Assembly (NCBI GenBank): GCA_005878955.1
Contig: VBMI01000095.1
Span: 1 to 59,319 of the forward strand
Source: Methanobacteriota archaeon
GTDB taxonomy: Archaea > Thermoplasmatota > Thermoplasmata > RBG-16-68-12
Direction of reading: 5' to 3'
DNA length: 59,319 nt
Under the pieces are notes generated by a model. It saw only the letters and a list, made by a program, of their open reading frames with translations, did not search any database and had not been told where the DNA came from. Shown here in pieces: positions 1-59,319 of this stretch. Both the position numbers and the translations under genes were made by a program. Each line of letters starts with the position of its first letter. Within the stretch, counting starts at the first letter, position 1.

Positions 1-385
1 GCTCCTTCTCCGGCTTGAGGACCGAGGTCATCTGCTTGAACTCGAGGTCCTTCAGTTCCCGCTTCAGGTGGCTCAGCGGGATCGTCCCGCGCGGGAGCTT
101 CCGCCGTTTGAGCTCGTTCGTGACGTCGATCAGTTCGTTGACCTTGCGGTTCCAGACGTCCCGCTCTTCTTTCGCTTTCTTGACCTCGCCGTTCAGCTCG
201 TCCCGCCGCTGGCGATGGCCCATCGCCTGCTCCACGAGCTCGCGGACCTGCGCGTTCAGCTCGTCCCGGCGATTCACCCACTCCCGCGTCTTGTCGTTGA
301 GCTCGTCTCGGCGACGCCGGTGACGCTCCGCCTCGGCGTTCTCGCGCTCCCGTTTGACCTCCAGCTCCTCCAATAATTCGGTCAT
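1..385 (-). CDS. Archaeal coiled-coil protein (COG1340-like), N-terminal part only; the gene runs off the left edge of the window
   Basis: Absent from the ORF track because no stop lies in the window. Reverse-complement reading from the ATG at 385-383 gives MTELLEELEVKRERENAEAERHRRRRDELNDKTREWVNRRDELNAQVRELVEQ... It is R/E/L-rich with a repeated RDELN motif and resembles the complete coiled-coil ORF at 49953-50825. Confidence 0.6.
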   Translation of the reverse strand, partial: MTELLEELEVKRERENAEAERHRRRRDELNDKTREWVNRRDELNAQVRELVEQAMGHRQRRDELNGEVKKAKEERDVWNRKVNELIDVTNELKRRKLPRGTIPLSHLKRELKDLEFKQMTSVLKPEKE

Positions 386-532
386 CGCGCTCGAACCCGA
401 GAGTGGGGGTTCCAACACAGAGGAAGTGCCCTTATAACCTTTTCCGACGCACGGAGCGCGTCGCGCACGCCGCGACACGAGGCCCCCCTCTCTCCATGAA
501 AATCGCGCTCGAAGCGGTGAAAGACAACACCG

Positions 533-541
533 TTATATATT
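533..541 (+). promoter_or_regulatory. Candidate archaeal TATA box for the HTH regulator gene
   Basis: TTATATATT is an isolated AT-rich octamer in GC-rich sequence, about 40 nt upstream of the ATG at 580. That ATG is itself preceded by GGAGA. Confidence 0.5.
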
Positions 542-579
542 GCCGAACGGGTATTTCGTTTCCGTCGGGAAGCGAGGAG

Positions 580-966
580 ATGTTGCAGCCTTCGGAGGTC
601 ATCGCCGCGAAACTTCTCCCGACGATTCGGGCCCGGCTGTCCCACGAGCTGCTCGTGGTCCACCGGATGAAGCAGGTCCGGGTCGCGCACGCCCTCGGGA
701 TCACGCAGGCCGCAGTGAGCCACTACAACACGAAGAGCCGCGGCCTCGACGACGAGCTCATCCGCAGATTCCCCGAGATCAAGGGGTTCTGCGAGGACCT
801 CGCCCGGAGCATCGCGGGGGGCCTGCCCCAGACGGAACAGGTCGCCCGGATCGATGAGTTCACGGACGGGCTCATGCACACCGCGCGGTTCTGCGACTAC
901 CACAAGAAAATCACGGACATCGACCCCAACTGCGCGATCTGCTTCCCGTCCCCGCCGAAGCCCTAG
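580..966 (+). CDS. Small HTH transcriptional regulator (COG2522-like) with a C-terminal Cys/His cluster
   Basis: Internal ATG of track ORF 403-966. MLQPSEVIAAKLLPTIRARLSHELLVVHRMKQVRVAHALGITQAAVSHY is an HTH motif, and the C-terminus carries FCDYHKK...CAIC. The upstream TATA and SD-like GGAGA favour 580 over 403 or 496. Confidence 0.65.
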   Translation: MLQPSEVIAAKLLPTIRARLSHELLVVHRMKQVRVAHALGITQAAVSHYNTKSRGLDDELIRRFPEIKGFCEDLARSIAGGLPQTEQVARIDEFTDGLMHTARFCDYHKKITDIDPNCAICFPSPPKP

Positions 967-2309
967 ACGGCCCGACGGAGGAGCCCCTCCCGGATCATCG
1001 CAACCGCCGCGTATCCGGCCCCCGCTCCCTGGGCGATGGCGAACGCCAGGCCCGCGCCGACAAGCCCGGCGCCGAGCATCAGCGGTCCCGCAAGCGCTAG
1101 GGCGACGACGGTCGTCCCCGCGTACAGCCCGACGACGCCGCGCATCCGCCGCTCCACGCGAAGGACCGCAATGTACAGCGAGTTGATCGCGACGAAGAAG
1201 GAGGACGCCGCGAGGACGTTGAGGAGCGACGTCGCCGCGAGGAACGTCGGCTTAAGGGCTTGGAGGAGCCACGCGCCCGCGAGCACGACCCCGGCGAGCG
1301 CAGGGACGAGAATCGCGAGCGACAGGAACAGGCCGTCCACCGCAGTCCCGCGGAGCCCGGGCCGCCACCGCGATCCCTCCGCGAGGACGCTGGTGAAGAC
1401 CGACCCGGGAATGATGAAGAGAAAGTTCGCGAGGACCCAAGCGATGTAGAAGTACCCCGCGCTCGGGGGACCGAGGACCGCCGCGACGAGCAAGGGGAAC
1501 ACGAGCCCCGGGACGACGCCGAGGAGGTTCGTCGCGTGGTTCGCGAGACTGTACCGGGCCATCGAGGACACGCCCGCGCGGTCGATCGTCGGTCGCAGCC
1601 GGTACCCGGGCACGGAGCGCGGGAGGAGGACGAGGACCGTCGCGATGTCCGAGACGAGGAGGGCGAACCCCCACGCGAAGAGCAGGGCGAACGGGGCGCC
1701 GAGGGCCGCGGCGACGAGCGCGGGGAGCGGGATCTTCAGGGTGTTGTACACCGCGGCCCGGACGAGGACGTACCGCGCCTGACCCAGGCCGATGAACGCA
1801 GCGTCGAACAGCAGCGAGATCGTCCACACGGCGGCGAAGAACGCGAACAGGGCGAGCAGGCCCGGATCCGTCGCGAGGAACCCGAGCCCCGGAAACCACC
1901 GGCCCACGCCGAGCCCGAAGGCGAGCGCGAGGACGATCGCGACCGCCGACCCGATCGTGACGCTGGAATTGATCAGGCGGACCGGCGAACCGGTCCGCTC
2001 CGGGAGGAATCGGACGAGCGAGATGTTGAACCCGAGGGTGGAGGAGATCGCGAGGAGCGTTCCCCCCGCGATGAGGATCGCGCCGAGGCCGATCTCGGCG
2101 TCACTCGGGACGAGCCGCGCGGCGGCGGCCCAGAACACGAGGCCCAGGAGTCCACCGAGGACCTCCGTCGCCATCAGGTACACCGCGGTCCGGGTGAGGG
2201 CCGATCCCAGAATCTCCCGGAGCGCCGCGCCGCGGTTCGCGCGGCGCGTCGTTCGGCCCTCGCCCGCATCGATCACCGGGGACGGCGGGGGCTCCCGAGG
2301 ATCAGTCAA
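963..2309 (-). CDS. Polysaccharide/oligosaccharide flippase (MOP/Wzx-type multi-TM protein)
   Basis: 448-aa ORF that is hydrophobic throughout, with many predicted TM helices. The N-terminal region LGSALTRTAVYLMATEVLGGLLGLVFWAAAARLVPSDAEIGL is typical of polysaccharide biosynthesis flippases. The start is TTG at 2309 and is uncertain. It overlaps the stop of the upstream GT2 gene. Confidence 0.7.
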   Translation of the reverse strand: MTDPREPPPSPVIDAGEGRTTRRANRGAALREILGSALTRTAVYLMATEVLGGLLGLVFWAAAARLVPSDAEIGLGAILIAGGTLLAISSTLGFNISLVRFLPERTGSPVRLINSSVTIGSAVAIVLALAFGLGVGRWFPGLGFLATDPGLLALFAFFAAVWTISLLFDAAFIGLGQARYVLVRAAVYNTLKIPLPALVAAALGAPFALLFAWGFALLVSDIATVLVLLPRSVPGYRLRPTIDRAGVSSMARYSLANHATNLLGVVPGLVFPLLVAAVLGPPSAGYFYIAWVLANFLFIIPGSVFTSVLAEGSRWRPGLRGTAVDGLFLSLAILVPALAGVVLAGAWLLQALKPTFLAATSLLNVLAASSFFVAINSLYIAVLRVERRMRGVVGLYAGTTVVALALAGPLMLGAGLVGAGLAFAIAQGAGAGYAAVAMIREGLLRRAV

Positions 2310-3324
2310 CGGGGAGGTCCCTCCAACCGACGCCGTACTGCCGGAGCCACGCGGCGACGATGCCCGCGCCGACCTTTCGGTACGCCGCGCGGAGCCGTCG
2401 CTTCCTGATCGCGCGGGGAAGCCCGCGATACGCGTCGAGGCGGGCGCGGGCCATCGCGGCGCCGACCTCGGACATGGACGGGCCCTGGAGGCCGGAGGCG
2501 GGGCGAGGCGATCGTGAACGGCGCAGGAGGGCCGCCCCGAGCCTGCCGGCGTTCCACGGCACCGCCGTGGCGATGAGGCGCCGAGGGTAGTTCTGGACCA
2601 GGTTCCAGATCCGATTCCGTTCCCCCTGGTACGTCTTCCAGAGGGCCCGGGGCGACGTGGACGCGGAGTACTTGTGGAACACGACCGCCCTCGGAGAAAA
2701 CCGGCCCTCCCACCCCGCGAGCCGGGCCCGCCACGCGAGATCGAGGTCCTCGTAGTACGCGACGAAGTCCGCGTCGAACAGGCCCACGGTCTCGAGGACC
2801 TCGCGGCGGTACAGCGCCGCCCCTGCCGAAGGTCCGAACACGTCGACCGCCGTGTCGAACTGCCCCTCGTCCCTCTGGTTCCAGCCCCGGTCGAGGCCGC
2901 TCCCGTCCCGCGCGATCGCGATTCCCGTGGAGTTCAGAATCTCCGGGCGGTCCATGAACACCATCTTCGATGCGACGGTCCCGACCCGCGGGTCCTGCGC
3001 AGACGCGACGAGGGACGCGAGCCACTCCGGGTCCACGCGGGTGTCGTTGTTGAGGGGGGCGACGAACGCGCACTCCGGGTCCCGGAGCGCCTCCTCGAAC
3101 CCCGCGTTGCTCCCCCGGGCGAAGTGGAGGTTGTCCGGAAGCGGGAGGAGGCCCGCCTCCGGGAATTCGTCCGCGACGGTCTCCCTCGACCCGTCCGTGC
3201 TCCCGTTGTCGACGACGAGCACGCGGAAGTTCCCGTACGTCTGATCGAGGGCGGACCGGACGCACCCCCGGATGTAGTCCCGCCCGTTCCAGTTCAGGAT
3301 GACGATCACGGCGCGCGGGTCCAC
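2302..3324 (-). CDS. Family 2 glycosyltransferase
   Basis: AVIVILNWNGRDYIRGCVRSALDQTYGNFRVLVVDNGSTDGS... is a classic GT2 N-terminus, with a DxD-like region further on. I chose the GTG start at 3324 (VDPRAVIV). The track ORF extends to 3570, but that part overlaps the upstream GT4 gene and looks non-coding. Confidence 0.8.
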   Translation of the reverse strand: MDPRAVIVILNWNGRDYIRGCVRSALDQTYGNFRVLVVDNGSTDGSRETVADEFPEAGLLPLPDNLHFARGSNAGFEEALRDPECAFVAPLNNDTRVDPEWLASLVASAQDPRVGTVASKMVFMDRPEILNSTGIAIARDGSGLDRGWNQRDEGQFDTAVDVFGPSAGAALYRREVLETVGLFDADFVAYYEDLDLAWRARLAGWEGRFSPRAVVFHKYSASTSPRALWKTYQGERNRIWNLVQNYPRRLIATAVPWNAGRLGAALLRRSRSPRPASGLQGPSMSEVGAAMARARLDAYRGLPRAIRKRRLRAAYRKVGAGIVAAWLRQYGVGWRDLPVD

Positions 3325-3364
3325 GGACCGCGGGTACCGGCCCGACGGCAAAAACCCTGCGGCG

Positions 3365-4447
3365 CTACCCGCCCCGGGCGGCCTCGAGTTCCGCGCGCAT
3401 CCTCTCGACGAAGACGCGGACGTCGAACCTCCGGGCCTGGGCCCGACACCGCGGCGCCCGCGACTCGAGGTCCCCCCTGGAGAGGGAAGCGATGCGATTC
3501 GCGAACCGATCCGCGTGGGGCGGGAGGAGGAACCCCGTGACGCCGTCCACCTGCGTCTCCCGATATCCACCGCCGTCCGCGGCGACGACGACCTTCCCCG
3601 AGGCGTTCGCCTCGACCGCGGTCATCCCGAAGTCCTCGTCGACCGAGGTGGAGAGCACCCCCTTGCATCGGGCGTACAGGTCCGCGAGCTCGCTCTCGGG
3701 GACCGTGTCCCGGAACTCCACGTTCCCGGGCGGGCGAAGCCGCCGGATGAACGCGTCGCGGTCCGTGCCCCTCGGGGCGCCCCCCACGACGAGGAGCCGC
3801 TCCCGCGGAAGCCTGCGGAACACCTCGACGGCGAGGTCGAGCGACTTCTCGTGGGAGAGTCGACTCACGTCGAGCCAGAAGTCGCCGACGGATTCGAACC
3901 GGTATCGGTCCGTCGGGACCGGGGGGTTCACGACGACGCTCTCCCGGCCCCAATACCGTCGGACCCGGCCCCGGACGTTCTCGCTGTTCGCGACGATCCG
4001 GTCGATCGAGGGGAGCGCGCGCTCGTTCCAGGACCGATGGAGCCGGGTCCATGCGCGCGCGAACGGGCGCTCTTGCGGCGGGAGGCTGTGCAACCACGTC
4101 TCGCGGAGGTCGTAGAAGACGCGGGTCGGCGTGTGGCAGTAGTACACGTTCGGGCGGTGCCTGGGGGCCGCGTGGACGGCCCAGTTGCCGGAGAGCACGA
4201 CGAGATCGACGCCGTGGAGCGCGAGCCGCGCGAACGCCCTCGTCGCGGCAATCGCCCGGAACGGCTGCGTCCGGGGAAGCCTCGCGATCGGCCGGATCCG
4301 CACGCCCTCGAACCCGGCGTTGCGTACGACGGAGGGATCGACCTCCGTCGTCACGATCTCCGCCCCGAGGGCCTGGGCGAGGGTGAGCACGACCTTCTCC
4401 CCGCCCCCGAGGGTCGTCATCCAGTCGTGCACGATCGCGACGTTCAT
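3365..4447 (-). CDS. Family 4 (GT-B) glycosyltransferase
   Basis: MNVAIVHDWMTTLGGGEKVV... at the N-terminus and ...DEDFGMTAVEANASGKVVVAADGGGYRETQVDGVTGFL at the C-terminus (the E-x7-E type motif). This is the internal ATG of track ORF 3365-5686. ATGA overlaps the stop of the upstream gene. Confidence 0.85.
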   Translation of the reverse strand: MNVAIVHDWMTTLGGGEKVVLTLAQALGAEIVTTEVDPSVVRNAGFEGVRIRPIARLPRTQPFRAIAATRAFARLALHGVDLVVLSGNWAVHAAPRHRPNVYYCHTPTRVFYDLRETWLHSLPPQERPFARAWTRLHRSWNERALPSIDRIVANSENVRGRVRRYWGRESVVVNPPVPTDRYRFESVGDFWLDVSRLSHEKSLDLAVEVFRRLPRERLLVVGGAPRGTDRDAFIRRLRPPGNVEFRDTVPESELADLYARCKGVLSTSVDEDFGMTAVEANASGKVVVAADGGGYRETQVDGVTGFLLPPHADRFANRIASLSRGDLESRAPRCRAQARRFDVRVFVERMRAELEAARGG

Positions 4448-6135
4448 GGGCACGGGGCCCCGGAGAGACCCCAGTTCACGAAGTACACCTGCGCGTACCC
4501 GCTGTCGTACACCTTCTGATACGGGGGGTCCGAGAACTTCGCGCGGGCGGGCTCGGACAGGGGGACCGCGGGGGTGAAGGGGGAGAGCTGCACACCCCGG
4601 GCGAGGTCCGCATCGATCAGGACGTAGTCCACCCGACGGTCTCCGGACGGCGCGCCCACGCGGCACATCTCGGCCCGCGCGGTGGCGAAGTCCGGCGCCT
4701 CGATCGAGAGCGGGGCGGTGTCCCACGTCGCGTCCGCGCCTCCGAAGCCGAAGACGAGGGTCGAGGCACGGTGGTCCGTCGCGACGAGTCCATCGGCGTT
4801 CGCGCCCACCCAGTACGACACGTCGAGGGCCGCGGGCCGGGCGCCCTCCTCGTAGTTCACAAGGAGCCCCGTCGGTGGAAACGCGGAGAGGGCGGTGCCC
4901 ACGACGAGGAGTCCGGCGACACCGGCGGCGGCGAGCCGCCGCCGGCCGAGGTCCCCGAGATCGAGCAGGCGCGCGAACCCCGAGCCGACCGGGAGGGCCA
5001 GGGCCACGACCATGTACTCGACGTGGCGGTACGGGATGATCACCCGCGGGGCGACGACGGCTCCGAACGCTGCGGAGAGGACCAGGCCGAGGAACCAGCC
5101 CCCGGACTCCAGACCGCCGCGTGCGAAATCCAAGTGCTTCCGTCCCGCCCCGCACAAAGCGAGGAACGCGAAGAACGGGAAGAAGTACCAGAGGACGTCG
5201 GGCGAGAGACGGATCGCGGTGCCGAGGATCCGGAAGACGACCGCGCTCCCGAGGATGGCGTAGATCGCGCCGAGCGCGACGGCGTACCCGCCGAGGGCAT
5301 GGCGCAGGGTGGGGTACGGGGGGCGGTATCTCCAGGAGAGCCTCCTTCGGATGAGAACGGCGCCCGCGAGGACCCCGACGAGGATCGGGAAGGCGGCGAG
5401 CGGGAGCCACCACGGTTCCACGTCGACGTCCATGAGGATCGATGTCCGGAACGTCTTCGCATACCCGAGCCAGAACGCGAGGGATCCCACGGCGAGGAAG
5501 CCGACGTACGCGATCTGCGCGCGCACCCCGGGCTCCGCGTCGGACCGCATGAGGCTCCGGAGCACCAGGCCGATGAGCAGCATCACGAGAAGGATGTACG
5601 CGCTCAGGTGATGGGTGACGATGAGAGCGAGGGTGAGGGGGACGAGGAGCCCCCACGTCCTCGGGTCCCGCGGGAGCCGGAGCCACAGGAGAAGCGCCGC
5701 GACCGCGAGGAACTCGCCGACCGTCGCAGGGATCGCGTGGGCAGTCTGGAACGCGTGGGGCATCGCCACGGCGACGACGGCCGCCGCGAGGAGCGCGGCG
5801 CGGTCCTCATGGACCAGCCGGGCCGCGAGGAGGAACACGATCGCGGGGATCAGCGCGGCGAGCGCCGGGACGACGAGGTCGAGGGACCCGCTGAGTTCGA
5901 GCCCGCCGAGCGATGTGCCGGCGACGAGGAAGAACATCCCGGGGAAGTACGGGTACGTGGCCCCCCATCCCGGGTACGGGAGGGCGACTTGGCCCGTGGC
6001 GAGGAGTCCCCGGGAGATGCGGTAGTACTCGCCGACGTCGCTTCCGAAATACACGAAGCGGGTGAGCGGGGAGAGGCGGAGCGTCAGGCCGAGGACGATG
6101 ACCGCGAGGAGGGAGGACGCGGTGGACTTCCGCAT
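4444..6135 (-). CDS. Large multi-TM GT-C-fold glycosyltransferase-like protein (STT3/ArnT-like topology) with a C-terminal soluble domain
   Basis: The N-terminus MRKSTASSLLAVIVLGLTL... is followed by FGSDVGEYYRISRGLLATGQVALPYPGWGATYPYFPG, an acidic first-loop motif like GT-C enzymes. There are more than 10 hydrophobic segments, then about 140 soluble residues. An alternative GTG start lies at 6195. No WWDxG motif is present. Confidence 0.55.
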   Translation of the reverse strand: MRKSTASSLLAVIVLGLTLRLSPLTRFVYFGSDVGEYYRISRGLLATGQVALPYPGWGATYPYFPGMFFLVAGTSLGGLELSGSLDLVVPALAALIPAIVFLLAARLVHEDRAALLAAAVVAVAMPHAFQTAHAIPATVGEFLAVAALLLWLRLPRDPRTWGLLVPLTLALIVTHHLSAYILLVMLLIGLVLRSLMRSDAEPGVRAQIAYVGFLAVGSLAFWLGYAKTFRTSILMDVDVEPWWLPLAAFPILVGVLAGAVLIRRRLSWRYRPPYPTLRHALGGYAVALGAIYAILGSAVVFRILGTAIRLSPDVLWYFFPFFAFLALCGAGRKHLDFARGGLESGGWFLGLVLSAAFGAVVAPRVIIPYRHVEYMVVALALPVGSGFARLLDLGDLGRRRLAAAGVAGLLVVGTALSAFPPTGLLVNYEEGARPAALDVSYWVGANADGLVATDHRASTLVFGFGGADATWDTAPLSIEAPDFATARAEMCRVGAPSGDRRVDYVLIDADLARGVQLSPFTPAVPLSEPARAKFSDPPYQKVYDSGYAQVYFVNWGLSGAPCP

Positions 6136-6191
6136 CCCGCGGGCGATGGGCCGGCCGTAGAAAAGGTTGTTGTCCTCGATAGGAACGGACC

Positions 6192-7316
6192 TCACGCCAG
6201 GGATTCCGCGACCCCGGCGAGGAGCCCGATCCCCTTCACCAGGTTCTCGCGTGAGTTCGCGTAGGAGAGCCGAAGGTGCCCCTCGCCGCCCGGCCCGAAC
6301 GCGGAGCCCGGAGTGCAGATGACCCCCGCCGCGAGGATCTTCATCGCGAGTGCCTCGGAGGTCAGGTCGAAGTCAAAACTCGGGAACACATAGAACGCCC
6401 CCTTCGGCCAGGGGCAATCGAGTCCCTTGATCCGGTTCAGCGCGTCCACGACAATCTCCCGCCGCTTGCCGAACTCGTTCACCATCTTCGTGACGAAGTC
6501 CTGTGGGCCCCGGAGCCCCGCGAGCACGGCGACCTGGGTGGGGGTGGGCGGGCACGCGATGAGGTAGTAGCTGATCTTCGCGAGGTTCTTGATGATCTCG
6601 GGCGGCGCGGCGACGTATCCGAGCCGCCAGCCGGTCATCGAGAAGATCTTCGAGAAGGAGTTCACGTAGACGACCTTGTCGTACCGCCCGAGGAACGTCT
6701 CGTGGCGCCCCTCGTACACGAACGGCTCGTACACCTCGTCCGAGATGATCAGGAGGTCGTTGTCCTCCGCGAGGGCGACGATTTCCTTGATCGCGTTGCG
6801 GTCGAGGACCCCGCCCGTCGGGTTCGCGGGCGAGTTCACGATGATCGCCTTCGTCTTCGACGTCACGAGCTCGTTCAGCTCCTCGATCCGGGGCTGGAAC
6901 TCGTCCTCCTTCCGGACCCGGTAGAACACCGGCGTCCCGTTCGCGAGCGTGATGTGCGGGGCGAACAGGACGAACCCCGGGTCCGGGGTGAGGACCTCGT
7001 CCCCGCGGTCGACGAGGGTCTGCATCGCGGAGGCCAGGCCCTCCGTCGCCCCCGTCGTGATCAGGACCTGGTCCGGTTTTACCGGCGCATACTTCGACAG
7101 ACGCTCCGCGACGGCGGCCCGGAGCTCGGGGAGCCCGCCCGTGGGGCCGTACTTGTTCATCCCCGTCCGGACTGCGTGCTCCAGGGCGTCCAGGATGTGC
7201 GCAGGCGGCTGGAAGTCGGGCTCGCCGAGCCCGAGGTTAATCGCTCCGGGGGGCGCGGCCTCGAACATCTTCCGGATCCCGGAGAGTTCGACGTGCGTCG
7301 CCCGGGAGGCGAACAT
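6192..7316 (-). CDS. Class I/II pyridoxal-phosphate aminotransferase (aspartate/aromatic type)
   Basis: INLGLGEPDFQPP, NKYGPTGGLPELR, IVNSPANPTGGV and NSFSKIFSMTGWRLGY (PLP-lysine motif) are all present. The start is at MFASRATHVELSGIRKMF; the upstream part of the track ORF reads as junk. Confidence 0.9.
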   Translation of the reverse strand: MFASRATHVELSGIRKMFEAAPPGAINLGLGEPDFQPPAHILDALEHAVRTGMNKYGPTGGLPELRAAVAERLSKYAPVKPDQVLITTGATEGLASAMQTLVDRGDEVLTPDPGFVLFAPHITLANGTPVFYRVRKEDEFQPRIEELNELVTSKTKAIIVNSPANPTGGVLDRNAIKEIVALAEDNDLLIISDEVYEPFVYEGRHETFLGRYDKVVYVNSFSKIFSMTGWRLGYVAAPPEIIKNLAKISYYLIACPPTPTQVAVLAGLRGPQDFVTKMVNEFGKRREIVVDALNRIKGLDCPWPKGAFYVFPSFDFDLTSEALAMKILAAGVICTPGSAFGPGGEGHLRLSYANSRENLVKGIGLLAGVAESLA

Positions 7317-7427
7317 CTCTTCGCTCGAAACGGCGGGACGCGCAAAGAACGTTTCGGAATCCGTGGTAGCACGGCACACCGTGCCTGTTCCAAAGGGTTT
7401 TGAGCGGTCGGCGTGTACGCTCCGTCG

Positions 7428-7826
7428 ATGGCAGTCTGTCCCCGCTGCGCGACGGAGCTCCCAGAGGGATACGGGTCCGTGTGTCCCGCCTGCGGGTTCG
7501 TCGTCCGCATCCCCGGCGTGATGAAGCTCGCCCTCACGCTGCTCGCCGCGGGTTTCGCGGTCGCGATCGTCTGGACTGTGCAGGCGGACACCCTCTTCGG
7601 GTGGCTCTGGGGGATGATCAACGCGATCATCGCGCAGCCCCTCGGCCTGCGGCCCGCGCCCTTCGAGCTCACGGGGGTGCTGAAGGTCCTGTACGACTTC
7701 CTCTTCGGGACACCCTCGCAACCCCCGTGGGGTGGGGTCCTCCTCATCGCCGCCGGGATCCTCGTGGGCTTCGCCGGGGGCGTCGTCCTCCGCCGGGCGG
7801 AGGCGGGCGCGCCCTCATCCGCCTAG
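7428..7826 (+). CDS. Small zinc-ribbon membrane protein, function unknown
   Basis: MAVCPRCATELPEGYGSVCPACG (CxxC-x12-CxxC) is followed by hydrophobic segments LALTLLAAGFAVAIVW and VLLIAAGILVGFAGGVV. Confidence 0.5.
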   Translation: MAVCPRCATELPEGYGSVCPACGFVVRIPGVMKLALTLLAAGFAVAIVWTVQADTLFGWLWGMINAIIAQPLGLRPAPFELTGVLKVLYDFLFGTPSQPPWGGVLLIAAGILVGFAGGVVLRRAEAGAPSSA

Positions 7827-10800
7827 AGGAAATCGTCCAGCTTCAGGTCCTGCGCTTTGTCGCTCGTGAACAAGGACGCGATCGCGCCCTCGATCAGCGC
7901 GATCCGCTGCAGGAGATACGGGGAGACGGGGTACTCCTGGGTGATCCGCTTCGTGATCTCCAGGTACTTCTTCACGGAGCCCTCGTGGACCGTGAGGGTG
8001 AGATCGCCGCCGCACTCCTTCCTCCCGAGGATCGCGGAGCACTTCCCCCGCAACGGCATCCGGCGGTACTTCGCGCTGCACCGCGTGCACCGGAACGACT
8101 GGAGCGAGAACCGCTTCAGGTTCCCGATGAGGTCGGGGAGGAAGTGGTGGACGACGATGCGGGAGACGACATCGTTCGTGTCCACGGCCCGGATCTTCAG
8201 GGCGAGGCCGAGCTGCGCGTCCATCTTCTCCTCCATGGACCCGCGCACGTACGCGGACATCAGCGGGCCCGCCTCGATCGAGTCCACCGCGTGGGTGGAC
8301 CCGAACCCCTCGTACTGGAGGACGGTGCCGATCCGGCGGCTCACGAGGTCCATCGTGCCCTCCACCTCCCGCGGGTGGGCGAACCGCTCCGTCGCGCGGT
8401 AGAACTCGAGCGGGTAGCGGGACATCACGTCGAGGTTGTGGGCCTCCTTGTCGATCTCGTTCGGGTCGATGCGGGTCGTCAGGACGAGGGGCGCGTCCAT
8501 CAGCCCGCCCCGCTTTTCCGGCAGGAAGGAGCGGCTGAAGTTCACGAGGCAGTCCAGGAGGAGGATCACGGAGTCCTCGTCCCCGTCCGCGTTCCGGCGA
8601 CGCGCGGCGACCATGTACGGGTGGTTGAACCACGCGCGCGCCCTCGTGAACCCGACGATACGGCCGAGGACGCCCCCGGAGGTGTGCGGGGCGAGGGTCA
8701 CGACGAGCTGGCCGATCAGGCCCGCGCGGCCCGTGACGTTGTAGAACGGCGGCAGGCCGTACACCCGGACGAGGAGCTCATCCACGAACTGGGCGACCCT
8801 CGCGAGGAAGTCGCCCGCTTCCTCCGGGATCACGACGTCCTGCGGCCGGAGCTCGATGAGCTGCTTGGGGTCCTCGATCGGCCGGCCGCCGACGTCCTCC
8901 GTGTACCCGAGGCCGCGGGCCTGCTCCACGGAAAGCCGGATCTCCTCCGGACGGAAGTGGGTCAGCACGAGGTTCGTCATGTCGAACCGCGTCGTACCGT
9001 CCTTGAACACATGGAGCCCGTGCTTCGCCCGGAGGAGCCCTTTCTCGAGAGGCTCTGGGGTCTTCGAGCGGGAGATCATCCCCTGCACGGCCTTCACGCC
9101 CGCGGGGATCGCGGCCATGCCGACGCGGGCCATCGCGTCGTCCAGGACCTCCCGCAGCGGGATCTTCTGCCGCATCGGGCGCATCCGGGCTTCCGTGTGC
9201 GCGCCGCACTTCGGGCACCGAGGGAGGAACCACCGGGCGCGGCAGGAGGGGCATACCCGCAGGCCGATCTCGACCTCCACCTCCTCCTTCGTGACGGCCT
9301 CGTTCACGAGTCGCTGCATCCCGCCCGCGGATCCGATCGGGAAGAGGGCGTGGGGCGGCGGGGACATCTCCCGGGGGGCCGCCTTCTCGGGACGCCCCAT
9401 CCGGGCCCCGATCCGGGTGGGACCGCGTGCCTTCATCGGGACCCCGGTGTTCTTCGCCGCAAAATCGAGCCCGTTCAAGGCGGCCACAGGTGGCCGTGGG
9501 CGGAGCCCGTCGGGGGTCCGCTCGATTCCTAGCCCGCTCAAGAGGGCGAAGCCGTGGAGCTCGACCACGAGCTCGGTCCCGCGGAGGCGGTGGGTCGCCC
9601 CGAGCTCCACGAGGGGCTCCTGGATCGTCGCGTCGAACGGCACGACGACCGTCGTCCCTTCCACGCGGCCCCCGCGGAGGACCGCCTCCCGCAACCGCTC
9701 GAGGGCCGCGACATCGAAGTCGTGCCAGAACAGGTTGTACCGCGGGTGCAGGGGCACCCGGTGCTCCCGGGAGAGCTCCAGGGCCCGCTCCCACGAGGGG
9801 GCCTCCCAGTCCGCCGGGAGCTCGCCCGCCGCCGCCCGGAGCTCCTCGCGGTACCACTCAATCGAGAACGCCCCCGGGACGAGCGGGTGGTTGTTCTCCA
9901 GGAACTCGCCGTACGGGACGAGGATCTCCCCCAGGTCCGCGATCCGCTTGATCCTCGGCCGGGCCTCGCGGGCCGCCGCCTCGGTCGCGAGCGCGACGAA
10001 GTCGCCGGTCTCGAGCACGACGAGGGGGCCCTCGATCGAGTCGCACGGCGTCACCGCGCCCGCCTTGCCGGGTCGCTCCGTCTTGATCTGCGTGCCCACC
10101 GCGATGAACTCGTCGAGGACGATCATCGTCGCGGGGTGGAGGCTCAGCGAGGCGAGGCCGTTCGCCCGGCTCTTCCCATAGCGGAGCCGCAGGCCGCCGG
10201 GCCGGCTCGCGTGGCAGAGGACAGGCCGGCCGGCGACGATGTTCTCGATGAAGGTCTCGCTCGGTTCGAGCACGGCCCCGCTCCCCTGGTCCCCGACGGT
10301 CCCGCCCTTCGCCTCCAGGTACGTGTGGACGAACTCCCAGCCGTCGATCTTCAGGCGACGAACGTGCTTCTGGATTTTCGGCGCCTTCAGGCAAAGCCCG
10401 TCCGCGATCACGAGGCAGGCCCCGCCACGGAGCCGGTTCGTCTCGAGCCGCGGGAGGTCCCGGTACCCGCTGATCTCCACGTCCTCCGTCCCCTCCCCGT
10501 TGATCGCGACGGGACAGTTCCCCGCAATGAGCGCGATCTCCTCGTCGCTCGGCGTGTACTGGAGGTGCTGGACCTGCTTGTAGAGCGGGATCTCCTCCTT
10601 GAACCGCTCCACCTCCTGGCGGGTGGGCTGGTACCGGCCGACCCCGAGGTCGCGGCGCACGATGTCCGCGATGAGGACGCTCAGGGCCTGGCCCGTCCCG
10701 CCGGCGGATCGGATCGGACCCGCGTACGAGAGGTCCACGTAGTTCGACCCGTCCGGGTTCCGCTTCACGCGGACCTCCGCGAGCCCCTCGAGGGGGGCGA

Positions 10801-11155
10801 CGAGGATCCCCTCCGTGAGGACGGCGAGGCCCACACGGACCGCCCGGTCGATCGCCTCCTCCTTCGTCGCGGCGGGCCGCCGCGCGATCTCCTTCGCGAC
10901 GAGGATCGCGGTCTCCTCCCGGTCGTGGTCGACGCTCAGCTCTCGGATCCGACGGGCGACGCCCTCCACGTGATACTCCCGAAGGAGATTCTCGACCCGG
11001 GAAGCCAGGTCCTCCGTCTTCGGGATCTCGACCTCCAACGACGGGTCGAACCCCTTGCGTCGGGCCTCCGCCGCGACCCGGTACGCCTCGTCGGCGCCCG
11101 CCTCGAGGGTCGCGAAGTAGCGGCGAATCTCCTCGGAGGACACAGGGTACGGCAT
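7823..11155 (-). CDS. polC: DNA polymerase II (PolD) large subunit DP2
   Basis: 1110-aa ORF with conserved DP2 blocks, including ...GRPEKAAPREMSPPPHALFPIG..., Cys clusters CPSCRARWFLPRCPKCG and FRCTRCSAKYRRMPLRGKC, and the LAPHTSGG active-site region. No intein-sized insertion is present. Confidence 0.95.
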   Translation of the reverse strand: MPYPVSSEEIRRYFATLEAGADEAYRVAAEARRKGFDPSLEVEIPKTEDLASRVENLLREYHVEGVARRIRELSVDHDREETAILVAKEIARRPAATKEEAIDRAVRVGLAVLTEGILVAPLEGLAEVRVKRNPDGSNYVDLSYAGPIRSAGGTGQALSVLIADIVRRDLGVGRYQPTRQEVERFKEEIPLYKQVQHLQYTPSDEEIALIAGNCPVAINGEGTEDVEISGYRDLPRLETNRLRGGACLVIADGLCLKAPKIQKHVRRLKIDGWEFVHTYLEAKGGTVGDQGSGAVLEPSETFIENIVAGRPVLCHASRPGGLRLRYGKSRANGLASLSLHPATMIVLDEFIAVGTQIKTERPGKAGAVTPCDSIEGPLVVLETGDFVALATEAAAREARPRIKRIADLGEILVPYGEFLENNHPLVPGAFSIEWYREELRAAAGELPADWEAPSWERALELSREHRVPLHPRYNLFWHDFDVAALERLREAVLRGGRVEGTTVVVPFDATIQEPLVELGATHRLRGTELVVELHGFALLSGLGIERTPDGLRPRPPVAALNGLDFAAKNTGVPMKARGPTRIGARMGRPEKAAPREMSPPPHALFPIGSAGGMQRLVNEAVTKEEVEVEIGLRVCPSCRARWFLPRCPKCGAHTEARMRPMRQKIPLREVLDDAMARVGMAAIPAGVKAVQGMISRSKTPEPLEKGLLRAKHGLHVFKDGTTRFDMTNLVLTHFRPEEIRLSVEQARGLGYTEDVGGRPIEDPKQLIELRPQDVVIPEEAGDFLARVAQFVDELLVRVYGLPPFYNVTGRAGLIGQLVVTLAPHTSGGVLGRIVGFTRARAWFNHPYMVAARRRNADGDEDSVILLLDCLVNFSRSFLPEKRGGLMDAPLVLTTRIDPNEIDKEAHNLDVMSRYPLEFYRATERFAHPREVEGTMDLVSRRIGTVLQYEGFGSTHAVDSIEAGPLMSAYVRGSMEEKMDAQLGLALKIRAVDTNDVVSRIVVHHFLPDLIGNLKRFSLQSFRCTRCSAKYRRMPLRGKCSAILGRKECGGDLTLTVHEGSVKKYLEITKRITQEYPVSPYLLQRIALIEGAIASLFTSDKAQDLKLDDFL

Positions 11156-11288
11156 CGGCTTCCCATCAGAATCCGTGGGGGACGGCGCCCATCATGACCC
11201 GAATTGTGTAAAATAGTTTCCCGCGCGCCGGCACGTGCCGCCTCGCATTTCGACAGGTCGCGGAGGGGCCGGCCTCATCTCGTCCACG

Positions 11289-11672
11289 ATGCGCAACGTT
11301 TTAGGCGTGGCCGGGTTGGATTCTTCCATGGCGCGGCCCCTGGAGATCTCGACGGTCCCGGACTTCCGCCGCGAGGTCGAGGGATCCCCGGAGCCGACGG
11401 TCGTGATGTTCACGACCTCCTGGTGCCCGTTCTGTCGCCGCTTCAAGCCGAAGTTCGTGGAGGCCGCGGCGAAGGCGGACCTCCGCTGCGCGATGGTTTA
11501 CATCGACGACTGGGAGAACCCGCTCTGGGACGAGTACAAAGTCGAGGTCGTCCCCACCCTCGTGCTCTTCGAGAACGGCCGGCCTGTGGCCCGCCGCGAT
11601 GGCGTCCTCGGGCGGGGACTCGGGGACCACGACCTCACCGCGATCCTCGCGCGGGCGCCGCAGCACGCCTGA
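11289..11672 (+). CDS. Thioredoxin-family protein
   Basis: VVMFTTSWCPFCRRFKPKF carries the WCPFC redox motif, followed by VPTLVLFENGRPV. 11289 is the first ATG after the AT-rich patch at about 11205-11216. An alternative ATG lies at 11328. Confidence 0.75.
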   Translation: MRNVLGVAGLDSSMARPLEISTVPDFRREVEGSPEPTVVMFTTSWCPFCRRFKPKFVEAAAKADLRCAMVYIDDWENPLWDEYKVEVVPTLVLFENGRPVARRDGVLGRGLGDHDLTAILARAPQHA

Positions 11673-11713
11673 CATGCCCGTGATTCTGTCCCGGGATGCC
11701 CACAGGAATATCC

Positions 11714-11721
11714 TTTAATAT
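11714..11721 (+). promoter_or_regulatory. Candidate TATA box for the KaiC-like ATPase gene
   Basis: TTTAATAT lies about 25 nt upstream of the TTG start at 11743, which would give a leaderless or near-leaderless mRNA. Confidence 0.4.
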
Positions 11722-11742
11722 CGTGCGCCGAATCGTGCGGCG

Positions 11743-12609
11743 TTGAAGAAGATCAAGAGCGGCATCTTCGGCCTCAACCCCCTCCTCGACGGCGGCTTCA
11801 ACGAGAGCTCCACCTCCGTCGTCATCGGCCGTTCCGGGGCGGGGAAGACGACGTTCGCGACCCAGTACATCCGACGGGGCCTCCACGACGGCCAGGAGGG
11901 GATCTTCGTGTCCCTCGACGAGAACAAGGAGCAGATCATCCGGGAGGCCGTGGAGATGGGATGGTCGGACATCCTCGACTACCTCGACGACGAGCTCCTC
12001 GTGTTCATCGACGCGAGCGGACGGGAGTTCGGGAACTTCATCCGCAAGGAGCTCCCCGCGTTCGTCGCGGAGTGGCAGGGCGCGAACGCGCGCATCGCGG
12101 TCGACCCGCTGACCCCCGTGATGTGGTCCACGAAGGACCCGTACGAGCAGCGGGAGCTCATCGGGTTCATGCTCAAGGAGACCCGCAAGGTCGGCACCGT
12201 CCTCTGCACGCTCGAGGAGCACGGCGCGGGCGACCTCACGACGCCGGAGACCGTGATCCCGATGTACCTCGCGGACTGCGTGATCCACCTCCGGTACAGG
12301 AGCGACGGCGCGAACGTCACGCGGGAGATGAAGATCGTGAAGGCCCGCTCAAGCCGGCACAGCCAGCTCGCGCATCCGTACCACATCGTGCGGGGCCTCG
12401 GGCTCATCGTCGAACCCGGCGAGTACCGCCGCGTCACGACGACGCGCATCCCGGTGATCATCCGCCAGCTTCTTCAGCGGCCGGACCTCCCGAAGCCCGT
12501 CGCGGAGCGACTCGAGAAGATGCTGGACGGGCTCACGGACGAGGACTTCCGCGACTTGAAGCCGGACCAGCTCCTCGACCTGATCCGGAACGAGTACGGC
12601 ACGGGCTAG
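11743..12609 (+). CDS. KaiC/RecA-superfamily single-domain ATPase
   Basis: IKSGIFGLNPLLDGGFNESSTSVVIGRSGAGKTTFATQYI is the KaiC-type N-terminus with Walker A. Walker B-like ARIAVDPL is present, and a roughly 60-aa helical C-terminal extension follows. The start codon is TTG. Confidence 0.75.
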   Translation: MKKIKSGIFGLNPLLDGGFNESSTSVVIGRSGAGKTTFATQYIRRGLHDGQEGIFVSLDENKEQIIREAVEMGWSDILDYLDDELLVFIDASGREFGNFIRKELPAFVAEWQGANARIAVDPLTPVMWSTKDPYEQRELIGFMLKETRKVGTVLCTLEEHGAGDLTTPETVIPMYLADCVIHLRYRSDGANVTREMKIVKARSSRHSQLAHPYHIVRGLGLIVEPGEYRRVTTTRIPVIIRQLLQRPDLPKPVAERLEKMLDGLTDEDFRDLKPDQLLDLIRNEYGTG

Positions 12610-12611
12610 CC

Positions 12612-13295
12612 ATGGCGAAGCGGATGGGGAGGGCCCTCCTCTCGGCGATCAAGAAGGAGGAAGGCCCGCTGGCCATCTCCAAGGAGAGCGTCCTCGGGAA
12701 CCTCCATCGACGGCGGGTGCTCCAGTACCTCTGCCTCCATCCCTGCGGGGCGATCGGCGAGGTCGCGAGGGCCCTCGGCGTCTCGCCGGCCACGGTCCGC
12801 TTCCACGCCCAGAGGCTCGCCGCCTCGGAGTACCTCATACCCGCAGGGTCGAGCTTCCTTCCCGCGGATCTCGTCCCGCGGGAGGACGCGCCGCTTTTCG
12901 AGGCCCTCGGTGCGGCCGCGACCCGTCGCGTGCTCGCCATCGCGTACGCGAACACCGGACTCACCATCGGCGAACTCGCGGAGACCGCGAAGATGTCCCG
13001 CCAGGCGGTCGCGGACCTCCTGGACTCCTTCGAGTCCCTCGGCTTGGTCTCTCGCGTGGCGGACGGGCGGTTCGTCCGCGTGTATCCATCTCGCGCCCTC
13101 GAGGCCCGGCGGGACGGGACCCGTGCGCGCCGCAAACAGTTCTGCGAGAGCCTCGTGCGGCGGCTGAAGATGGAGGGGGAGGCACCGATGATCCTACGCC
13201 GGACGGACACGGAGCTCCAGGTCCGGTTCGGCCGCGGGGCCGGGAAGGCGACCCTCGAGCTCTCCCTCGAGCCGTATTCCGCACTGCTCATGTAG
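12612..13295 (+). CDS. Transcriptional regulator with two ArsR-like winged-helix modules
   Basis: The ATG lies 3 nt after the KaiC-like stop. LHRRRVLQYLCLHPCGAIGEVARALGVSPATVRFHAQRL and RRVLAIAYANTGLTIGELAETAKMSRQAVADLLDSFESLGLV are two HTH/wHTH segments. Confidence 0.65.
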   Translation: MAKRMGRALLSAIKKEEGPLAISKESVLGNLHRRRVLQYLCLHPCGAIGEVARALGVSPATVRFHAQRLAASEYLIPAGSSFLPADLVPREDAPLFEALGAAATRRVLAIAYANTGLTIGELAETAKMSRQAVADLLDSFESLGLVSRVADGRFVRVYPSRALEARRDGTRARRKQFCESLVRRLKMEGEAPMILRRTDTELQVRFGRGAGKATLELSLEPYSALLM

Positions 13296-13398
13296 CGGAC
13301 ATCGTCCTAGACGTGTCAACGAATTGGAGAGGAGTGCAGGCCGGGGGACGAGAACCCCTTAATAGGGCGAGTCCGAACGTCGTAGCCTGACGGTTGAA

Positions 13399-16300
13399 AT
13401 GGACGAGTCCTACCTCTCCTGGCTCCGGTTGATCCCGGGCGTCACCGCGGACCTCGCGAAGCGCGTCGCGGAGCGGTACCCGGACCCCGAGCTCCTCAGA
13501 GGCGCGAGTCCGAAGGACCTCGCGGAGGTCACGGGGATGACCGAGGAGGTCGCGCTGCGGGTCCTCGAGCTCGTCCACACCGCCTCGACGTCGGATTCCG
13601 CATGGTACCGCGACGAGCCGGGACTGTACCTGTGCCCGGAGTGCGGCTCCTTCGTCGGCAAGGGCGCGAGCGCGTGCCCGTTCTGCGGGGTCGTGTTCGA
13701 CGAGGGCGAGGAGTCCGCGCCCGAGGGCGGGTCTCCGGTCGAGGAACTCCTCCAGGCCCGCAACGGCGAGGCGAAGATCTGCACCCGCTGCGGCGCGTTC
13801 CTGCACCCCGGGAAGACCGCCTGTGGGATGTGCGGCGCGGAGTACCTTCCCGAGAGGCTCGAGGAGCTCCCCGCGGTCGACACGTCGCCCGTCACGGAGA
13901 CGGACCTGTTCCTCTGTCCGCACTGCGGGGCGTTCCTCGGGAGGGGCGCGGCCCGGTGCACGATTTGCGGGAAGGGCGTGGCCGCCGAGGAGAAGGTCCC
14001 CGGACTCGCGCGCAAGGACAAGGGGGTCTCGAAGGACTTCCTCACCCGCTGGCAGCGCGCCGCCGAGGAGGAGGCGCCCGCAGCGCCCGCGCCCCCCGCC
14101 CCGAGGACGCTCGAGGACGAGCTCCGCGAGTACGAACGGCTCCTGGAGGCGGACCCGAGCCTCGTCCGCGGCTGGGTCCGGAAGGGGCGCATCCTGATCA
14201 CGCTGGGCCGCGGCCGCGAGGCCGTCGAGGCGTTCGATCGCGCGGGCCAGCTGGACCCCGCACAGGACTCGTTGTACCGGTCCGAGATCCTCGAGGCCCT
14301 CGGGCCCACCGACCGAACGCCGTTGCCCTCGAGGTGGGTCGCGGAGCCCGAGGCCGCGCGCATCGCCGACGAGATGCGGCGGGAGGCGGCGACGCTCGCG
14401 CCTTCCCGCACGGAGGAGGAACCCGCGCCACGGACCCAACCCGCCGAGCGGCCTCAAGAGGTCGAGCCGGCGCCGGAAGAGGAGATTTCGCTCGAAGATC
14501 TTGAGGCGGATGTCGCGGAGGCCCCTCGGGAACCCGAGACCCCCGCCGTGACGTCCGCGGAGGCGGCGTCGATCCGCCGCGCCCTGGCATACTACGACCG
14601 GCTGCTCGCGATGGACTCGGGACTTCGGGTCGCCTGGCAGACGAAGGGGGAGCTCCTCCTCCGGCTCGGCCGCCGGGACGACGCGGAAGCCTGCTTCCAG
14701 CGGGGCGCCGACCTCGAGGTCGCCGAGCGGCAGTTCGGCCGCGAGGCCCTGACGGGGCTCCAGACGCGCGGCCCCCGCACCGCACCGACGAACGGGGCCA
14801 CCGGGACGGGCCGCACGAACGGCCGCACGAACGGGCTCACGAACGGACGGCGGGGCCGGACGAACGGGTCGAGGGGACGGACGAACGGCATGACGAACGG
14901 GAGCGACGCGACGAACGGCCTGACGAACGGGCTGGGCCGCGTGAACGGGCTGATGTCCGGTCTGGCCCGCGGCGAAGGGCGCACGAACGGACTCGTGAAC
15001 GGGAACGGCTTCACGAACGGACGTCGGGGCCGGATCCCGACGGCGTTCCCGCGCGCTCGCCGGGAGTGGGCCCGCTCCGTCGTCGGCATCGCCTCCGTCG
15101 TCCTGATCATGATCCTGGCGCCGATCGTCGCCTCCATGCTCGCGGCCCCGCCCCAGGCGCGGGGCATCGTGATCGACGGCTCCTTCGGGGACTGGGCCCG
15201 CGAGGCGGTCCTGTTCACGGACCCGATCGGGGACGCGCCCGGTAACCCGGACGTGGACCTCGTCGGGTACAAGGTCGCGACCTCGGACATGGGGCTGTAT
15301 GCATACGCCCGCGTCCTCGGCACCGCCTTCCGCGGCGCGAACGGCACTGCGGACGTCCTCGTCGCCCTGATCGACGCAGACGGCAAGAATTCCACGGGGT
15401 ACGACGCAGGTCGAGTCGGCGCCGACTACGCTGTCGAACTCGTCGGCTGGGACGGCGTCGTGCACGAGACCCCGCTATACCGGTGGAACTCGGCGTCGAA
15501 CCGGACGGACTGGTTCGGCTTCGATTACGTCGAGCCCGTGCCCGCGGCGGCCTCCCAGACGGAGGTCGAGTTCTCCCTTGGAATCAACGCTCCTACCTAC
15601 CCCAACGCCCGAATCGCCCTCGCGACCGTGGACGCCCTTGGACGCGGGGACGCGACGGACGCGGTCGTCGAGCCGGGGGAGCCCGCCCTCGGGGTCGCCG
15701 AGACCGCGATCGCCCCCGCCGTGATCTCGACCCTTGGCGAGGTCGCCGTACTGCGGCTCGACCTGTCCCCCGCGGGCCCACCCGTGGCGGTGTCCTTCGT
15801 GAACGTCACGACCCGCGGATCCCTCCCGGACGCCGCCGTGACCCTGTCCCTCTACCGGGACAACGGCGACGGGGTCCTGGGCCCCGTGGACGCGCTCGAG
15901 GGGACCGCGGCTCCCGCGGGCCGTGCCGCCTCCTTCCCGCTCTCCCTCTCCCTGAACGCGGCGACGACCCTGTTCGTCACCGCAACCCTGTCCGTCCTCC
16001 CCGCGAACGAGACGTTCGGCGTCGCCCTGGGGAACGTCGACGCGGCGGCCGTGGTCGCCGTATCCTCCGCCGACCTGACCCTCTCGTACATCGCCACGGC
16101 GCCGGAGCCCACGGTGGACGGTGCGTTCGGGGACTGGTCCGCAGTCCCGCGGACGGCCGACCCCGTTGGCGATGTCGCGAACCGTGGCGGCGTGTCCGCC
16201 CTCGCGAACGCGAACGTCGACCTGACGGAAGTCGGCTCGTTCCTCGGGTCGAACGCCTCGTTCTATCTGCGCGTGGACGGCACGATGCTCGGGGGCATTG

Positions 16301-18198
16301 ACGTCCCGAACCTGCGGGAGCGGCTCGTGACGCCGGCGACGGACAGCGACCTCGACTCCGTCCCCGATTCGGTCGAGCTGAACCTCGGACCCGGGCTCGC
16401 CTTCGACTTCAACAACGATGGCACGTGGGACGCGAACACGAGCCACGACGTCGACCAAGACGGCGTGACGGACTGGCCGAACGGGCAGGACCTGTGGCTC
16501 AACACAACGATCCCCGCCTGGTACCCGGTCGCCTACGCGGGACGCATCGTCCAGCGCTACATCGGGCCGATCGCCCCCCAGAAGCTCGACGGGGTGGACA
16601 GCGCGATCGTCTACCTGGACGCGGACAACAGTACCGCGACGGGGCTCATCGTGACGACCGGACCGACGACGTACGGGCTCGACTGGGCGATCGTCGTCGT
16701 GGGCCGGCACGGGACGGTCCTCTCGAGCGAACTGTTCGGGTACGTCCGCCGCGCGGGGATCCCGTGGGACCCCGTCGCCTCGGTCCCAGCCGCGGTGGAC
16801 GCCACGCGCCTCGAGGTCGCGGCGCCGAACGCGATCCTGAACCTCTCTGCCTCCTACCGCACCCTGTACTACGCGACGGACTGGCGGCTGAGCTACGACT
16901 TCGGCGTGCCCGTGCCCCCGGGCCGCTCGCCCGCGCCGCCGCCCGGGACCCGGAGCCCCGCGGGGGACAACGTCGTGATCAACGAGGTGTCGCCCCAGCC
17001 GAACCCGGAGTGGATCGAGCTCGCGAACCCGACGTCGAGCTGGATCGGCATCTCCGGCTGGGTGCTCCAGCGGCAGAAGGGGAACAAGTGGGAGCCGATC
17101 TACACGTTCTCCGGCTCCATCGGCGCCTGGGGCTCGGGCTCCGAGTACCGCGCCATCGACCTCCCCGGGAACAGCCTCCCGAACGGGCAGACGACGATCC
17201 GGATCGTCGACTCCGCGGGCCGGGTCGTGGACGTCACATCGTACCAGCCCAGCGGGAGCGGGAACACCTGGGCCCGCTTCAAGAACCCGACGACGGGCAA
17301 GCCAATGGACAGCGACAACGACGCCTCGGACTTCTACGTGTCCGCGTTCCCGTCGAAGGGCGGGCCCAACGACCGCCACCGGCCGACGATCGCGGTCGCG
17401 AAGACCGCGAACAAGGCCACCGCCGCGCCTGGCGACCTCATCACGTACACGATCTACTATAACAACACGGACACCGGCCGCGCGAACCACGTGTGGGTGA
17501 ACGACACGCTGCCGGCGCAGGTCACGTTCCAGAGCTCGGGCGTGGCGCCGACGGGGAGCTCCGGTCAGACGTACTTCTGGCACTTCGCGAACGTCGGGCC
17601 GAACACGTTCAACTCGTTCATCGTGACCGTGCGGGTGAACGACGGGACGGGAAACGGCGTCAGCCTTGTGAACAAGGCGGTCCTGGAGTACACGGACCAG
17701 CTGAACCGCAAGATGGCGGGCTCCACGGCCTGGCGGAACGTCACCGTGTGGCGACCCGTGATTACGATCGCCAAGATTGCGGACAAGAAGGTCGCGGTGC
17801 CCGGGGACACGATCGTGTACACAATCTTCTACAACAACACGGGGTTCGCGAGCGCGCAGCACGTGTGGATCAACGACACCCTCCCCGCCGACGTCACGTA
17901 CCAGACGTCGAGCATCCCCCCGACGAGCTTCTCTGGGCAGGTCTACCGCTGGCACTTCACGAACGTCGCTCCTGGAGCCCACAGCTTCACGATCACGGTG
18001 AAGGTGAACCTGAACCCGACGTCCAGCGTGCTCGTGAACTGGGTGTACCTGAACTACACGACGCAGAACGGGTGGAAGCTCGAAGAGAGCCGGTCCTCGT
18101 GGACGACGACGATCCCGGAGTTCACCGACTTTGCGCTGGTCGCCGTCGTGCCCCTCGTGTTCCTAGGGATGCGGCGTCTCCGCCGAAGGAAGGAATAG
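13399..18198 (+). CDS. 1599-aa giant transmembrane surface protein. Cytoplasmic part: HhH, three zinc ribbons, TPR-like repeats and a TNG repeat. After a TM helix, the extracellular part has a lamin-tail-like domain, two DUF11-like repeats and a PEF-CTERM-like anchor.
   Basis: All elements are read directly from the translation:
- Zinc ribbons: CPECGSFVGKGASACPFCG, CTRCGAFLHPGKTACGMCG and CPHCGAFLGRGAARCTICG.
- TM helix: WARSVVGIASVVLIMILAPIVASMLAA.
- LTD-like segment: VVINEVSPQPNPEWIELANPTSSWIGISGWVL.
- Duplicated DUF11-like repeat: PGDxITYTIxYNNT...HVWxNDTLPAxVTxQ.
- C-terminus: IPEFTDFALVAVVPLVFLGMRRLRRRKE. Confidence 0.85.
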   Translation: MDESYLSWLRLIPGVTADLAKRVAERYPDPELLRGASPKDLAEVTGMTEEVALRVLELVHTASTSDSAWYRDEPGLYLCPECGSFVGKGASACPFCGVVFDEGEESAPEGGSPVEELLQARNGEAKICTRCGAFLHPGKTACGMCGAEYLPERLEELPAVDTSPVTETDLFLCPHCGAFLGRGAARCTICGKGVAAEEKVPGLARKDKGVSKDFLTRWQRAAEEEAPAAPAPPAPRTLEDELREYERLLEADPSLVRGWVRKGRILITLGRGREAVEAFDRAGQLDPAQDSLYRSEILEALGPTDRTPLPSRWVAEPEAARIADEMRREAATLAPSRTEEEPAPRTQPAERPQEVEPAPEEEISLEDLEADVAEAPREPETPAVTSAEAASIRRALAYYDRLLAMDSGLRVAWQTKGELLLRLGRRDDAEACFQRGADLEVAERQFGREALTGLQTRGPRTAPTNGATGTGRTNGRTNGLTNGRRGRTNGSRGRTNGMTNGSDATNGLTNGLGRVNGLMSGLARGEGRTNGLVNGNGFTNGRRGRIPTAFPRARREWARSVVGIASVVLIMILAPIVASMLAAPPQARGIVIDGSFGDWAREAVLFTDPIGDAPGNPDVDLVGYKVATSDMGLYAYARVLGTAFRGANGTADVLVALIDADGKNSTGYDAGRVGADYAVELVGWDGVVHETPLYRWNSASNRTDWFGFDYVEPVPAAASQTEVEFSLGINAPTYPNARIALATVDALGRGDATDAVVEPGEPALGVAETAIAPAVISTLGEVAVLRLDLSPAGPPVAVSFVNVTTRGSLPDAAVTLSLYRDNGDGVLGPVDALEGTAAPAGRAASFPLSLSLNAATTLFVTATLSVLPANETFGVALGNVDAAAVVAVSSADLTLSYIATAPEPTVDGAFGDWSAVPRTADPVGDVANRGGVSALANANVDLTEVGSFLGSNASFYLRVDGTMLGGIDVPNLRERLVTPATDSDLDSVPDSVELNLGPGLAFDFNNDGTWDANTSHDVDQDGVTDWPNGQDLWLNTTIPAWYPVAYAGRIVQRYIGPIAPQKLDGVDSAIVYLDADNSTATGLIVTTGPTTYGLDWAIVVVGRHGTVLSSELFGYVRRAGIPWDPVASVPAAVDATRLEVAAPNAILNLSASYRTLYYATDWRLSYDFGVPVPPGRSPAPPPGTRSPAGDNVVINEVSPQPNPEWIELANPTSSWIGISGWVLQRQKGNKWEPIYTFSGSIGAWGSGSEYRAIDLPGNSLPNGQTTIRIVDSAGRVVDVTSYQPSGSGNTWARFKNPTTGKPMDSDNDASDFYVSAFPSKGGPNDRHRPTIAVAKTANKATAAPGDLITYTIYYNNTDTGRANHVWVNDTLPAQVTFQSSGVAPTGSSGQTYFWHFANVGPNTFNSFIVTVRVNDGTGNGVSLVNKAVLEYTDQLNRKMAGSTAWRNVTVWRPVITIAKIADKKVAVPGDTIVYTIFYNNTGFASAQHVWINDTLPADVTYQTSSIPPTSFSGQVYRWHFTNVAPGAHSFTITVKVNLNPTSSVLVNWVYLNYTTQNGWKLEESRSSWTTTIPEFTDFALVAVVPLVFLGMRRLRRRKE
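14788..15020 (+). repeat. In-frame degenerate tandem repeat built on ACGAACGG (Thr-Asn-Gly), inside the giant gene
   Basis: ACGAACGG or near variants recur about a dozen times at 9-18 nt spacing. They encode TNGATGTGRTNGRTNGLTNGRRGRTNGSRGRTNGMTNGSDATNGLTNGLGRVNG...RTNGLVNGNGFTNG. Confidence 0.85.
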
Positions 18199-18290
18199 AG
18201 GTACAGTGGCTGACGGCGTTCCAGGCATCGGCGGCCGTTAGAGCGGCACGTTTCGCCGCCTACCACAAGGATAGGCGACTAGCGTACCTA

Positions 18291-18430
18291 GGTCGCCGGC
18301 ACCAGCCCTCCTCGAAGGAGGGCAGGCTTCCCGCAGGCTCGCGCACTGCAGTACCGCAGGGAACGTGGGCGGGCTTAACTTCCGGGTTCGGGATGGGACC
18401 GGGTGTATCCCCGCCGCTTTGGCCGTCAAA
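18291..18430 (-). rRNA. rrf: 5S ribosomal RNA, not linked to 16S/23S in this window; ends approximate
   Basis: The reverse complement contains GCGGCGGGGAUACACCCGGUCCCAUCCCGAACCCGGAAGUUAAGCCCGCCCACGUUCCCUGCGGUACUGCAGUGCGCGAGCCUGCGGGAAGC. This includes the universal CCCAUCCCGAAC...GAAGUUAAGCC block and the loop E/helix IV region. The 3' boundary is uncertain because an extra hairpin precedes the helix I closing strand. Confidence 0.8.
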
Positions 18431-18460
18431 CCACTGCTGGGACGAGGAGAAGGGCGGGCG

Positions 18461-18467
18461 TATATCA
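18461..18467 (-). promoter_or_regulatory. Candidate TATA box for the 5S rRNA gene
   Basis: TATATCA on the + strand (TGATATA on the - strand) lies about 30 nt upstream of the proposed 5S 5' end. It overlaps the stop codon of the upstream ORF. Confidence 0.4.
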
Positions 18468-18956
18468 GGATTTCGGGGCGTCCGGTCTCGACCCGGAAGG
18501 GGGCGGGACCGGCGGGGTGTTCGCCTGCCGACCGGCGGGCCCCGGGTCTGGCGCTTCGCGCATCCCGAACCACTTCTCGAGGAACCCCCGCATCGCCGCA
18601 ACCCGTTCCATGTCCCCGTTCCAGCCGTCCAGCTCCCTCGCGTACCGCCCCTCGATCTCTCCGACGACGTGCTGGACCTGCCGCTCGAGGCGGTTCGACT
18701 CCCGCCCCCGGTACACCACGTAGAGGAGCGCGTGCCTCCCTCGACCGAAGGCGATGTGGTGGCGCCTCCCCCTCTCCATGCTCCTCACCTCGCCCACGCC
18801 GATCGAGTGGAACGAGTCGTCCATGAAGTTCTGGACGGCGGTGAACATCGCTGCGATGATCTCCGGGTCCCCGTCGATCCGCGATCGGGACAGCGTAACG
18901 AGCGGGGTCCCGCCCATGTACGTGAGGTACACCTGCTCGATCACCCGGCGGAGCAT
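18465..18956 (-). CDS. Hypothetical protein with a Roadblock/LC7-like (MglB-like) pattern
   Basis: This is the internal ATG of track ORF 18465-19076. MLRRVIEQVYLTYMGGTPLVTLSRSRIDGDPEIIAAMFTAVQNFMDDSFHSIGVGEVRSMERGRRHHIAFGRGRHALLYVVYRG shows an alternating beta/alpha pattern reminiscent of Roadblock domains, followed by a Pro-rich tail. The assignment is inferential. Confidence 0.5.
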   Translation of the reverse strand: MLRRVIEQVYLTYMGGTPLVTLSRSRIDGDPEIIAAMFTAVQNFMDDSFHSIGVGEVRSMERGRRHHIAFGRGRHALLYVVYRGRESNRLERQVQHVVGEIEGRYARELDGWNGDMERVAAMRGFLEKWFGMREAPDPGPAGRQANTPPVPPPSGSRPDAPKS

Positions 18957-19104
18957 CGTCTCCCTGCAGCGGAGCGGGTCGGTGCACGGCAGGAAAACCC
19001 TTCGGTGCCCGTTATCGAGGGTGATACGTAACGAGGCGCGCCGGCCGCCGCATTCCGCGGTCGCATGGGACAGCACCCATGGGAAGAACCCGTACGTTGG
19101 CCCC

Positions 19105-20031
19105 TCAGGGCCGGGGCATCGCCGTCTGCAGGAGCCCCATCAGCGGGTTCCCGACGAGGAATGCGAGGACGTATCCGACCGTCAGGGGGACCATGAACGG
19201 AATCTGGGGCGTGACCCATGCCTCCTTCAGCCCCGCCCCCCGCAGTCCGCGGGCGATCTCCCTCTGGTCCTGCCTCTTCGTCGGGAAGAAGACCAGGACG
19301 TGCTCCCCGTCGAGGATCTGGTCCATGAACCACGCGTGCCTCGGCACCCGGTCCAAGGGGACCTTGTAGCCCACGAGGGCCATCGGGAGCTTCGCGTGGC
19401 CCCGGGACGCGTTGTACGCGAGGAACGCGATCGGCGCGGCGACGAATAGGAGCGCGGCGTCCAGAAGCACCAGGAGGGAAAAGGGGAACAGGACCTGCAG
19501 CGCGTCCTGCAGCCTCGGGTCGAGGGCGATCATCGGGAGCGGCGGGAGCACCGGGTAGCCGGGGACGAAGGCCGCGATCACGATCATCGCCTTCGCGTCC
19601 GCGCCGCCCTTCAGCAGGTGGATCTCGTACATCCCGCGGAAGACGAGCATCATCACCGGAACGGTGAGGTATCGCAGGAACGTCGAGAGGCCCGCCGCGT
19701 CCGCCTGCAGGTCCACGAGCGCGTACGCCGCGGAACCGAGGGCGACCAGGTACGCGACGATCGAGCCCACGGGAAACTGCCATCCCTCCTCCGTCCGGAA
19801 CGATTGGCCGACGAGCGGGTCGAAGGCGAGGACCGCCGCGGGGACCAGGACGAGGCCGACCGCGGGGTCGACGCCCTGGGACCACAGGTCGACGGCGAAG
19901 AGCGCGATGGCCAGCGTCGCCATCACGATCCAGAGGCCGTCCTTCACCTTCCGCTCCCGCAAGTCCGAGGCCGCCGCGGCAGCGAGGAACGCCGCCCCGA
20001 CGACGAGACGCACGAGGTCGAGGGCGGACAT
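19105..20031 (-). CDS. A24-family aspartic peptidase (archaeal prepilin/preflagellin peptidase, FlaK/PibD-like)
   Basis: A polytopic membrane protein. The first catalytic Asp context is AAAASDLRERKVKDGLW and the second is LLKGGADAKAMIVIAAF (GxGD-type motif). Confidence 0.75.
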   Translation of the reverse strand: MSALDLVRLVVGAAFLAAAAASDLRERKVKDGLWIVMATLAIALFAVDLWSQGVDPAVGLVLVPAAVLAFDPLVGQSFRTEEGWQFPVGSIVAYLVALGSAAYALVDLQADAAGLSTFLRYLTVPVMMLVFRGMYEIHLLKGGADAKAMIVIAAFVPGYPVLPPLPMIALDPRLQDALQVLFPFSLLVLLDAALLFVAAPIAFLAYNASRGHAKLPMALVGYKVPLDRVPRHAWFMDQILDGEHVLVFFPTKRQDQREIARGLRGAGLKEAWVTPQIPFMVPLTVGYVLAFLVGNPLMGLLQTAMPRP

Positions 20032-20037
20032 GGCGCG

Positions 20038-20068
20038 TAATAATATTCCCCCTTAAAGCATATTTATC
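20038..20068. promoter_or_regulatory. AT-rich divergent promoter region between the peptidase and GTPase genes
   Basis: TAATAATATTCCCCCTTAAAGCATATTTATC contains two TATA-like elements in otherwise GC-rich DNA. It lies immediately upstream of the peptidase ATG (20031, - strand) and upstream of the GTPase gene (+ strand). Confidence 0.45.
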
Positions 20069-20209
20069 GAGGGGGACCGGAGGTTCTCATCCGACGGCAG
20101 AGGGGTGAAAAGGCTTTTTAGGCGGAACCCGAATGCGCGAGCGAATGCGTTTCACCCGTGGAGGGCGCGCCCGACTTCTGACTCTCGAACCCTCGGGAGC
20201 CTGCCCGCG

Positions 20210-20755
20210 ATGATCGAGCCGCGTCGGCTGAAGGCGAAGATCTGCCTCGTCGGCGAGCACGCCGTCGGCAAGACGTCCCTGATCCGGCGGTTCGTCCTCG
20301 ACGAGTTCGACGACCGGTACATCGTCACCCTCGGCGCCAAGGTCTCGAAGAAGGAGATGGGCTTCTCGATGCCGGATGGCACGCCCGTCCACATGGACAT
20401 GACGATTTGGGACATCATGGGGTCGAAGGGCTTCCGGGAGCTCCTGCGGGAGGCGTACTTCCACGGGGCCCAGGGGATCCTCGCGACGTGCGACACGACC
20501 CGCTACGAGACCCTCGAGGACCTCGATTCCTGGGTGGAGTCCGTGTTCCGGACCGTCGGGGAGATCCCGGTCGTGTTCGCCGTGAACAAGGGGGACCTCA
20601 AGGACCAGGCCGCCTTCGGGGAGGAGCAGATCAAGCTCGCGACGGAGGGGTTCGACTCCCCCTGGTTCCACTGCTCGGCGAAGACCGGGGAGAATGTCGA
20701 GGAGTTGTTCCGGAGCCTCGCCACGACGATCGCGGGCAACACCTTCGGGAAATAG
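20210..20755 (+). CDS. Ras-superfamily (Rab/Arf-like) small GTPase
   Basis: G1 is LVGEHAVGKTS, G3 is WDIMGSKGF (DxxG without the catalytic Gln), G4 is NKGD and G5 is CSAKTG. The start was chosen at MIEPRRLKAKICLVGE. An alternative GTG at 20105 would add an Arg-rich 35-aa extension. Confidence 0.85.
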   Translation: MIEPRRLKAKICLVGEHAVGKTSLIRRFVLDEFDDRYIVTLGAKVSKKEMGFSMPDGTPVHMDMTIWDIMGSKGFRELLREAYFHGAQGILATCDTTRYETLEDLDSWVESVFRTVGEIPVVFAVNKGDLKDQAAFGEEQIKLATEGFDSPWFHCSAKTGENVEELFRSLATTIAGNTFGK

Positions 20756-20799
20756 GTTTCCCGGAAAGGCTTTAGCCGCGGGCCCATCGTGCCGCCTCC

Positions 20800-23148
20800 A
20801 TGGCGGAGCCGAGCCCCTCCGACACCGTCCGGATCAAGGTCACCCCGGACCTCGGGCTCCCCGACGTCGTCGTGCTCGGCCTGAGCGCGATGGTGGGTGC
20901 GGGGGTCTTTGTCCTGGCGGGCACGGTCGCCCGCGTCGCCGGGGTCGCCGCGATCCTCGGGATCGGGATGGCCGCGTTCGTCGTCCTCCTGAACTCCCTC
21001 GCCTACGCGGAGCTCGCGGGGGCTCGCCCGAACGCGGCGGGGGGCGGGTACGGGTGGGTGCGGGAGACCCTCCCGCCGCCCACCGGGTTCGTGAGCGGCT
21101 GGCTCTCCTGGGCGGGGCACCTAGCGGCGGCCGCCCTCTCCGCGGCGGGGATCGGCCTCCTGGCGGACTACCTCCTCGACGAGGTATTGGGCGTGCCCGG
21201 CATCCCCGTCGGCATCCCCCTCGGGGGCGGCACGTACAACGTGTCCGAGAAGGTCCTCGCGGCCGTCGTGTTCCTCGCGTTCGTCGCGGCCCGGACGCGT
21301 CCCCACGCGCGCATCCGACGGTTCCCCTGGGTCGGCGCGCTCAAGATCACCCTCGTCGCCCTCTTCGTCGGGGTGGGCGCGGTCGCGCTGACGCGAGTCC
21401 CCGACCTCGCGGCGAAGTTCGGCTCCCCGCTGTCCCCGGGTCCGGTCGCCGGGATCACCCTCGCGGCGGGGATCTTCTTCGTCGCGTTCCAGGGGTTCGA
21501 GACGATCGCCCAGTCCGCCGACCGGGTGAAGTCGCCGCACCGCACCGTCCCGGCGGGAATCTTCATCGCCCTCGGGATCGCCGTCGTCCTGTACCTCACG
21601 TTCTACCTCGTCGCGCTCGGCAACGTCGCGACGAACACCCCCACGTGCACCACGGCCTGGGATTGCCTCGCCCAGGGACCCAGGGACCTCCGCGAGCCGG
21701 AGCTGGGCTCGTTCTTCGCGGCGAGCTCGATCGCGGGCGCGACGGGATGGCCCGTCCTCCTGTTCCTCGTGGCCGCGGTGTTCGCGATGACGACCGCCCT
21801 CGACTCAAACCTGGGGTCCGCCACGCGGGCCGTCTTCACGATGGCGCGGGACGGAAGCCTCCCGAAGTCGCTCGGAAGGATCGGGGAGAGGACCCACGCC
21901 CCCGTCGTCGCGCAGCTCGCGGGCGGCGGGGTCGGGCTCCTGTTCCTCCTCCCGCTGTCGATCGAGGGGCTCGCCGCGACCGCGGGGATCTTGTTCCTCA
22001 TTCTGTACACGCTCGTGAACTTCGCCCTCATCGCGGAGCGGCGCCGGCAACGCACGGCAGCGCGCGGGTTCCGCGGGGTCCTCGTCCCCGTCGTCCCGGC
22101 CCTCACGGCGGCCGTGAACCTCGCCCTTGCGATCGATCTGTACGGATTCCCGCGACTCGCCGACGAGGTCGCCCCGGCGGGCCAGGTCGCGTGGTACGCG
22201 GTGGGCCTGTGGCTCGCGATCGGGCTCCTCTTCCACTACTTCGCCGGGGGACGCCGGGCAGTGACGGAAATCGGGGGGAAGCCGAGGGTCGAGCTCCTCG
22301 ACGTCCTCGCCGCGAAGGAGGACCGGTTCGACCCCGCCCGGTACCGGGTCTTCCTCCCGCTGCGGGAGTTCGACGACCCCGAGCTCGTGGAGTTCGGCGC
22401 CGTCGTCGCCAAGGAGAGGGACGGGGAGCTCAGCCTCCTGAACGTCGTCGAGATCCCCGGGAACCTCCCACCGAAGGCAATCAAGTTCCGATACATGGAC
22501 GACCGGATCCGCGGTCTCCAGAAGCTCGCGCGCATCGGGGAGCGGATGGGCGTCGACACCCGCCCGGTCGTGAAGATCGGGAACCGGGTCTACGAGATCA
22601 TCCTCGACACGCTCAAAGAAGAGGACGTGAACCTCCTCGTGATGGGCTGGCGGGGGGAGCGGGTCGAGGGGGACCGTCGGATCCTCGGATCGAACATCGA
22701 CTACCTGATCGAGAACGCCCCGTGCGACGTCGTCGTGTTCAAGACGAAAGGGCTGACCCGCCCCCTCCGTCGGATCGTCGTCCTCAGCTCGCCCCTCTGG
22801 AGCGTCCGGGGCGTGGACGCCCTCGCCCTCATCCTCGCGAAAAGCCAAGGGGCGAAGATCACGGTCCTGAGCATCGTGGAGGACCCCGCGAAGGCGGAGG
22901 AGGTCAAGGGGGACGCGAGGGGCCTCCTGGAGGATGCGCTCGCCCTCGGCCTCGAGGTCGAGCAGAAGATCGTGTACTCGAAGGCGTTCGAATCCACCGC
23001 TCTCCAGGAGAGCGCGGGCGCGGACCTCCTCCTCGTGCGCGCGAGCCCACCGGGCGGGCTCCGCCGGTACGCCCTGGGGCCCGTCGAGGACCGCATCGCG
23101 AAGCTCGCGAAGGTCCCCGTCCTCATCTTCCGCAAGGGCGCGAAGTGA
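20800..23148 (+). CDS. APC-family amino acid/polyamine permease fused to tandem universal stress protein (USP) domains
   Basis: The N-terminal roughly 480 aa are polytopic (LGLSAMVGAGVFVLAG..., FQGFETIAQSADRVKSP). The C-terminal roughly 290 aa carry two USP-like modules (YRVFLPLREF...LLVMGWRGE; RIVVLSSPLW...LLLVRASPPGG). Confidence 0.8.
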   Translation: MAEPSPSDTVRIKVTPDLGLPDVVVLGLSAMVGAGVFVLAGTVARVAGVAAILGIGMAAFVVLLNSLAYAELAGARPNAAGGGYGWVRETLPPPTGFVSGWLSWAGHLAAAALSAAGIGLLADYLLDEVLGVPGIPVGIPLGGGTYNVSEKVLAAVVFLAFVAARTRPHARIRRFPWVGALKITLVALFVGVGAVALTRVPDLAAKFGSPLSPGPVAGITLAAGIFFVAFQGFETIAQSADRVKSPHRTVPAGIFIALGIAVVLYLTFYLVALGNVATNTPTCTTAWDCLAQGPRDLREPELGSFFAASSIAGATGWPVLLFLVAAVFAMTTALDSNLGSATRAVFTMARDGSLPKSLGRIGERTHAPVVAQLAGGGVGLLFLLPLSIEGLAATAGILFLILYTLVNFALIAERRRQRTAARGFRGVLVPVVPALTAAVNLALAIDLYGFPRLADEVAPAGQVAWYAVGLWLAIGLLFHYFAGGRRAVTEIGGKPRVELLDVLAAKEDRFDPARYRVFLPLREFDDPELVEFGAVVAKERDGELSLLNVVEIPGNLPPKAIKFRYMDDRIRGLQKLARIGERMGVDTRPVVKIGNRVYEIILDTLKEEDVNLLVMGWRGERVEGDRRILGSNIDYLIENAPCDVVVFKTKGLTRPLRRIVVLSSPLWSVRGVDALALILAKSQGAKITVLSIVEDPAKAEEVKGDARGLLEDALALGLEVEQKIVYSKAFESTALQESAGADLLLVRASPPGGLRRYALGPVEDRIAKLAKVPVLIFRKGAK

Positions 23149-23151
23149 CCC

Positions 23152-24495
23152 TCACCCGGAGGACACGCCGGGGACGATCCCGAACTTCTGGAACGCGTCC
23201 TGGAGGTTGAACACGAGGTCGCTCTTGATCCGCTTCATCCGTTCGGGCTCTTTCGTGTACGCGAGCAACTGGTACTCGATCGAGCTCCCCGCGACGTCCT
23301 TCCCGTGCACCTCCGGCGGCGGGGTTTCCACGATCCCGCGGGTCTTCCGGGCCGCCTCGAGGAGAACGTCCTGGACCCGGGCGTGGGGCACCGCGAACGG
23401 CACGGACACCTCCACGAACATCGCGTACGCCTCCGAGCGGCTGAAGTTCAGAATCGGCTCCTGGCGGAGCCGGGTGTTCGGAAGGCTGATAAGCTCCCCC
23501 CTCAAGGTCCGGACCTGGGTCATCGTCAGATAGATCCCCGCGACGTCGCACACAAGGTCGTCCCCGATCTTGACGCGGTCGCCGACGTCGAACGGGTCCG
23601 CCATCATGAGGTTCACTCCGGCAATCGCCTCCTGGAAGCTCTGCATCCCGGCGAAGGACGCGACGACCACGAGGGCGATGAAGCCCACCGCGAACACGAG
23701 GAGCCGGGTCGCGTCGAGCACGAGGTTAAGGAGGAGGAACAGCGCCGCGACACCGATCACGAGAACCATCGCGACCCGCATCGCGGACTTGAGCTGGTCG
23801 ATGACCTTCGCGTTGAACTTGACGCTCCGTTTCTTCAGATCCTCGAACAGGGAGCTCGCGACGCGGTCCAGGACGACGAGGAGGACCACCGCCCCGGCGA
23901 GGATCAGCAAGGCCGATGACCACTGCTCGGGCCGAATCAGCCCGGAGAGCGCGTCCTTCACGACCTGGTCCTGAGCCGGGAGGGCCTGCACGCCTCCGAC
24001 GAAGGCGGTCACACCCGCGATCGCGAACACGACGTACTTCAGGGCGAGCTCCGTAGTGACGAGCGCCCGCGGCGGGGCGGGCGACTTCGGCTTGACCCGG
24101 AGTTCGCCTCGGAGATACGCGGCGAAGTTATGCAGGACCCGTACGAAGACGGCCCCGAGGAACAAGGAGAACAGGACGAGGAATGCGGCGGGGACGTGAG
24201 CGATCACCGCCGCGAGGATGTCCCGAGCGGCGCCCGACCGGTACTGCAGAACGATGAGGACGCCGAGGAAGTAGAAAATCACGGCGCACAGGGAGAAGAA
24301 CTTCCGCATGAAGTCGAACGTGTCCCGCGTGAACCACTTGTTCTCCTGGGCCTTCAGGTACTCGAAGTACCGCGTCATGTACGCGAGGAGCCACATCAGG
24401 AGGGCGGTGAGAAGGACGATCGCGAGGACAGGGAGGACCCATTCCACGAAGACAGTGACGACGTCCCCCGCCGTCTCCAGCGCGAGGAACTCCAC
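23152..24495 (-). CDS. MscS-family mechanosensitive channel
   Basis: TM helices are followed by GVNLMMADPFDVGDRVKIGDDLVCDVAGIYLTMTQVRTLRGELISLPNTRLRQEPILNFS, the MscS beta-domain signature. The start codon is GTG. Confidence 0.85.
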   Translation of the reverse strand: MEFLALETAGDVVTVFVEWVLPVLAIVLLTALLMWLLAYMTRYFEYLKAQENKWFTRDTFDFMRKFFSLCAVIFYFLGVLIVLQYRSGAARDILAAVIAHVPAAFLVLFSLFLGAVFVRVLHNFAAYLRGELRVKPKSPAPPRALVTTELALKYVVFAIAGVTAFVGGVQALPAQDQVVKDALSGLIRPEQWSSALLILAGAVVLLVVLDRVASSLFEDLKKRSVKFNAKVIDQLKSAMRVAMVLVIGVAALFLLLNLVLDATRLLVFAVGFIALVVVASFAGMQSFQEAIAGVNLMMADPFDVGDRVKIGDDLVCDVAGIYLTMTQVRTLRGELISLPNTRLRQEPILNFSRSEAYAMFVEVSVPFAVPHARVQDVLLEAARKTRGIVETPPPEVHGKDVAGSSIEYQLLAYTKEPERMKRIKSDLVFNLQDAFQKFGIVPGVSSG

Positions 24496-24515
24496 GGCGC
24501 TCCGAGCAAGGCCGG

Positions 24516-24526
24516 ATTATATAAGG
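24516..24526 (-). promoter_or_regulatory. Candidate TATA box for the MscS gene
   Basis: ATTATATAAGG on the + strand (CCTTATATAAT on the - strand) is centred about 26 nt upstream of the GTG at 24495, implying a leaderless transcript. Confidence 0.45.
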
Positions 24527-24548
24527 TTAAGCGAATGAAAACGAGCAC

Positions 24549-27500
24549 CTACGGCGCGGTCTCGACGACGGCGCCTTTGAGGAACCACACGTCCGGCGTC
24601 TCCGTCCCTGTGTGGAAGAAGGCGTCTGCGACGGGCGCGGGTACCTGCTCGAGATATACGCCGAAGTCCACCCGCCAGGTCCCCGCCTCGGGCCTCCATG
24701 CGTTGAGCAACGCGGGGAGGTTCGGCTGGACGCGGACATCCGCCCGGACCCGGGACGGCACATCCTCGCCGCCCGCGTTCGCCATGAACCGAGGCAGGCC
24801 GACGGTAGCGAACGCCTCGATCCGCACGGAGAAACTGTCGAGCAGGTCTTCGGGGAAGCCCTCGTACTCCACCTCCGCGATCACGACAGGGAACGTGCGC
24901 AGGAACCGGATCAGGTTGTGGATCAGCCACTTCAGGATCTCGACCACCGCGCGGCCGTCCATCACGAAAGCGACTCGGAACCCCGCGCCCGCCGCGTCCG
25001 CCGCGCCGAACACGCCCTCGATGTAGAGGGAGAACTCGCGCAGCTCGACGAGCCCGGAGACGAACAGGTCCGCCAGGTTCATCAGCATCCGGTCCGCGAA
25101 CTCGGCGACGAAGGGGCCGATGTCTTCGGAAGACTCCGGGAACCCGCCCGTCGCGTCCAGCGTCTCGGTGAACGCCCGCGCGAGGAGCAGCGCCCAGTCC
25201 ACCGACGTCCTGAGCCGGTATCGGATCTCGACGCCCAGCTCGATTGTGAGGGTCCCGAGCGGCGTCGGTATGGGCGGGAGCTGGAACCACCACGGGGTGT
25301 ACACGCGCGCCGCGTCGATCGCGGGGACCACGAACTCGAGCGACCATCCGCCTCCGGTCGGGACCGCGCGCACGGTGACGAGCTGCCCGCCCGTGATCGC
25401 GAGGACGTCCCCTTCGAGGGTCAGCGTGACGTCATCCGCGTAATACGTGAACCCGAACTTGAGGTCCACAGGGGCGTTCCGGACCGTGATCGGCTTCCTT
25501 CGGTCGAAGCCCTTGAGGACGAGCACCGCGTAGAACTCGACATCGTCCTTCCACCCCGTGAGCTTCACGCTTGCGGGCGGGGGGCCGGGACCCACGGTCA
25601 GGTTCAGTCCGAGCGTGTCGAACGAGACGTTTCCGTTCCGCGCCTCGTCGACGAGGATCTCGACCACCGGGGCCAGGGGGCCTAATTGGCGGAGCGCATA
25701 CTCCTGGAGGGCGTCCACCGTGACCCGGACCGCCTCGGCGAGGGCCTTTGCGGCCTCCGAATCCATCGCCCGCCGGACCACGTCGAGCAGGATCCCGACG
25801 AACGCATGGACCTCGTCGAGGACGCGATCCACGACCGGGCCAAGAATCCGGTCCCAGAGTTCGCCGAGCAGGGCCCGGACCCGGTCCCAGAATTCCTTCG
25901 CGAAGGTGGTGGAGTCCTTGTACGCGACGCCCGCCAGGGGCCAGCCAGAATACACAGTGACGTTGAGCCGGAAGTCGATCCTCACGTCCTCCCGCGCAAC
26001 CTCCGGCAGAATGCCCTCAGGACCGAAGCGGACCCCGCGCGCGCTCATCGCATCCAAACGCACAAGGCCGAGGACGCGCACATCCCATCGGGTTTCGAAG
26101 GGGCGTTCGGACATCCCCCGGATATCCGTCCAATGGACGTTCGGCGAATTCCGGGACCTCGGCACCGTCGACGGGTCCCTCAGGTCCACCCACAAATCGC
26201 CGGGCTCGAGGGACGCCGGGTCCCACGCGGCGGGGTCCCCGCTGCGCGTCATCCGGAGGAGCGCGGGGGTCTGGTGGACTGCGACCCGCTCCCTCAGGAC
26301 CGCGTTCCGGGCGTCCGCCCCGCTGCGGTTCCCGGTCCAGAACTCGAACGGGGCTTCCGGAGTGGGGACGAGGATCTTCGTATTGTGGAGGTCGTCGCCC
26401 GCCGCGAGCGCGCGTCCGAACGTGCGCAGGAGGTCGCCCGCCTGGATGAGGAACCCCGTGGCCCCGAGCACAGTGTCGAGGAGCGCCTGGTAGATCCCGC
26501 CGCCTTCCGGCGGGGTGGCCGCGTCCGTCGCGACCGCGTAGATGTGCTCCAGTCGCGCCGCGTCCCGATCGCGCACGAGTCGATAGGCGTCGGGCACCCA
26601 CGGCCCGTCTGCGTCGGCTGCAATCTCCTTCTGCAGAGACGCGAGGCCCTCGGTGTCGAGGTCCCAGAAGTCCGGGTCGAGGGGGGCGAGCCCCTCCAAG
26701 TGGATAGCGAGTCGGGACCGCGCCGTCGCCATCTCGCCCTCCCAGTCCGCGAGGACGTTGTAGCTGGCGAGCAAGAAGTCGATGAGGTGCCGCACCGCGT
26801 CCGCCTGGGCCCGCCACAGGTTCGCCACCAGCTCGCCGAGGTACGACGGGTCGCTCCGGAGCCGGGCGACCGCGGTGTCGATCGCGGTCGTGAGGGAGTC
26901 GCGGACGAATTCCAGGAGAGACTCGGAATCCTTCGGGTCGATCCTCCCGCGCAGGCTCGGGTTCGGGATCGCCCCGATCAGGTTCAGGTCCTCGGCCACA
27001 TTCGTCGCGAGGTCCGTCAGGAACTCGCGGGCGGTCGCGTGGACGGTCCTCAGGTCCTCCTTGTACAGCATCGCGTAATACGCCCCCCAGAGGTCGTCGC
27101 GACCCGCCAAGAAGTCGACGGCGTCGAACTCGATCGGAGCCGCGTGGGCGGGCACGCGAATCGACCGCACGGAGCCGTCCGCGTTCGTGGCGTTATACTC
27201 CCGGTCCGGAAGGGGCATCGTGTACGTCCCGAGGAAGGTCGCCGGTTCGGTGGCCATCCCGAACAGGTCACGCACGTAGGCGCGGACCGCCTCGGCCTCC
27301 CGCTTGCCGCCCTCCAACCAGTCGAGGAACTCGTCGACACCCTGCGCGAGGAGCTGCTCTCCCTGGAGGGCGTAGTCCGCGACCCACTCGACCCCGAAGT
27401 ACCGGAGGACCCGCAGGACGGACTGGTCGATCACCGCGGACAGGGCCTGCGCCAGGACCCGGTTCAGCCGCACGGGGTCCGCGTCGAACGCGGCGTACAG

Positions 27501-28478
27501 GGCGAACAGGTCCGCGGGGTCGGCGGTCCCGCCGCGCGCGTATGCGTCCAGGAGGCGTCCGAGCGGGCGATCGGAGACCGGCGGCGTGAGCGGTTCGCCC
27601 GCGTGGGCCCCCGCCATCTCTTCGAAGAACGCGGCGTCGAACGCCGCGACGGAGGCGGGGTCCACGTCCCGGAACCGCCGCAGCTCCTCGAGGAGGAGGG
27701 CGAGGTTCACCGCGACCTCGACGTCGCGCGGGCCGAGGACATCCGTGGTCCCGGTGTCGGGCTCGCCGAAGGCGCCCGCCGCGAACCCCTGGAGGGCCCG
27801 GAACTGCGCGGCTGTGGTCAGGACGTACCGGACGATCCGGGACAGCTCGGACTCCGAGCCGTCCGCGGCCCCGCGGACCTCCCGCGCTCCGACCTGCAGC
27901 ATGGGGAACGGGGAGGCCACCGCCACCCGGAGCGGGAGGCCCGTCGTAAGCGTCATGCCCTCGTTCGTGACGGTGTAGTTCGCAGCACCGAGCACCGCGA
28001 AGTACGGCGTGCGCGTGGTCTCCGCGAGGACGCCGGGGTTGGCAGTGGCGAGGGACTCCGTTGTCCCGTTCGCGTCCGATGCTTCAGCGGGCGGGGTGGG
28101 CACCACGTCGAGGGTCCGGAAGGGCTCGAGGACGAGGACTGCGGAAACTCGGTCGAGCCGAATCAGACACCCGCGAGCCGTGCGGGGGAACGTGGGCTCC
28201 AGCCGCTCCCGGAGCAGGCGAGCGAACTGCCGGTTGATCCCGTCCGGCGCCGGGGGCCCTTCCGCGGCGATCTGGATCGCTTCGAGCGCGAGTGCGTGGA
28301 TCTCGAGCTCGACCGCGTGGTTCGTCGCGATGGCCACGATCCGGAGGACGGCGAGCTGACGCATCTGCAGGTCCGCCTGCGCCTCCTCGCGGCCTATCGT
28401 CGCAAGGTACGCGGAACTCACACCGGCAAGGAGGAGGGCGATGACCGCCACGAGCGAGAACGGCACACGTCCCCCCAC
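24549..28478 (-). CDS. Orphan protein of about 1309 aa with a single N-terminal TM anchor; function unknown
   Basis: Track ORF 24549-29783 is coding-like only below about 28500. Above that it is antisense to tupA/tupB and reads as Arg/Pro junk. Candidate GTG starts lie at 28508, 28478 and 28466, just before PFSLVAVIALLLAGVSSAYL. The rest has consistent acidic/Leu/Ala-rich composition, and I recognise no catalytic motif. Confidence 0.75.
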   Translation of the reverse strand: MGGRVPFSLVAVIALLLAGVSSAYLATIGREEAQADLQMRQLAVLRIVAIATNHAVELEIHALALEAIQIAAEGPPAPDGINRQFARLLRERLEPTFPRTARGCLIRLDRVSAVLVLEPFRTLDVVPTPPAEASDANGTTESLATANPGVLAETTRTPYFAVLGAANYTVTNEGMTLTTGLPLRVAVASPFPMLQVGAREVRGAADGSESELSRIVRYVLTTAAQFRALQGFAAGAFGEPDTGTTDVLGPRDVEVAVNLALLLEELRRFRDVDPASVAAFDAAFFEEMAGAHAGEPLTPPVSDRPLGRLLDAYARGGTADPADLFALYAAFDADPVRLNRVLAQALSAVIDQSVLRVLRYFGVEWVADYALQGEQLLAQGVDEFLDWLEGGKREAEAVRAYVRDLFGMATEPATFLGTYTMPLPDREYNATNADGSVRSIRVPAHAAPIEFDAVDFLAGRDDLWGAYYAMLYKEDLRTVHATAREFLTDLATNVAEDLNLIGAIPNPSLRGRIDPKDSESLLEFVRDSLTTAIDTAVARLRSDPSYLGELVANLWRAQADAVRHLIDFLLASYNVLADWEGEMATARSRLAIHLEGLAPLDPDFWDLDTEGLASLQKEIAADADGPWVPDAYRLVRDRDAARLEHIYAVATDAATPPEGGGIYQALLDTVLGATGFLIQAGDLLRTFGRALAAGDDLHNTKILVPTPEAPFEFWTGNRSGADARNAVLRERVAVHQTPALLRMTRSGDPAAWDPASLEPGDLWVDLRDPSTVPRSRNSPNVHWTDIRGMSERPFETRWDVRVLGLVRLDAMSARGVRFGPEGILPEVAREDVRIDFRLNVTVYSGWPLAGVAYKDSTTFAKEFWDRVRALLGELWDRILGPVVDRVLDEVHAFVGILLDVVRRAMDSEAAKALAEAVRVTVDALQEYALRQLGPLAPVVEILVDEARNGNVSFDTLGLNLTVGPGPPPASVKLTGWKDDVEFYAVLVLKGFDRRKPITVRNAPVDLKFGFTYYADDVTLTLEGDVLAITGGQLVTVRAVPTGGGWSLEFVVPAIDAARVYTPWWFQLPPIPTPLGTLTIELGVEIRYRLRTSVDWALLLARAFTETLDATGGFPESSEDIGPFVAEFADRMLMNLADLFVSGLVELREFSLYIEGVFGAADAAGAGFRVAFVMDGRAVVEILKWLIHNLIRFLRTFPVVIAEVEYEGFPEDLLDSFSVRIEAFATVGLPRFMANAGGEDVPSRVRADVRVQPNLPALLNAWRPEAGTWRVDFGVYLEQVPAPVADAFFHTGTETPDVWFLKGAVVETAP

Positions 28479-28502
28479 AGGTCCGCGGGTTCCGCGCCGG
28501 GC

Positions 28503-29351
28503 ATGCACTTCACGTTCGCTCGGAAGCTCGCAATCGTCCTTGTCGCCGTCGCGGTCGTTCTGGTCGGAGTCACCGCATACCTCTCCCTCCCGCGTGCATA
28601 CCTCCTGATGGCGACCACGACGAGCACCCGAGACACGGGCCTCCTCCCGTACCTCCTTCCGATGTTCACGGCGGACAGGGGAATCGAAGTGCGGTACATC
28701 GCGGTCGGGACCGGGCAGGCCCTCGACGCGGGTCGCCGGGGGGACGTCGACGTGGTCATGGTCCACGCACCCCCCCAGGAGGCGCTGTTCATGGCGTCGC
28801 AGGATGGCCTTTGCCGGAACCCCGTGATGTACAACCGGTTCGTGATCGTCGGCCCGGTCGGCGACCCGGCGGGGGTCGCGACCGCGGCGTCCCCGGTGGA
28901 CGCCTTTGTCCGGATCTACCAGAACACCTCCCTCTTCGAATCCCGGGCCGACAACTCGGGCACGTACACGAAGGAGACGCAGCTCTGGGGCCTCGCCGGC
29001 CTCAACGCCTCGACCTTCGGGGCGTGGTACGAGAAGACGAACCAAGGGATGGGGGCGACCCTCACGATCGCGAACAACAAGGGCGCGTACACGCTGTCCG
29101 ACGACGGCACCTGGTACGCCCTCGAACAGAACCTCGCGTTCCTCCGCCTCCACTACACCCGCGACGACTCCCTCCTTCGCAACCAGTACTCCGTGATACC
29201 CGTGAACCCCGCTCTCCATTCCGGGGTCTTGGTCGACAAGGCCCTCGCGTTCGCCCGATGGCTCGTCACGCCGAGAGGGCAGGGGCTGATCGCGAACTAC
29301 ACCGTCGGCGGGCGCACGATATTCACGCCGGACGGAATGGAGGCGTGCTAA
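28503..29351 (+). CDS. tupA: Tungstate/oxyanion ABC transporter substrate-binding protein (TupA-like)
   Basis: A signal anchor MHFTFARKLAIVLVAVAVVLVG is followed by ATTTSTRDTGLLPYLLPMF...AVGTGQALDAGRRGDVDVVMVHAP. Only the last 282 codons of track ORF 25686-29351 are real. Confidence 0.8.
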   Translation: MHFTFARKLAIVLVAVAVVLVGVTAYLSLPRAYLLMATTTSTRDTGLLPYLLPMFTADRGIEVRYIAVGTGQALDAGRRGDVDVVMVHAPPQEALFMASQDGLCRNPVMYNRFVIVGPVGDPAGVATAASPVDAFVRIYQNTSLFESRADNSGTYTKETQLWGLAGLNASTFGAWYEKTNQGMGATLTIANNKGAYTLSDDGTWYALEQNLAFLRLHYTRDDSLLRNQYSVIPVNPALHSGVLVDKALAFARWLVTPRGQGLIANYTVGGRTIFTPDGMEAC

Positions 29352-29355
29352 GGGG

Positions 29356-30276
29356 ATGGATGGGGACCGGTTCTTGGTTCCGGGCGGACCCGGCCGGAAG
29401 GAGATGCGGACGTCGCTCTTTTTCGTGGCCCTTGGAATTGTACTCGGGTTGGTACTTCCCCTCGACGGGGCGGTCGTATTCGGGACGGTCGTGCTCGGGA
29501 CGGTCGTTCTCATCTGGGTGGCCTTCCTCCTCGCATGGGCGACGACCGGGAGGCGGACCCGGACCCGGTTCCGGCACTCGCCGCTCATGACGATCGCCTT
29601 CCTCCTCGCAGCCACCGCGCGTTTCGTCGTGACGACCGCCGACCTCCTCCAGATCACCCGCCTCTCCCTCCTCGTGTCCGGGACCTCGACCGTCCTCGCT
29701 ACGCTGATTGCCGTCCCGCTCGGCGCGCTCCTCGGCCTGCACGAGTTGGGCAGCGCCCGGCTCCTCCGGAACATCCTGTTCACGCTGTACGGCCTCCCCC
29801 CTGTCCTCGCCGGTCTCCTCGTCTTTCTGGCTCTCTCCCGGGGAGGACCGCTGGGGGGGCTGGGGCTCCTCTACACGCCGCTCGGCATGGTCATCGCCCA
29901 GGTCGTCATCGTCACGCCGATCATCCTCGGGATCACGACCTCCGTCGTCTCCACCGTGGAACGGAGGGTGAAGGAGACCGCGACGGTCCTCGGGGCGGAC
30001 CGGTACCAGCTCTCCGTGACCGTGCTCCGGGAAGCCGCGGCGGGCGTGCTCACCGCGGTGATGGTGGGCTTCGGCCGGGCAATCTCGGAGGTCGGCGCCG
30101 TCTTCATCGTCGGCGGGCACATCGAGGGCCAGACCCAGGTCCTTACGACGACGATCATCACGGACGTGTCCCAGGCGGAATACACCCACGCCGTCGCCCT
30201 CGGCGTGATCCTGCTCGTCATCGCGGGGGTCATCTACTCGCTGCTGTACCGCCTCCAGGAGAGGACCCTTCCGTGA
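29356..30276 (+). CDS. tupB: ABC transporter permease (TupB-like)
   Basis: The permease core is LSLLVSGTSTVLATLIAVPLGALLG...ETATVLGADRYQL (EAA-like loop)...GRAISEVGAVFIVGG. The hydrophobic N-terminal extension makes the start uncertain; alternatives are 29404 and 29587. Confidence 0.75.
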   Translation: MDGDRFLVPGGPGRKEMRTSLFFVALGIVLGLVLPLDGAVVFGTVVLGTVVLIWVAFLLAWATTGRRTRTRFRHSPLMTIAFLLAATARFVVTTADLLQITRLSLLVSGTSTVLATLIAVPLGALLGLHELGSARLLRNILFTLYGLPPVLAGLLVFLALSRGGPLGGLGLLYTPLGMVIAQVVIVTPIILGITTSVVSTVERRVKETATVLGADRYQLSVTVLREAAAGVLTAVMVGFGRAISEVGAVFIVGGHIEGQTQVLTTTIITDVSQAEYTHAVALGVILLVIAGVIYSLLYRLQERTLP

Positions 30277-30278
30277 CG

Positions 30279-30924
30279 ATGGCCCTCGAGGTCGCGGACC
30301 TCCAGAAGTCCTTCGGGCCCCGCGAGGTCCTCCGAGGCATCGACGTCCGCATTGACCCCGGCGAGATCTTCGCGATCGTGGGCCCGAGCGGAGCGGGCAA
30401 GACGACGATTCTGCGGTGCGTGGACTTCCTCCTCCGCCCCGAGGCGGGCACGATCCGATACGACGGACAGCCCGCGCCCACAGATGGGAGGTTACGGCCT
30501 GTGCGTCCGGGACGTGGAGGGCCCGGAGCTCGGGGAGCGGACCGGGCGAGCCCTCGACGCGGTGGGCCTCGGAACGATGGCCGGGGCCCGGGTCTCCGTC
30601 CTTTCCGCGGGGGAGGCGCAGCGGGTCGCGTTCGCCCGGGGCGTCGTCGTGCGGCCGGACCTCCTGCTCCTCGACGAGTTCACGGCGAACCTCGACCCCG
30701 CGAACGTCAACATCCTGGAGGCGTCGGTGCGGAGGTACAACCAGGAGGCGGGCGCGACCGTCGTCCTCGTGACCCACAACATGTTCCAGGCGAAGCGGCT
30801 CGCGAGCCGGGTCGCCCTCCTCCTCGACGGACGAATCGTGGAGGTCGCGGCGGTGCCCGAGTTCTTCGAGAACCCCAAGGACCCGCGCACTCTCGCCTTC
30901 GTCCGCGGCGAGTTCGCGTACTAG
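30279..30924 (+). pseudogene. tupC: ABC transporter ATPase (TupC-like), frameshifted and lacking the Q-loop region
   Basis: Frame A reads MALEVADLQKSFGPREVLRGIDVRIDPGEIFAIVGPSGAGKTTILRCVDFLLRPEAGTIRYDGQP, then turns to junk. Frame B (ORF 30352-30924) resumes at GGYGLCVRDVEG...LSAGEAQRVAFARG...LLLLDEFTANLDP...VTHNMFQAKRLA. About 30 aa between Walker A and the signature motif are missing, which is where the Q-loop normally sits. Confidence 0.7.
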
Positions 30925-31181
30925 AGCAGGGTGACCTCGACGGCCTCGACGCCGCCCACGCCGGGGATCTGACCCAATGCCGCCTCGACGCGCTCCATTT
31001 CGCCGCTCGCGTCGTCGACGACGACGATCGCCTCGACCGCCTTCAAGCCGAAGGCGATCGGCTTCACCTCGAGCTTCTTCACCTTCCCCCCCAGGGATTC
31101 GCGGATAAGCCGCTGCACCGCACCGAGGTCGACCTCGACATCCTCGGGCATGATGCGGAAGGAGACCGCCACCTTCCCCAT
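30921..31181 (-). CDS. ef1b: Translation elongation factor aEF-1 beta
   Basis: 86 aa: MGKVAVSFRIMPEDVEVDLGAVQRLIRESLGGKVKKLEVKPIAFGLKAVEAIVVVDDASGEMERVEAALGQIPGVGGVEAVEVTLL. Confidence 0.9.
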   Translation of the reverse strand: MGKVAVSFRIMPEDVEVDLGAVQRLIRESLGGKVKKLEVKPIAFGLKAVEAIVVVDDASGEMERVEAALGQIPGVGGVEAVEVTLL

Positions 31182-31191
31182 CGAGAACCCC

Positions 31192-31389
31192 CTAGGGCCC
31201 CTGGAGCCCGCACTCGGAACACTTGTACGGGACGCTCTGGTCCCGGCACCGCGCGCAGCGGCCGATCGTGGCCTTCCCGCAGCTGGGGCAGAGGAACGTC
31301 GTGGTCCCGAGCCCATGGAGGACGACCCCGCAGGAGTTGCACCGGCGCTCGACACGGAGCATGGACCTGGGCCCATCGCCGGTCGCCAT
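31192..31389 (-). CDS. Zn-ribbon protein (COG2888-type) that is conserved upstream of aEF-1 beta
   Basis: RRCNSCGVVLHGLGTTTFLCPSCGKATIGRCARCRDQSVPYKCSECG has four CxxC pairs. The start is ATG at 31389, with an alternative at 31362. Confidence 0.7.
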   Translation of the reverse strand: MATGDGPRSMLRVERRCNSCGVVLHGLGTTTFLCPSCGKATIGRCARCRDQSVPYKCSECGLQGP

Positions 31390-31563
31390 ATGAAGGTATG
31401 GCGGCGGACTGGGCCCCGAGAGGGCCCGACGTCGAGCCATCTCGGGCTCCGCGCCGCCCAATCGGACCGCTCGCCCAACCCGCAAACTTTAATTAACACA
31501 TCGATGTAGGCGAGAGGTCGCATGGACCGCCCCACCCCCCTCGGGCCCGTAGCTCAGCTAGGT

Positions 31564-31595
31564 TGGACGGCGGAACAACGCCATCGTCCCTAGAA
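31564..31595 (+). other. tRNA intron 1 (D-loop); boundaries +/- 2 nt
   Basis: It separates D-loop AGCUAGGU from A-GAGC. The intron can pair internally (GGACG...CGUCC) and with flanking exon sequence (CUAGG/CCUAG). Confidence 0.6.
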
Positions 31596-31612
31596 AGAGC
31601 ATCCGGCTTTTA

Positions 31613-31656
31613 ACCAACCCGCCGTCGGGTCCGCCCGAACACGGGGAGGTGAAGAA
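31613..31656 (+). other. tRNA intron 2 (canonical 37/38 position); boundaries +/- 1 nt
   Basis: It lies between CUUUUA and ACCGGA of the anticodon arm. Confidence 0.7.
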
Positions 31657-31678
31657 ACCGGATGGTCCGGGGTTCGAA

Positions 31679-31711
31679 AGCGCCTTGTTGCTCCGCGACA
31701 GGGCCCGAAAA
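31679..31711 (+). other. tRNA intron 3 (T-loop, about 59/60); boundaries +/- 1 nt
   Basis: It lies between CGGGG-UUCGAA and U-CCCCG. Confidence 0.6.
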
Positions 31712-31786
31712 TCCCCGCGGGCCCGTCCGGGGACCCATGCGCCAGCACGGGAGAGCGCTCACGCAGGCCAGGGAGGAGACCCCAGG

Positions 31787-32038
31787 ATGAAATTCAACGT
31801 GCTCCAGCACAGGCTAGTCCCTGAGCACCGCCTCCTGGAGGACGACGAGGCGCAGCGGGTCCTCGCGGGGCTCCGGATCACGAGTGACCAGCTCCCGAAG
31901 ATCAAGAAGACGGACCCCGTCATCCACGTGCTCGAGCAGATCCACGGCCCCATCGAGGAGGGGCGGATCATCAAGATCACACGCATCTCCGAGACCGCCG
32001 GCATCTCGGAGGCGTACCGTCTCGTCGTCGGGAGGTAG
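31787..32038 (+). CDS. rpoH: DNA-directed RNA polymerase subunit H (Rpo5)
   Basis: MKFNVLQHRLVPEHRLLEDDEAQRVLAGLRITSDQLPKIKKTDPVIHVL... A GGAGG lies upstream of the ATG. The gene sits at the head of the rpoB-rpoA operon. Confidence 0.9.
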   Translation: MKFNVLQHRLVPEHRLLEDDEAQRVLAGLRITSDQLPKIKKTDPVIHVLEQIHGPIEEGRIIKITRISETAGISEAYRLVVGR

Positions 32039-32041
32039 ACC

Positions 32042-35000
32042 ATGCGGGAACTCGTTGAGGCGTTCTTCCGGGAGCGGTCGATCGTGAACCACCACATCGC
32101 GTCGTTCAACGACTTCCTGCCCACGATCGACAACCCGAGCTCCCGGATGCAGAAGATCGTCGACAGCATGCGGTCCTCCCCCGAGGACGACCGGCGCGGG
32201 ATCTTCAAGCTCGACGAGGACCGAACGGAGGGGGATATCATCGAGATCCGGATCGGTCGCCGTCGCGACGATCGGGGCCGCACGGACCTCGACGCGAAGC
32301 CCACGATCTCCGTCGGCACCCCCATCGTGAAGGAGGCGAACGGGGCGACGCACGCCCTCACGCCGATGGAGGCCCGGCTGCGGAACCTCAACTACACCGC
32401 CCCGATCTACCTGGACTTCACCGTCGTCGAGAACGGCATCGAGCGGGAGCCCGAGCGGGTCCACATCGGGAACCTCCCGATCATGACGAAGTCGAAGAAG
32501 TGCTCCCTCCACAAGGAGAACCTCGAGATCGAGGGCGAGCTCACGGAGTCCGAGTACCGCCAGAAGCTCATCGAGATGGGGGAGGACCCGTACGACGCGG
32601 GCGGCTACTTCATCATCGGGGGCACGGAGCGGTCCCTGATCTCCCTCGAGGACCTCGCGCCGAACCGGGTGCTCGTGGAGTACAACGAGCGGTACGGCCG
32701 GCGGGTCCCCGTCGCGAAGGTGTTCTCCCAGCGCGAGGGGTACCGCGCCCTCACCCTCGTCGAGATGAAGAAGGACGGGATGCTCATCGTCACGGTCCCG
32801 ACCGCCTCGGGCCAGATCCCGCTGATCATCCTCATGAAGGCCCTCGGGATGGAGAAGGACGAGGAGATCTACAACGCGATCGTCTCCGTCCCCGAAATGG
32901 CGAACATCGTCTACGCGAACATCGAGGAGTGCCAGAACAAGAAGCTGTACCCGCCGAACGGCATCTTCAGCCGCGAGGACGCGGTGAACTACCTCGAGAA
33001 GAAGTTCGCGACGGGCCAGGCGAAGGAGTACCGGACGAAGAAGGTCGAGTCGATCCTGGACCGCTCCCTCCTCCCGCACCTCGGCGACACCCGCGAGGAC
33101 CGGATCAAGAAGGCGGTCTTCCTCGGGCGGGTCGCGCGCTCCGTCCTCGAGCTGCATCTCGGAAAACGGCGGGAGGACGACAAGGACCACTACGCGAACA
33201 AACGGCTCAAGCTCGCGGGGGACCTCATGGAGGACCTCTTCCGGGTCGCGTTCGCGAACCTCGTGAAGGACTTGAAGTACCAGCTCGAGCGGTCGTACGC
33301 GCGGCGGAAGGAGATCAAGATCAACTCCGCGATCCGGCCCGACCTGTTGAGCCAGCGACTCCTCCACGCCCTCGCGACCGGAAACTGGGTCGGCGGCCGG
33401 GCGGGCGTGAGCCAGCTCCTCGACCGGACCTCGAACATGTCCGCGCTCTCCCATCTGCGGCGAGTGACCTCCCCGCTCACGCGCTCGCAGCCGCACTTCG
33501 AAGCCCGCGACCTCCATCCGACGCAGTGGGGGCGGCTGTGTCCGAACGAGACGCCGGAGGGCCAGAACTGCGGGCTCGTGAAGAACCTGGCCCTCGTGAT
33601 CGACGTCTCCGAGGGCTTCCCCGAGGAGGAGGTCAAGCTCCTGCTCGCGGACCTCGGCACCCGCCAGGTGAAGGGGCAGACCGCGGCGACGCGGGTCTAC
33701 GTGAACGGGGACCTCGTGGGCCTCCACGAGGACCCCGCGGGGCTCATCTCGGAGATCCGCGAGCGACGGCGGTCCGGGCTCCTGAGCCCGGAAGTGAACG
33801 TCCACTTCGACGAGAACATGTACGAGGTCCTCATCAATTGCGACGAGGGCCGGATCCGGCGCCCGCTGCTCGTCGTGAAGGGCGGCCGCCTCGTCCTCAC
33901 CCGGAAACACCTGGAGGACCTGAAGATCGGCAAGTGGCGGTTCAGCGACCTCATCCGCAACGGGGTCGTCGAGTGGATCGATGCAGAGGAGGAGGAGGAC
34001 GCGTACATCGCCCTCTACCCGTTCGAGGTCCCTGCCCGGTGCAAGGAGTGCAAGGAGCCGATCAGCCGGAGCGACGTGGAGTGGGCGAACCTCGGCGCGA
34101 CGACGGACGCCCTGGACCTCCTGTGCAAGCGATGCGGCAAGACGTTCTCCGTGAAATCCTCCCTGACGGCGGACCACACGCACTGCGAGGTGGACCCGCT
34201 CGTCATCCTCGGCGTCGCGAGCGGCCTCGTCCCATACCCGGAGCACAACTCGTCCCCGCGGGTCACGATGGGCGCGGGGATGGCGAAGCAGTCCCTCGGG
34301 CTCGCGGCGAGCAACTACCGGACCCGCCCCGACACGCGGAGCCACCTCCTCCATTACCCGCAGAAGCCGACGGTCCAGACGGAATCGATGAAGTACCTCT
34401 CCTTCAACGAGCGGCCCGCGGGCCAGAACTTCGTCGTCGCGGTGATGTCGTACCACGGGTACAACATGGAGGACGCGATCGTGATGAACAGCGCCTCGAT
34501 CGACCGCGGCCTCGGGCGGTCCACGTTCATGCGGACGTACCGCGCGGAGGAGCGCCGCTACCCGGGCGGGCAGGAGGACCACTTCGAGATCCCCTCGCCG
34601 GACGTCCGCGGAGCGCGGGCGGACCTCAGCTACGCGAACCTCACCCCGGACGACGGGCTGATCTCTCCGGAGGTCCTCGTCCTCGGGGGCGAGGTGCTGA
34701 TCGGGAAGACGAGCCCGCCCCGGTTCCTTGAGGAGGAGACGGACTTCCTGACCCCGCAGAAGCGGCGGGAGACCTCGATCACCGTCCGCCACGGGGAGTC
34801 CGGCTGGGTGGACTCCGTCATGCTCACGGAGAGCGAGAACGGCTCCAAGCTCGCGAAGGTCAAGGTCCGCGACCTCCGGACGCCGGAGCTCGGGGACAAG
34901 TTCGCCTCCCGCCACGGCCAGAAGGGCGTGATCGGTCTCATCGCCCCGCAGGAGGACCTGCCGTTCACCCCGGACGGGATCATCCCGGACCTGATCATCA

Positions 35001-35628
35001 ACCCGCACGCCATCCCGTCGCGGATGACCGTCGCGCATGTGCTCGAGCAGATCGGCGGGAAGGTCGGCGCGATGGAGGGCCGGTTCATCGACGGGACGCC
35101 GTTCAGCGGCGAGCGGGAGGAGAGCCTGCGCGCGGCCCTCGAGGCGAACGGGTTCAAGACGAACGGCAAGGAGGTCCTGTACGACGGGACGACGGGCCGC
35201 ATGATCCCCGCGGAGATCTTCGTCGGGGTCATCTACTACCAGAAGCTCCACCACATGGTCTCCGGGAAGCTCCACGTCCGCTCGCGAGGGCCCGTGCAGA
35301 TCCTCACCCGCCAGCCCACGGAGGGGCGCTCCCGCCAGGGCGGGCTCCGGTTCGGGGAGATGGAGCGGGACTGCCTGATCGGCCACGGCGCCGCCATGGT
35401 GATCAAGGACCGGCTGCTGGACGAGTCGGACGGGACGATCCAGTACGTCTGCGGGAACACGGAGTGCGGCCACTTCGCGATCAAGGACCGGAAGGGGATG
35501 CTCCGCTGCCCCGTCTGCGAGAACACGTCGAACATCTACCCGGTGCAGACGTCCTATGCGTTCAAGCTGCTCCTCGACGAGATGCTGTCGCTCGGCGTGG
35601 CCATGCGACTCCAGCTGGAGGACCTTCG

Positions 35629-35632
<4 letters not shown>
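32042..35632 (+). CDS. rpoB: DNA-directed RNA polymerase subunit B (Rpo2), unsplit
   Basis: 1196-aa ORF with all conserved B-subunit blocks, including [23 protein letters not shown] and the C-terminal Zn motif CGNTECGH...CPVCEN. Confidence 0.97.
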
Positions 35633-40186
<4,554 letters not shown>

Positions 40187-40195
40187 GGTCCCGGC

Positions 40196-40621
40196 ATGGC
40201 CGAAGTCACGTTCACGGGCGACACCCTTCGATACGCGTCCCTCTTCCAGGACGTCACGCGGACGACGGTCGTCGATTGCCTGGACACCGAGGACCGGATT
40301 GTCTACGTCGTGCAGAAGGGGGACATCGGGCGCGCGATCGGGAAGAAGGGGGAGAACGTCGCGAAGCTCCGCCGCCTCATGAACCGGGACATCCTCGTCG
40401 TGGAGTACTCGGAGGACCCCGGGTCGTTCATCGCGAACGTGTTCCGGAACTACAAGGTGAAGAAGGTCGAGATCGAGCAGCGGGGGGACGTGACACACGC
40501 GACGGTCACCGTGGACGCCTCCATGAAGGGGAAGGCGATCGGGCGCGAGGGGAAGAACCTCCGGATCGCCCGGGACCTGATCGCGCGTCACTTCGCGATC
40601 CAGAGCGTCAGCGTCGCGTGA
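40196..40621 (+). CDS. nusA: Archaeal NusA-like transcription termination/antitermination protein (two KH domains)
   Basis: GRAIGKKGENVAKLRRL and GKAIGREGKNLRIARDL are two GxxG KH motifs. It occupies the conserved position after eL30. Confidence 0.9.
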   Translation: MAEVTFTGDTLRYASLFQDVTRTTVVDCLDTEDRIVYVVQKGDIGRAIGKKGENVAKLRRLMNRDILVVEYSEDPGSFIANVFRNYKVKKVEIEQRGDVTHATVTVDASMKGKAIGREGKNLRIARDLIARHFAIQSVSVA

Positions 40622-40740
40622 TGCCCACCGCGTGCAAGCGAAGTCTTACATAGGCCCCCCGTCTCGACAGCGGCCATAGACCCCTCCGCGGCGCACCGCG
40701 GGACGGGACCGAGGCGGTTCGGATACAGTACAAATGGACC

Positions 40741-42130
40741 GTGCTGACCGTCACGACGATCGGCGTCCTCATGGCGGGGATCGACAGCCGGATCGTGATC
40801 GTCGGCCTCCCGCAGGTCGCGGCGAACATCGGTGCGGACGCGGAGCAGGCGATCTGGATCACCCAGGCGTACGTCCTCGGGAGCACGGTCGCGCTCCTCC
40901 TGATTGGCCGGGTCTCCGACATCGTGGGTCGCGTGAAGATCTACACCGCCGGTTTCTCGGTCTTCACGGTGGGCTCGCTCCTCACGAGCCTGGCGGTGAA
41001 CCCGATGATGTTGATCGCGTTCCGGGGCCTCCAGGGCTTGGGTTCCGGGATGATGTTTACGAACAGTGCGGCAATCGTCACGGACGCGTTCCCGGACAAC
41101 GAGCTCGGCCTCGCGATCGGCGTCAATCAGGTCGCGTTTCGTGCGGGGGCGATGACCGGGCTCACGGTGAGCGGCCTCATCCTCACGTTCCTCGACTGGC
41201 GCGCTCTGTTCTACGTGAACGTCCCTATCGGGATTGCGGGGACCCTCTGGGCGCACCGGCGGCTGCGTGAGCTCGCGAAACTCGAGAAGGGCGCCCCAAT
41301 CGATTGGCTAGGGTTCGTCACGTTCACGACGTGCATCGGGAGCTTCCTCCTCGCGCTCACGAGCGCGGCGTACGGGACCGCGGAGATGACGACGGTCGTC
41401 GTGCTCCTCACGGTCTCGGCGGTCGCCCTCGTCCTGTTCTCCGCCGTGTTCATCCTGCTTCCCGCCCTGCTCACCAAGTCGGCCGGTCATCTGGTCAGCT
41501 CGGGGCTGGCCTTCAACCTGGCCGAGGGAGCGCTGCGGCTGGCCATGTTCCTCGGCTACATCGTCGCCATCGGTGATCATCCCCCTCGATATCGCCTCCG
41601 TCTTCCTCGGCCCGATCAGCGGGAAGCTCTCCGACCGGTACGGGCACCTCCCGTTCACGACGGGGGGCCTTGCCCTCACCTCGTTGGCCCTGTTCCTCCT
41701 CGCGACGACGGATTATTACACGCCGTACCCATACCTCCTTGTCTACCTCGTGCTCCTAGGGGCAGGGCTCGGCGTCTTCGCGTCGCCGAACATGAGCTCG
41801 ATCATGGGCTCCGTCCCGCCCGAGCGGCGGGGCGTCGCGTCCGGGTTCCGGGCCACGCTCTTCAACGTCGGTTTCACGATCAGCCTGAACCTCGCGATCC
41901 TCGTGACGACGTTCACGGTACCGTACGCGCTCGTGACCCAGATGATCGCCTCCCCGAACCCCGTCGCGATCTCGGTGCCGGAGCGCATCCAGTTCGCGCG
42001 CGGTCTCCAGCTCACGTACCTCGCGATGGGGGCCCTCAACACGCTGGCGATCGTCCCCTCGATGCTCCGCGGGCGGCGGGTGCGGGCGAACAGCGTCGCC
42101 GCGCCGGAGCCTGCGGCGCTGATGAAGTGA
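40741..42130 (+). pseudogene. MFS transporter (DHA2/EmrB-like, 14-TM type) disrupted mid-gene by a frameshift and a replaced segment
   Basis: The N-terminal half sits in frame 40741 (GIDSRIVIVGLPQVA..., LIGRVSDIVGRVKIY, FRGLQGLGSGMMF). The C-terminal half sits in frame 41573 (PLDIASVFLGPISGKLSDRYG...). The roughly 60 aa that normally link them are replaced by about 42 unrelated codons. Confidence 0.7.
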
Positions 42131-42235
42131 GCGACGGGCTCCTCGGCCCACGGTCCGGGCCTCCCCGCGGAACCTTTAACCCGGCCCCATGGAATCGGTG
42201 ACCGTGTCCCGCTCCCAAAGCGGGCGCCGCAATCA

Positions 42236-44245
42236 GTGTACGGAGGCGTGCGGATTCCCCTCACCGACGCGTTCCAGGGATGGGAGCTCGTCCACTTCGC
42301 GAGCAAGGCGAAACGGTACGGCGTCCTCGACAACGACGGACGGCTCGCGTTGTACGAGGCGGGGCGTCTGCGCATGCGGGGGGAGGTCCTCGACGCGCCG
42401 TCCGCGGAACGGGTCGAATCCCTACTCGCAGCCCTGATCGGGGCGGGCCTGGGAGAGGCGGAATGCGACCGCGGGGATTGCGCGGCGTGCGGACGCCTCT
42501 CCGTGTTGCGACCCGAGGTGCCGGTCCCCGCGGCGCCGCCCCCTCCGTCCGCGCCCGAGGTCGCCCCCGGGCCCGGGGGACCCGGACCGGAGGCCCTCGC
42601 GTCCTTCGCGTACCAACCCACCGTGATCCCGGAGCTCGCGTTCCCGCCGCACAACGCGGAGGTGCTCGCGAAGATCCAGGACGGGGTCGTCGACGACCCC
42701 CGCGACTGGGTCCTCCACTACCAGGCGCGCCTCCTCGGGCTCCAGTCGGGTTTCGACCGGCTCCTCTGCCTCCCGCTCGTCCGGGGCGTCCGCCGCTACG
42801 AGTACCAGGAGACGACGGCGCTGAGGGTCCTGCGGGAGATGCGCGGGCCGGCGTCCCTCGTGACCCAGTGGCGGGAGGAGCTGGACGTGAAGTTCGGCCT
42901 GAGGTTCGAGATCATGGACGAGTTCGAGGACTGGGCCCGCCACGACCTCGTGATCTCGTCGATCGACACCGCGAAGCGGGACGTCCACAAGGACGAGATC
43001 CAGCGCCTCTCGTACGACGTCGTAATCGTGGACGAGGCGCACAAGCTGAAGAACCGGGCCACGAAGAACTGGAGGCTCGTCGCCTCGATCCGGAAGCGGT
43101 ACATGCTCCTCCTCACGGCCACGCCGGTCCAGAACGAGCTCGAGGAGCTGTTCAACCTCGTGACTCTCCTGAGGCCGGGCCAGCTCAGCTCGTACGGGGG
43201 GTTCCGGAGCCGGTTCGTCCGGCGGGGGGACCGCCGGACCCCCACGAACCCCGCAGAGCTGCGGGGGCTCCTGCGGGAGGTAATGGTCCGGAACCGTCGG
43301 AGCACGGTCCTCGTCCTCCCGCCGCGCCGCGTGTTCTCCGCGGAGATCACGCTCTCTCGGCCCGAGCGGAAACTGTACGAGGACGTCACCGAGTTCGTGC
43401 GGGACCGATATCCCGCGTTCGGCCGGACGCCCGGGAGCGTGAACCGGCTCGCACTCGTCGTCCTCCAGAAGGAGATGGGGAGCAGCACGTTCGCGGCGGC
43501 GGAGACGCTCCGCAAGATGAAGGAGAGCCCGAACTTCTCGTACGAGGACCGGCTCGCCCTCGCGGAGCTGTACGCCCGCGCCGCGGAGGTCCGGGAGAAC
43601 GAGAAGGCGCGTCGACTGCGGGAGCTCCTCGCGAAGGTCGACGACAAGGCGATCGTCTTCACCCAGTACCTCCGGACCCTCCAGTACCTGGGGCCTCTGC
43701 TGGAGGCGGACGGCCTTGCGGTCTCCGTGTTCCACGGGGGGTTGTCCCCGGGCGGGAAGGACGATGCCGTGCGCTCCTTCCGCGAGCGGAGCCGCGTCTT
43801 CCTGAGCACGGAGGCGGGAGGGGAGGGGCGCAACCTTCAGTTCGCCAACACCGTGATCAACTTCGACCTCCCGTGGAACCCGCTGAAGATCGAGCAGCGG
43901 ATCGGGCGGGTCCACCGCCTCGGGCAGACCCGCGAGGTCCACATCGTGAACCTCTGGGCGCGGGACACGATCGAAGAGTACGTGATCGCCCTCCTCGACA
44001 AGAAGATCAACATGTTCCAGCTCGTGATCGGGGAACTGGACCTCGTCCTCGGCCGCACGGACGACGCGAAACCCTTCGAGGAGGTCCTGATGGACATCTG
44101 GACCCTGAAGGACCTCGCGCGGCGGAAGGAGGAGCTCGAGCAGTACGGCGAGCGCCTCCTCGCCGCGAAGCAGAAGTACGAGTCGACGAAGTCGTACGAC
44201 GAGGCGCTGTTCGGCGGCGACCTTGCCGCAGGGGGCGCGCCGTGA
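42236..44245 (+). CDS. SNF2/Rad54-family helicase-like protein that lacks the Walker A (motif I) segment
   Basis: Present motifs are PASLVTQWREEL (Ia), VVIVDEAHKLKN (II), LLLTATPVQNELEELF (III), STEAGGEGRNLQ (V) and DLPWNPLKIEQRIGRVHRLGQ (VI). No GxGKT occurs anywhere in the ORF or in the other two frames of this stretch. The start codon is GTG. Confidence 0.85.
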   Translation: MYGGVRIPLTDAFQGWELVHFASKAKRYGVLDNDGRLALYEAGRLRMRGEVLDAPSAERVESLLAALIGAGLGEAECDRGDCAACGRLSVLRPEVPVPAAPPPPSAPEVAPGPGGPGPEALASFAYQPTVIPELAFPPHNAEVLAKIQDGVVDDPRDWVLHYQARLLGLQSGFDRLLCLPLVRGVRRYEYQETTALRVLREMRGPASLVTQWREELDVKFGLRFEIMDEFEDWARHDLVISSIDTAKRDVHKDEIQRLSYDVVIVDEAHKLKNRATKNWRLVASIRKRYMLLLTATPVQNELEELFNLVTLLRPGQLSSYGGFRSRFVRRGDRRTPTNPAELRGLLREVMVRNRRSTVLVLPPRRVFSAEITLSRPERKLYEDVTEFVRDRYPAFGRTPGSVNRLALVVLQKEMGSSTFAAAETLRKMKESPNFSYEDRLALAELYARAAEVRENEKARRLRELLAKVDDKAIVFTQYLRTLQYLGPLLEADGLAVSVFHGGLSPGGKDDAVRSFRERSRVFLSTEAGGEGRNLQFANTVINFDLPWNPLKIEQRIGRVHRLGQTREVHIVNLWARDTIEEYVIALLDKKINMFQLVIGELDLVLGRTDDAKPFEEVLMDIWTLKDLARRKEELEQYGERLLAAKQKYESTKSYDEALFGGDLAAGGAP

Positions 44246-45717
44246 CCGACGGGGACGGGGTTGAGCCGTTCGTGCGGCGGTACTTCGAGCGGGAGGGTCA
44301 ACCAATCGAGGAGGAGGAGCCGGGCGTCTATCGCGCCCGCCTCCCGGAGTCCCTGCGCCCCGCGTTCGGCGGCGCGGAGTCGATCCGCATCGCCTTCGAC
44401 CCGGCCACCGCGGCCGCTGCCGGTCAGGTCGACCTGGCCGCGGTCGGGAGCTTCCTCCTCGATCGCCTCGTCGAGGACGCGACCCGGGCGGGCTGGCACA
44501 CGGTCGCGCGGGTAGAGGCGGGACCGGAAACCGCTGAGCAGGTCGTCGGGCGCGGCCTCCGGCCCAAGAACGCGACCCTGTCCATCAGGGAACCGACGAC
44601 GGAATCCGTGGCCAACCTACTGTTCAACTTCCGCGTCCGGTTCATGACGGACGAGCGGATCGACCGCTTCGAGTCCATCCTCGTCGACACCCGCACCGGG
44701 AAGGAGCGGACGCCCGCCGCGTCCCTCTTCGACGAGCGGGCGTCCCTCCCGGAGGATATCGGGTTCGACTGGCGGGGAATCGCGCAGGCGTACCGGGCCG
44801 CCTGCACGGCCCTCGAGGGCCGCCTGGCCCCGGCCGCGAAGGCCTTCCGCGAACAGGCGGAGTCTCTCCGGAAGGGGGAGGTGGATCGCATCGCGGCGTA
44901 CTTCGAGCGCTCAATCCAGGAGGTCCTCGATTCGAAGGTCGGCGACGGAGGGAGCGAGGTCCGCGCCCTGCAACTCGACCGCGAACGACGCCTCGCCGAG
45001 GCGGAGGAGAAGCATCGGTTCGTCGGCGAGGCGGAACTCTGCAACGTGCGGACCGTCCTGCTGGACGTGACGCGGGCGGACGTGACCCTCTCGCATCGCG
45101 GGGCGGCGAAGACCATCCGGGTCGAGTTCGACGCCGCGTCGCGGGAGGTCCCGAGCCTCGCGTGCGAAGCGTGCGGGCGGACCGTCGCCGAGCCCGTGCT
45201 GTGCTTCGGCGGGCATGTCGCGGGGCCCGAGTGCGTCCACGGCTGCGAATTCTGCGATCGGGTCCACTGCGGGCGGTGCGGGCCCTCCGAGGGGCGGATC
45301 GCGGCCTGCTCGACGTGCCGCCGCGGGACGTGTCCGGACCATCTCGAGGTGTGTGCGCTGAGCCGGCGTCCCTACTGTCCGGACCACATCCACGCCTGCG
45401 CGATCTGCGGCCGGACCGTTGGGCCCGAGTACGTCGCGCGGTGCGAATCGTGTGAACAGCGCTACTGCGTCGTGTGCGTCGCCCCGCCCTCGGAGCGGTG
45501 CGCGACGTGCCGCGGACTCGTCCCCGCGGAGGCCGGGGACGCCACAATCGCTGCCCTCCGGAGAGGGGACCCCACGCTCTCGAGGATGACGAAGTGGAAG
45601 CGCGGGGCGAACCCGCGGTATACCGTGCTCCTCGCGAAGGGTCTCGTGTGGAACTCCCTGCTCGTCGTCGATGCGAAGGGCGCGGTGCTCGTCCGGAAGA
45701 AGGTGCTGGGGAGCTAA
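44242..45717 (+). CDS. Cys-rich protein translationally coupled to the SNF2-like gene; function unknown
   Basis: The GTG start overlaps the SNF2 stop (GTGA). About 300 aa have no motif I recognise. They are followed by about 21 Cys in about 125 aa arranged as CxxC pairs (CEACG...CEFCDRVHCGRCG...CSTCRRGTCPDH...CAICG...CESCEQRYCVVCV...CATCRG). Confidence 0.7.
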   Translation: MTDGDGVEPFVRRYFEREGQPIEEEEPGVYRARLPESLRPAFGGAESIRIAFDPATAAAAGQVDLAAVGSFLLDRLVEDATRAGWHTVARVEAGPETAEQVVGRGLRPKNATLSIREPTTESVANLLFNFRVRFMTDERIDRFESILVDTRTGKERTPAASLFDERASLPEDIGFDWRGIAQAYRAACTALEGRLAPAAKAFREQAESLRKGEVDRIAAYFERSIQEVLDSKVGDGGSEVRALQLDRERRLAEAEEKHRFVGEAELCNVRTVLLDVTRADVTLSHRGAAKTIRVEFDAASREVPSLACEACGRTVAEPVLCFGGHVAGPECVHGCEFCDRVHCGRCGPSEGRIAACSTCRRGTCPDHLEVCALSRRPYCPDHIHACAICGRTVGPEYVARCESCEQRYCVVCVAPPSERCATCRGLVPAEAGDATIAALRRGDPTLSRMTKWKRGANPRYTVLLAKGLVWNSLLVVDAKGAVLVRKKVLGS

Positions 45718-46883
45718 GGGAGCGGGGTGCGCTCAACCTCGAGGGCGTCCGCGGTGGGGTACTCCTCGACGATGAACGCGGCCCGCCCCAGCCGGGGCGC
45801 GACCGCCTCGAGAATCCACGGCGCGACCTCCAGCCGCCGCCGGGGCGCGTCGAGCCCCATGAGGTCCACCGGGACGCCGTGGGTCGTCGAGAGCTCCCGC
45901 ATGACGGCGTCCAGGCCGTCCCCCTCGATCACGCCCTTCACGAGGGTCCCGTCCTCCGTGACGACGTCCCAGGGCCGGGCGATGTTCTCCGCCCGCCGCC
46001 GGATGCGGGCCCGCAGCTGCCACGCGTCCTTGTACTGGCTCGTGCAGTAGTGGACAGGGATCCGCCCGGGATACGCGAGGATCTCAAGGGCCGCGTCGTC
46101 GGACCCTTGGACCCCATGGGATAGCTCGTGCTTGTTCTCGTACCCCTGGCGCCGCATGCGGGCGTAGTTCGCGTCCGAGAACTCGAGCTCATTCAGGTTC
46201 ACAAACGCGAGCCCCTCACTCTCCGCCCACTCGAGGAGCCTGAGCAGGTCCGCCCGCCGCTCCGGCAGCAGCGGCACCTCGAGCCCGACGGTGATCCCGA
46301 GGCCCCGGGCGAGCCGGGAAGCCGCCTCGTACGGCGACCCCGCCGCGCGCCGCCACAGCCCGGGCGGGATGTGGAACCGGAGCTCGTCGAGGCCCGCGTC
46401 CGCCAGCTTCCGGATCTTCTCGGGGTCCGCGGTCATCGTGTACAGGTGGGTGTGGAACCCGGGGCCGAACTCCTGCTTCAGGAGGCGGATGTAGTGGCAC
46501 GTGCGGTCCACGACGTCGAGTGGATCCCCACCCGTGATTCCAGCGCCCTTCGCCCGGATCGCGCGGGCCTCCTCTAGGACGTCCTCGTCCCGCTCTACCC
46601 TCTTCTCGTCCGCGAAGACGACGTCCCGGTACATCCTCTCGTCGGACACCGGGCAGTAGACGCAGTGGAACCCGCAGAGCCCCGTGACGAACAGGACCAT
46701 CTTCGCCCCCTCGCCGCACTGGCGGCAGCCCAGGGAAAGCGGGCCTCGGGCGAGGGACCCGCAGGGACGCTCCGCGACGCGCACGGGCCGCGACCATTGG
46801 AGGGGGGGAGATAAAGGTTCGGGGCGCCCGACGGGGATGCCGTGGGCAGCCCCGCGGAACACGCAAGGGGGCGCCCCAAACAT
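45714..46883 (-). CDS. Radical SAM protein (archaeal COG2108-like, related to PFL-activating enzymes)
   Basis: VTGLCGFHCVYCPVSD carries the CxxxCxxC cluster, followed by GAGITGGDPL. An ATG at 46883 sits just downstream of an AT-rich patch; an alternative ATG lies at 46925. Confidence 0.8.
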   Translation of the reverse strand: MFGAPPCVFRGAAHGIPVGRPEPLSPPLQWSRPVRVAERPCGSLARGPLSLGCRQCGEGAKMVLFVTGLCGFHCVYCPVSDERMYRDVVFADEKRVERDEDVLEEARAIRAKGAGITGGDPLDVVDRTCHYIRLLKQEFGPGFHTHLYTMTADPEKIRKLADAGLDELRFHIPPGLWRRAAGSPYEAASRLARGLGITVGLEVPLLPERRADLLRLLEWAESEGLAFVNLNELEFSDANYARMRRQGYENKHELSHGVQGSDDAALEILAYPGRIPVHYCTSQYKDAWQLRARIRRRAENIARPWDVVTEDGTLVKGVIEGDGLDAVMRELSTTHGVPVDLMGLDAPRRRLEVAPWILEAVAPRLGRAAFIVEEYPTADALEVERTPLP

Positions 46884-46917
46884 AAACCATAAATCCAAAT
46901 AGATAGGGGGGCCATTC

Positions 46918-48672
46918 GTGGGCATCGGAGGGAATCACGTGACGGAGAACCCGAGCGCGAGGCGAGCGACGGTCATCCTGTTCGGTCTGTGCGTAATCGC
47001 TGCGAGCGCGATTGCCGGCGCCGCGGTGTATCGATACGTGTTCTGGGGCGGCCAGGTCCCCGGCGGGTTCGTGATCAACCCCGTGGACCTCAACGGGGAC
47101 GGGTCCTCGGAGTACCTCATCGCGAAGGTCGTCGTCGACCTGCCGGAATCCGGGGACTACACCGCGGTCGCCACCCTGCAAAACCCGACCACGGGCACCG
47201 CCCTCACCCAGACGACCGGGCGCGTCGAGATGGACCGCGGGCAGGAGATCTTCGGGATCGGGTTCTGGACCCCCGACCTCCGCAAGGCGGAGGCGAGCGG
47301 GCCGTATTCGATGCAGCTCATCCTCATCCGGGAGCAAAGCGACAGCCCGTTCGAGCGGCCGGCCTCGCCGGACATGGTGGGGCGGCTGTACCAATGGACG
47401 TTCACGACGCCGGCCTATGACTGGCGTTCGTTCCAGGAGCAGCCCACCGCCTTGGCCGCCACCGGGCCCGCGACCGCGGTCCGCGACGACTGGGACGGGA
47501 ACGGGATCGTGGACCAGTACGAGATCAGTGTCCCGCTCGATGTCAAGCAGTCCGGCTTCTACTCCGTACGGGCCCAGGCGGACCAGCTCACGCTCCCCGG
47601 GGTGACGGACCGGTTCTTCCCGACGCCCTCGGCCGCGGACCTGGCGCAGCCCCGCTTCGTGTTCCTCGCCCAGGGCCCGCAGTCCGTCCAGATCATGATC
47701 CCTCCGGAGGAGATGTACCTCAGCGGGGTGGACGGGGACTTCCAGGCGCACGTGACGATCTCCAGCGCGACGGAAAGCGTCACGAGCCATCCGTGCTGCG
47801 GGACGACGACGGAGAGCTTCTCCGAGTCGCCGGCCTTCGCGGCCCCGCCCGACGGGTCCGCGTTCGGGCTCCGCGCGCCGTACCTCATTCCGCCCACGCC
47901 GATCGGCGTCTCCGTGGAGACGCACTTCACGGACGTGGTGCGCTGGTACGACTTCCGCAGCCCGTGGATGCCGATCGAGTTCGTGGGGGACGTGCGCGAC
48001 TTCGGGGTCGACGCGGACCACGACGGACTCTTCGAGTCCCTCGCCGTGGAGGCGCAGGTGAACGTCCGGACGCTCGGGTCCTTCGACCTGTCGGGGACGC
48101 TGTACGCTGGGGGCTCCGAGCCCACGGACCAGATCCTGATGCGGAGCACGCCCGAGGCGTCGAGCATCGTGACGACCTCCTGGACGCGGATCCGGTTCAC
48201 GGACTGGTCCCAGACGCAGAGCCCGCAGACCGTGCGGCTTGAGTTCACCGGCGCGGAGATCCTCGCGGCGGGCCTCAACGGACCGTTCGCGGCGAAGCTC
48301 CGGATCGTGCCCGCGAACGTCATCATCGACCCGGTCCTCGCGCACACCACGATGTCCTACGATCTCAGCCAGTTCGCGGCCTCGGGCGCGAAGCCCGCCC
48401 GGCTGCCCGCCGTGGGCGTGACGAGCCCGTCGACCGGCGAGTATCGGGTCCAGCTGTCCCCGGGGACGCTCGGGGACGGCTACCAGGTGATCGTGCGGAT
48501 CATCCACGCGAACGGTGTCGTGGCCGTCGACCAGCAGTTCCGGGCCACGTCCGTCGGTGTCGTCGGGTTCCGCACGGACCCCGGGCGCGCGCACGCGTTT
48601 GCGGTCGCCGTATACCTGGTGGCACCCGACGGCACGGGCGTGGACTATATCGAGGTCCCGCTCTCGGCATAG
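46918..48672 (+). CDS. Secreted/anchored protein with three repeated DxDxDG-led modules; function unknown
   Basis: The N-terminal anchor is RRATVILFGLCVIAASAIAGAAV. The three modules begin DLNGDGSSEYLIAKVVVDLPESGDY, DWDGNGIVDQYEISVPLDVKQSGFY and DADHDGLFESLAVEAQVNVRTLGSF. The start is uncertain (GTG at 46918 or 46939). Confidence 0.7.
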   Translation: MGIGGNHVTENPSARRATVILFGLCVIAASAIAGAAVYRYVFWGGQVPGGFVINPVDLNGDGSSEYLIAKVVVDLPESGDYTAVATLQNPTTGTALTQTTGRVEMDRGQEIFGIGFWTPDLRKAEASGPYSMQLILIREQSDSPFERPASPDMVGRLYQWTFTTPAYDWRSFQEQPTALAATGPATAVRDDWDGNGIVDQYEISVPLDVKQSGFYSVRAQADQLTLPGVTDRFFPTPSAADLAQPRFVFLAQGPQSVQIMIPPEEMYLSGVDGDFQAHVTISSATESVTSHPCCGTTTESFSESPAFAAPPDGSAFGLRAPYLIPPTPIGVSVETHFTDVVRWYDFRSPWMPIEFVGDVRDFGVDADHDGLFESLAVEAQVNVRTLGSFDLSGTLYAGGSEPTDQILMRSTPEASSIVTTSWTRIRFTDWSQTQSPQTVRLEFTGAEILAAGLNGPFAAKLRIVPANVIIDPVLAHTTMSYDLSQFAASGAKPARLPAVGVTSPSTGEYRVQLSPGTLGDGYQVIVRIIHANGVVAVDQQFRATSVGVVGFRTDPGRAHAFAVAVYLVAPDGTGVDYIEVPLSA

Positions 48673-48719
48673 GCCCTTTGACCGCGGCCGCCCGGGACGG
48701 ACGAAGGGCGTGACCGCCC

Positions 48720-49013
48720 TCAGACCGGGCGCTTGCACTTCGCGCACACCAGCCGGCACTCGGTCTTGCACTCCGTGCAGATCCCGTGGAGGAACTTCTC
48801 CTTCACCGGGGCGTGGTGGCAATCGCTGACGACGGAGACCATGTGGCCGCAGTAGTCGCACAGGTGCTGGACTGGGCGCTTGCCCGCCATGTACCGCTGG
48901 TACGCCATGAGGGCGAGGAGGATGATCATGAGAAGGGCGATGATCCCCACGACGATGAGGCAGGCGAGGTTCCCCGCCGTGTCCACCAGGGGCAGGAGCG
49001 GGAGCACGGGCAC
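48720..49013 (-). CDS. Small membrane protein with a C-terminal Cys/His-rich zinc-binding tail
   Basis: TM segment LACLIVVGIIALLMIILLALMAY, then CDYCGH...DCHH...CTECKTECRLVCAKCK. The start codon is GTG. Confidence 0.5.
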   Translation of the reverse strand: MPVLPLLPLVDTAGNLACLIVVGIIALLMIILLALMAYQRYMAGKRPVQHLCDYCGHMVSVVSDCHHAPVKEKFLHGICTECKTECRLVCAKCKRPV

Positions 49014-49090
49014 TGACCCTCAATCCCAGTGTTTGTCTTAAGGTTGGCGGGCCGCCCCCCGGGAACCTCTTTAGCACGTCCTCCCTCCGG

Positions 49091-49909
49091 GTGGACGTGC
49101 GGGCAGCGGACGTCGCGGGCGAGCTGCGCCGACTGGGGATCCGTCCGAGCCGCGGCCTCGGCCAGCACTTCCTGATCGACGAGCGGGTCGCCCGCCGCCA
49201 GGTCGAACGCGCCGACCTTCGCGGGGACGAGACGGTCCTGGAGGTCGGCCCCGGCATCGGAGTCCTCACCCGGATCCTCGCGGACCGCGCGGGACGGGTC
49301 GTCGCGATCGAGAAGGACCGCAGGCTCGCCGAGGCGCTGGCGGGGATCGGCCCGCGGGTCGAGGTCGTCCGCGGGGACGCACTAAGAGTCGAATGGCCCC
49401 CGTTCGACGTGATGGTCTCGAACCTTCCGTACCGCATCTCGTCCCCCGTGACGTTCAAGCTCCTCGACCAGGTGTTTGATCGCGCGGTCCTCATGTTCCA
49501 GCGGGAGTTCGCGGACCGAATCGTTGCGAAGCCGGGGACGAAGGACTACTCCCGCCTGACGGTGAGCGTCGCGCACCGCGCCGGCGGTGAGATCCTCGAG
49601 CGGGTCCCGCGTTCCGCCTTCCATCCGCAGCCGCGCGTCGACTCCGCGGTCGTGCGTCTCGTGCGGAGGGACCCACCCTACCGGCTCGCGGACGAGGCGA
49701 TCTTCCACGCGGTCGTCGGCGCGTGCTTCCAGCACCGCCGCAAGACGATCCGCAACGCCCTCGAGCTCGAGTGGCGCCGATTCGACGACGACCGCGAGGC
49801 CTGGCAGCGGAGGGTCCCCGCTCTGCCCTTCCTCTCCCGACGCGCGGAGGCGCTCGCTCCGGAAGATTTCGCCACCCTCGCGAACGGGATTGCGGGGGCG
49901 AAAGGTTAA
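49091..49909 (+). CDS. rsmA: 16S rRNA (adenine-N6,N6)-dimethyltransferase (KsgA/Dim1)
   Basis: LGQHFLIDERV, VLEVGPGIGVLTRIL (SAM-binding) and VSNLPYRISSPVTFKLL are present. The start codon is GTG. Confidence 0.9.
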   Translation: MDVRAADVAGELRRLGIRPSRGLGQHFLIDERVARRQVERADLRGDETVLEVGPGIGVLTRILADRAGRVVAIEKDRRLAEALAGIGPRVEVVRGDALRVEWPPFDVMVSNLPYRISSPVTFKLLDQVFDRAVLMFQREFADRIVAKPGTKDYSRLTVSVAHRAGGEILERVPRSAFHPQPRVDSAVVRLVRRDPPYRLADEAIFHAVVGACFQHRRKTIRNALELEWRRFDDDREAWQRRVPALPFLSRRAEALAPEDFATLANGIAGAKG

Positions 49910-49952
49910 TTCGCCTTCCACAAATAGCGGCCATCCTTCTTCAGGGAGCCGC

Positions 49953-50825
49953 ATGGTCCGGAGGAAAGAGAAGTCGGAGCTTGATCAGGCCGAGATCAAG
50001 CTCGAGAGCCTGATCCAGCGGCGCGACGCCCTGAACTCCGAGGCCTCCGTGTTCCGCGAGGAGCGGGACCTCCTGAACCGCGAGAAGAAGGCGGTCGTTG
50101 ATCAGATGCGGGGGCTCCGAGACGAACGAGACCACCTCGTGCAGGAGATGCGGGCCCATCGCGACAAGCGGAACGAGTTCCAGCAGAAAGCCCGCGAGCT
50201 GATTGAGCTCAAGCGGAAGGTCCGCGGCCAGGTCCACACCTCCATCTCCGGCGACCTCGACCGCCTCCGGAAGGACGTGAAGGGGCTCGAGATGCGCCAG
50301 CAGACCTCGACCCTGAAGCTGGACGAAGAGAACGCACTCCTCGACGACCTCCGCGAGAAGCTGAAGGAGCTGAAGGCATTGGAGGGCCTCCGGAGCGAAC
50401 AGGACAAGATCGGGCACGAGGTCCGCGACCTCGACGCGTCGATCACGGATCTCTTCAAGGTCGCGGATAAGGAGCACGAGCTCGTCGTGAAGCTCAGCAG
50501 CGAGGCGAAGGAGCGGCACGAGAAGGTCGTCGGCCTCGTAACGCAGGCGTCCGCGCTCGCCGCAGAGGCGGACAAGAAGCACGAGGAGTTCGTGAAGGTC
50601 CGCACCCGGGCGGACGAGGCGCACGAGAAGGCGATGGAGATGCGCGGGAAGGTCCTCACGATCCGGAACACGCAACGCTCCGAGGTCCGGGAGGCGAGGA
50701 ACCTCCTCCGGCAGCAAAACCTCACCGTCCGGAAGGCCCTCCTGGACGACCGCAAGCTCGACCAGGCCGCGGAGGACGCCCTCCAGGTCCTCCTCAAGAA
50801 GGGGCGCGTGGAGATGAAGGGATGA
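49953..50825 (+). CDS. Archaeal coiled-coil protein (COG1340-like)
   Basis: 290 aa that are almost entirely heptad-like charged helix (LIQRRDALNSEASVFREERDLLNREKKAVVDQMRGLRDERDHLVQEMRAHRDKRNEF...). It is a paralog of the partial gene at 1-385. Confidence 0.75.
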   Translation: MVRRKEKSELDQAEIKLESLIQRRDALNSEASVFREERDLLNREKKAVVDQMRGLRDERDHLVQEMRAHRDKRNEFQQKARELIELKRKVRGQVHTSISGDLDRLRKDVKGLEMRQQTSTLKLDEENALLDDLREKLKELKALEGLRSEQDKIGHEVRDLDASITDLFKVADKEHELVVKLSSEAKERHEKVVGLVTQASALAAEADKKHEEFVKVRTRADEAHEKAMEMRGKVLTIRNTQRSEVREARNLLRQQNLTVRKALLDDRKLDQAAEDALQVLLKKGRVEMKG

Positions 50826-51904
50826 AAGCGGTCATCCTCGCGGGGGGAGAGGGCACCCGGCTGAAGCCGCTGACCTTCCGGCGGCCGAAGCCCCTGATCC
50901 CGATCGCGGGGCGCCCGTGCATCGACTTCGTGATCCGGTCCCTGATCGCCTCCGGGTTCCGGGAGATCGTGATCACGACCGCGTACCTCTCGGACCGGCT
51001 CATCCAGTCCATCGGCGACGGCCTCGACTACAACGCGTCCATCCTGTACTCCTTCGAGGGCACCCCCGCGGGCACCGCAGGGGCGGTGCGCCGGGTCGCG
51101 AACTTCATCGGGGAGACGTTCGTCGTCGCGATGGGCGACGTCCTCGCGGACGTGGACTTCCGGGCCCTGTACGACTTCCACCGGGACCGCGGCGGGGTCG
51201 CGACGATCGCCCTCACGAGGGTCACCGACCCGACGCAGTACGGCATCGCGGCGACGGACGCCCGCGGGCGGATCGCGAAGTTCCGGGAGAAGCCGAAGAA
51301 GGAGGAGGCGTTCTCCGACCTCGCGAACGCCGGGATCTACGTGCTCGAGCCGAAGGTCCTCGAGTTCATCCCCCCGGACCAGCCGTTCGATTTCGCGAAG
51401 GACGTGTTCCCCCGGCTCCTTGCGAAGGGGCTGCCGGTCTACGGGAAGGAACTGGACGGGGTCTGGATGGACATCGGCCGGCCGCGGGACCTCTGGCGGG
51501 CGAGTATGGAGGTCGTCAAGCGGGAAGGCAAGCCCGCCTCCCTCCCGGGCGTCCGGACGGACGGACCTCTCATCCTCCAAGAGGGGGCGGTCGTCGAGGC
51601 CGGCGCGACCCTGCACGGCCCCGTCTTCCTCGCCTCCGGCTCCCGGGTCGCGCGCGGATGCATCGTGAGCAACGCGTGCGTCTACGAGGGCAGCGCGATC
51701 GACGCGGACGCGACCGTGACGAACAGCATCGTGCTCGAGCAGAGCCGGATCGGGGCGAGGTGCGAGATCACGGACAGCGTCGTCGCCACGAGCTGCCGCA
51801 TCGAGGAGGACGTGCGCCTCGTCTCGAGCCTGATCGGCGACGACATGACGGTGAAGGCCCACTCCCGCTTGGAGAACGCGACGGTGTCGCCGCCGGCGGA
51901 GTGA
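50822..51904 (+). CDS. NDP-sugar pyrophosphorylase (nucleotidyltransferase domain plus left-handed beta-helix)
   Basis: MKAVILAGGEGTRLKPLTFRRPKPLIPIAGRP is the signature. The C-terminus has hexapeptide-like repeats. ATGA overlaps the upstream stop. Confidence 0.85.
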   Translation: MKAVILAGGEGTRLKPLTFRRPKPLIPIAGRPCIDFVIRSLIASGFREIVITTAYLSDRLIQSIGDGLDYNASILYSFEGTPAGTAGAVRRVANFIGETFVVAMGDVLADVDFRALYDFHRDRGGVATIALTRVTDPTQYGIAATDARGRIAKFREKPKKEEAFSDLANAGIYVLEPKVLEFIPPDQPFDFAKDVFPRLLAKGLPVYGKELDGVWMDIGRPRDLWRASMEVVKREGKPASLPGVRTDGPLILQEGAVVEAGATLHGPVFLASGSRVARGCIVSNACVYEGSAIDADATVTNSIVLEQSRIGARCEITDSVVATSCRIEEDVRLVSSLIGDDMTVKAHSRLENATVSPPAE

Positions 51905-51914
51905 CGCGCGGGCG

Positions 51915-53213
51915 TCACCGGAGCGGAGAGCGGTCCATCACGACGCGCCCCGCCTTCACGACCTTCTCGACGAGGTTCCCGCCGAGGCGGTAGCCCAGGT
52001 GCCCCACCGCGTCCGCGTCCAGGATGAGGAGGTCCCCCGCCATCCCCGGGTCCAGGGCCCCGACCTCCTTCCCCTTCCCGATCGCGAAGGCGGCGTTCAC
52101 GGTCGCGGCGACGATCGCCTCCTCGGGGTACATGCCGAGGCGGTGGGTCGCGAGGGCCAGCACGCCCTGCATGGACTCGTTCCACGCGCCCGGGTTCAGG
52201 TCCGACCCGAGGGCGACGGGGACTCCCGCCCGGATCAGTCTCCTCGCATCCGCGAACGGCAGCCCCGCCGCGACGGACGCGGAGGGCAGCACCACGCCGA
52301 TCACGCCCTTCTCCGCCATCGCCCCGAGGCCCGCGTCCGAGGCGTGGAGCAGGTGGTCGGCGGAGACCGCGCCGACCTCCGCCGCGAGCGCCGCCCCGCC
52401 AGTGTCCGAGAGTTCGTCCGCGTGCACCTTCGCCTCGAGGCCGTGGGCCTTCGCCGCCGCGAAGATCCGGCGGGCGTGGTCCGCGGAGAAGAGGCCGCCC
52501 TCGACCCAGACGTCGCAGAACCGCGCCCCGGTGCGGCTCGCGACCGCGGGGACCATCTCGTCCGCCACCAAGCCGGCATACGCGTCCGCGCGGCCTTGGA
52601 ACTCCGGGGGGACCGTGTGGGCGCCCATGAACGTGGACACGAGGCTCATCGGATGGGAGCCGGCCAGCTCGTCGATCGCCTGGAGGATGGCGAGCTCGGA
52701 CTCCGTCGTGAGCCCGTACCCGCTCTTCACCTCCGCCGTCGTCGTCCCGAAACGGAGCATCCCGTCGAGCCGCTTCCGGGTCGCGGCGACGATCGCCTCC
52801 TTGGTCGCGGCGCGGGTGTCGCGGACGGTGCGGTGGATCCCGCCCCCGCGGGCGAGGACCTCCCGGAACGACAGCCCCTCGACCTTCCACGCGAGCTCCT
52901 CGTGGCGGGAGCCCGCGAAGGCGGCGTGGGTGTGGGCGTCCACGAACCCGGGGAGGACGACCTTGCCGGTCGCGTCGAGGACGTCCGCCGCCCCTCCGCG
53001 GACGCGGAGGACCTCGCGGGTGTCGCCGACCTCCCGAATCCGCCCGCCTTCAATGTACACGGCGCCGTCCGGCACGATCCCGAGGTCCCGCATCTCCTCC
53101 CCGCGGCGGGCTCGGGCCCATGGGCCCCGGAGGGTGACGAGCTCGGCGGCGTGGACGACGAGCAGGCCCGCGCCCGTCGGTGCGGTGGCGGGACCCGCCG
53201 CGCGGGGCTTCAT
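51915..53213 (-). CDS. hutI: Imidazolonepropionase-like amidohydrolase
   Basis: PGFVDAHTHAAFAGSRHEE...GGGIHRTVRDTRAA...TTAEVKSGYGL...KVHADELS...SADHL...GSDLNPG matches the HutI metal-ligand pattern. This is the internal ATG of track ORF 51915-54035. No other hut genes are adjacent. Confidence 0.8.
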   Translation of the reverse strand: MKPRAAGPATAPTGAGLLVVHAAELVTLRGPWARARRGEEMRDLGIVPDGAVYIEGGRIREVGDTREVLRVRGGAADVLDATGKVVLPGFVDAHTHAAFAGSRHEELAWKVEGLSFREVLARGGGIHRTVRDTRAATKEAIVAATRKRLDGMLRFGTTTAEVKSGYGLTTESELAILQAIDELAGSHPMSLVSTFMGAHTVPPEFQGRADAYAGLVADEMVPAVASRTGARFCDVWVEGGLFSADHARRIFAAAKAHGLEAKVHADELSDTGGAALAAEVGAVSADHLLHASDAGLGAMAEKGVIGVVLPSASVAAGLPFADARRLIRAGVPVALGSDLNPGAWNESMQGVLALATHRLGMYPEEAIVAATVNAAFAIGKGKEVGALDPGMAGDLLILDADAVGHLGYRLGGNLVEKVVKAGRVVMDRSPLR

Positions 53214-53233
53214 CACCTTGTGCGGGCGCCGGA

Positions 53234-54160
53234 TCACGGGGAGGCCTCCAGCCCCCGGGGCTCCGTCTCGACGAGGAACGCCTTCCCGCCCGCGGCGTGG
53301 ATCGCCCCGCGGACCTCCTCGGGCTTGTCCGTGAGCGCGAACATGCTCCCGCCACCCCCCGCGCCGGTGATCTTCGCCCCGTAGGAGTGGGGCCGCGCGG
53401 CCGCGACGAACTTTTCCAGGAGCGGATGCCCCACCCCGAGGAGGTTGAGGAGCGCATGGTCCCGGTCCATTAGCTCCCCCGCCCGCACGAGGTCCCCCCG
53501 CTGGAGCGCCCGGAGCCCCTCCAGGGTGATCTCGCCGATTTCCCGGATGGCGTCCGCCGCCGCGGGGTCCCGTCGGACGCGCTCCTGGACCCCCGCCACG
53601 AGGGGGCCCGTCGGGGCCGCAATCCCCGTGTTCCCTACGACGAAGCCTGTCGCGGGGAGGGAGCAGTGGTGGAGGAACCAGTGGCGGTCCCCCCGGTCCA
53701 CCTCCCACAGGAGCCCCTCCCCGGCCTCCTTGCGGACGAGGACGGCCGCACCGTGAGCGGCCGTGCTCGTGTCGATCGGGCTCGCGCGGCCTTGGACGCC
53801 GTACTCCACATCGAACGCGCGGCGGGCGATCGGCTCCGGGTCCACGGGGCCCTCGAGGGCGGCGAGGGCGCCGAGGGTCGCGACGGTCACCGCCGAGGAG
53901 GATCCGAGGCCGCAGCCGAGGGGGATCATCGAGCGGATCTCGAGCCACAGGGGCGGGCCGTGCCAGTCGGACTCGACCGCCCGCCGGACGTACGCGTACT
54001 TCGAGTCCTCGAGGGAGGCCCCGTCCACGAGCCACGCGTCGTGGAGGCGGGCGAAGACCTCCGTCCGCAGGTCGATCGCGGTCGCGAGGGCCGGCTCTCC
54101 GAAGACGACCGCGTGCTCGCCGAAGAGGATGAGCTTCCCGGGCGCCGAGGCCCTCGCCAT
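53234..54160 (-). CDS. mvk: Mevalonate kinase
   Basis: MARASAPGKLILFGEHAVVFGEPALA and IPLGCGLGSSSAVTVA (GHMP kinase motif), with KITGAGGGGSMFAL at the C-terminus. Confidence 0.9.
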   Translation of the reverse strand: MARASAPGKLILFGEHAVVFGEPALATAIDLRTEVFARLHDAWLVDGASLEDSKYAYVRRAVESDWHGPPLWLEIRSMIPLGCGLGSSSAVTVATLGALAALEGPVDPEPIARRAFDVEYGVQGRASPIDTSTAAHGAAVLVRKEAGEGLLWEVDRGDRHWFLHHCSLPATGFVVGNTGIAAPTGPLVAGVQERVRRDPAAADAIREIGEITLEGLRALQRGDLVRAGELMDRDHALLNLLGVGHPLLEKFVAAARPHSYGAKITGAGGGGSMFALTDKPEEVRGAIHAAGGKAFLVETEPRGLEASP

Positions 54161-54235
54161 CGTTCGCGAATCCCGGTGGCCGATATTAAGGGTTCGCGAC
54201 CCGTGGGCCGCGTGACGCCTTTCGGCCATCCCATA

Positions 54236-54257
54236 GTTGGTCTTAAATAAGACCAAC
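54236..54257. promoter_or_regulatory. Perfect palindrome GTTGGTCTTA-AA-TAAGACCAAC centred on a TATA-like TTAAATAA; candidate operator/promoter
   Basis: Read directly from the sequence. It has 10-nt arms. The TATA-like core lies about 25-30 nt upstream of the ATG at 54274. Confidence 0.5.
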
Positions 54258-54273
54258 TCCCTGGGCTGAGCCG

Positions 54274-54510
54274 ATGCGACTCGGATACGGAGTGCGCGTG
54301 AAGGAGATCAAGGGACGCGCGTACGTCGACGTCTGGCGATACGAGAACCGAGACGGCCGGAGAGTCCAACGGTTCGAGTACGTCGGGCCCCTCAAGGATC
54401 CCGCCACGGAGGAGCGGGTGAGGGTCATCCTGGACAGGTTCCAGGCGCAGGGGGTTCAGGAGTTTCGACGGCGGACCGGTCGGCTTGTCGCCCGCGGGTC
54501 CGCACCATGA
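54274..54510 (+). CDS. Small basic hypothetical protein (78 aa)
   Basis: MRLGYGVRVKEIKGRAYVDVWRYENRDGRRVQRFEYVGPLKDPATEERV... It has an ATG start and sits in an otherwise unassigned gap, flanked by matching palindromes. Codon bias is consistent with the neighbouring genes. Confidence 0.45.
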   Translation: MRLGYGVRVKEIKGRAYVDVWRYENRDGRRVQRFEYVGPLKDPATEERVRVILDRFQAQGVQEFRRRTGRLVARGSAP

Positions 54511-54517
54511 TGCAAGA

Positions 54518-54539
54518 GTTGGTCTTGAACGAGACCAAC
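54518..54539. terminator. Inverted repeat GTTGGTCT-TGAACG-AGACCAAC between convergent genes; a hairpin terminator or a second operator
   Basis: It has the same 8-nt arms as the palindrome at 54236-54257. It lies 8 nt after the small ORF stop and about 40 nt after the CDC48 stop. Confidence 0.45.
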
Positions 54540-54577
54540 CCGCGGGGTACCTGCGGCGGGGAGCCGGCAGGGCGCCC

Positions 54578-56770
54578 TCACGCGACCTCGAGCCCTTCCC
54601 GAAACCGGGTCGAGAGGTCCCGGTATCGACGGAGGTCTTCCTTGGACCTCGGCCGGACCTTCTCGAGGGCCCGCTCGAAGTGCTCCCGCTTGAGGACGAT
54701 CTTCTTGACGTATTTGTCCTCGAGGGGGCCGCCGGCTGCGACGAAGTCCCGGATCGCCAGCATCGCCGCCTCGTTGCACACGGCCTCGATCTCCGCACCT
54801 GTGTAGTCTTCCGTGCGAGTCGCGATCTCGTCCACGCTGACGTCCGCGGCGAGGGGCTTCCCCTTCGTGTGGATCCCCAGGATCGCCTTCCGGGCCTCTC
54901 GGTCGGGGGGGGGCACGTACACGAGCCGGTCGAACCGGCCGGGTCGCAGGATGGCGGGGTCGACGAGGTCCGGTCGGTTCGTCGCCGCGATGATCGTGAC
55001 GTTGTGGAGCTCCTCGAGGCCGTCCATCTCCGTCAGGATCTGGGAGATCACGCGCTCCGTCACCTGGCTGTCCGCGCTCGCCCCCCGGGGCGGGGTCACC
55101 GCGTCGATCTCATCGAAGAAGATCACGCACGGGGCCGCGGCCTTCGCCTTCCGGAAGGTCTCCCGGACCGCACGCTCGCTCTCGCCGACCCACTTGCTCA
55201 GGAACTCCGGCCCCTTCACGGAGATGAAGTTCGCCTCGCTCTCCGCCGCCACGGCCTTCGCAAGGAGGGTCTTCCCGGTGCCGGGCGGCCCGTACAGCAG
55301 GACGCCCTTCGGGGGCTTCGCGCCCGCCTGGGTGAACAGCCTCGCGTACTTCAGCGGCCACTCCACGGCCTCCCGCAGCTCCTGCTTCGCGGCGTCCAGG
55401 CCGCCGATGTCCCCCCAGTGGACGTTCGGCGTCTCGATCAGGACTTCGCGCAGTGTCGAGGGCTCCATCTCCCGGAAGGCGGACAGGAAGTCCTCCCGCG
55501 TGACCTCGAGCTTCTTCAGGGCCTCCACCGGGATCTCCTCGACCTCGAGGTCGATGGCGGGCAGCGCCCGCCGGAGGGACCGCATCGCGGCCTCCTTCAC
55601 GAGGGCGGAGAGGTCCGCCCCCACGTACCCGTGGGTGATGTCCGCGAGCGCCTTGAGGTCGACGTCCTTTGCCAGGGGCACGTTCCGAGCGTGCACCTGG
55701 AGGATCTCGAGGCGCCCGTCCCGGTCGGGGATCCCGATCTCGATCTCCCGGTCGAACCTCCCGGGTCGGCGGATCGCGGGGTCGAGGGAGTTCGGGCGGT
55801 TCGTCGCCCCGATCACGACGACCTTGCCGCGGGTCGCCAGACCGTCCATGAGCGCGAGGAGCTGCGCGACGACCCGTCGCTCGACCTCCCCGGTGACCTC
55901 GTCCCGCTTCGGTGCGATGGAGTCGATCTCGTCGATGAAGATGATCGCGGGCGCGTTCTCCTCGGCCTGCTTGAACATCTCCCGCAGGTTCTCCTCGCTC
56001 TGCCCGTAGAACTTCGACATGATCTCCGGTCCGCTGATCGAGTAGAAGTTCGCGTTCGTCTCGGAGGCGACCGCCTTCGCGAGGAGGGTCTTCCCGGTGC
56101 CGGGCGGGCCGTGGAGGAGGACGCCCTTCGGGGCCTCCACCCCAAGCCGCTCGAAGAGCTCCGGGTGCCGGAGCGGCAGCTCGATCATCTCCCGGACCTT
56201 CCCGACCTCGTCCCGCAGGCCCCCGATGTCTTCGTAGCTCACGCGGGGGACGCTCGTCTCCACCGCCTTCGCGGGCTTCTCGGAGATCCGGACCTTCGTC
56301 GCCGAGGTGATCTCCGCCGCCTCCGCGCTCGGCGAGAACGACTGCACGAGGAACTCGAACCGCCGGCCCATCACCGGCACGGACACGACGTCCCCCCGCG
56401 CGACGAGTCGGCCCTCGAGCGCCGCGGCGAGGTACTCCTCCCCGCCCATGATTCGAATCGGCTCCGTCGGTGCCAGGGTTGCCTTCGTCGCGGTCTTTGG
56501 GCTCACGGCGCGGACCCCGACCTTCTCGTCGAGGCCCGTCTGCGCGTTCCGCCGCTGGAGGCCGTCCAGACGGATCGTCCCCCGGTTCGCGTCCTCGGGG
56601 AGCCCCCGCTCGACGATCGCGGCGGTCTTCTTCCGTCCCTCCACGATCACCGGGTCGCCCTCGTGGAGGTGGAGGGGGCCCATCAGCTCGGGGTCGATGC
56701 GGACGACCCCGCGTCCCACGTCCTGGGACCTGGCCTCGAGGACTCGCAGGAACTTGTCGTCGTCGGTCAT
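54578..56770 (-). CDS. cdc48: CDC48/VCP-type AAA+ ATPase (two AAA domains plus N domain)
   Basis: Two Walker A motifs are present (both [15 protein letters not shown]), along with [14 protein letters not shown] Walker B regions and the N-domain [20 protein letters not shown]. The start is at MTDDDKF; an alternative ATG lies at 56806. Confidence 0.95.
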
Positions 56771-56830
56771 GGCATCGTCTCTGGGGTCACGGAGGACTCG
56801 ATACAAAAGGAGAGGGTTGAGGTGAATGCC

Positions 56831-57367
56831 CTACTGGACCTTCACCTTCACGGCCGTCCGGGCGGGCGTCGGCTCCTGCTTCGGGAGGTGGATCTCGAGG
56901 ACCCCGTTTTCCATCTTCGCCGTCGCCTTGTCCGGCGCGACATCGGCCGGGAGGGTCAGCATCCGGTGGAAGCCGGAGTAGTTCCGCTCGCGATACACGT
57001 AGCCGTCGTTCGTCCCCTCGCGCTGGCCCTGCGCCTCCGCCTTGATCTCAAGAGCGTCCGGGGTCGCCTCGATCTCGAGGTTCTCCTTCGGGACGCCCGG
57101 CACTTCCGCGGTCACGACGAGCTCGGCGCCGGTGTCCCGGACGTCGAGCGCAGGGGCCCGCGGCCCGTCGATGCCGGCGAAGGGGGACGCGAGGGTGCCC
57201 GGCCAGGAGATCCACGCGCGGTCGAAGTCCCGGCGCATCTCCTCGAACCAGCGATCCATGTCGCCGAACCAAGCGAACGGGTCCGACGGGCCTCCCCTCA
57301 GGGAGAGTCCTTCGTTCGTCTTCGGAGCGATGTCCGTGTCCTTGTTCTTGCGCATCATGGTTGTCAC
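56831..57367 (-). CDS. hsp20: Hsp20/alpha-crystallin small heat-shock protein
   Basis: ALDVRDTGAELVVTAEVPGVPKENLEIEAT...FHRMLTLPADV...AKMENGVLEIHLPK. Confidence 0.9.
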   Translation of the reverse strand: MTTMMRKNKDTDIAPKTNEGLSLRGGPSDPFAWFGDMDRWFEEMRRDFDRAWISWPGTLASPFAGIDGPRAPALDVRDTGAELVVTAEVPGVPKENLEIEATPDALEIKAEAQGQREGTNDGYVYRERNYSGFHRMLTLPADVAPDKATAKMENGVLEIHLPKQEPTPARTAVKVKVQ

Positions 57368-57482
57368 CCCTATCTAGTTAACCTGTAGTTGTATACTCAG
57401 ATGTGGCATCCCGTACTTAAACTTTCGCCGGGACCGCCCCGCCAGGTGAAGGATTATAGACGACGGGCGTCCTTTTCCGCTC

Positions 57483-58115
57483 GTGCCCGACGGCGCCGGG
57501 GACCTGTCCCCCATCAACGAGATCGCCCTGGACGCGTCCTGCCCCATGTGCGGCGAGGCGCCTCTCCGCATGCGCTCGATGGCCCTCGACATCCCGTACT
57601 TCGGGGACGCCCTACAGACGACGCTGCTGTGCGGGGCATGCGGATTCCGGCACGGGGACGTGCTCCTGACGAGGCAGGGGGACCCCACCCGGGCTTCCCT
57701 CAAGATCCGGCGACCCGGGGACCTCAACGCCCGCGTCGTCCGGTCGAGCTCGTGCACCGTGCGGATCCCGGAGGCCGGTGCCATCATGGAGCCCGGTCCC
57801 CAAAGCGAGTCGTTCATCTCGAACGTCGAAGGGGTCCTCCGCCGATTCCGCGACATCATCGGGTTCCTCGCCCGGAACGCGGACACGCGCGCCCGTCGGG
57901 CTGCGGCGACGAAGTCCATCGCGACCGTGGAGCGGATGATCGAGGGCCGCGAGCGCTTCACGATCGTGCTCGAGGACCCCTTCGGGAACAGCGCGATCCT
58001 CCATGAGGACTCGGAAGTCCGCCCCCTCACCGCCCGAGAGGTCCGGTCCCTGAAGACGGGCGTGTTCACGATGAAGGTGCGCCCGGGCGGGCGCCGATCT
58101 CCCGGGTCACCGTGA
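57483..58115 (+). CDS. ZPR1-type zinc-finger protein
   Basis: CPMCGE...LDIPYFGD...LLCGACGF is the ZPR1 Zn-finger, followed by the beta-rich A-domain ([17 protein letters not shown]...FISNVEG). The start codon is GTG. The 3' end overlaps convergent rpoK by 50 nt. Confidence 0.8.
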
Positions 58116-58272
58116 TCGGGATCGCGGCCCGCTCGAATTCCCTCGTTGCGATCTCAATCGGGTCCACGACCCCGCTCGGGGTCTCGATGAGGATGGGCGC
58201 CCCCATCGCAATCTGCAGGGCCCGCGCGCCGATGATCCGGGCCCGCTCGAACCTCGTGTACTTCATCGCCAT
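58066..58272 (-). CDS. rpoK: DNA-directed RNA polymerase subunit K (Rpo6)
   Basis: [27 protein letters not shown]...[19 protein letters not shown]. Confidence 0.9.
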
Positions 58273-58276
58273 CGCG

Positions 58277-58987
58277 TCACGACTCCCATTTCAACGGGAA
58301 CTCCCGTTCGATGCGTCGGATCAGGGAGGCCACGACCTTCTCCCGCAGGTCGAGGGCCTCCGCGATCCGGTCGAGGGTGGGCCCTCCGGCATCGAGGAAG
58401 TAGTACAAGACCTGCCGCTCCTCGTAGTTCCCGAGGACATCCTCGACGCTCCCCTGGGCCTCCCCCATCGCCGCATCCTTCAGCTTCAGGAGGTACGACC
58501 GCCGCTCCTCGACCTCGCCGATCTCGCGGTTCAACCTGCGGATCGCGTCCGCGACGACGCGGACCCGGCGTCGCGGGTCCTTCTCCCCATGCGCGCGTCG
58601 CACGGCGTCCTCCGCCCACGCGTACTCCGGGAGCCTCGAAGGAACCTCCTCCAAGGGCCGCATCTCCGCGTGGAACAGACTCGGGCCCACGTCAATCTGC
58701 ACGCTGAGGGTCTGCTTCGCCCGGTACGCCCGCCGGTTCGGCCCCCCGAGGTCGCTCTTCTCTTCCGTCGAGGTGACGAGCCCGCACTCCTCGAGGGCCC
58801 GGAGGTGCTTCACGACCGCCTGCTGGCTCACCCCGAGCTCCTTCGAGAGCTGCAACGGGTAGTGGCTCTCCCGCGCGAGGCGCTCGAGGATCCTGCGGCG
58901 CGTCGGGTTCTCCAGGGCGCGCAACAGCCCGTCCAGCGAGTTCTCCACGATCTCCGACCAGGCGCGGTCCTTCTTCGGCTCCGTCAA
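58277..58987 (-). CDS. ArsR-family winged-helix transcriptional regulator with a C-terminal helical domain
   Basis: [50 protein letters not shown]. The start is TTG at 58987 and is uncertain. AT-rich TATA-like elements lie at about 59000-59035. Confidence 0.75.
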
Positions 58988-59035
58988 TTACTGAACCTCA
59001 GGTTTACAACCAAACCTATATTCCCGTTCTCGAAT

Positions 59036-59200
59036 TTAAGTATTGGTCTTCGCGGCGGCCTCCGCGGAGCGGACGATGATCTTCTTCGACCCGCACTTCG
59101 GGCAGGCGTCCAGGCTCCGGACGGAGACGAACGTGCCGCACTTCCGGGGTCCCCGGCAGCGCACCTCGTAGAACGTCCCCCCCGCCTCCACAGCCGCCAC
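59036..59200 (-). CDS. Possible small Zn-ribbon protein; start very uncertain and close to the window edge
   Basis: The C-terminal part is FYEVRCRGPRKCGTFVSVRSLDACPKCGSKKIIV (C-x6-C...CxxC). I chose the GTG at 59200. The track ORF extends to 59317 through low-quality-looking sequence. Confidence 0.35.
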   Translation of the reverse strand: MAAVEAGGTFYEVRCRGPRKCGTFVSVRSLDACPKCGSKKIIVRSAEAAAKTNT

Positions 59201-59319
59201 GCGGCCGGATGCCCCGCCGCGCGTAAAGAACCTTTGCGCCCGTTCCGACGCCCTAGGACAATTCCTTACACCATTATCTTCGCTGAAATTCGCTGGCGAA
59301 GGGTCATTACCCCCCAACA

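Follow-up and report, generated by a model that had tools for sequence, protein, structure and literature searches.

The tRNA-Lys(UUU) gene upstream of rpoH in the archaeon studied here, a high-GC soil member of the Thermoplasmata, is very probably a functional, vertically inherited gene that is interrupted by protein-spliced introns at three positions, 20/21, 37/38 and 59/60, as judged by comparison of its sequence with those of orthologous loci. Multi-intron tRNA genes spliced at bulge-helix-bulge (BHB) motifs are a known type; the three-intron state is previously unrecorded in Thermoplasmata.

RESULTS

Exon and intron layout of the locus

Throughout, "the window" denotes the whole 59,319-nt stretch of DNA that was analyzed. 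The locus occupies positions 31543-31725 of the plus strand (183 nt) and consists of GGGCCCGUAGCUCAGCUAGGU, 32 nt, AGAGCAUCCGGCUUUUA, 44 nt, ACCGGAUGGUCCGGGGUUCGAA, 33 nt, and UCCCCGCGGGCCCG. A sequence-only reading had proposed a tRNA-Lys(UUU) gene interrupted in the D-loop, at 37/38 and in the T-loop, and this was borne out at the exact coordinates: upon removal of 31564-31595, 31613-31656 and 31679-31711, the remaining segments (31543-31563, 31596-31612, 31657-31678 and 31712-31725, with lengths of 21, 17, 22 and 14 nt) join into a 74-nt product that ARAGORN calls tRNA-Lys(ttt), i.e., tRNA-Lys(UUU). The flawless cloverleaf claimed in the same reading was also recovered by ARAGORN, every stem of the spliced product being Watson-Crick paired (acceptor, GGGCCCG/CGGGCCC; D, GCUC/GAGC; anticodon, UCCGG/CCGGA; T, CGGGG/CCCCG). 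The exons and introns are as follows.

31543..31563, plus strand: exon 1, positions 1-20 (acceptor 5' strand, D-stem 5' strand, most of the D-loop)
31564..31595, plus strand: intron 1, 32 nt, 20/21, D-loop, relaxed BHB (HBh'-like)
31596..31612, plus strand: exon 2, positions 21-37 (D-stem 3' strand, anticodon-stem 5' strand)
31613..31656, plus strand: intron 2, 44 nt, canonical 37/38
31657..31678, plus strand: exon 3, positions 38-59 (anticodon-stem 3' strand, variable loop, T-stem 5' strand, T-loop UUCGAA)
31679..31711, plus strand: intron 3, 33 nt, 59/60, T-loop, strict hBHBh'
31712..31725, plus strand: exon 4, positions 60-73 (U60, T-stem 3' strand, acceptor 3' strand, discriminator G73)

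The D-loop of the spliced tRNA is 9 nt long and includes position 17a, so that under standard numbering the introns fall at 20/21 (D-loop), 37/38 (the canonical site, in the anticodon loop) and 59/60 (T-loop). The anticodon UUU (31609-31611) lies within exon 2, and exon 1 was identical (21/21) in seven tri-intron orthologs. CCA is not encoded at the 3' end of the tRNA, where the following bases are TCC.

The four exons are colinear inside 183 nt, and a split or permuted tRNA gene is ruled out by this colinearity at one locus. The three introns are mutually dissimilar, and no copies of them were found elsewhere in the 59-kb window beyond chance words of 9 to 14 nt; intron transposition, which would place near-identical introns at different sites, was thus unsupported by a similarity search within the window. 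As for RNAs hosted in the introns, there was no Rfam match and no complete C/D box pair detectable by eye, and the intron interiors were not conserved among the tri-intron relatives compared. A potential pairing between introns 1 and 3 (AACAA/UUGUU) was judged to be due to chance, since it extends over 5 bp only and its flanks are unpaired.

Chance test and visibility to tRNA finders

A cloverleaf obtained by three chosen deletions in 183 GC-rich nucleotides could in principle be a product of chance, as high GC content eases the formation of helices and three free deletions bring many degrees of freedom. As an independent query, we used an intron-less ortholog from another genome (L066) in a spliced alignment with the window. 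The locus scored 107, compared to a maximum of 42 among 590 other 400-nt tiles on both strands (median, 25.5; standard deviation, 6.2), and the same exon structure recurred in 50 other loci with one to three such introns. The alignment score and the recurrence in orthologous loci refute the chance explanation, to which we assign a probability close to nil.

ARAGORN found no tRNA in the unspliced 59-kb window, Rfam matched only a 5S rRNA there (with no tRNA match even at E <= 1), and a scan for the acceptor and T-arm that allowed T-loop introns revealed no further disrupted tRNA in the window or in related loci. Intron-bearing orthologs were mislabelled tRNA-Ser, Ala, Arg or Glu by ARAGORN or Rfam. 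Because these two tools miss or mislabel the gene, annotations of such soil archaea will seem to be without tRNA-Lys(UUU).

Splice motifs and folding of the precursor

Archaeal BHB motifs have two 3-nt bulges flanking a 4-bp helix and are cleaved after nucleotide 2 of each bulge. The 3-4-3 geometry described in PMC3239211 and PMC5829648 agrees with the rule applied here. The intron ends match the predictions of the rule exactly, with cuts after nucleotide 2 of each 3-nt bulge, and the 4-bp central helix is present at all three junction pairs. Folding of the junctions into BHB-like motifs had been put forward as a check on the original proposal, and such folds were found at each of the three, where they are backed by covariation in orthologs (see below). 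The motifs differ in grade: that of the T-loop is strict, that of the anticodon loop near-strict and that of the D-loop relaxed (HBh'-like).

At intron 1, the central helix (H) is perfect and pairs CUAG at 31558-31561 with CUAG at 31590-31593; the 5' bulge is G19 U20 U, and h' is a 5-bp helix of GGACG (31565-31569) with CGUCC (31585-31589). The 3' bulge, AAA, lies opposite A14-G15; what the D stem closes is thus a 2x3 internal loop and not a clean bulge. At intron 2, h is the anticodon stem and H pairs CUUU (31607-31610) with GAAG (31651-31654); the 3' bulge is AAA, and the 5' bulge, UA(A), has 2 or 3 nt here compared to 3 nt in most orthologs. At intron 3, h is the T stem (CGGGG/CCCCG), H pairs UUCG (31673-31676) with CGAA (31706-31709), the bulges are AAA and AAU, and h' is an 11-bp hairpin; this 3-4-3 motif is visible directly in the unconstrained minimum-free-energy fold. 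The 183-nt precursor folded at -96.6 kcal/mol, compared to -72.3 +/- 4.6 kcal/mol for dinucleotide shuffles (z = -5.3), and none of 200 shuffles was as good. A fold constrained to the four cloverleaf stems and the three BHB central helices had an energy of -90.8 kcal/mol, 5.8 kcal/mol above the minimum.

Host lineage and genomic context

The tRNA gene is followed on the same strand by two genes of the transcription apparatus.

31787..32041, plus strand: rpoH, the conserved downstream neighbor and synteny anchor
32042-35632, plus strand: rpoB, directly after rpoH

The Pfam domains RNA_pol_Rpb5_C and Rpb2 were matched on the identical rpoH and rpoB genes of two related loci (L081 and L082). Relatives of RpoB (32042-35629) were drawn from GTDB, with one genome per species, and the best 80 were taken. 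All 80 were Thermoplasmata or Methanomassiliicoccales-related metagenome-assembled genomes (MAGs), and none belonged to Thermoproteales or another TACK lineage; the best match was a soil MAG (VBML01000056.1, isolate EA_22) with 96% identity. With the 69% GC content of the window, the host is a high-GC soil Thermoplasmata archaeon, and the affinity to TACK or deep lineages that the sequence-only reading had implied is not supported. The gene for the DP2 subunit of PolD was confirmed at 7823-11155, and rpoB was a single unbroken gene in every related locus in which it was not cut off by a contig end. The earlier description of the context as combining PolD with an unsplit rpoB is therefore correct, but the phylogenetic meaning implied for it is not supported: given the 80 best RpoB relatives, both traits are ordinary for Thermoplasmata, and neither is a TACK signature.

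Intron states and covariation in orthologous loci

A tRNA-Lys(UUU) gene was found upstream of rpoH in 69 related loci, all from Thermoplasmata and none from TACK archaea. When spliced by the same rule, all 70 genes (the window plus 69) were called tRNA-Lys(ttt) by ARAGORN, and the intron-less orthologs at the syntenic site upstream of rpoH were called directly. Intron number ranges from 0 to 3 across the 70 loci, and the insertion sites are constant.

D-loop, anticodon and T-loop introns: 13 loci, the window included
D-loop and T-loop introns: 29 loci
D-loop and anticodon introns: 4 loci
D-loop intron only: 2 loci
T-loop intron only: 3 loci
No introns: 19 loci

The D-loop intron is thus kept in 48 of the 70 loci. 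We placed the intron states on a rough neighbor-joining tree of RpoB, in which the loci with the 37/38 intron (the 13 tri-intron loci and the 4 with D-loop and anticodon introns) form one clade that includes the window. The intron-less state occurred in basal groups including DHVE2, in a second group of Thermoplasmata MAGs and in Methanomethylophilaceae/Methanoplasma-type loci; the state with D-loop and T-loop introns was spread over Natronoplasma-like, Methanomassiliicoccus-like and large soil groups. This distribution suggests an early origin of the D- and T-loop introns within the non-Thermoplasmatales Thermoplasmata, a later gain of the 37/38 intron in the clade of the window, and losses of introns in several lineages.

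Covariation was assessed on gapless junction alignments by counting paired cells and comparing the counts with those from 500 shuffles. At the D-loop 20/21 junction (n = 48), 96.7% of cells were paired, compared to a shuffled mean of 80.9%, and both sides had changed in 8 of 13 pairs. The corresponding values were 91.4% versus 77.9% at the T-loop 59/60 junction (n = 45) and 91.5% versus 79.4% at the anticodon 37/38 junction (n = 17). None of the 500 shuffles reached the observed pairing or covariation score at any of the three junctions, each of which had 6 to 8 pairs with changes on both sides, and sliding the 3' partner by 1 to 3 columns reduced pairing to 27 to 72%. The clearest signal came from the D-loop junction, where nucleotides 16-17a of the exonic D-loop vary in step with the intron's 3' end, in the combinations CUAG/CUAG, CCAG/CUGG, CCCG/CGGG and GUAG/CUAC. 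In all 48 copies of the D-loop intron, A14-G15 faces the 3' bulge (h = 0); this offset is thus a stable feature and no accident of one genome. By these comparisons, the BHB motifs of the related genes are evidently maintained by selection.

A decaying pseudogene, out of use and burdened with three insertions, would account for the failure of standard tRNA finders and of Rfam to recognize the locus. However, all stems are perfect, and the exons are identical at 72 to 74 of 74 positions in the seven closest tri-intron relatives compared with the window while RpoB identity ranges from 80 to 96%. The introns of these seven relatives are ~50 to 100% identical to those of the window (mostly 50 to 75%), and the 60-nt flanks are 57 to 78% identical, so that introns and flanks diverge around conserved exons. 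Stem changes in more distant orthologs are compensatory, and the insertions retain BHB geometry with covariation. The gene is, moreover, the sole tRNA-Lys(UUU) at the conserved site upstream of rpoH, where intron-less lineages have an ordinary gene. Decay is accordingly very improbable, and the tri-intron gene appears from its sequence conservation to be stably inherited in one soil Thermoplasmata clade.

Probable splicing endonuclease of the lineage

The genes for the splicing endonuclease EndA and for RtcB do not lie in the 59-kb window, and no EndA was found in the window plus 80 rpoB loci (1.5 Mb) with a motif regular expression or with tblastn using three archaeal EndAs (M. jannaschii, A. 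fulgidus and M. kandleri) as queries. Among the mostly short fragments recovered by word-indexed searches, for which the queries were an A. fulgidus fragment and a catalytic-domain profile of 6 sequences, was a partial Natronoplasma EndA (P0110) that served as the seed for an exhaustive search of 1.84 billion representative proteins. The exhaustive search yielded a cluster of Thermoplasmata-labelled EndAs of 340 to 380 aa with two matched repeats. A 354-aa family (P0351/P0233) is abundant in MAGs of soil Thermoplasmata, with at least 120 clusters at 74 to 95% identity to P0351, and its loci have a GC content of 70 to 74%, compared to 69% for the window. The seven EndA contigs looked up belong to other soil Thermoplasmata assemblies (DASPQG01, DATJUJ01, DATJNY01, JBKQ.., JASH.. 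and ERZ25039471), and none of these assemblies holds a tri-intron locus. The taxon label, habitat and GC content of these relatives suggest that the EndA of the window organism is a 354-aa, two-repeat, alpha'2-like enzyme.

The Pfam domains of P0351 follow the order N-C-N-C in one polypeptide, and the solved structures that match it best are 5X89, an alpha-beta fusion from M. kandleri, and the alpha'2 EndA of A. fulgidus. The C-terminal repeat (187-354) is colinear with residues 4-171 of M. jannaschii EndA and has an intact Tyr/His/Lys triad; it is two residues shorter than the M. jannaschii enzyme before the catalytic His. The N-terminal repeat is also complete. Thermoplasmatales-type EndAs are shorter (2OHC, 289 aa; a "Thermoplasmataceae" cluster, 309 aa), and the structural repeat that is complete in P0351 is deleted in the enzymes of Thermoplasmatales, Halobacteriales and Archaeoglobales. 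Known EndA insertions comprise L1 (CSL) and L2 (ASL) near the catalytic His and L3 near the C terminus (PMC5829648); none of the three was present in P0351 upon alignment to solved EndAs. P0351, an enzyme from relatives, thus does not have the heterotetrameric (alpha-beta)2 form with the Crenarchaea-specific loop (L1). A broad-specificity EndA had been described as a requirement for this gene. That claim was overstated and is not established: the T-loop and anticodon-loop motifs are strict and near-strict, only that of the D-loop is relaxed, and the EndA of related high-GC soil Thermoplasmata is two-repeat and alpha'2-like, without a CSL- or ASL-type insertion.

These observations bear on whether all three introns are handled alike. 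The 37/38 and 59/60 introns might be ordinary EndA substrates and the D-loop intron might be removed inefficiently, by a different activity or only with help, be it from a modification, from another protein or from a fixed order of splicing. The 3' splice site of the D-loop intron is without a flanking helix, h being 0 in 48 of 48 copies; loop-less EndAs act poorly in vitro on the analogous 20b/21 HBh' intron of M. kandleri (PMC5829648); and the probable EndA of the lineage has no CSL- or ASL-type insertion. Against this, the D-loop intron has the strongest covariation of the three in its H and h' helices (96.7% paired), and with the predicted cuts each ortholog regains a standard 9-nt D-loop, a pattern expected from selection for recognition by EndA. 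M. kandleri, furthermore, matures the equivalent tRNA in vivo (PMC5829648). We consider a special route for the D-loop intron improbable, and removal of all three introns by protein splicing remains the preferred reading.

Promoter-like signals and a proposed maturation pathway

Two elements upstream of the gene resemble archaeal transcription signals.

31481..31496, plus strand: BRE/TATA-like element CGCAAACTTTAATTAA, ~50 nt upstream of the tRNA 5' end
31516..31524, plus strand: leader motif GGTCGCATG, ~25-29 nt downstream of the TATA center

The first is an AT-rich block in a window of 69% GC. An AAA(C/G)TTTAA motif occurs at an equal distance in L001-L004 and L009, and a variant is present in L045 (AAACTTTATT) and L005. 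The GTCGCATG core of the leader motif is kept in L001-L003, L009 and L045, and L004 has CCGCATG; the flanking bases vary. These similarities suggest that CGCAAACTTTAATTAA acts as an archaeal promoter, and GGTCGCATG is likely the transcription start region, which would give a 5' leader of ~20-25 nt. The 61-nt spacer between the tRNA gene and rpoH (start codon at 31787) contains no TATA-like element, so cotranscription of the tRNA with the rpoH operon is possible.

Drawing on the established biochemistry of archaeal tRNA splicing, we propose that transcription would begin from the BRE/TATA-type promoter ~50 nt upstream and may run on into the rpoH operon. In the folded ~183-nt precursor, the four exons would be kept together by the acceptor, D, anticodon and T stems, and each intron would lengthen its own arm into a helix-bulge-helix-bulge-helix structure. 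EndA would cleave after nucleotide 2 of each 3-nt bulge, making six cuts in total; an RtcB-type ligase would join the exons and circularize the introns; and RNase P and RNase Z would trim the ends, after which CCA would be added.

DISCUSSION

The positions 20/21, 37/38 and 59/60 are all among the published tRNA intron positions (PMC4090602), and three introns per tRNA gene is the known maximum (PMC3239211, PMC8450103). In a 2021 survey of 217 archaeal genomes with tRNAscan-SE 2.0, all 16 three-intron genes were in Thermoproteales (PMC8450103, Table S7). The 144 euryarchaeal genomes, with 6,970 tRNA genes, had 25 noncanonical introns, 7 two-intron genes and no three-intron gene (PMC8450103). 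The sequence-only reading was thus right to regard the case as unusual, since three-intron tRNAs are otherwise on record only in Thermoproteales. As cited in PMC4090602 and PMC8450103, three-intron genes of Thermoproteales are known from Pyrobaculum, Thermofilum, Caldivirga and relatives (Sugahara 2008, Fujishima 2010). The present gene resembles these in combining up to three BHB-flanked, protein-spliced introns within one tRNA gene. It differs in that the host is a Thermoplasmata euryarchaeon and no crenarchaeon, in that the 59-kb window shows no sign of intron transposition, and in that its EndA is probably one polypeptide with two repeats that lacks the Crenarchaea-specific loop, in contrast to an (alpha-beta)2 enzyme.

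According to reviews, Euryarchaeota with alpha4 or alpha'2 EndAs have one intron at the canonical site (PMC4090602), and "Cluster II" Euryarchaeota have alpha'2 enzymes only (PMC5829648). The closest parallel in the D-loop is the pre-tRNA-Glu(UUC) of M. kandleri, which has an HBh' intron at 20b/21 and a second intron at 37/38 (PMC5829648). The loop-less A. fulgidus alpha'2 and M. kandleri fusion EndAs are inefficient or slow on the 20b/21 intron in vitro; the mature tRNA is present in vivo despite this slow removal (PMC5829648). Both genes are euryarchaeal and have a canonical intron besides a relaxed HBh' intron at the same D-loop site; the M. kandleri endonuclease lacks L1, L2 and L3, and the fusion enzyme 5X89 is the solved structure that best matches the Thermoplasmata EndA. 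The gene described here has in addition a third, strict intron at 59/60, belongs to a different isoacceptor and comes from a different class, and the EndA of its Thermoplasmata relatives is one polypeptide with two repeats, whereas M. kandleri has separate alpha and beta subunits.

With ARMAN-2 (Micrarchaeum), our locus shares T-loop introns at 59/60, strict hBHBh' examples and a host outside TACK (PMC3239211). The ARMAN-2 EndA, however, is a three-unit epsilon2 enzyme with an ASL near the catalytic His (PMC3239211); the Thermoplasmata enzyme is built of two units and, where ARMAN-2 has the ASL, falls two residues short of its M. jannaschii counterpart. Within the same class, three Methanomassiliicoccales genomes have 6 noncanonical introns and one two-intron gene (PMC8450103, Table S7), a case resembling the D-loop plus T-loop state of L020 and L023, two loci labelled Methanomassiliicoccus; for Methanomassiliicoccales, that table contains no three-intron gene. 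We found no paper on multi-intron tRNAs of Methanomassiliicoccales or other Thermoplasmata, their positions or their distribution, which is weak evidence because our coverage of the literature was incomplete.

Three-intron tRNA genes now extend beyond Thermoproteales. On the practical side, annotations of these abundant soil archaea would seem to miss tRNA-Lys(UUU). With its graded states, from no intron up to three, this syntenic gene provides a clean data set for studies of intron gain and loss. The gene also offers a natural test of the model in which tRNA gene disruption coevolves with the "specific loops" of the endonuclease, a model made testable here by the combination of a conserved relaxed D-loop intron (48 of 70 loci) with an apparently loop-less EndA in relatives. 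A tentative and rather doubtful extension of our findings is that a whole radiation of non-Thermoplasmatales Thermoplasmata routinely splices HBh' D-loop introns, and one of its clades three introns per tRNA, with a two-repeat, alpha'2-like EndA devoid of L1, L2 and L3, the loops to which broad substrate specificity has been ascribed. If that were true, HBh'-tolerant or broad EndA specificity would have arisen by an undescribed route, and the accepted link between tRNA gene disruption and the loop type of EndA would break down in a major soil lineage.

Gene content of the window

Within 31649-32038 (+ strand), the conserved start of rpoH is the ATG at 31787; it gives a protein of 83 aa and matches the call for the identical genes of L081 and L082. 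Upstream of the RNA polymerase genes, the window carries the following features.

13399-18198, + strand, 1599-aa protein with a helix-hairpin-helix domain, zinc ribbons and TPR repeats alongside lamin-tail and DUF11 domains (the latter repeated); hydrophobic segment at the C-terminus
18310-18430, - strand, 5S rRNA gene (Rfam, 74.3 bits)
18465-19076, - strand, 203-aa ORF, about 1 kb from the Ras-family GTPase
19105-20031, - strand, 308-aa ORF, between the 203-aa ORF and the GTPase
20105-20755, + strand, Ras-family small GTPase (Pfam Ras, E = 9e-30)
24549-28466, - strand, very long ORF of at least 1305 aa, or as much as 1744 aa when the frame is carried on to 29783

The 1599-aa product is probably a large surface protein. 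The very long ORF, whose frame and start are uncertain because of the high GC content, had no Pfam match at E ≤ 0.001. The 203-aa ORF likewise had no match in Pfam and may form a candidate functional pair with the Ras-family GTPase. No 16S or 23S gene was found near the 5S rRNA gene, and this solitary 5S resembles the unlinked rRNA genes described for Thermoplasmata-type genomes (PMC4153887).

Downstream of rpoA'', L30e and nusA, positions 40600-41570 hold short, weak ORFs only, followed by a transporter-like fragment (41573-42130). Many archaea have rps12, rps7 and elongation factors at the equivalent place.

Introns of tRNA-Lys in related loci and the form of EndA

In five related loci (L022, L046, L050, L055 and L058), tRNA-Lys has one or two noncanonical introns, and the few other tRNA genes present (Leu, Gly, Val, Ser, Leu and Gln) have none. 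Because these other tRNAs are intron-less, the intron load seems to fall mainly on certain genes and not on the genome as a whole. Some of the tRNA-Lys introns in relatives were unusually long.

L019, about 126-202, T-loop intron, 77 nt
L025, 9394-9444, D-loop intron, 51 nt
L025, 9462-9528, anticodon intron, 67 nt

The splicing endonuclease EndA of non-Thermoplasmatales Thermoplasmata has a complete N-terminal repeat and is about 350 aa long, whereas that of the Thermoplasmataceae is a shorter form; the proteins compared measured 354 aa (P0351), 309 aa (P0306/P0488) and 289 aa (PDB 2OHC). If the Thermoplasmataceae group with the intron-less basal loci, as labels suggest, their tRNA-Lys would be intron-less. 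The form of the enzyme may correlate with the number of introns, going by a match at the level of labels.

With introns allowed, ARAGORN gave the intron-bearing tRNA-Lys orthologues upstream of rpoH at L018, L022, L024, L027 and L048 the wrong identity (tRNA-Ser, Ala, Arg or Glu) and a single long “intron,” and it detected none of the three-intron tRNA-Lys copies. In genomes with such intron-bearing orthologues, tRNA-Lys(UUU) will be absent from automated annotations.
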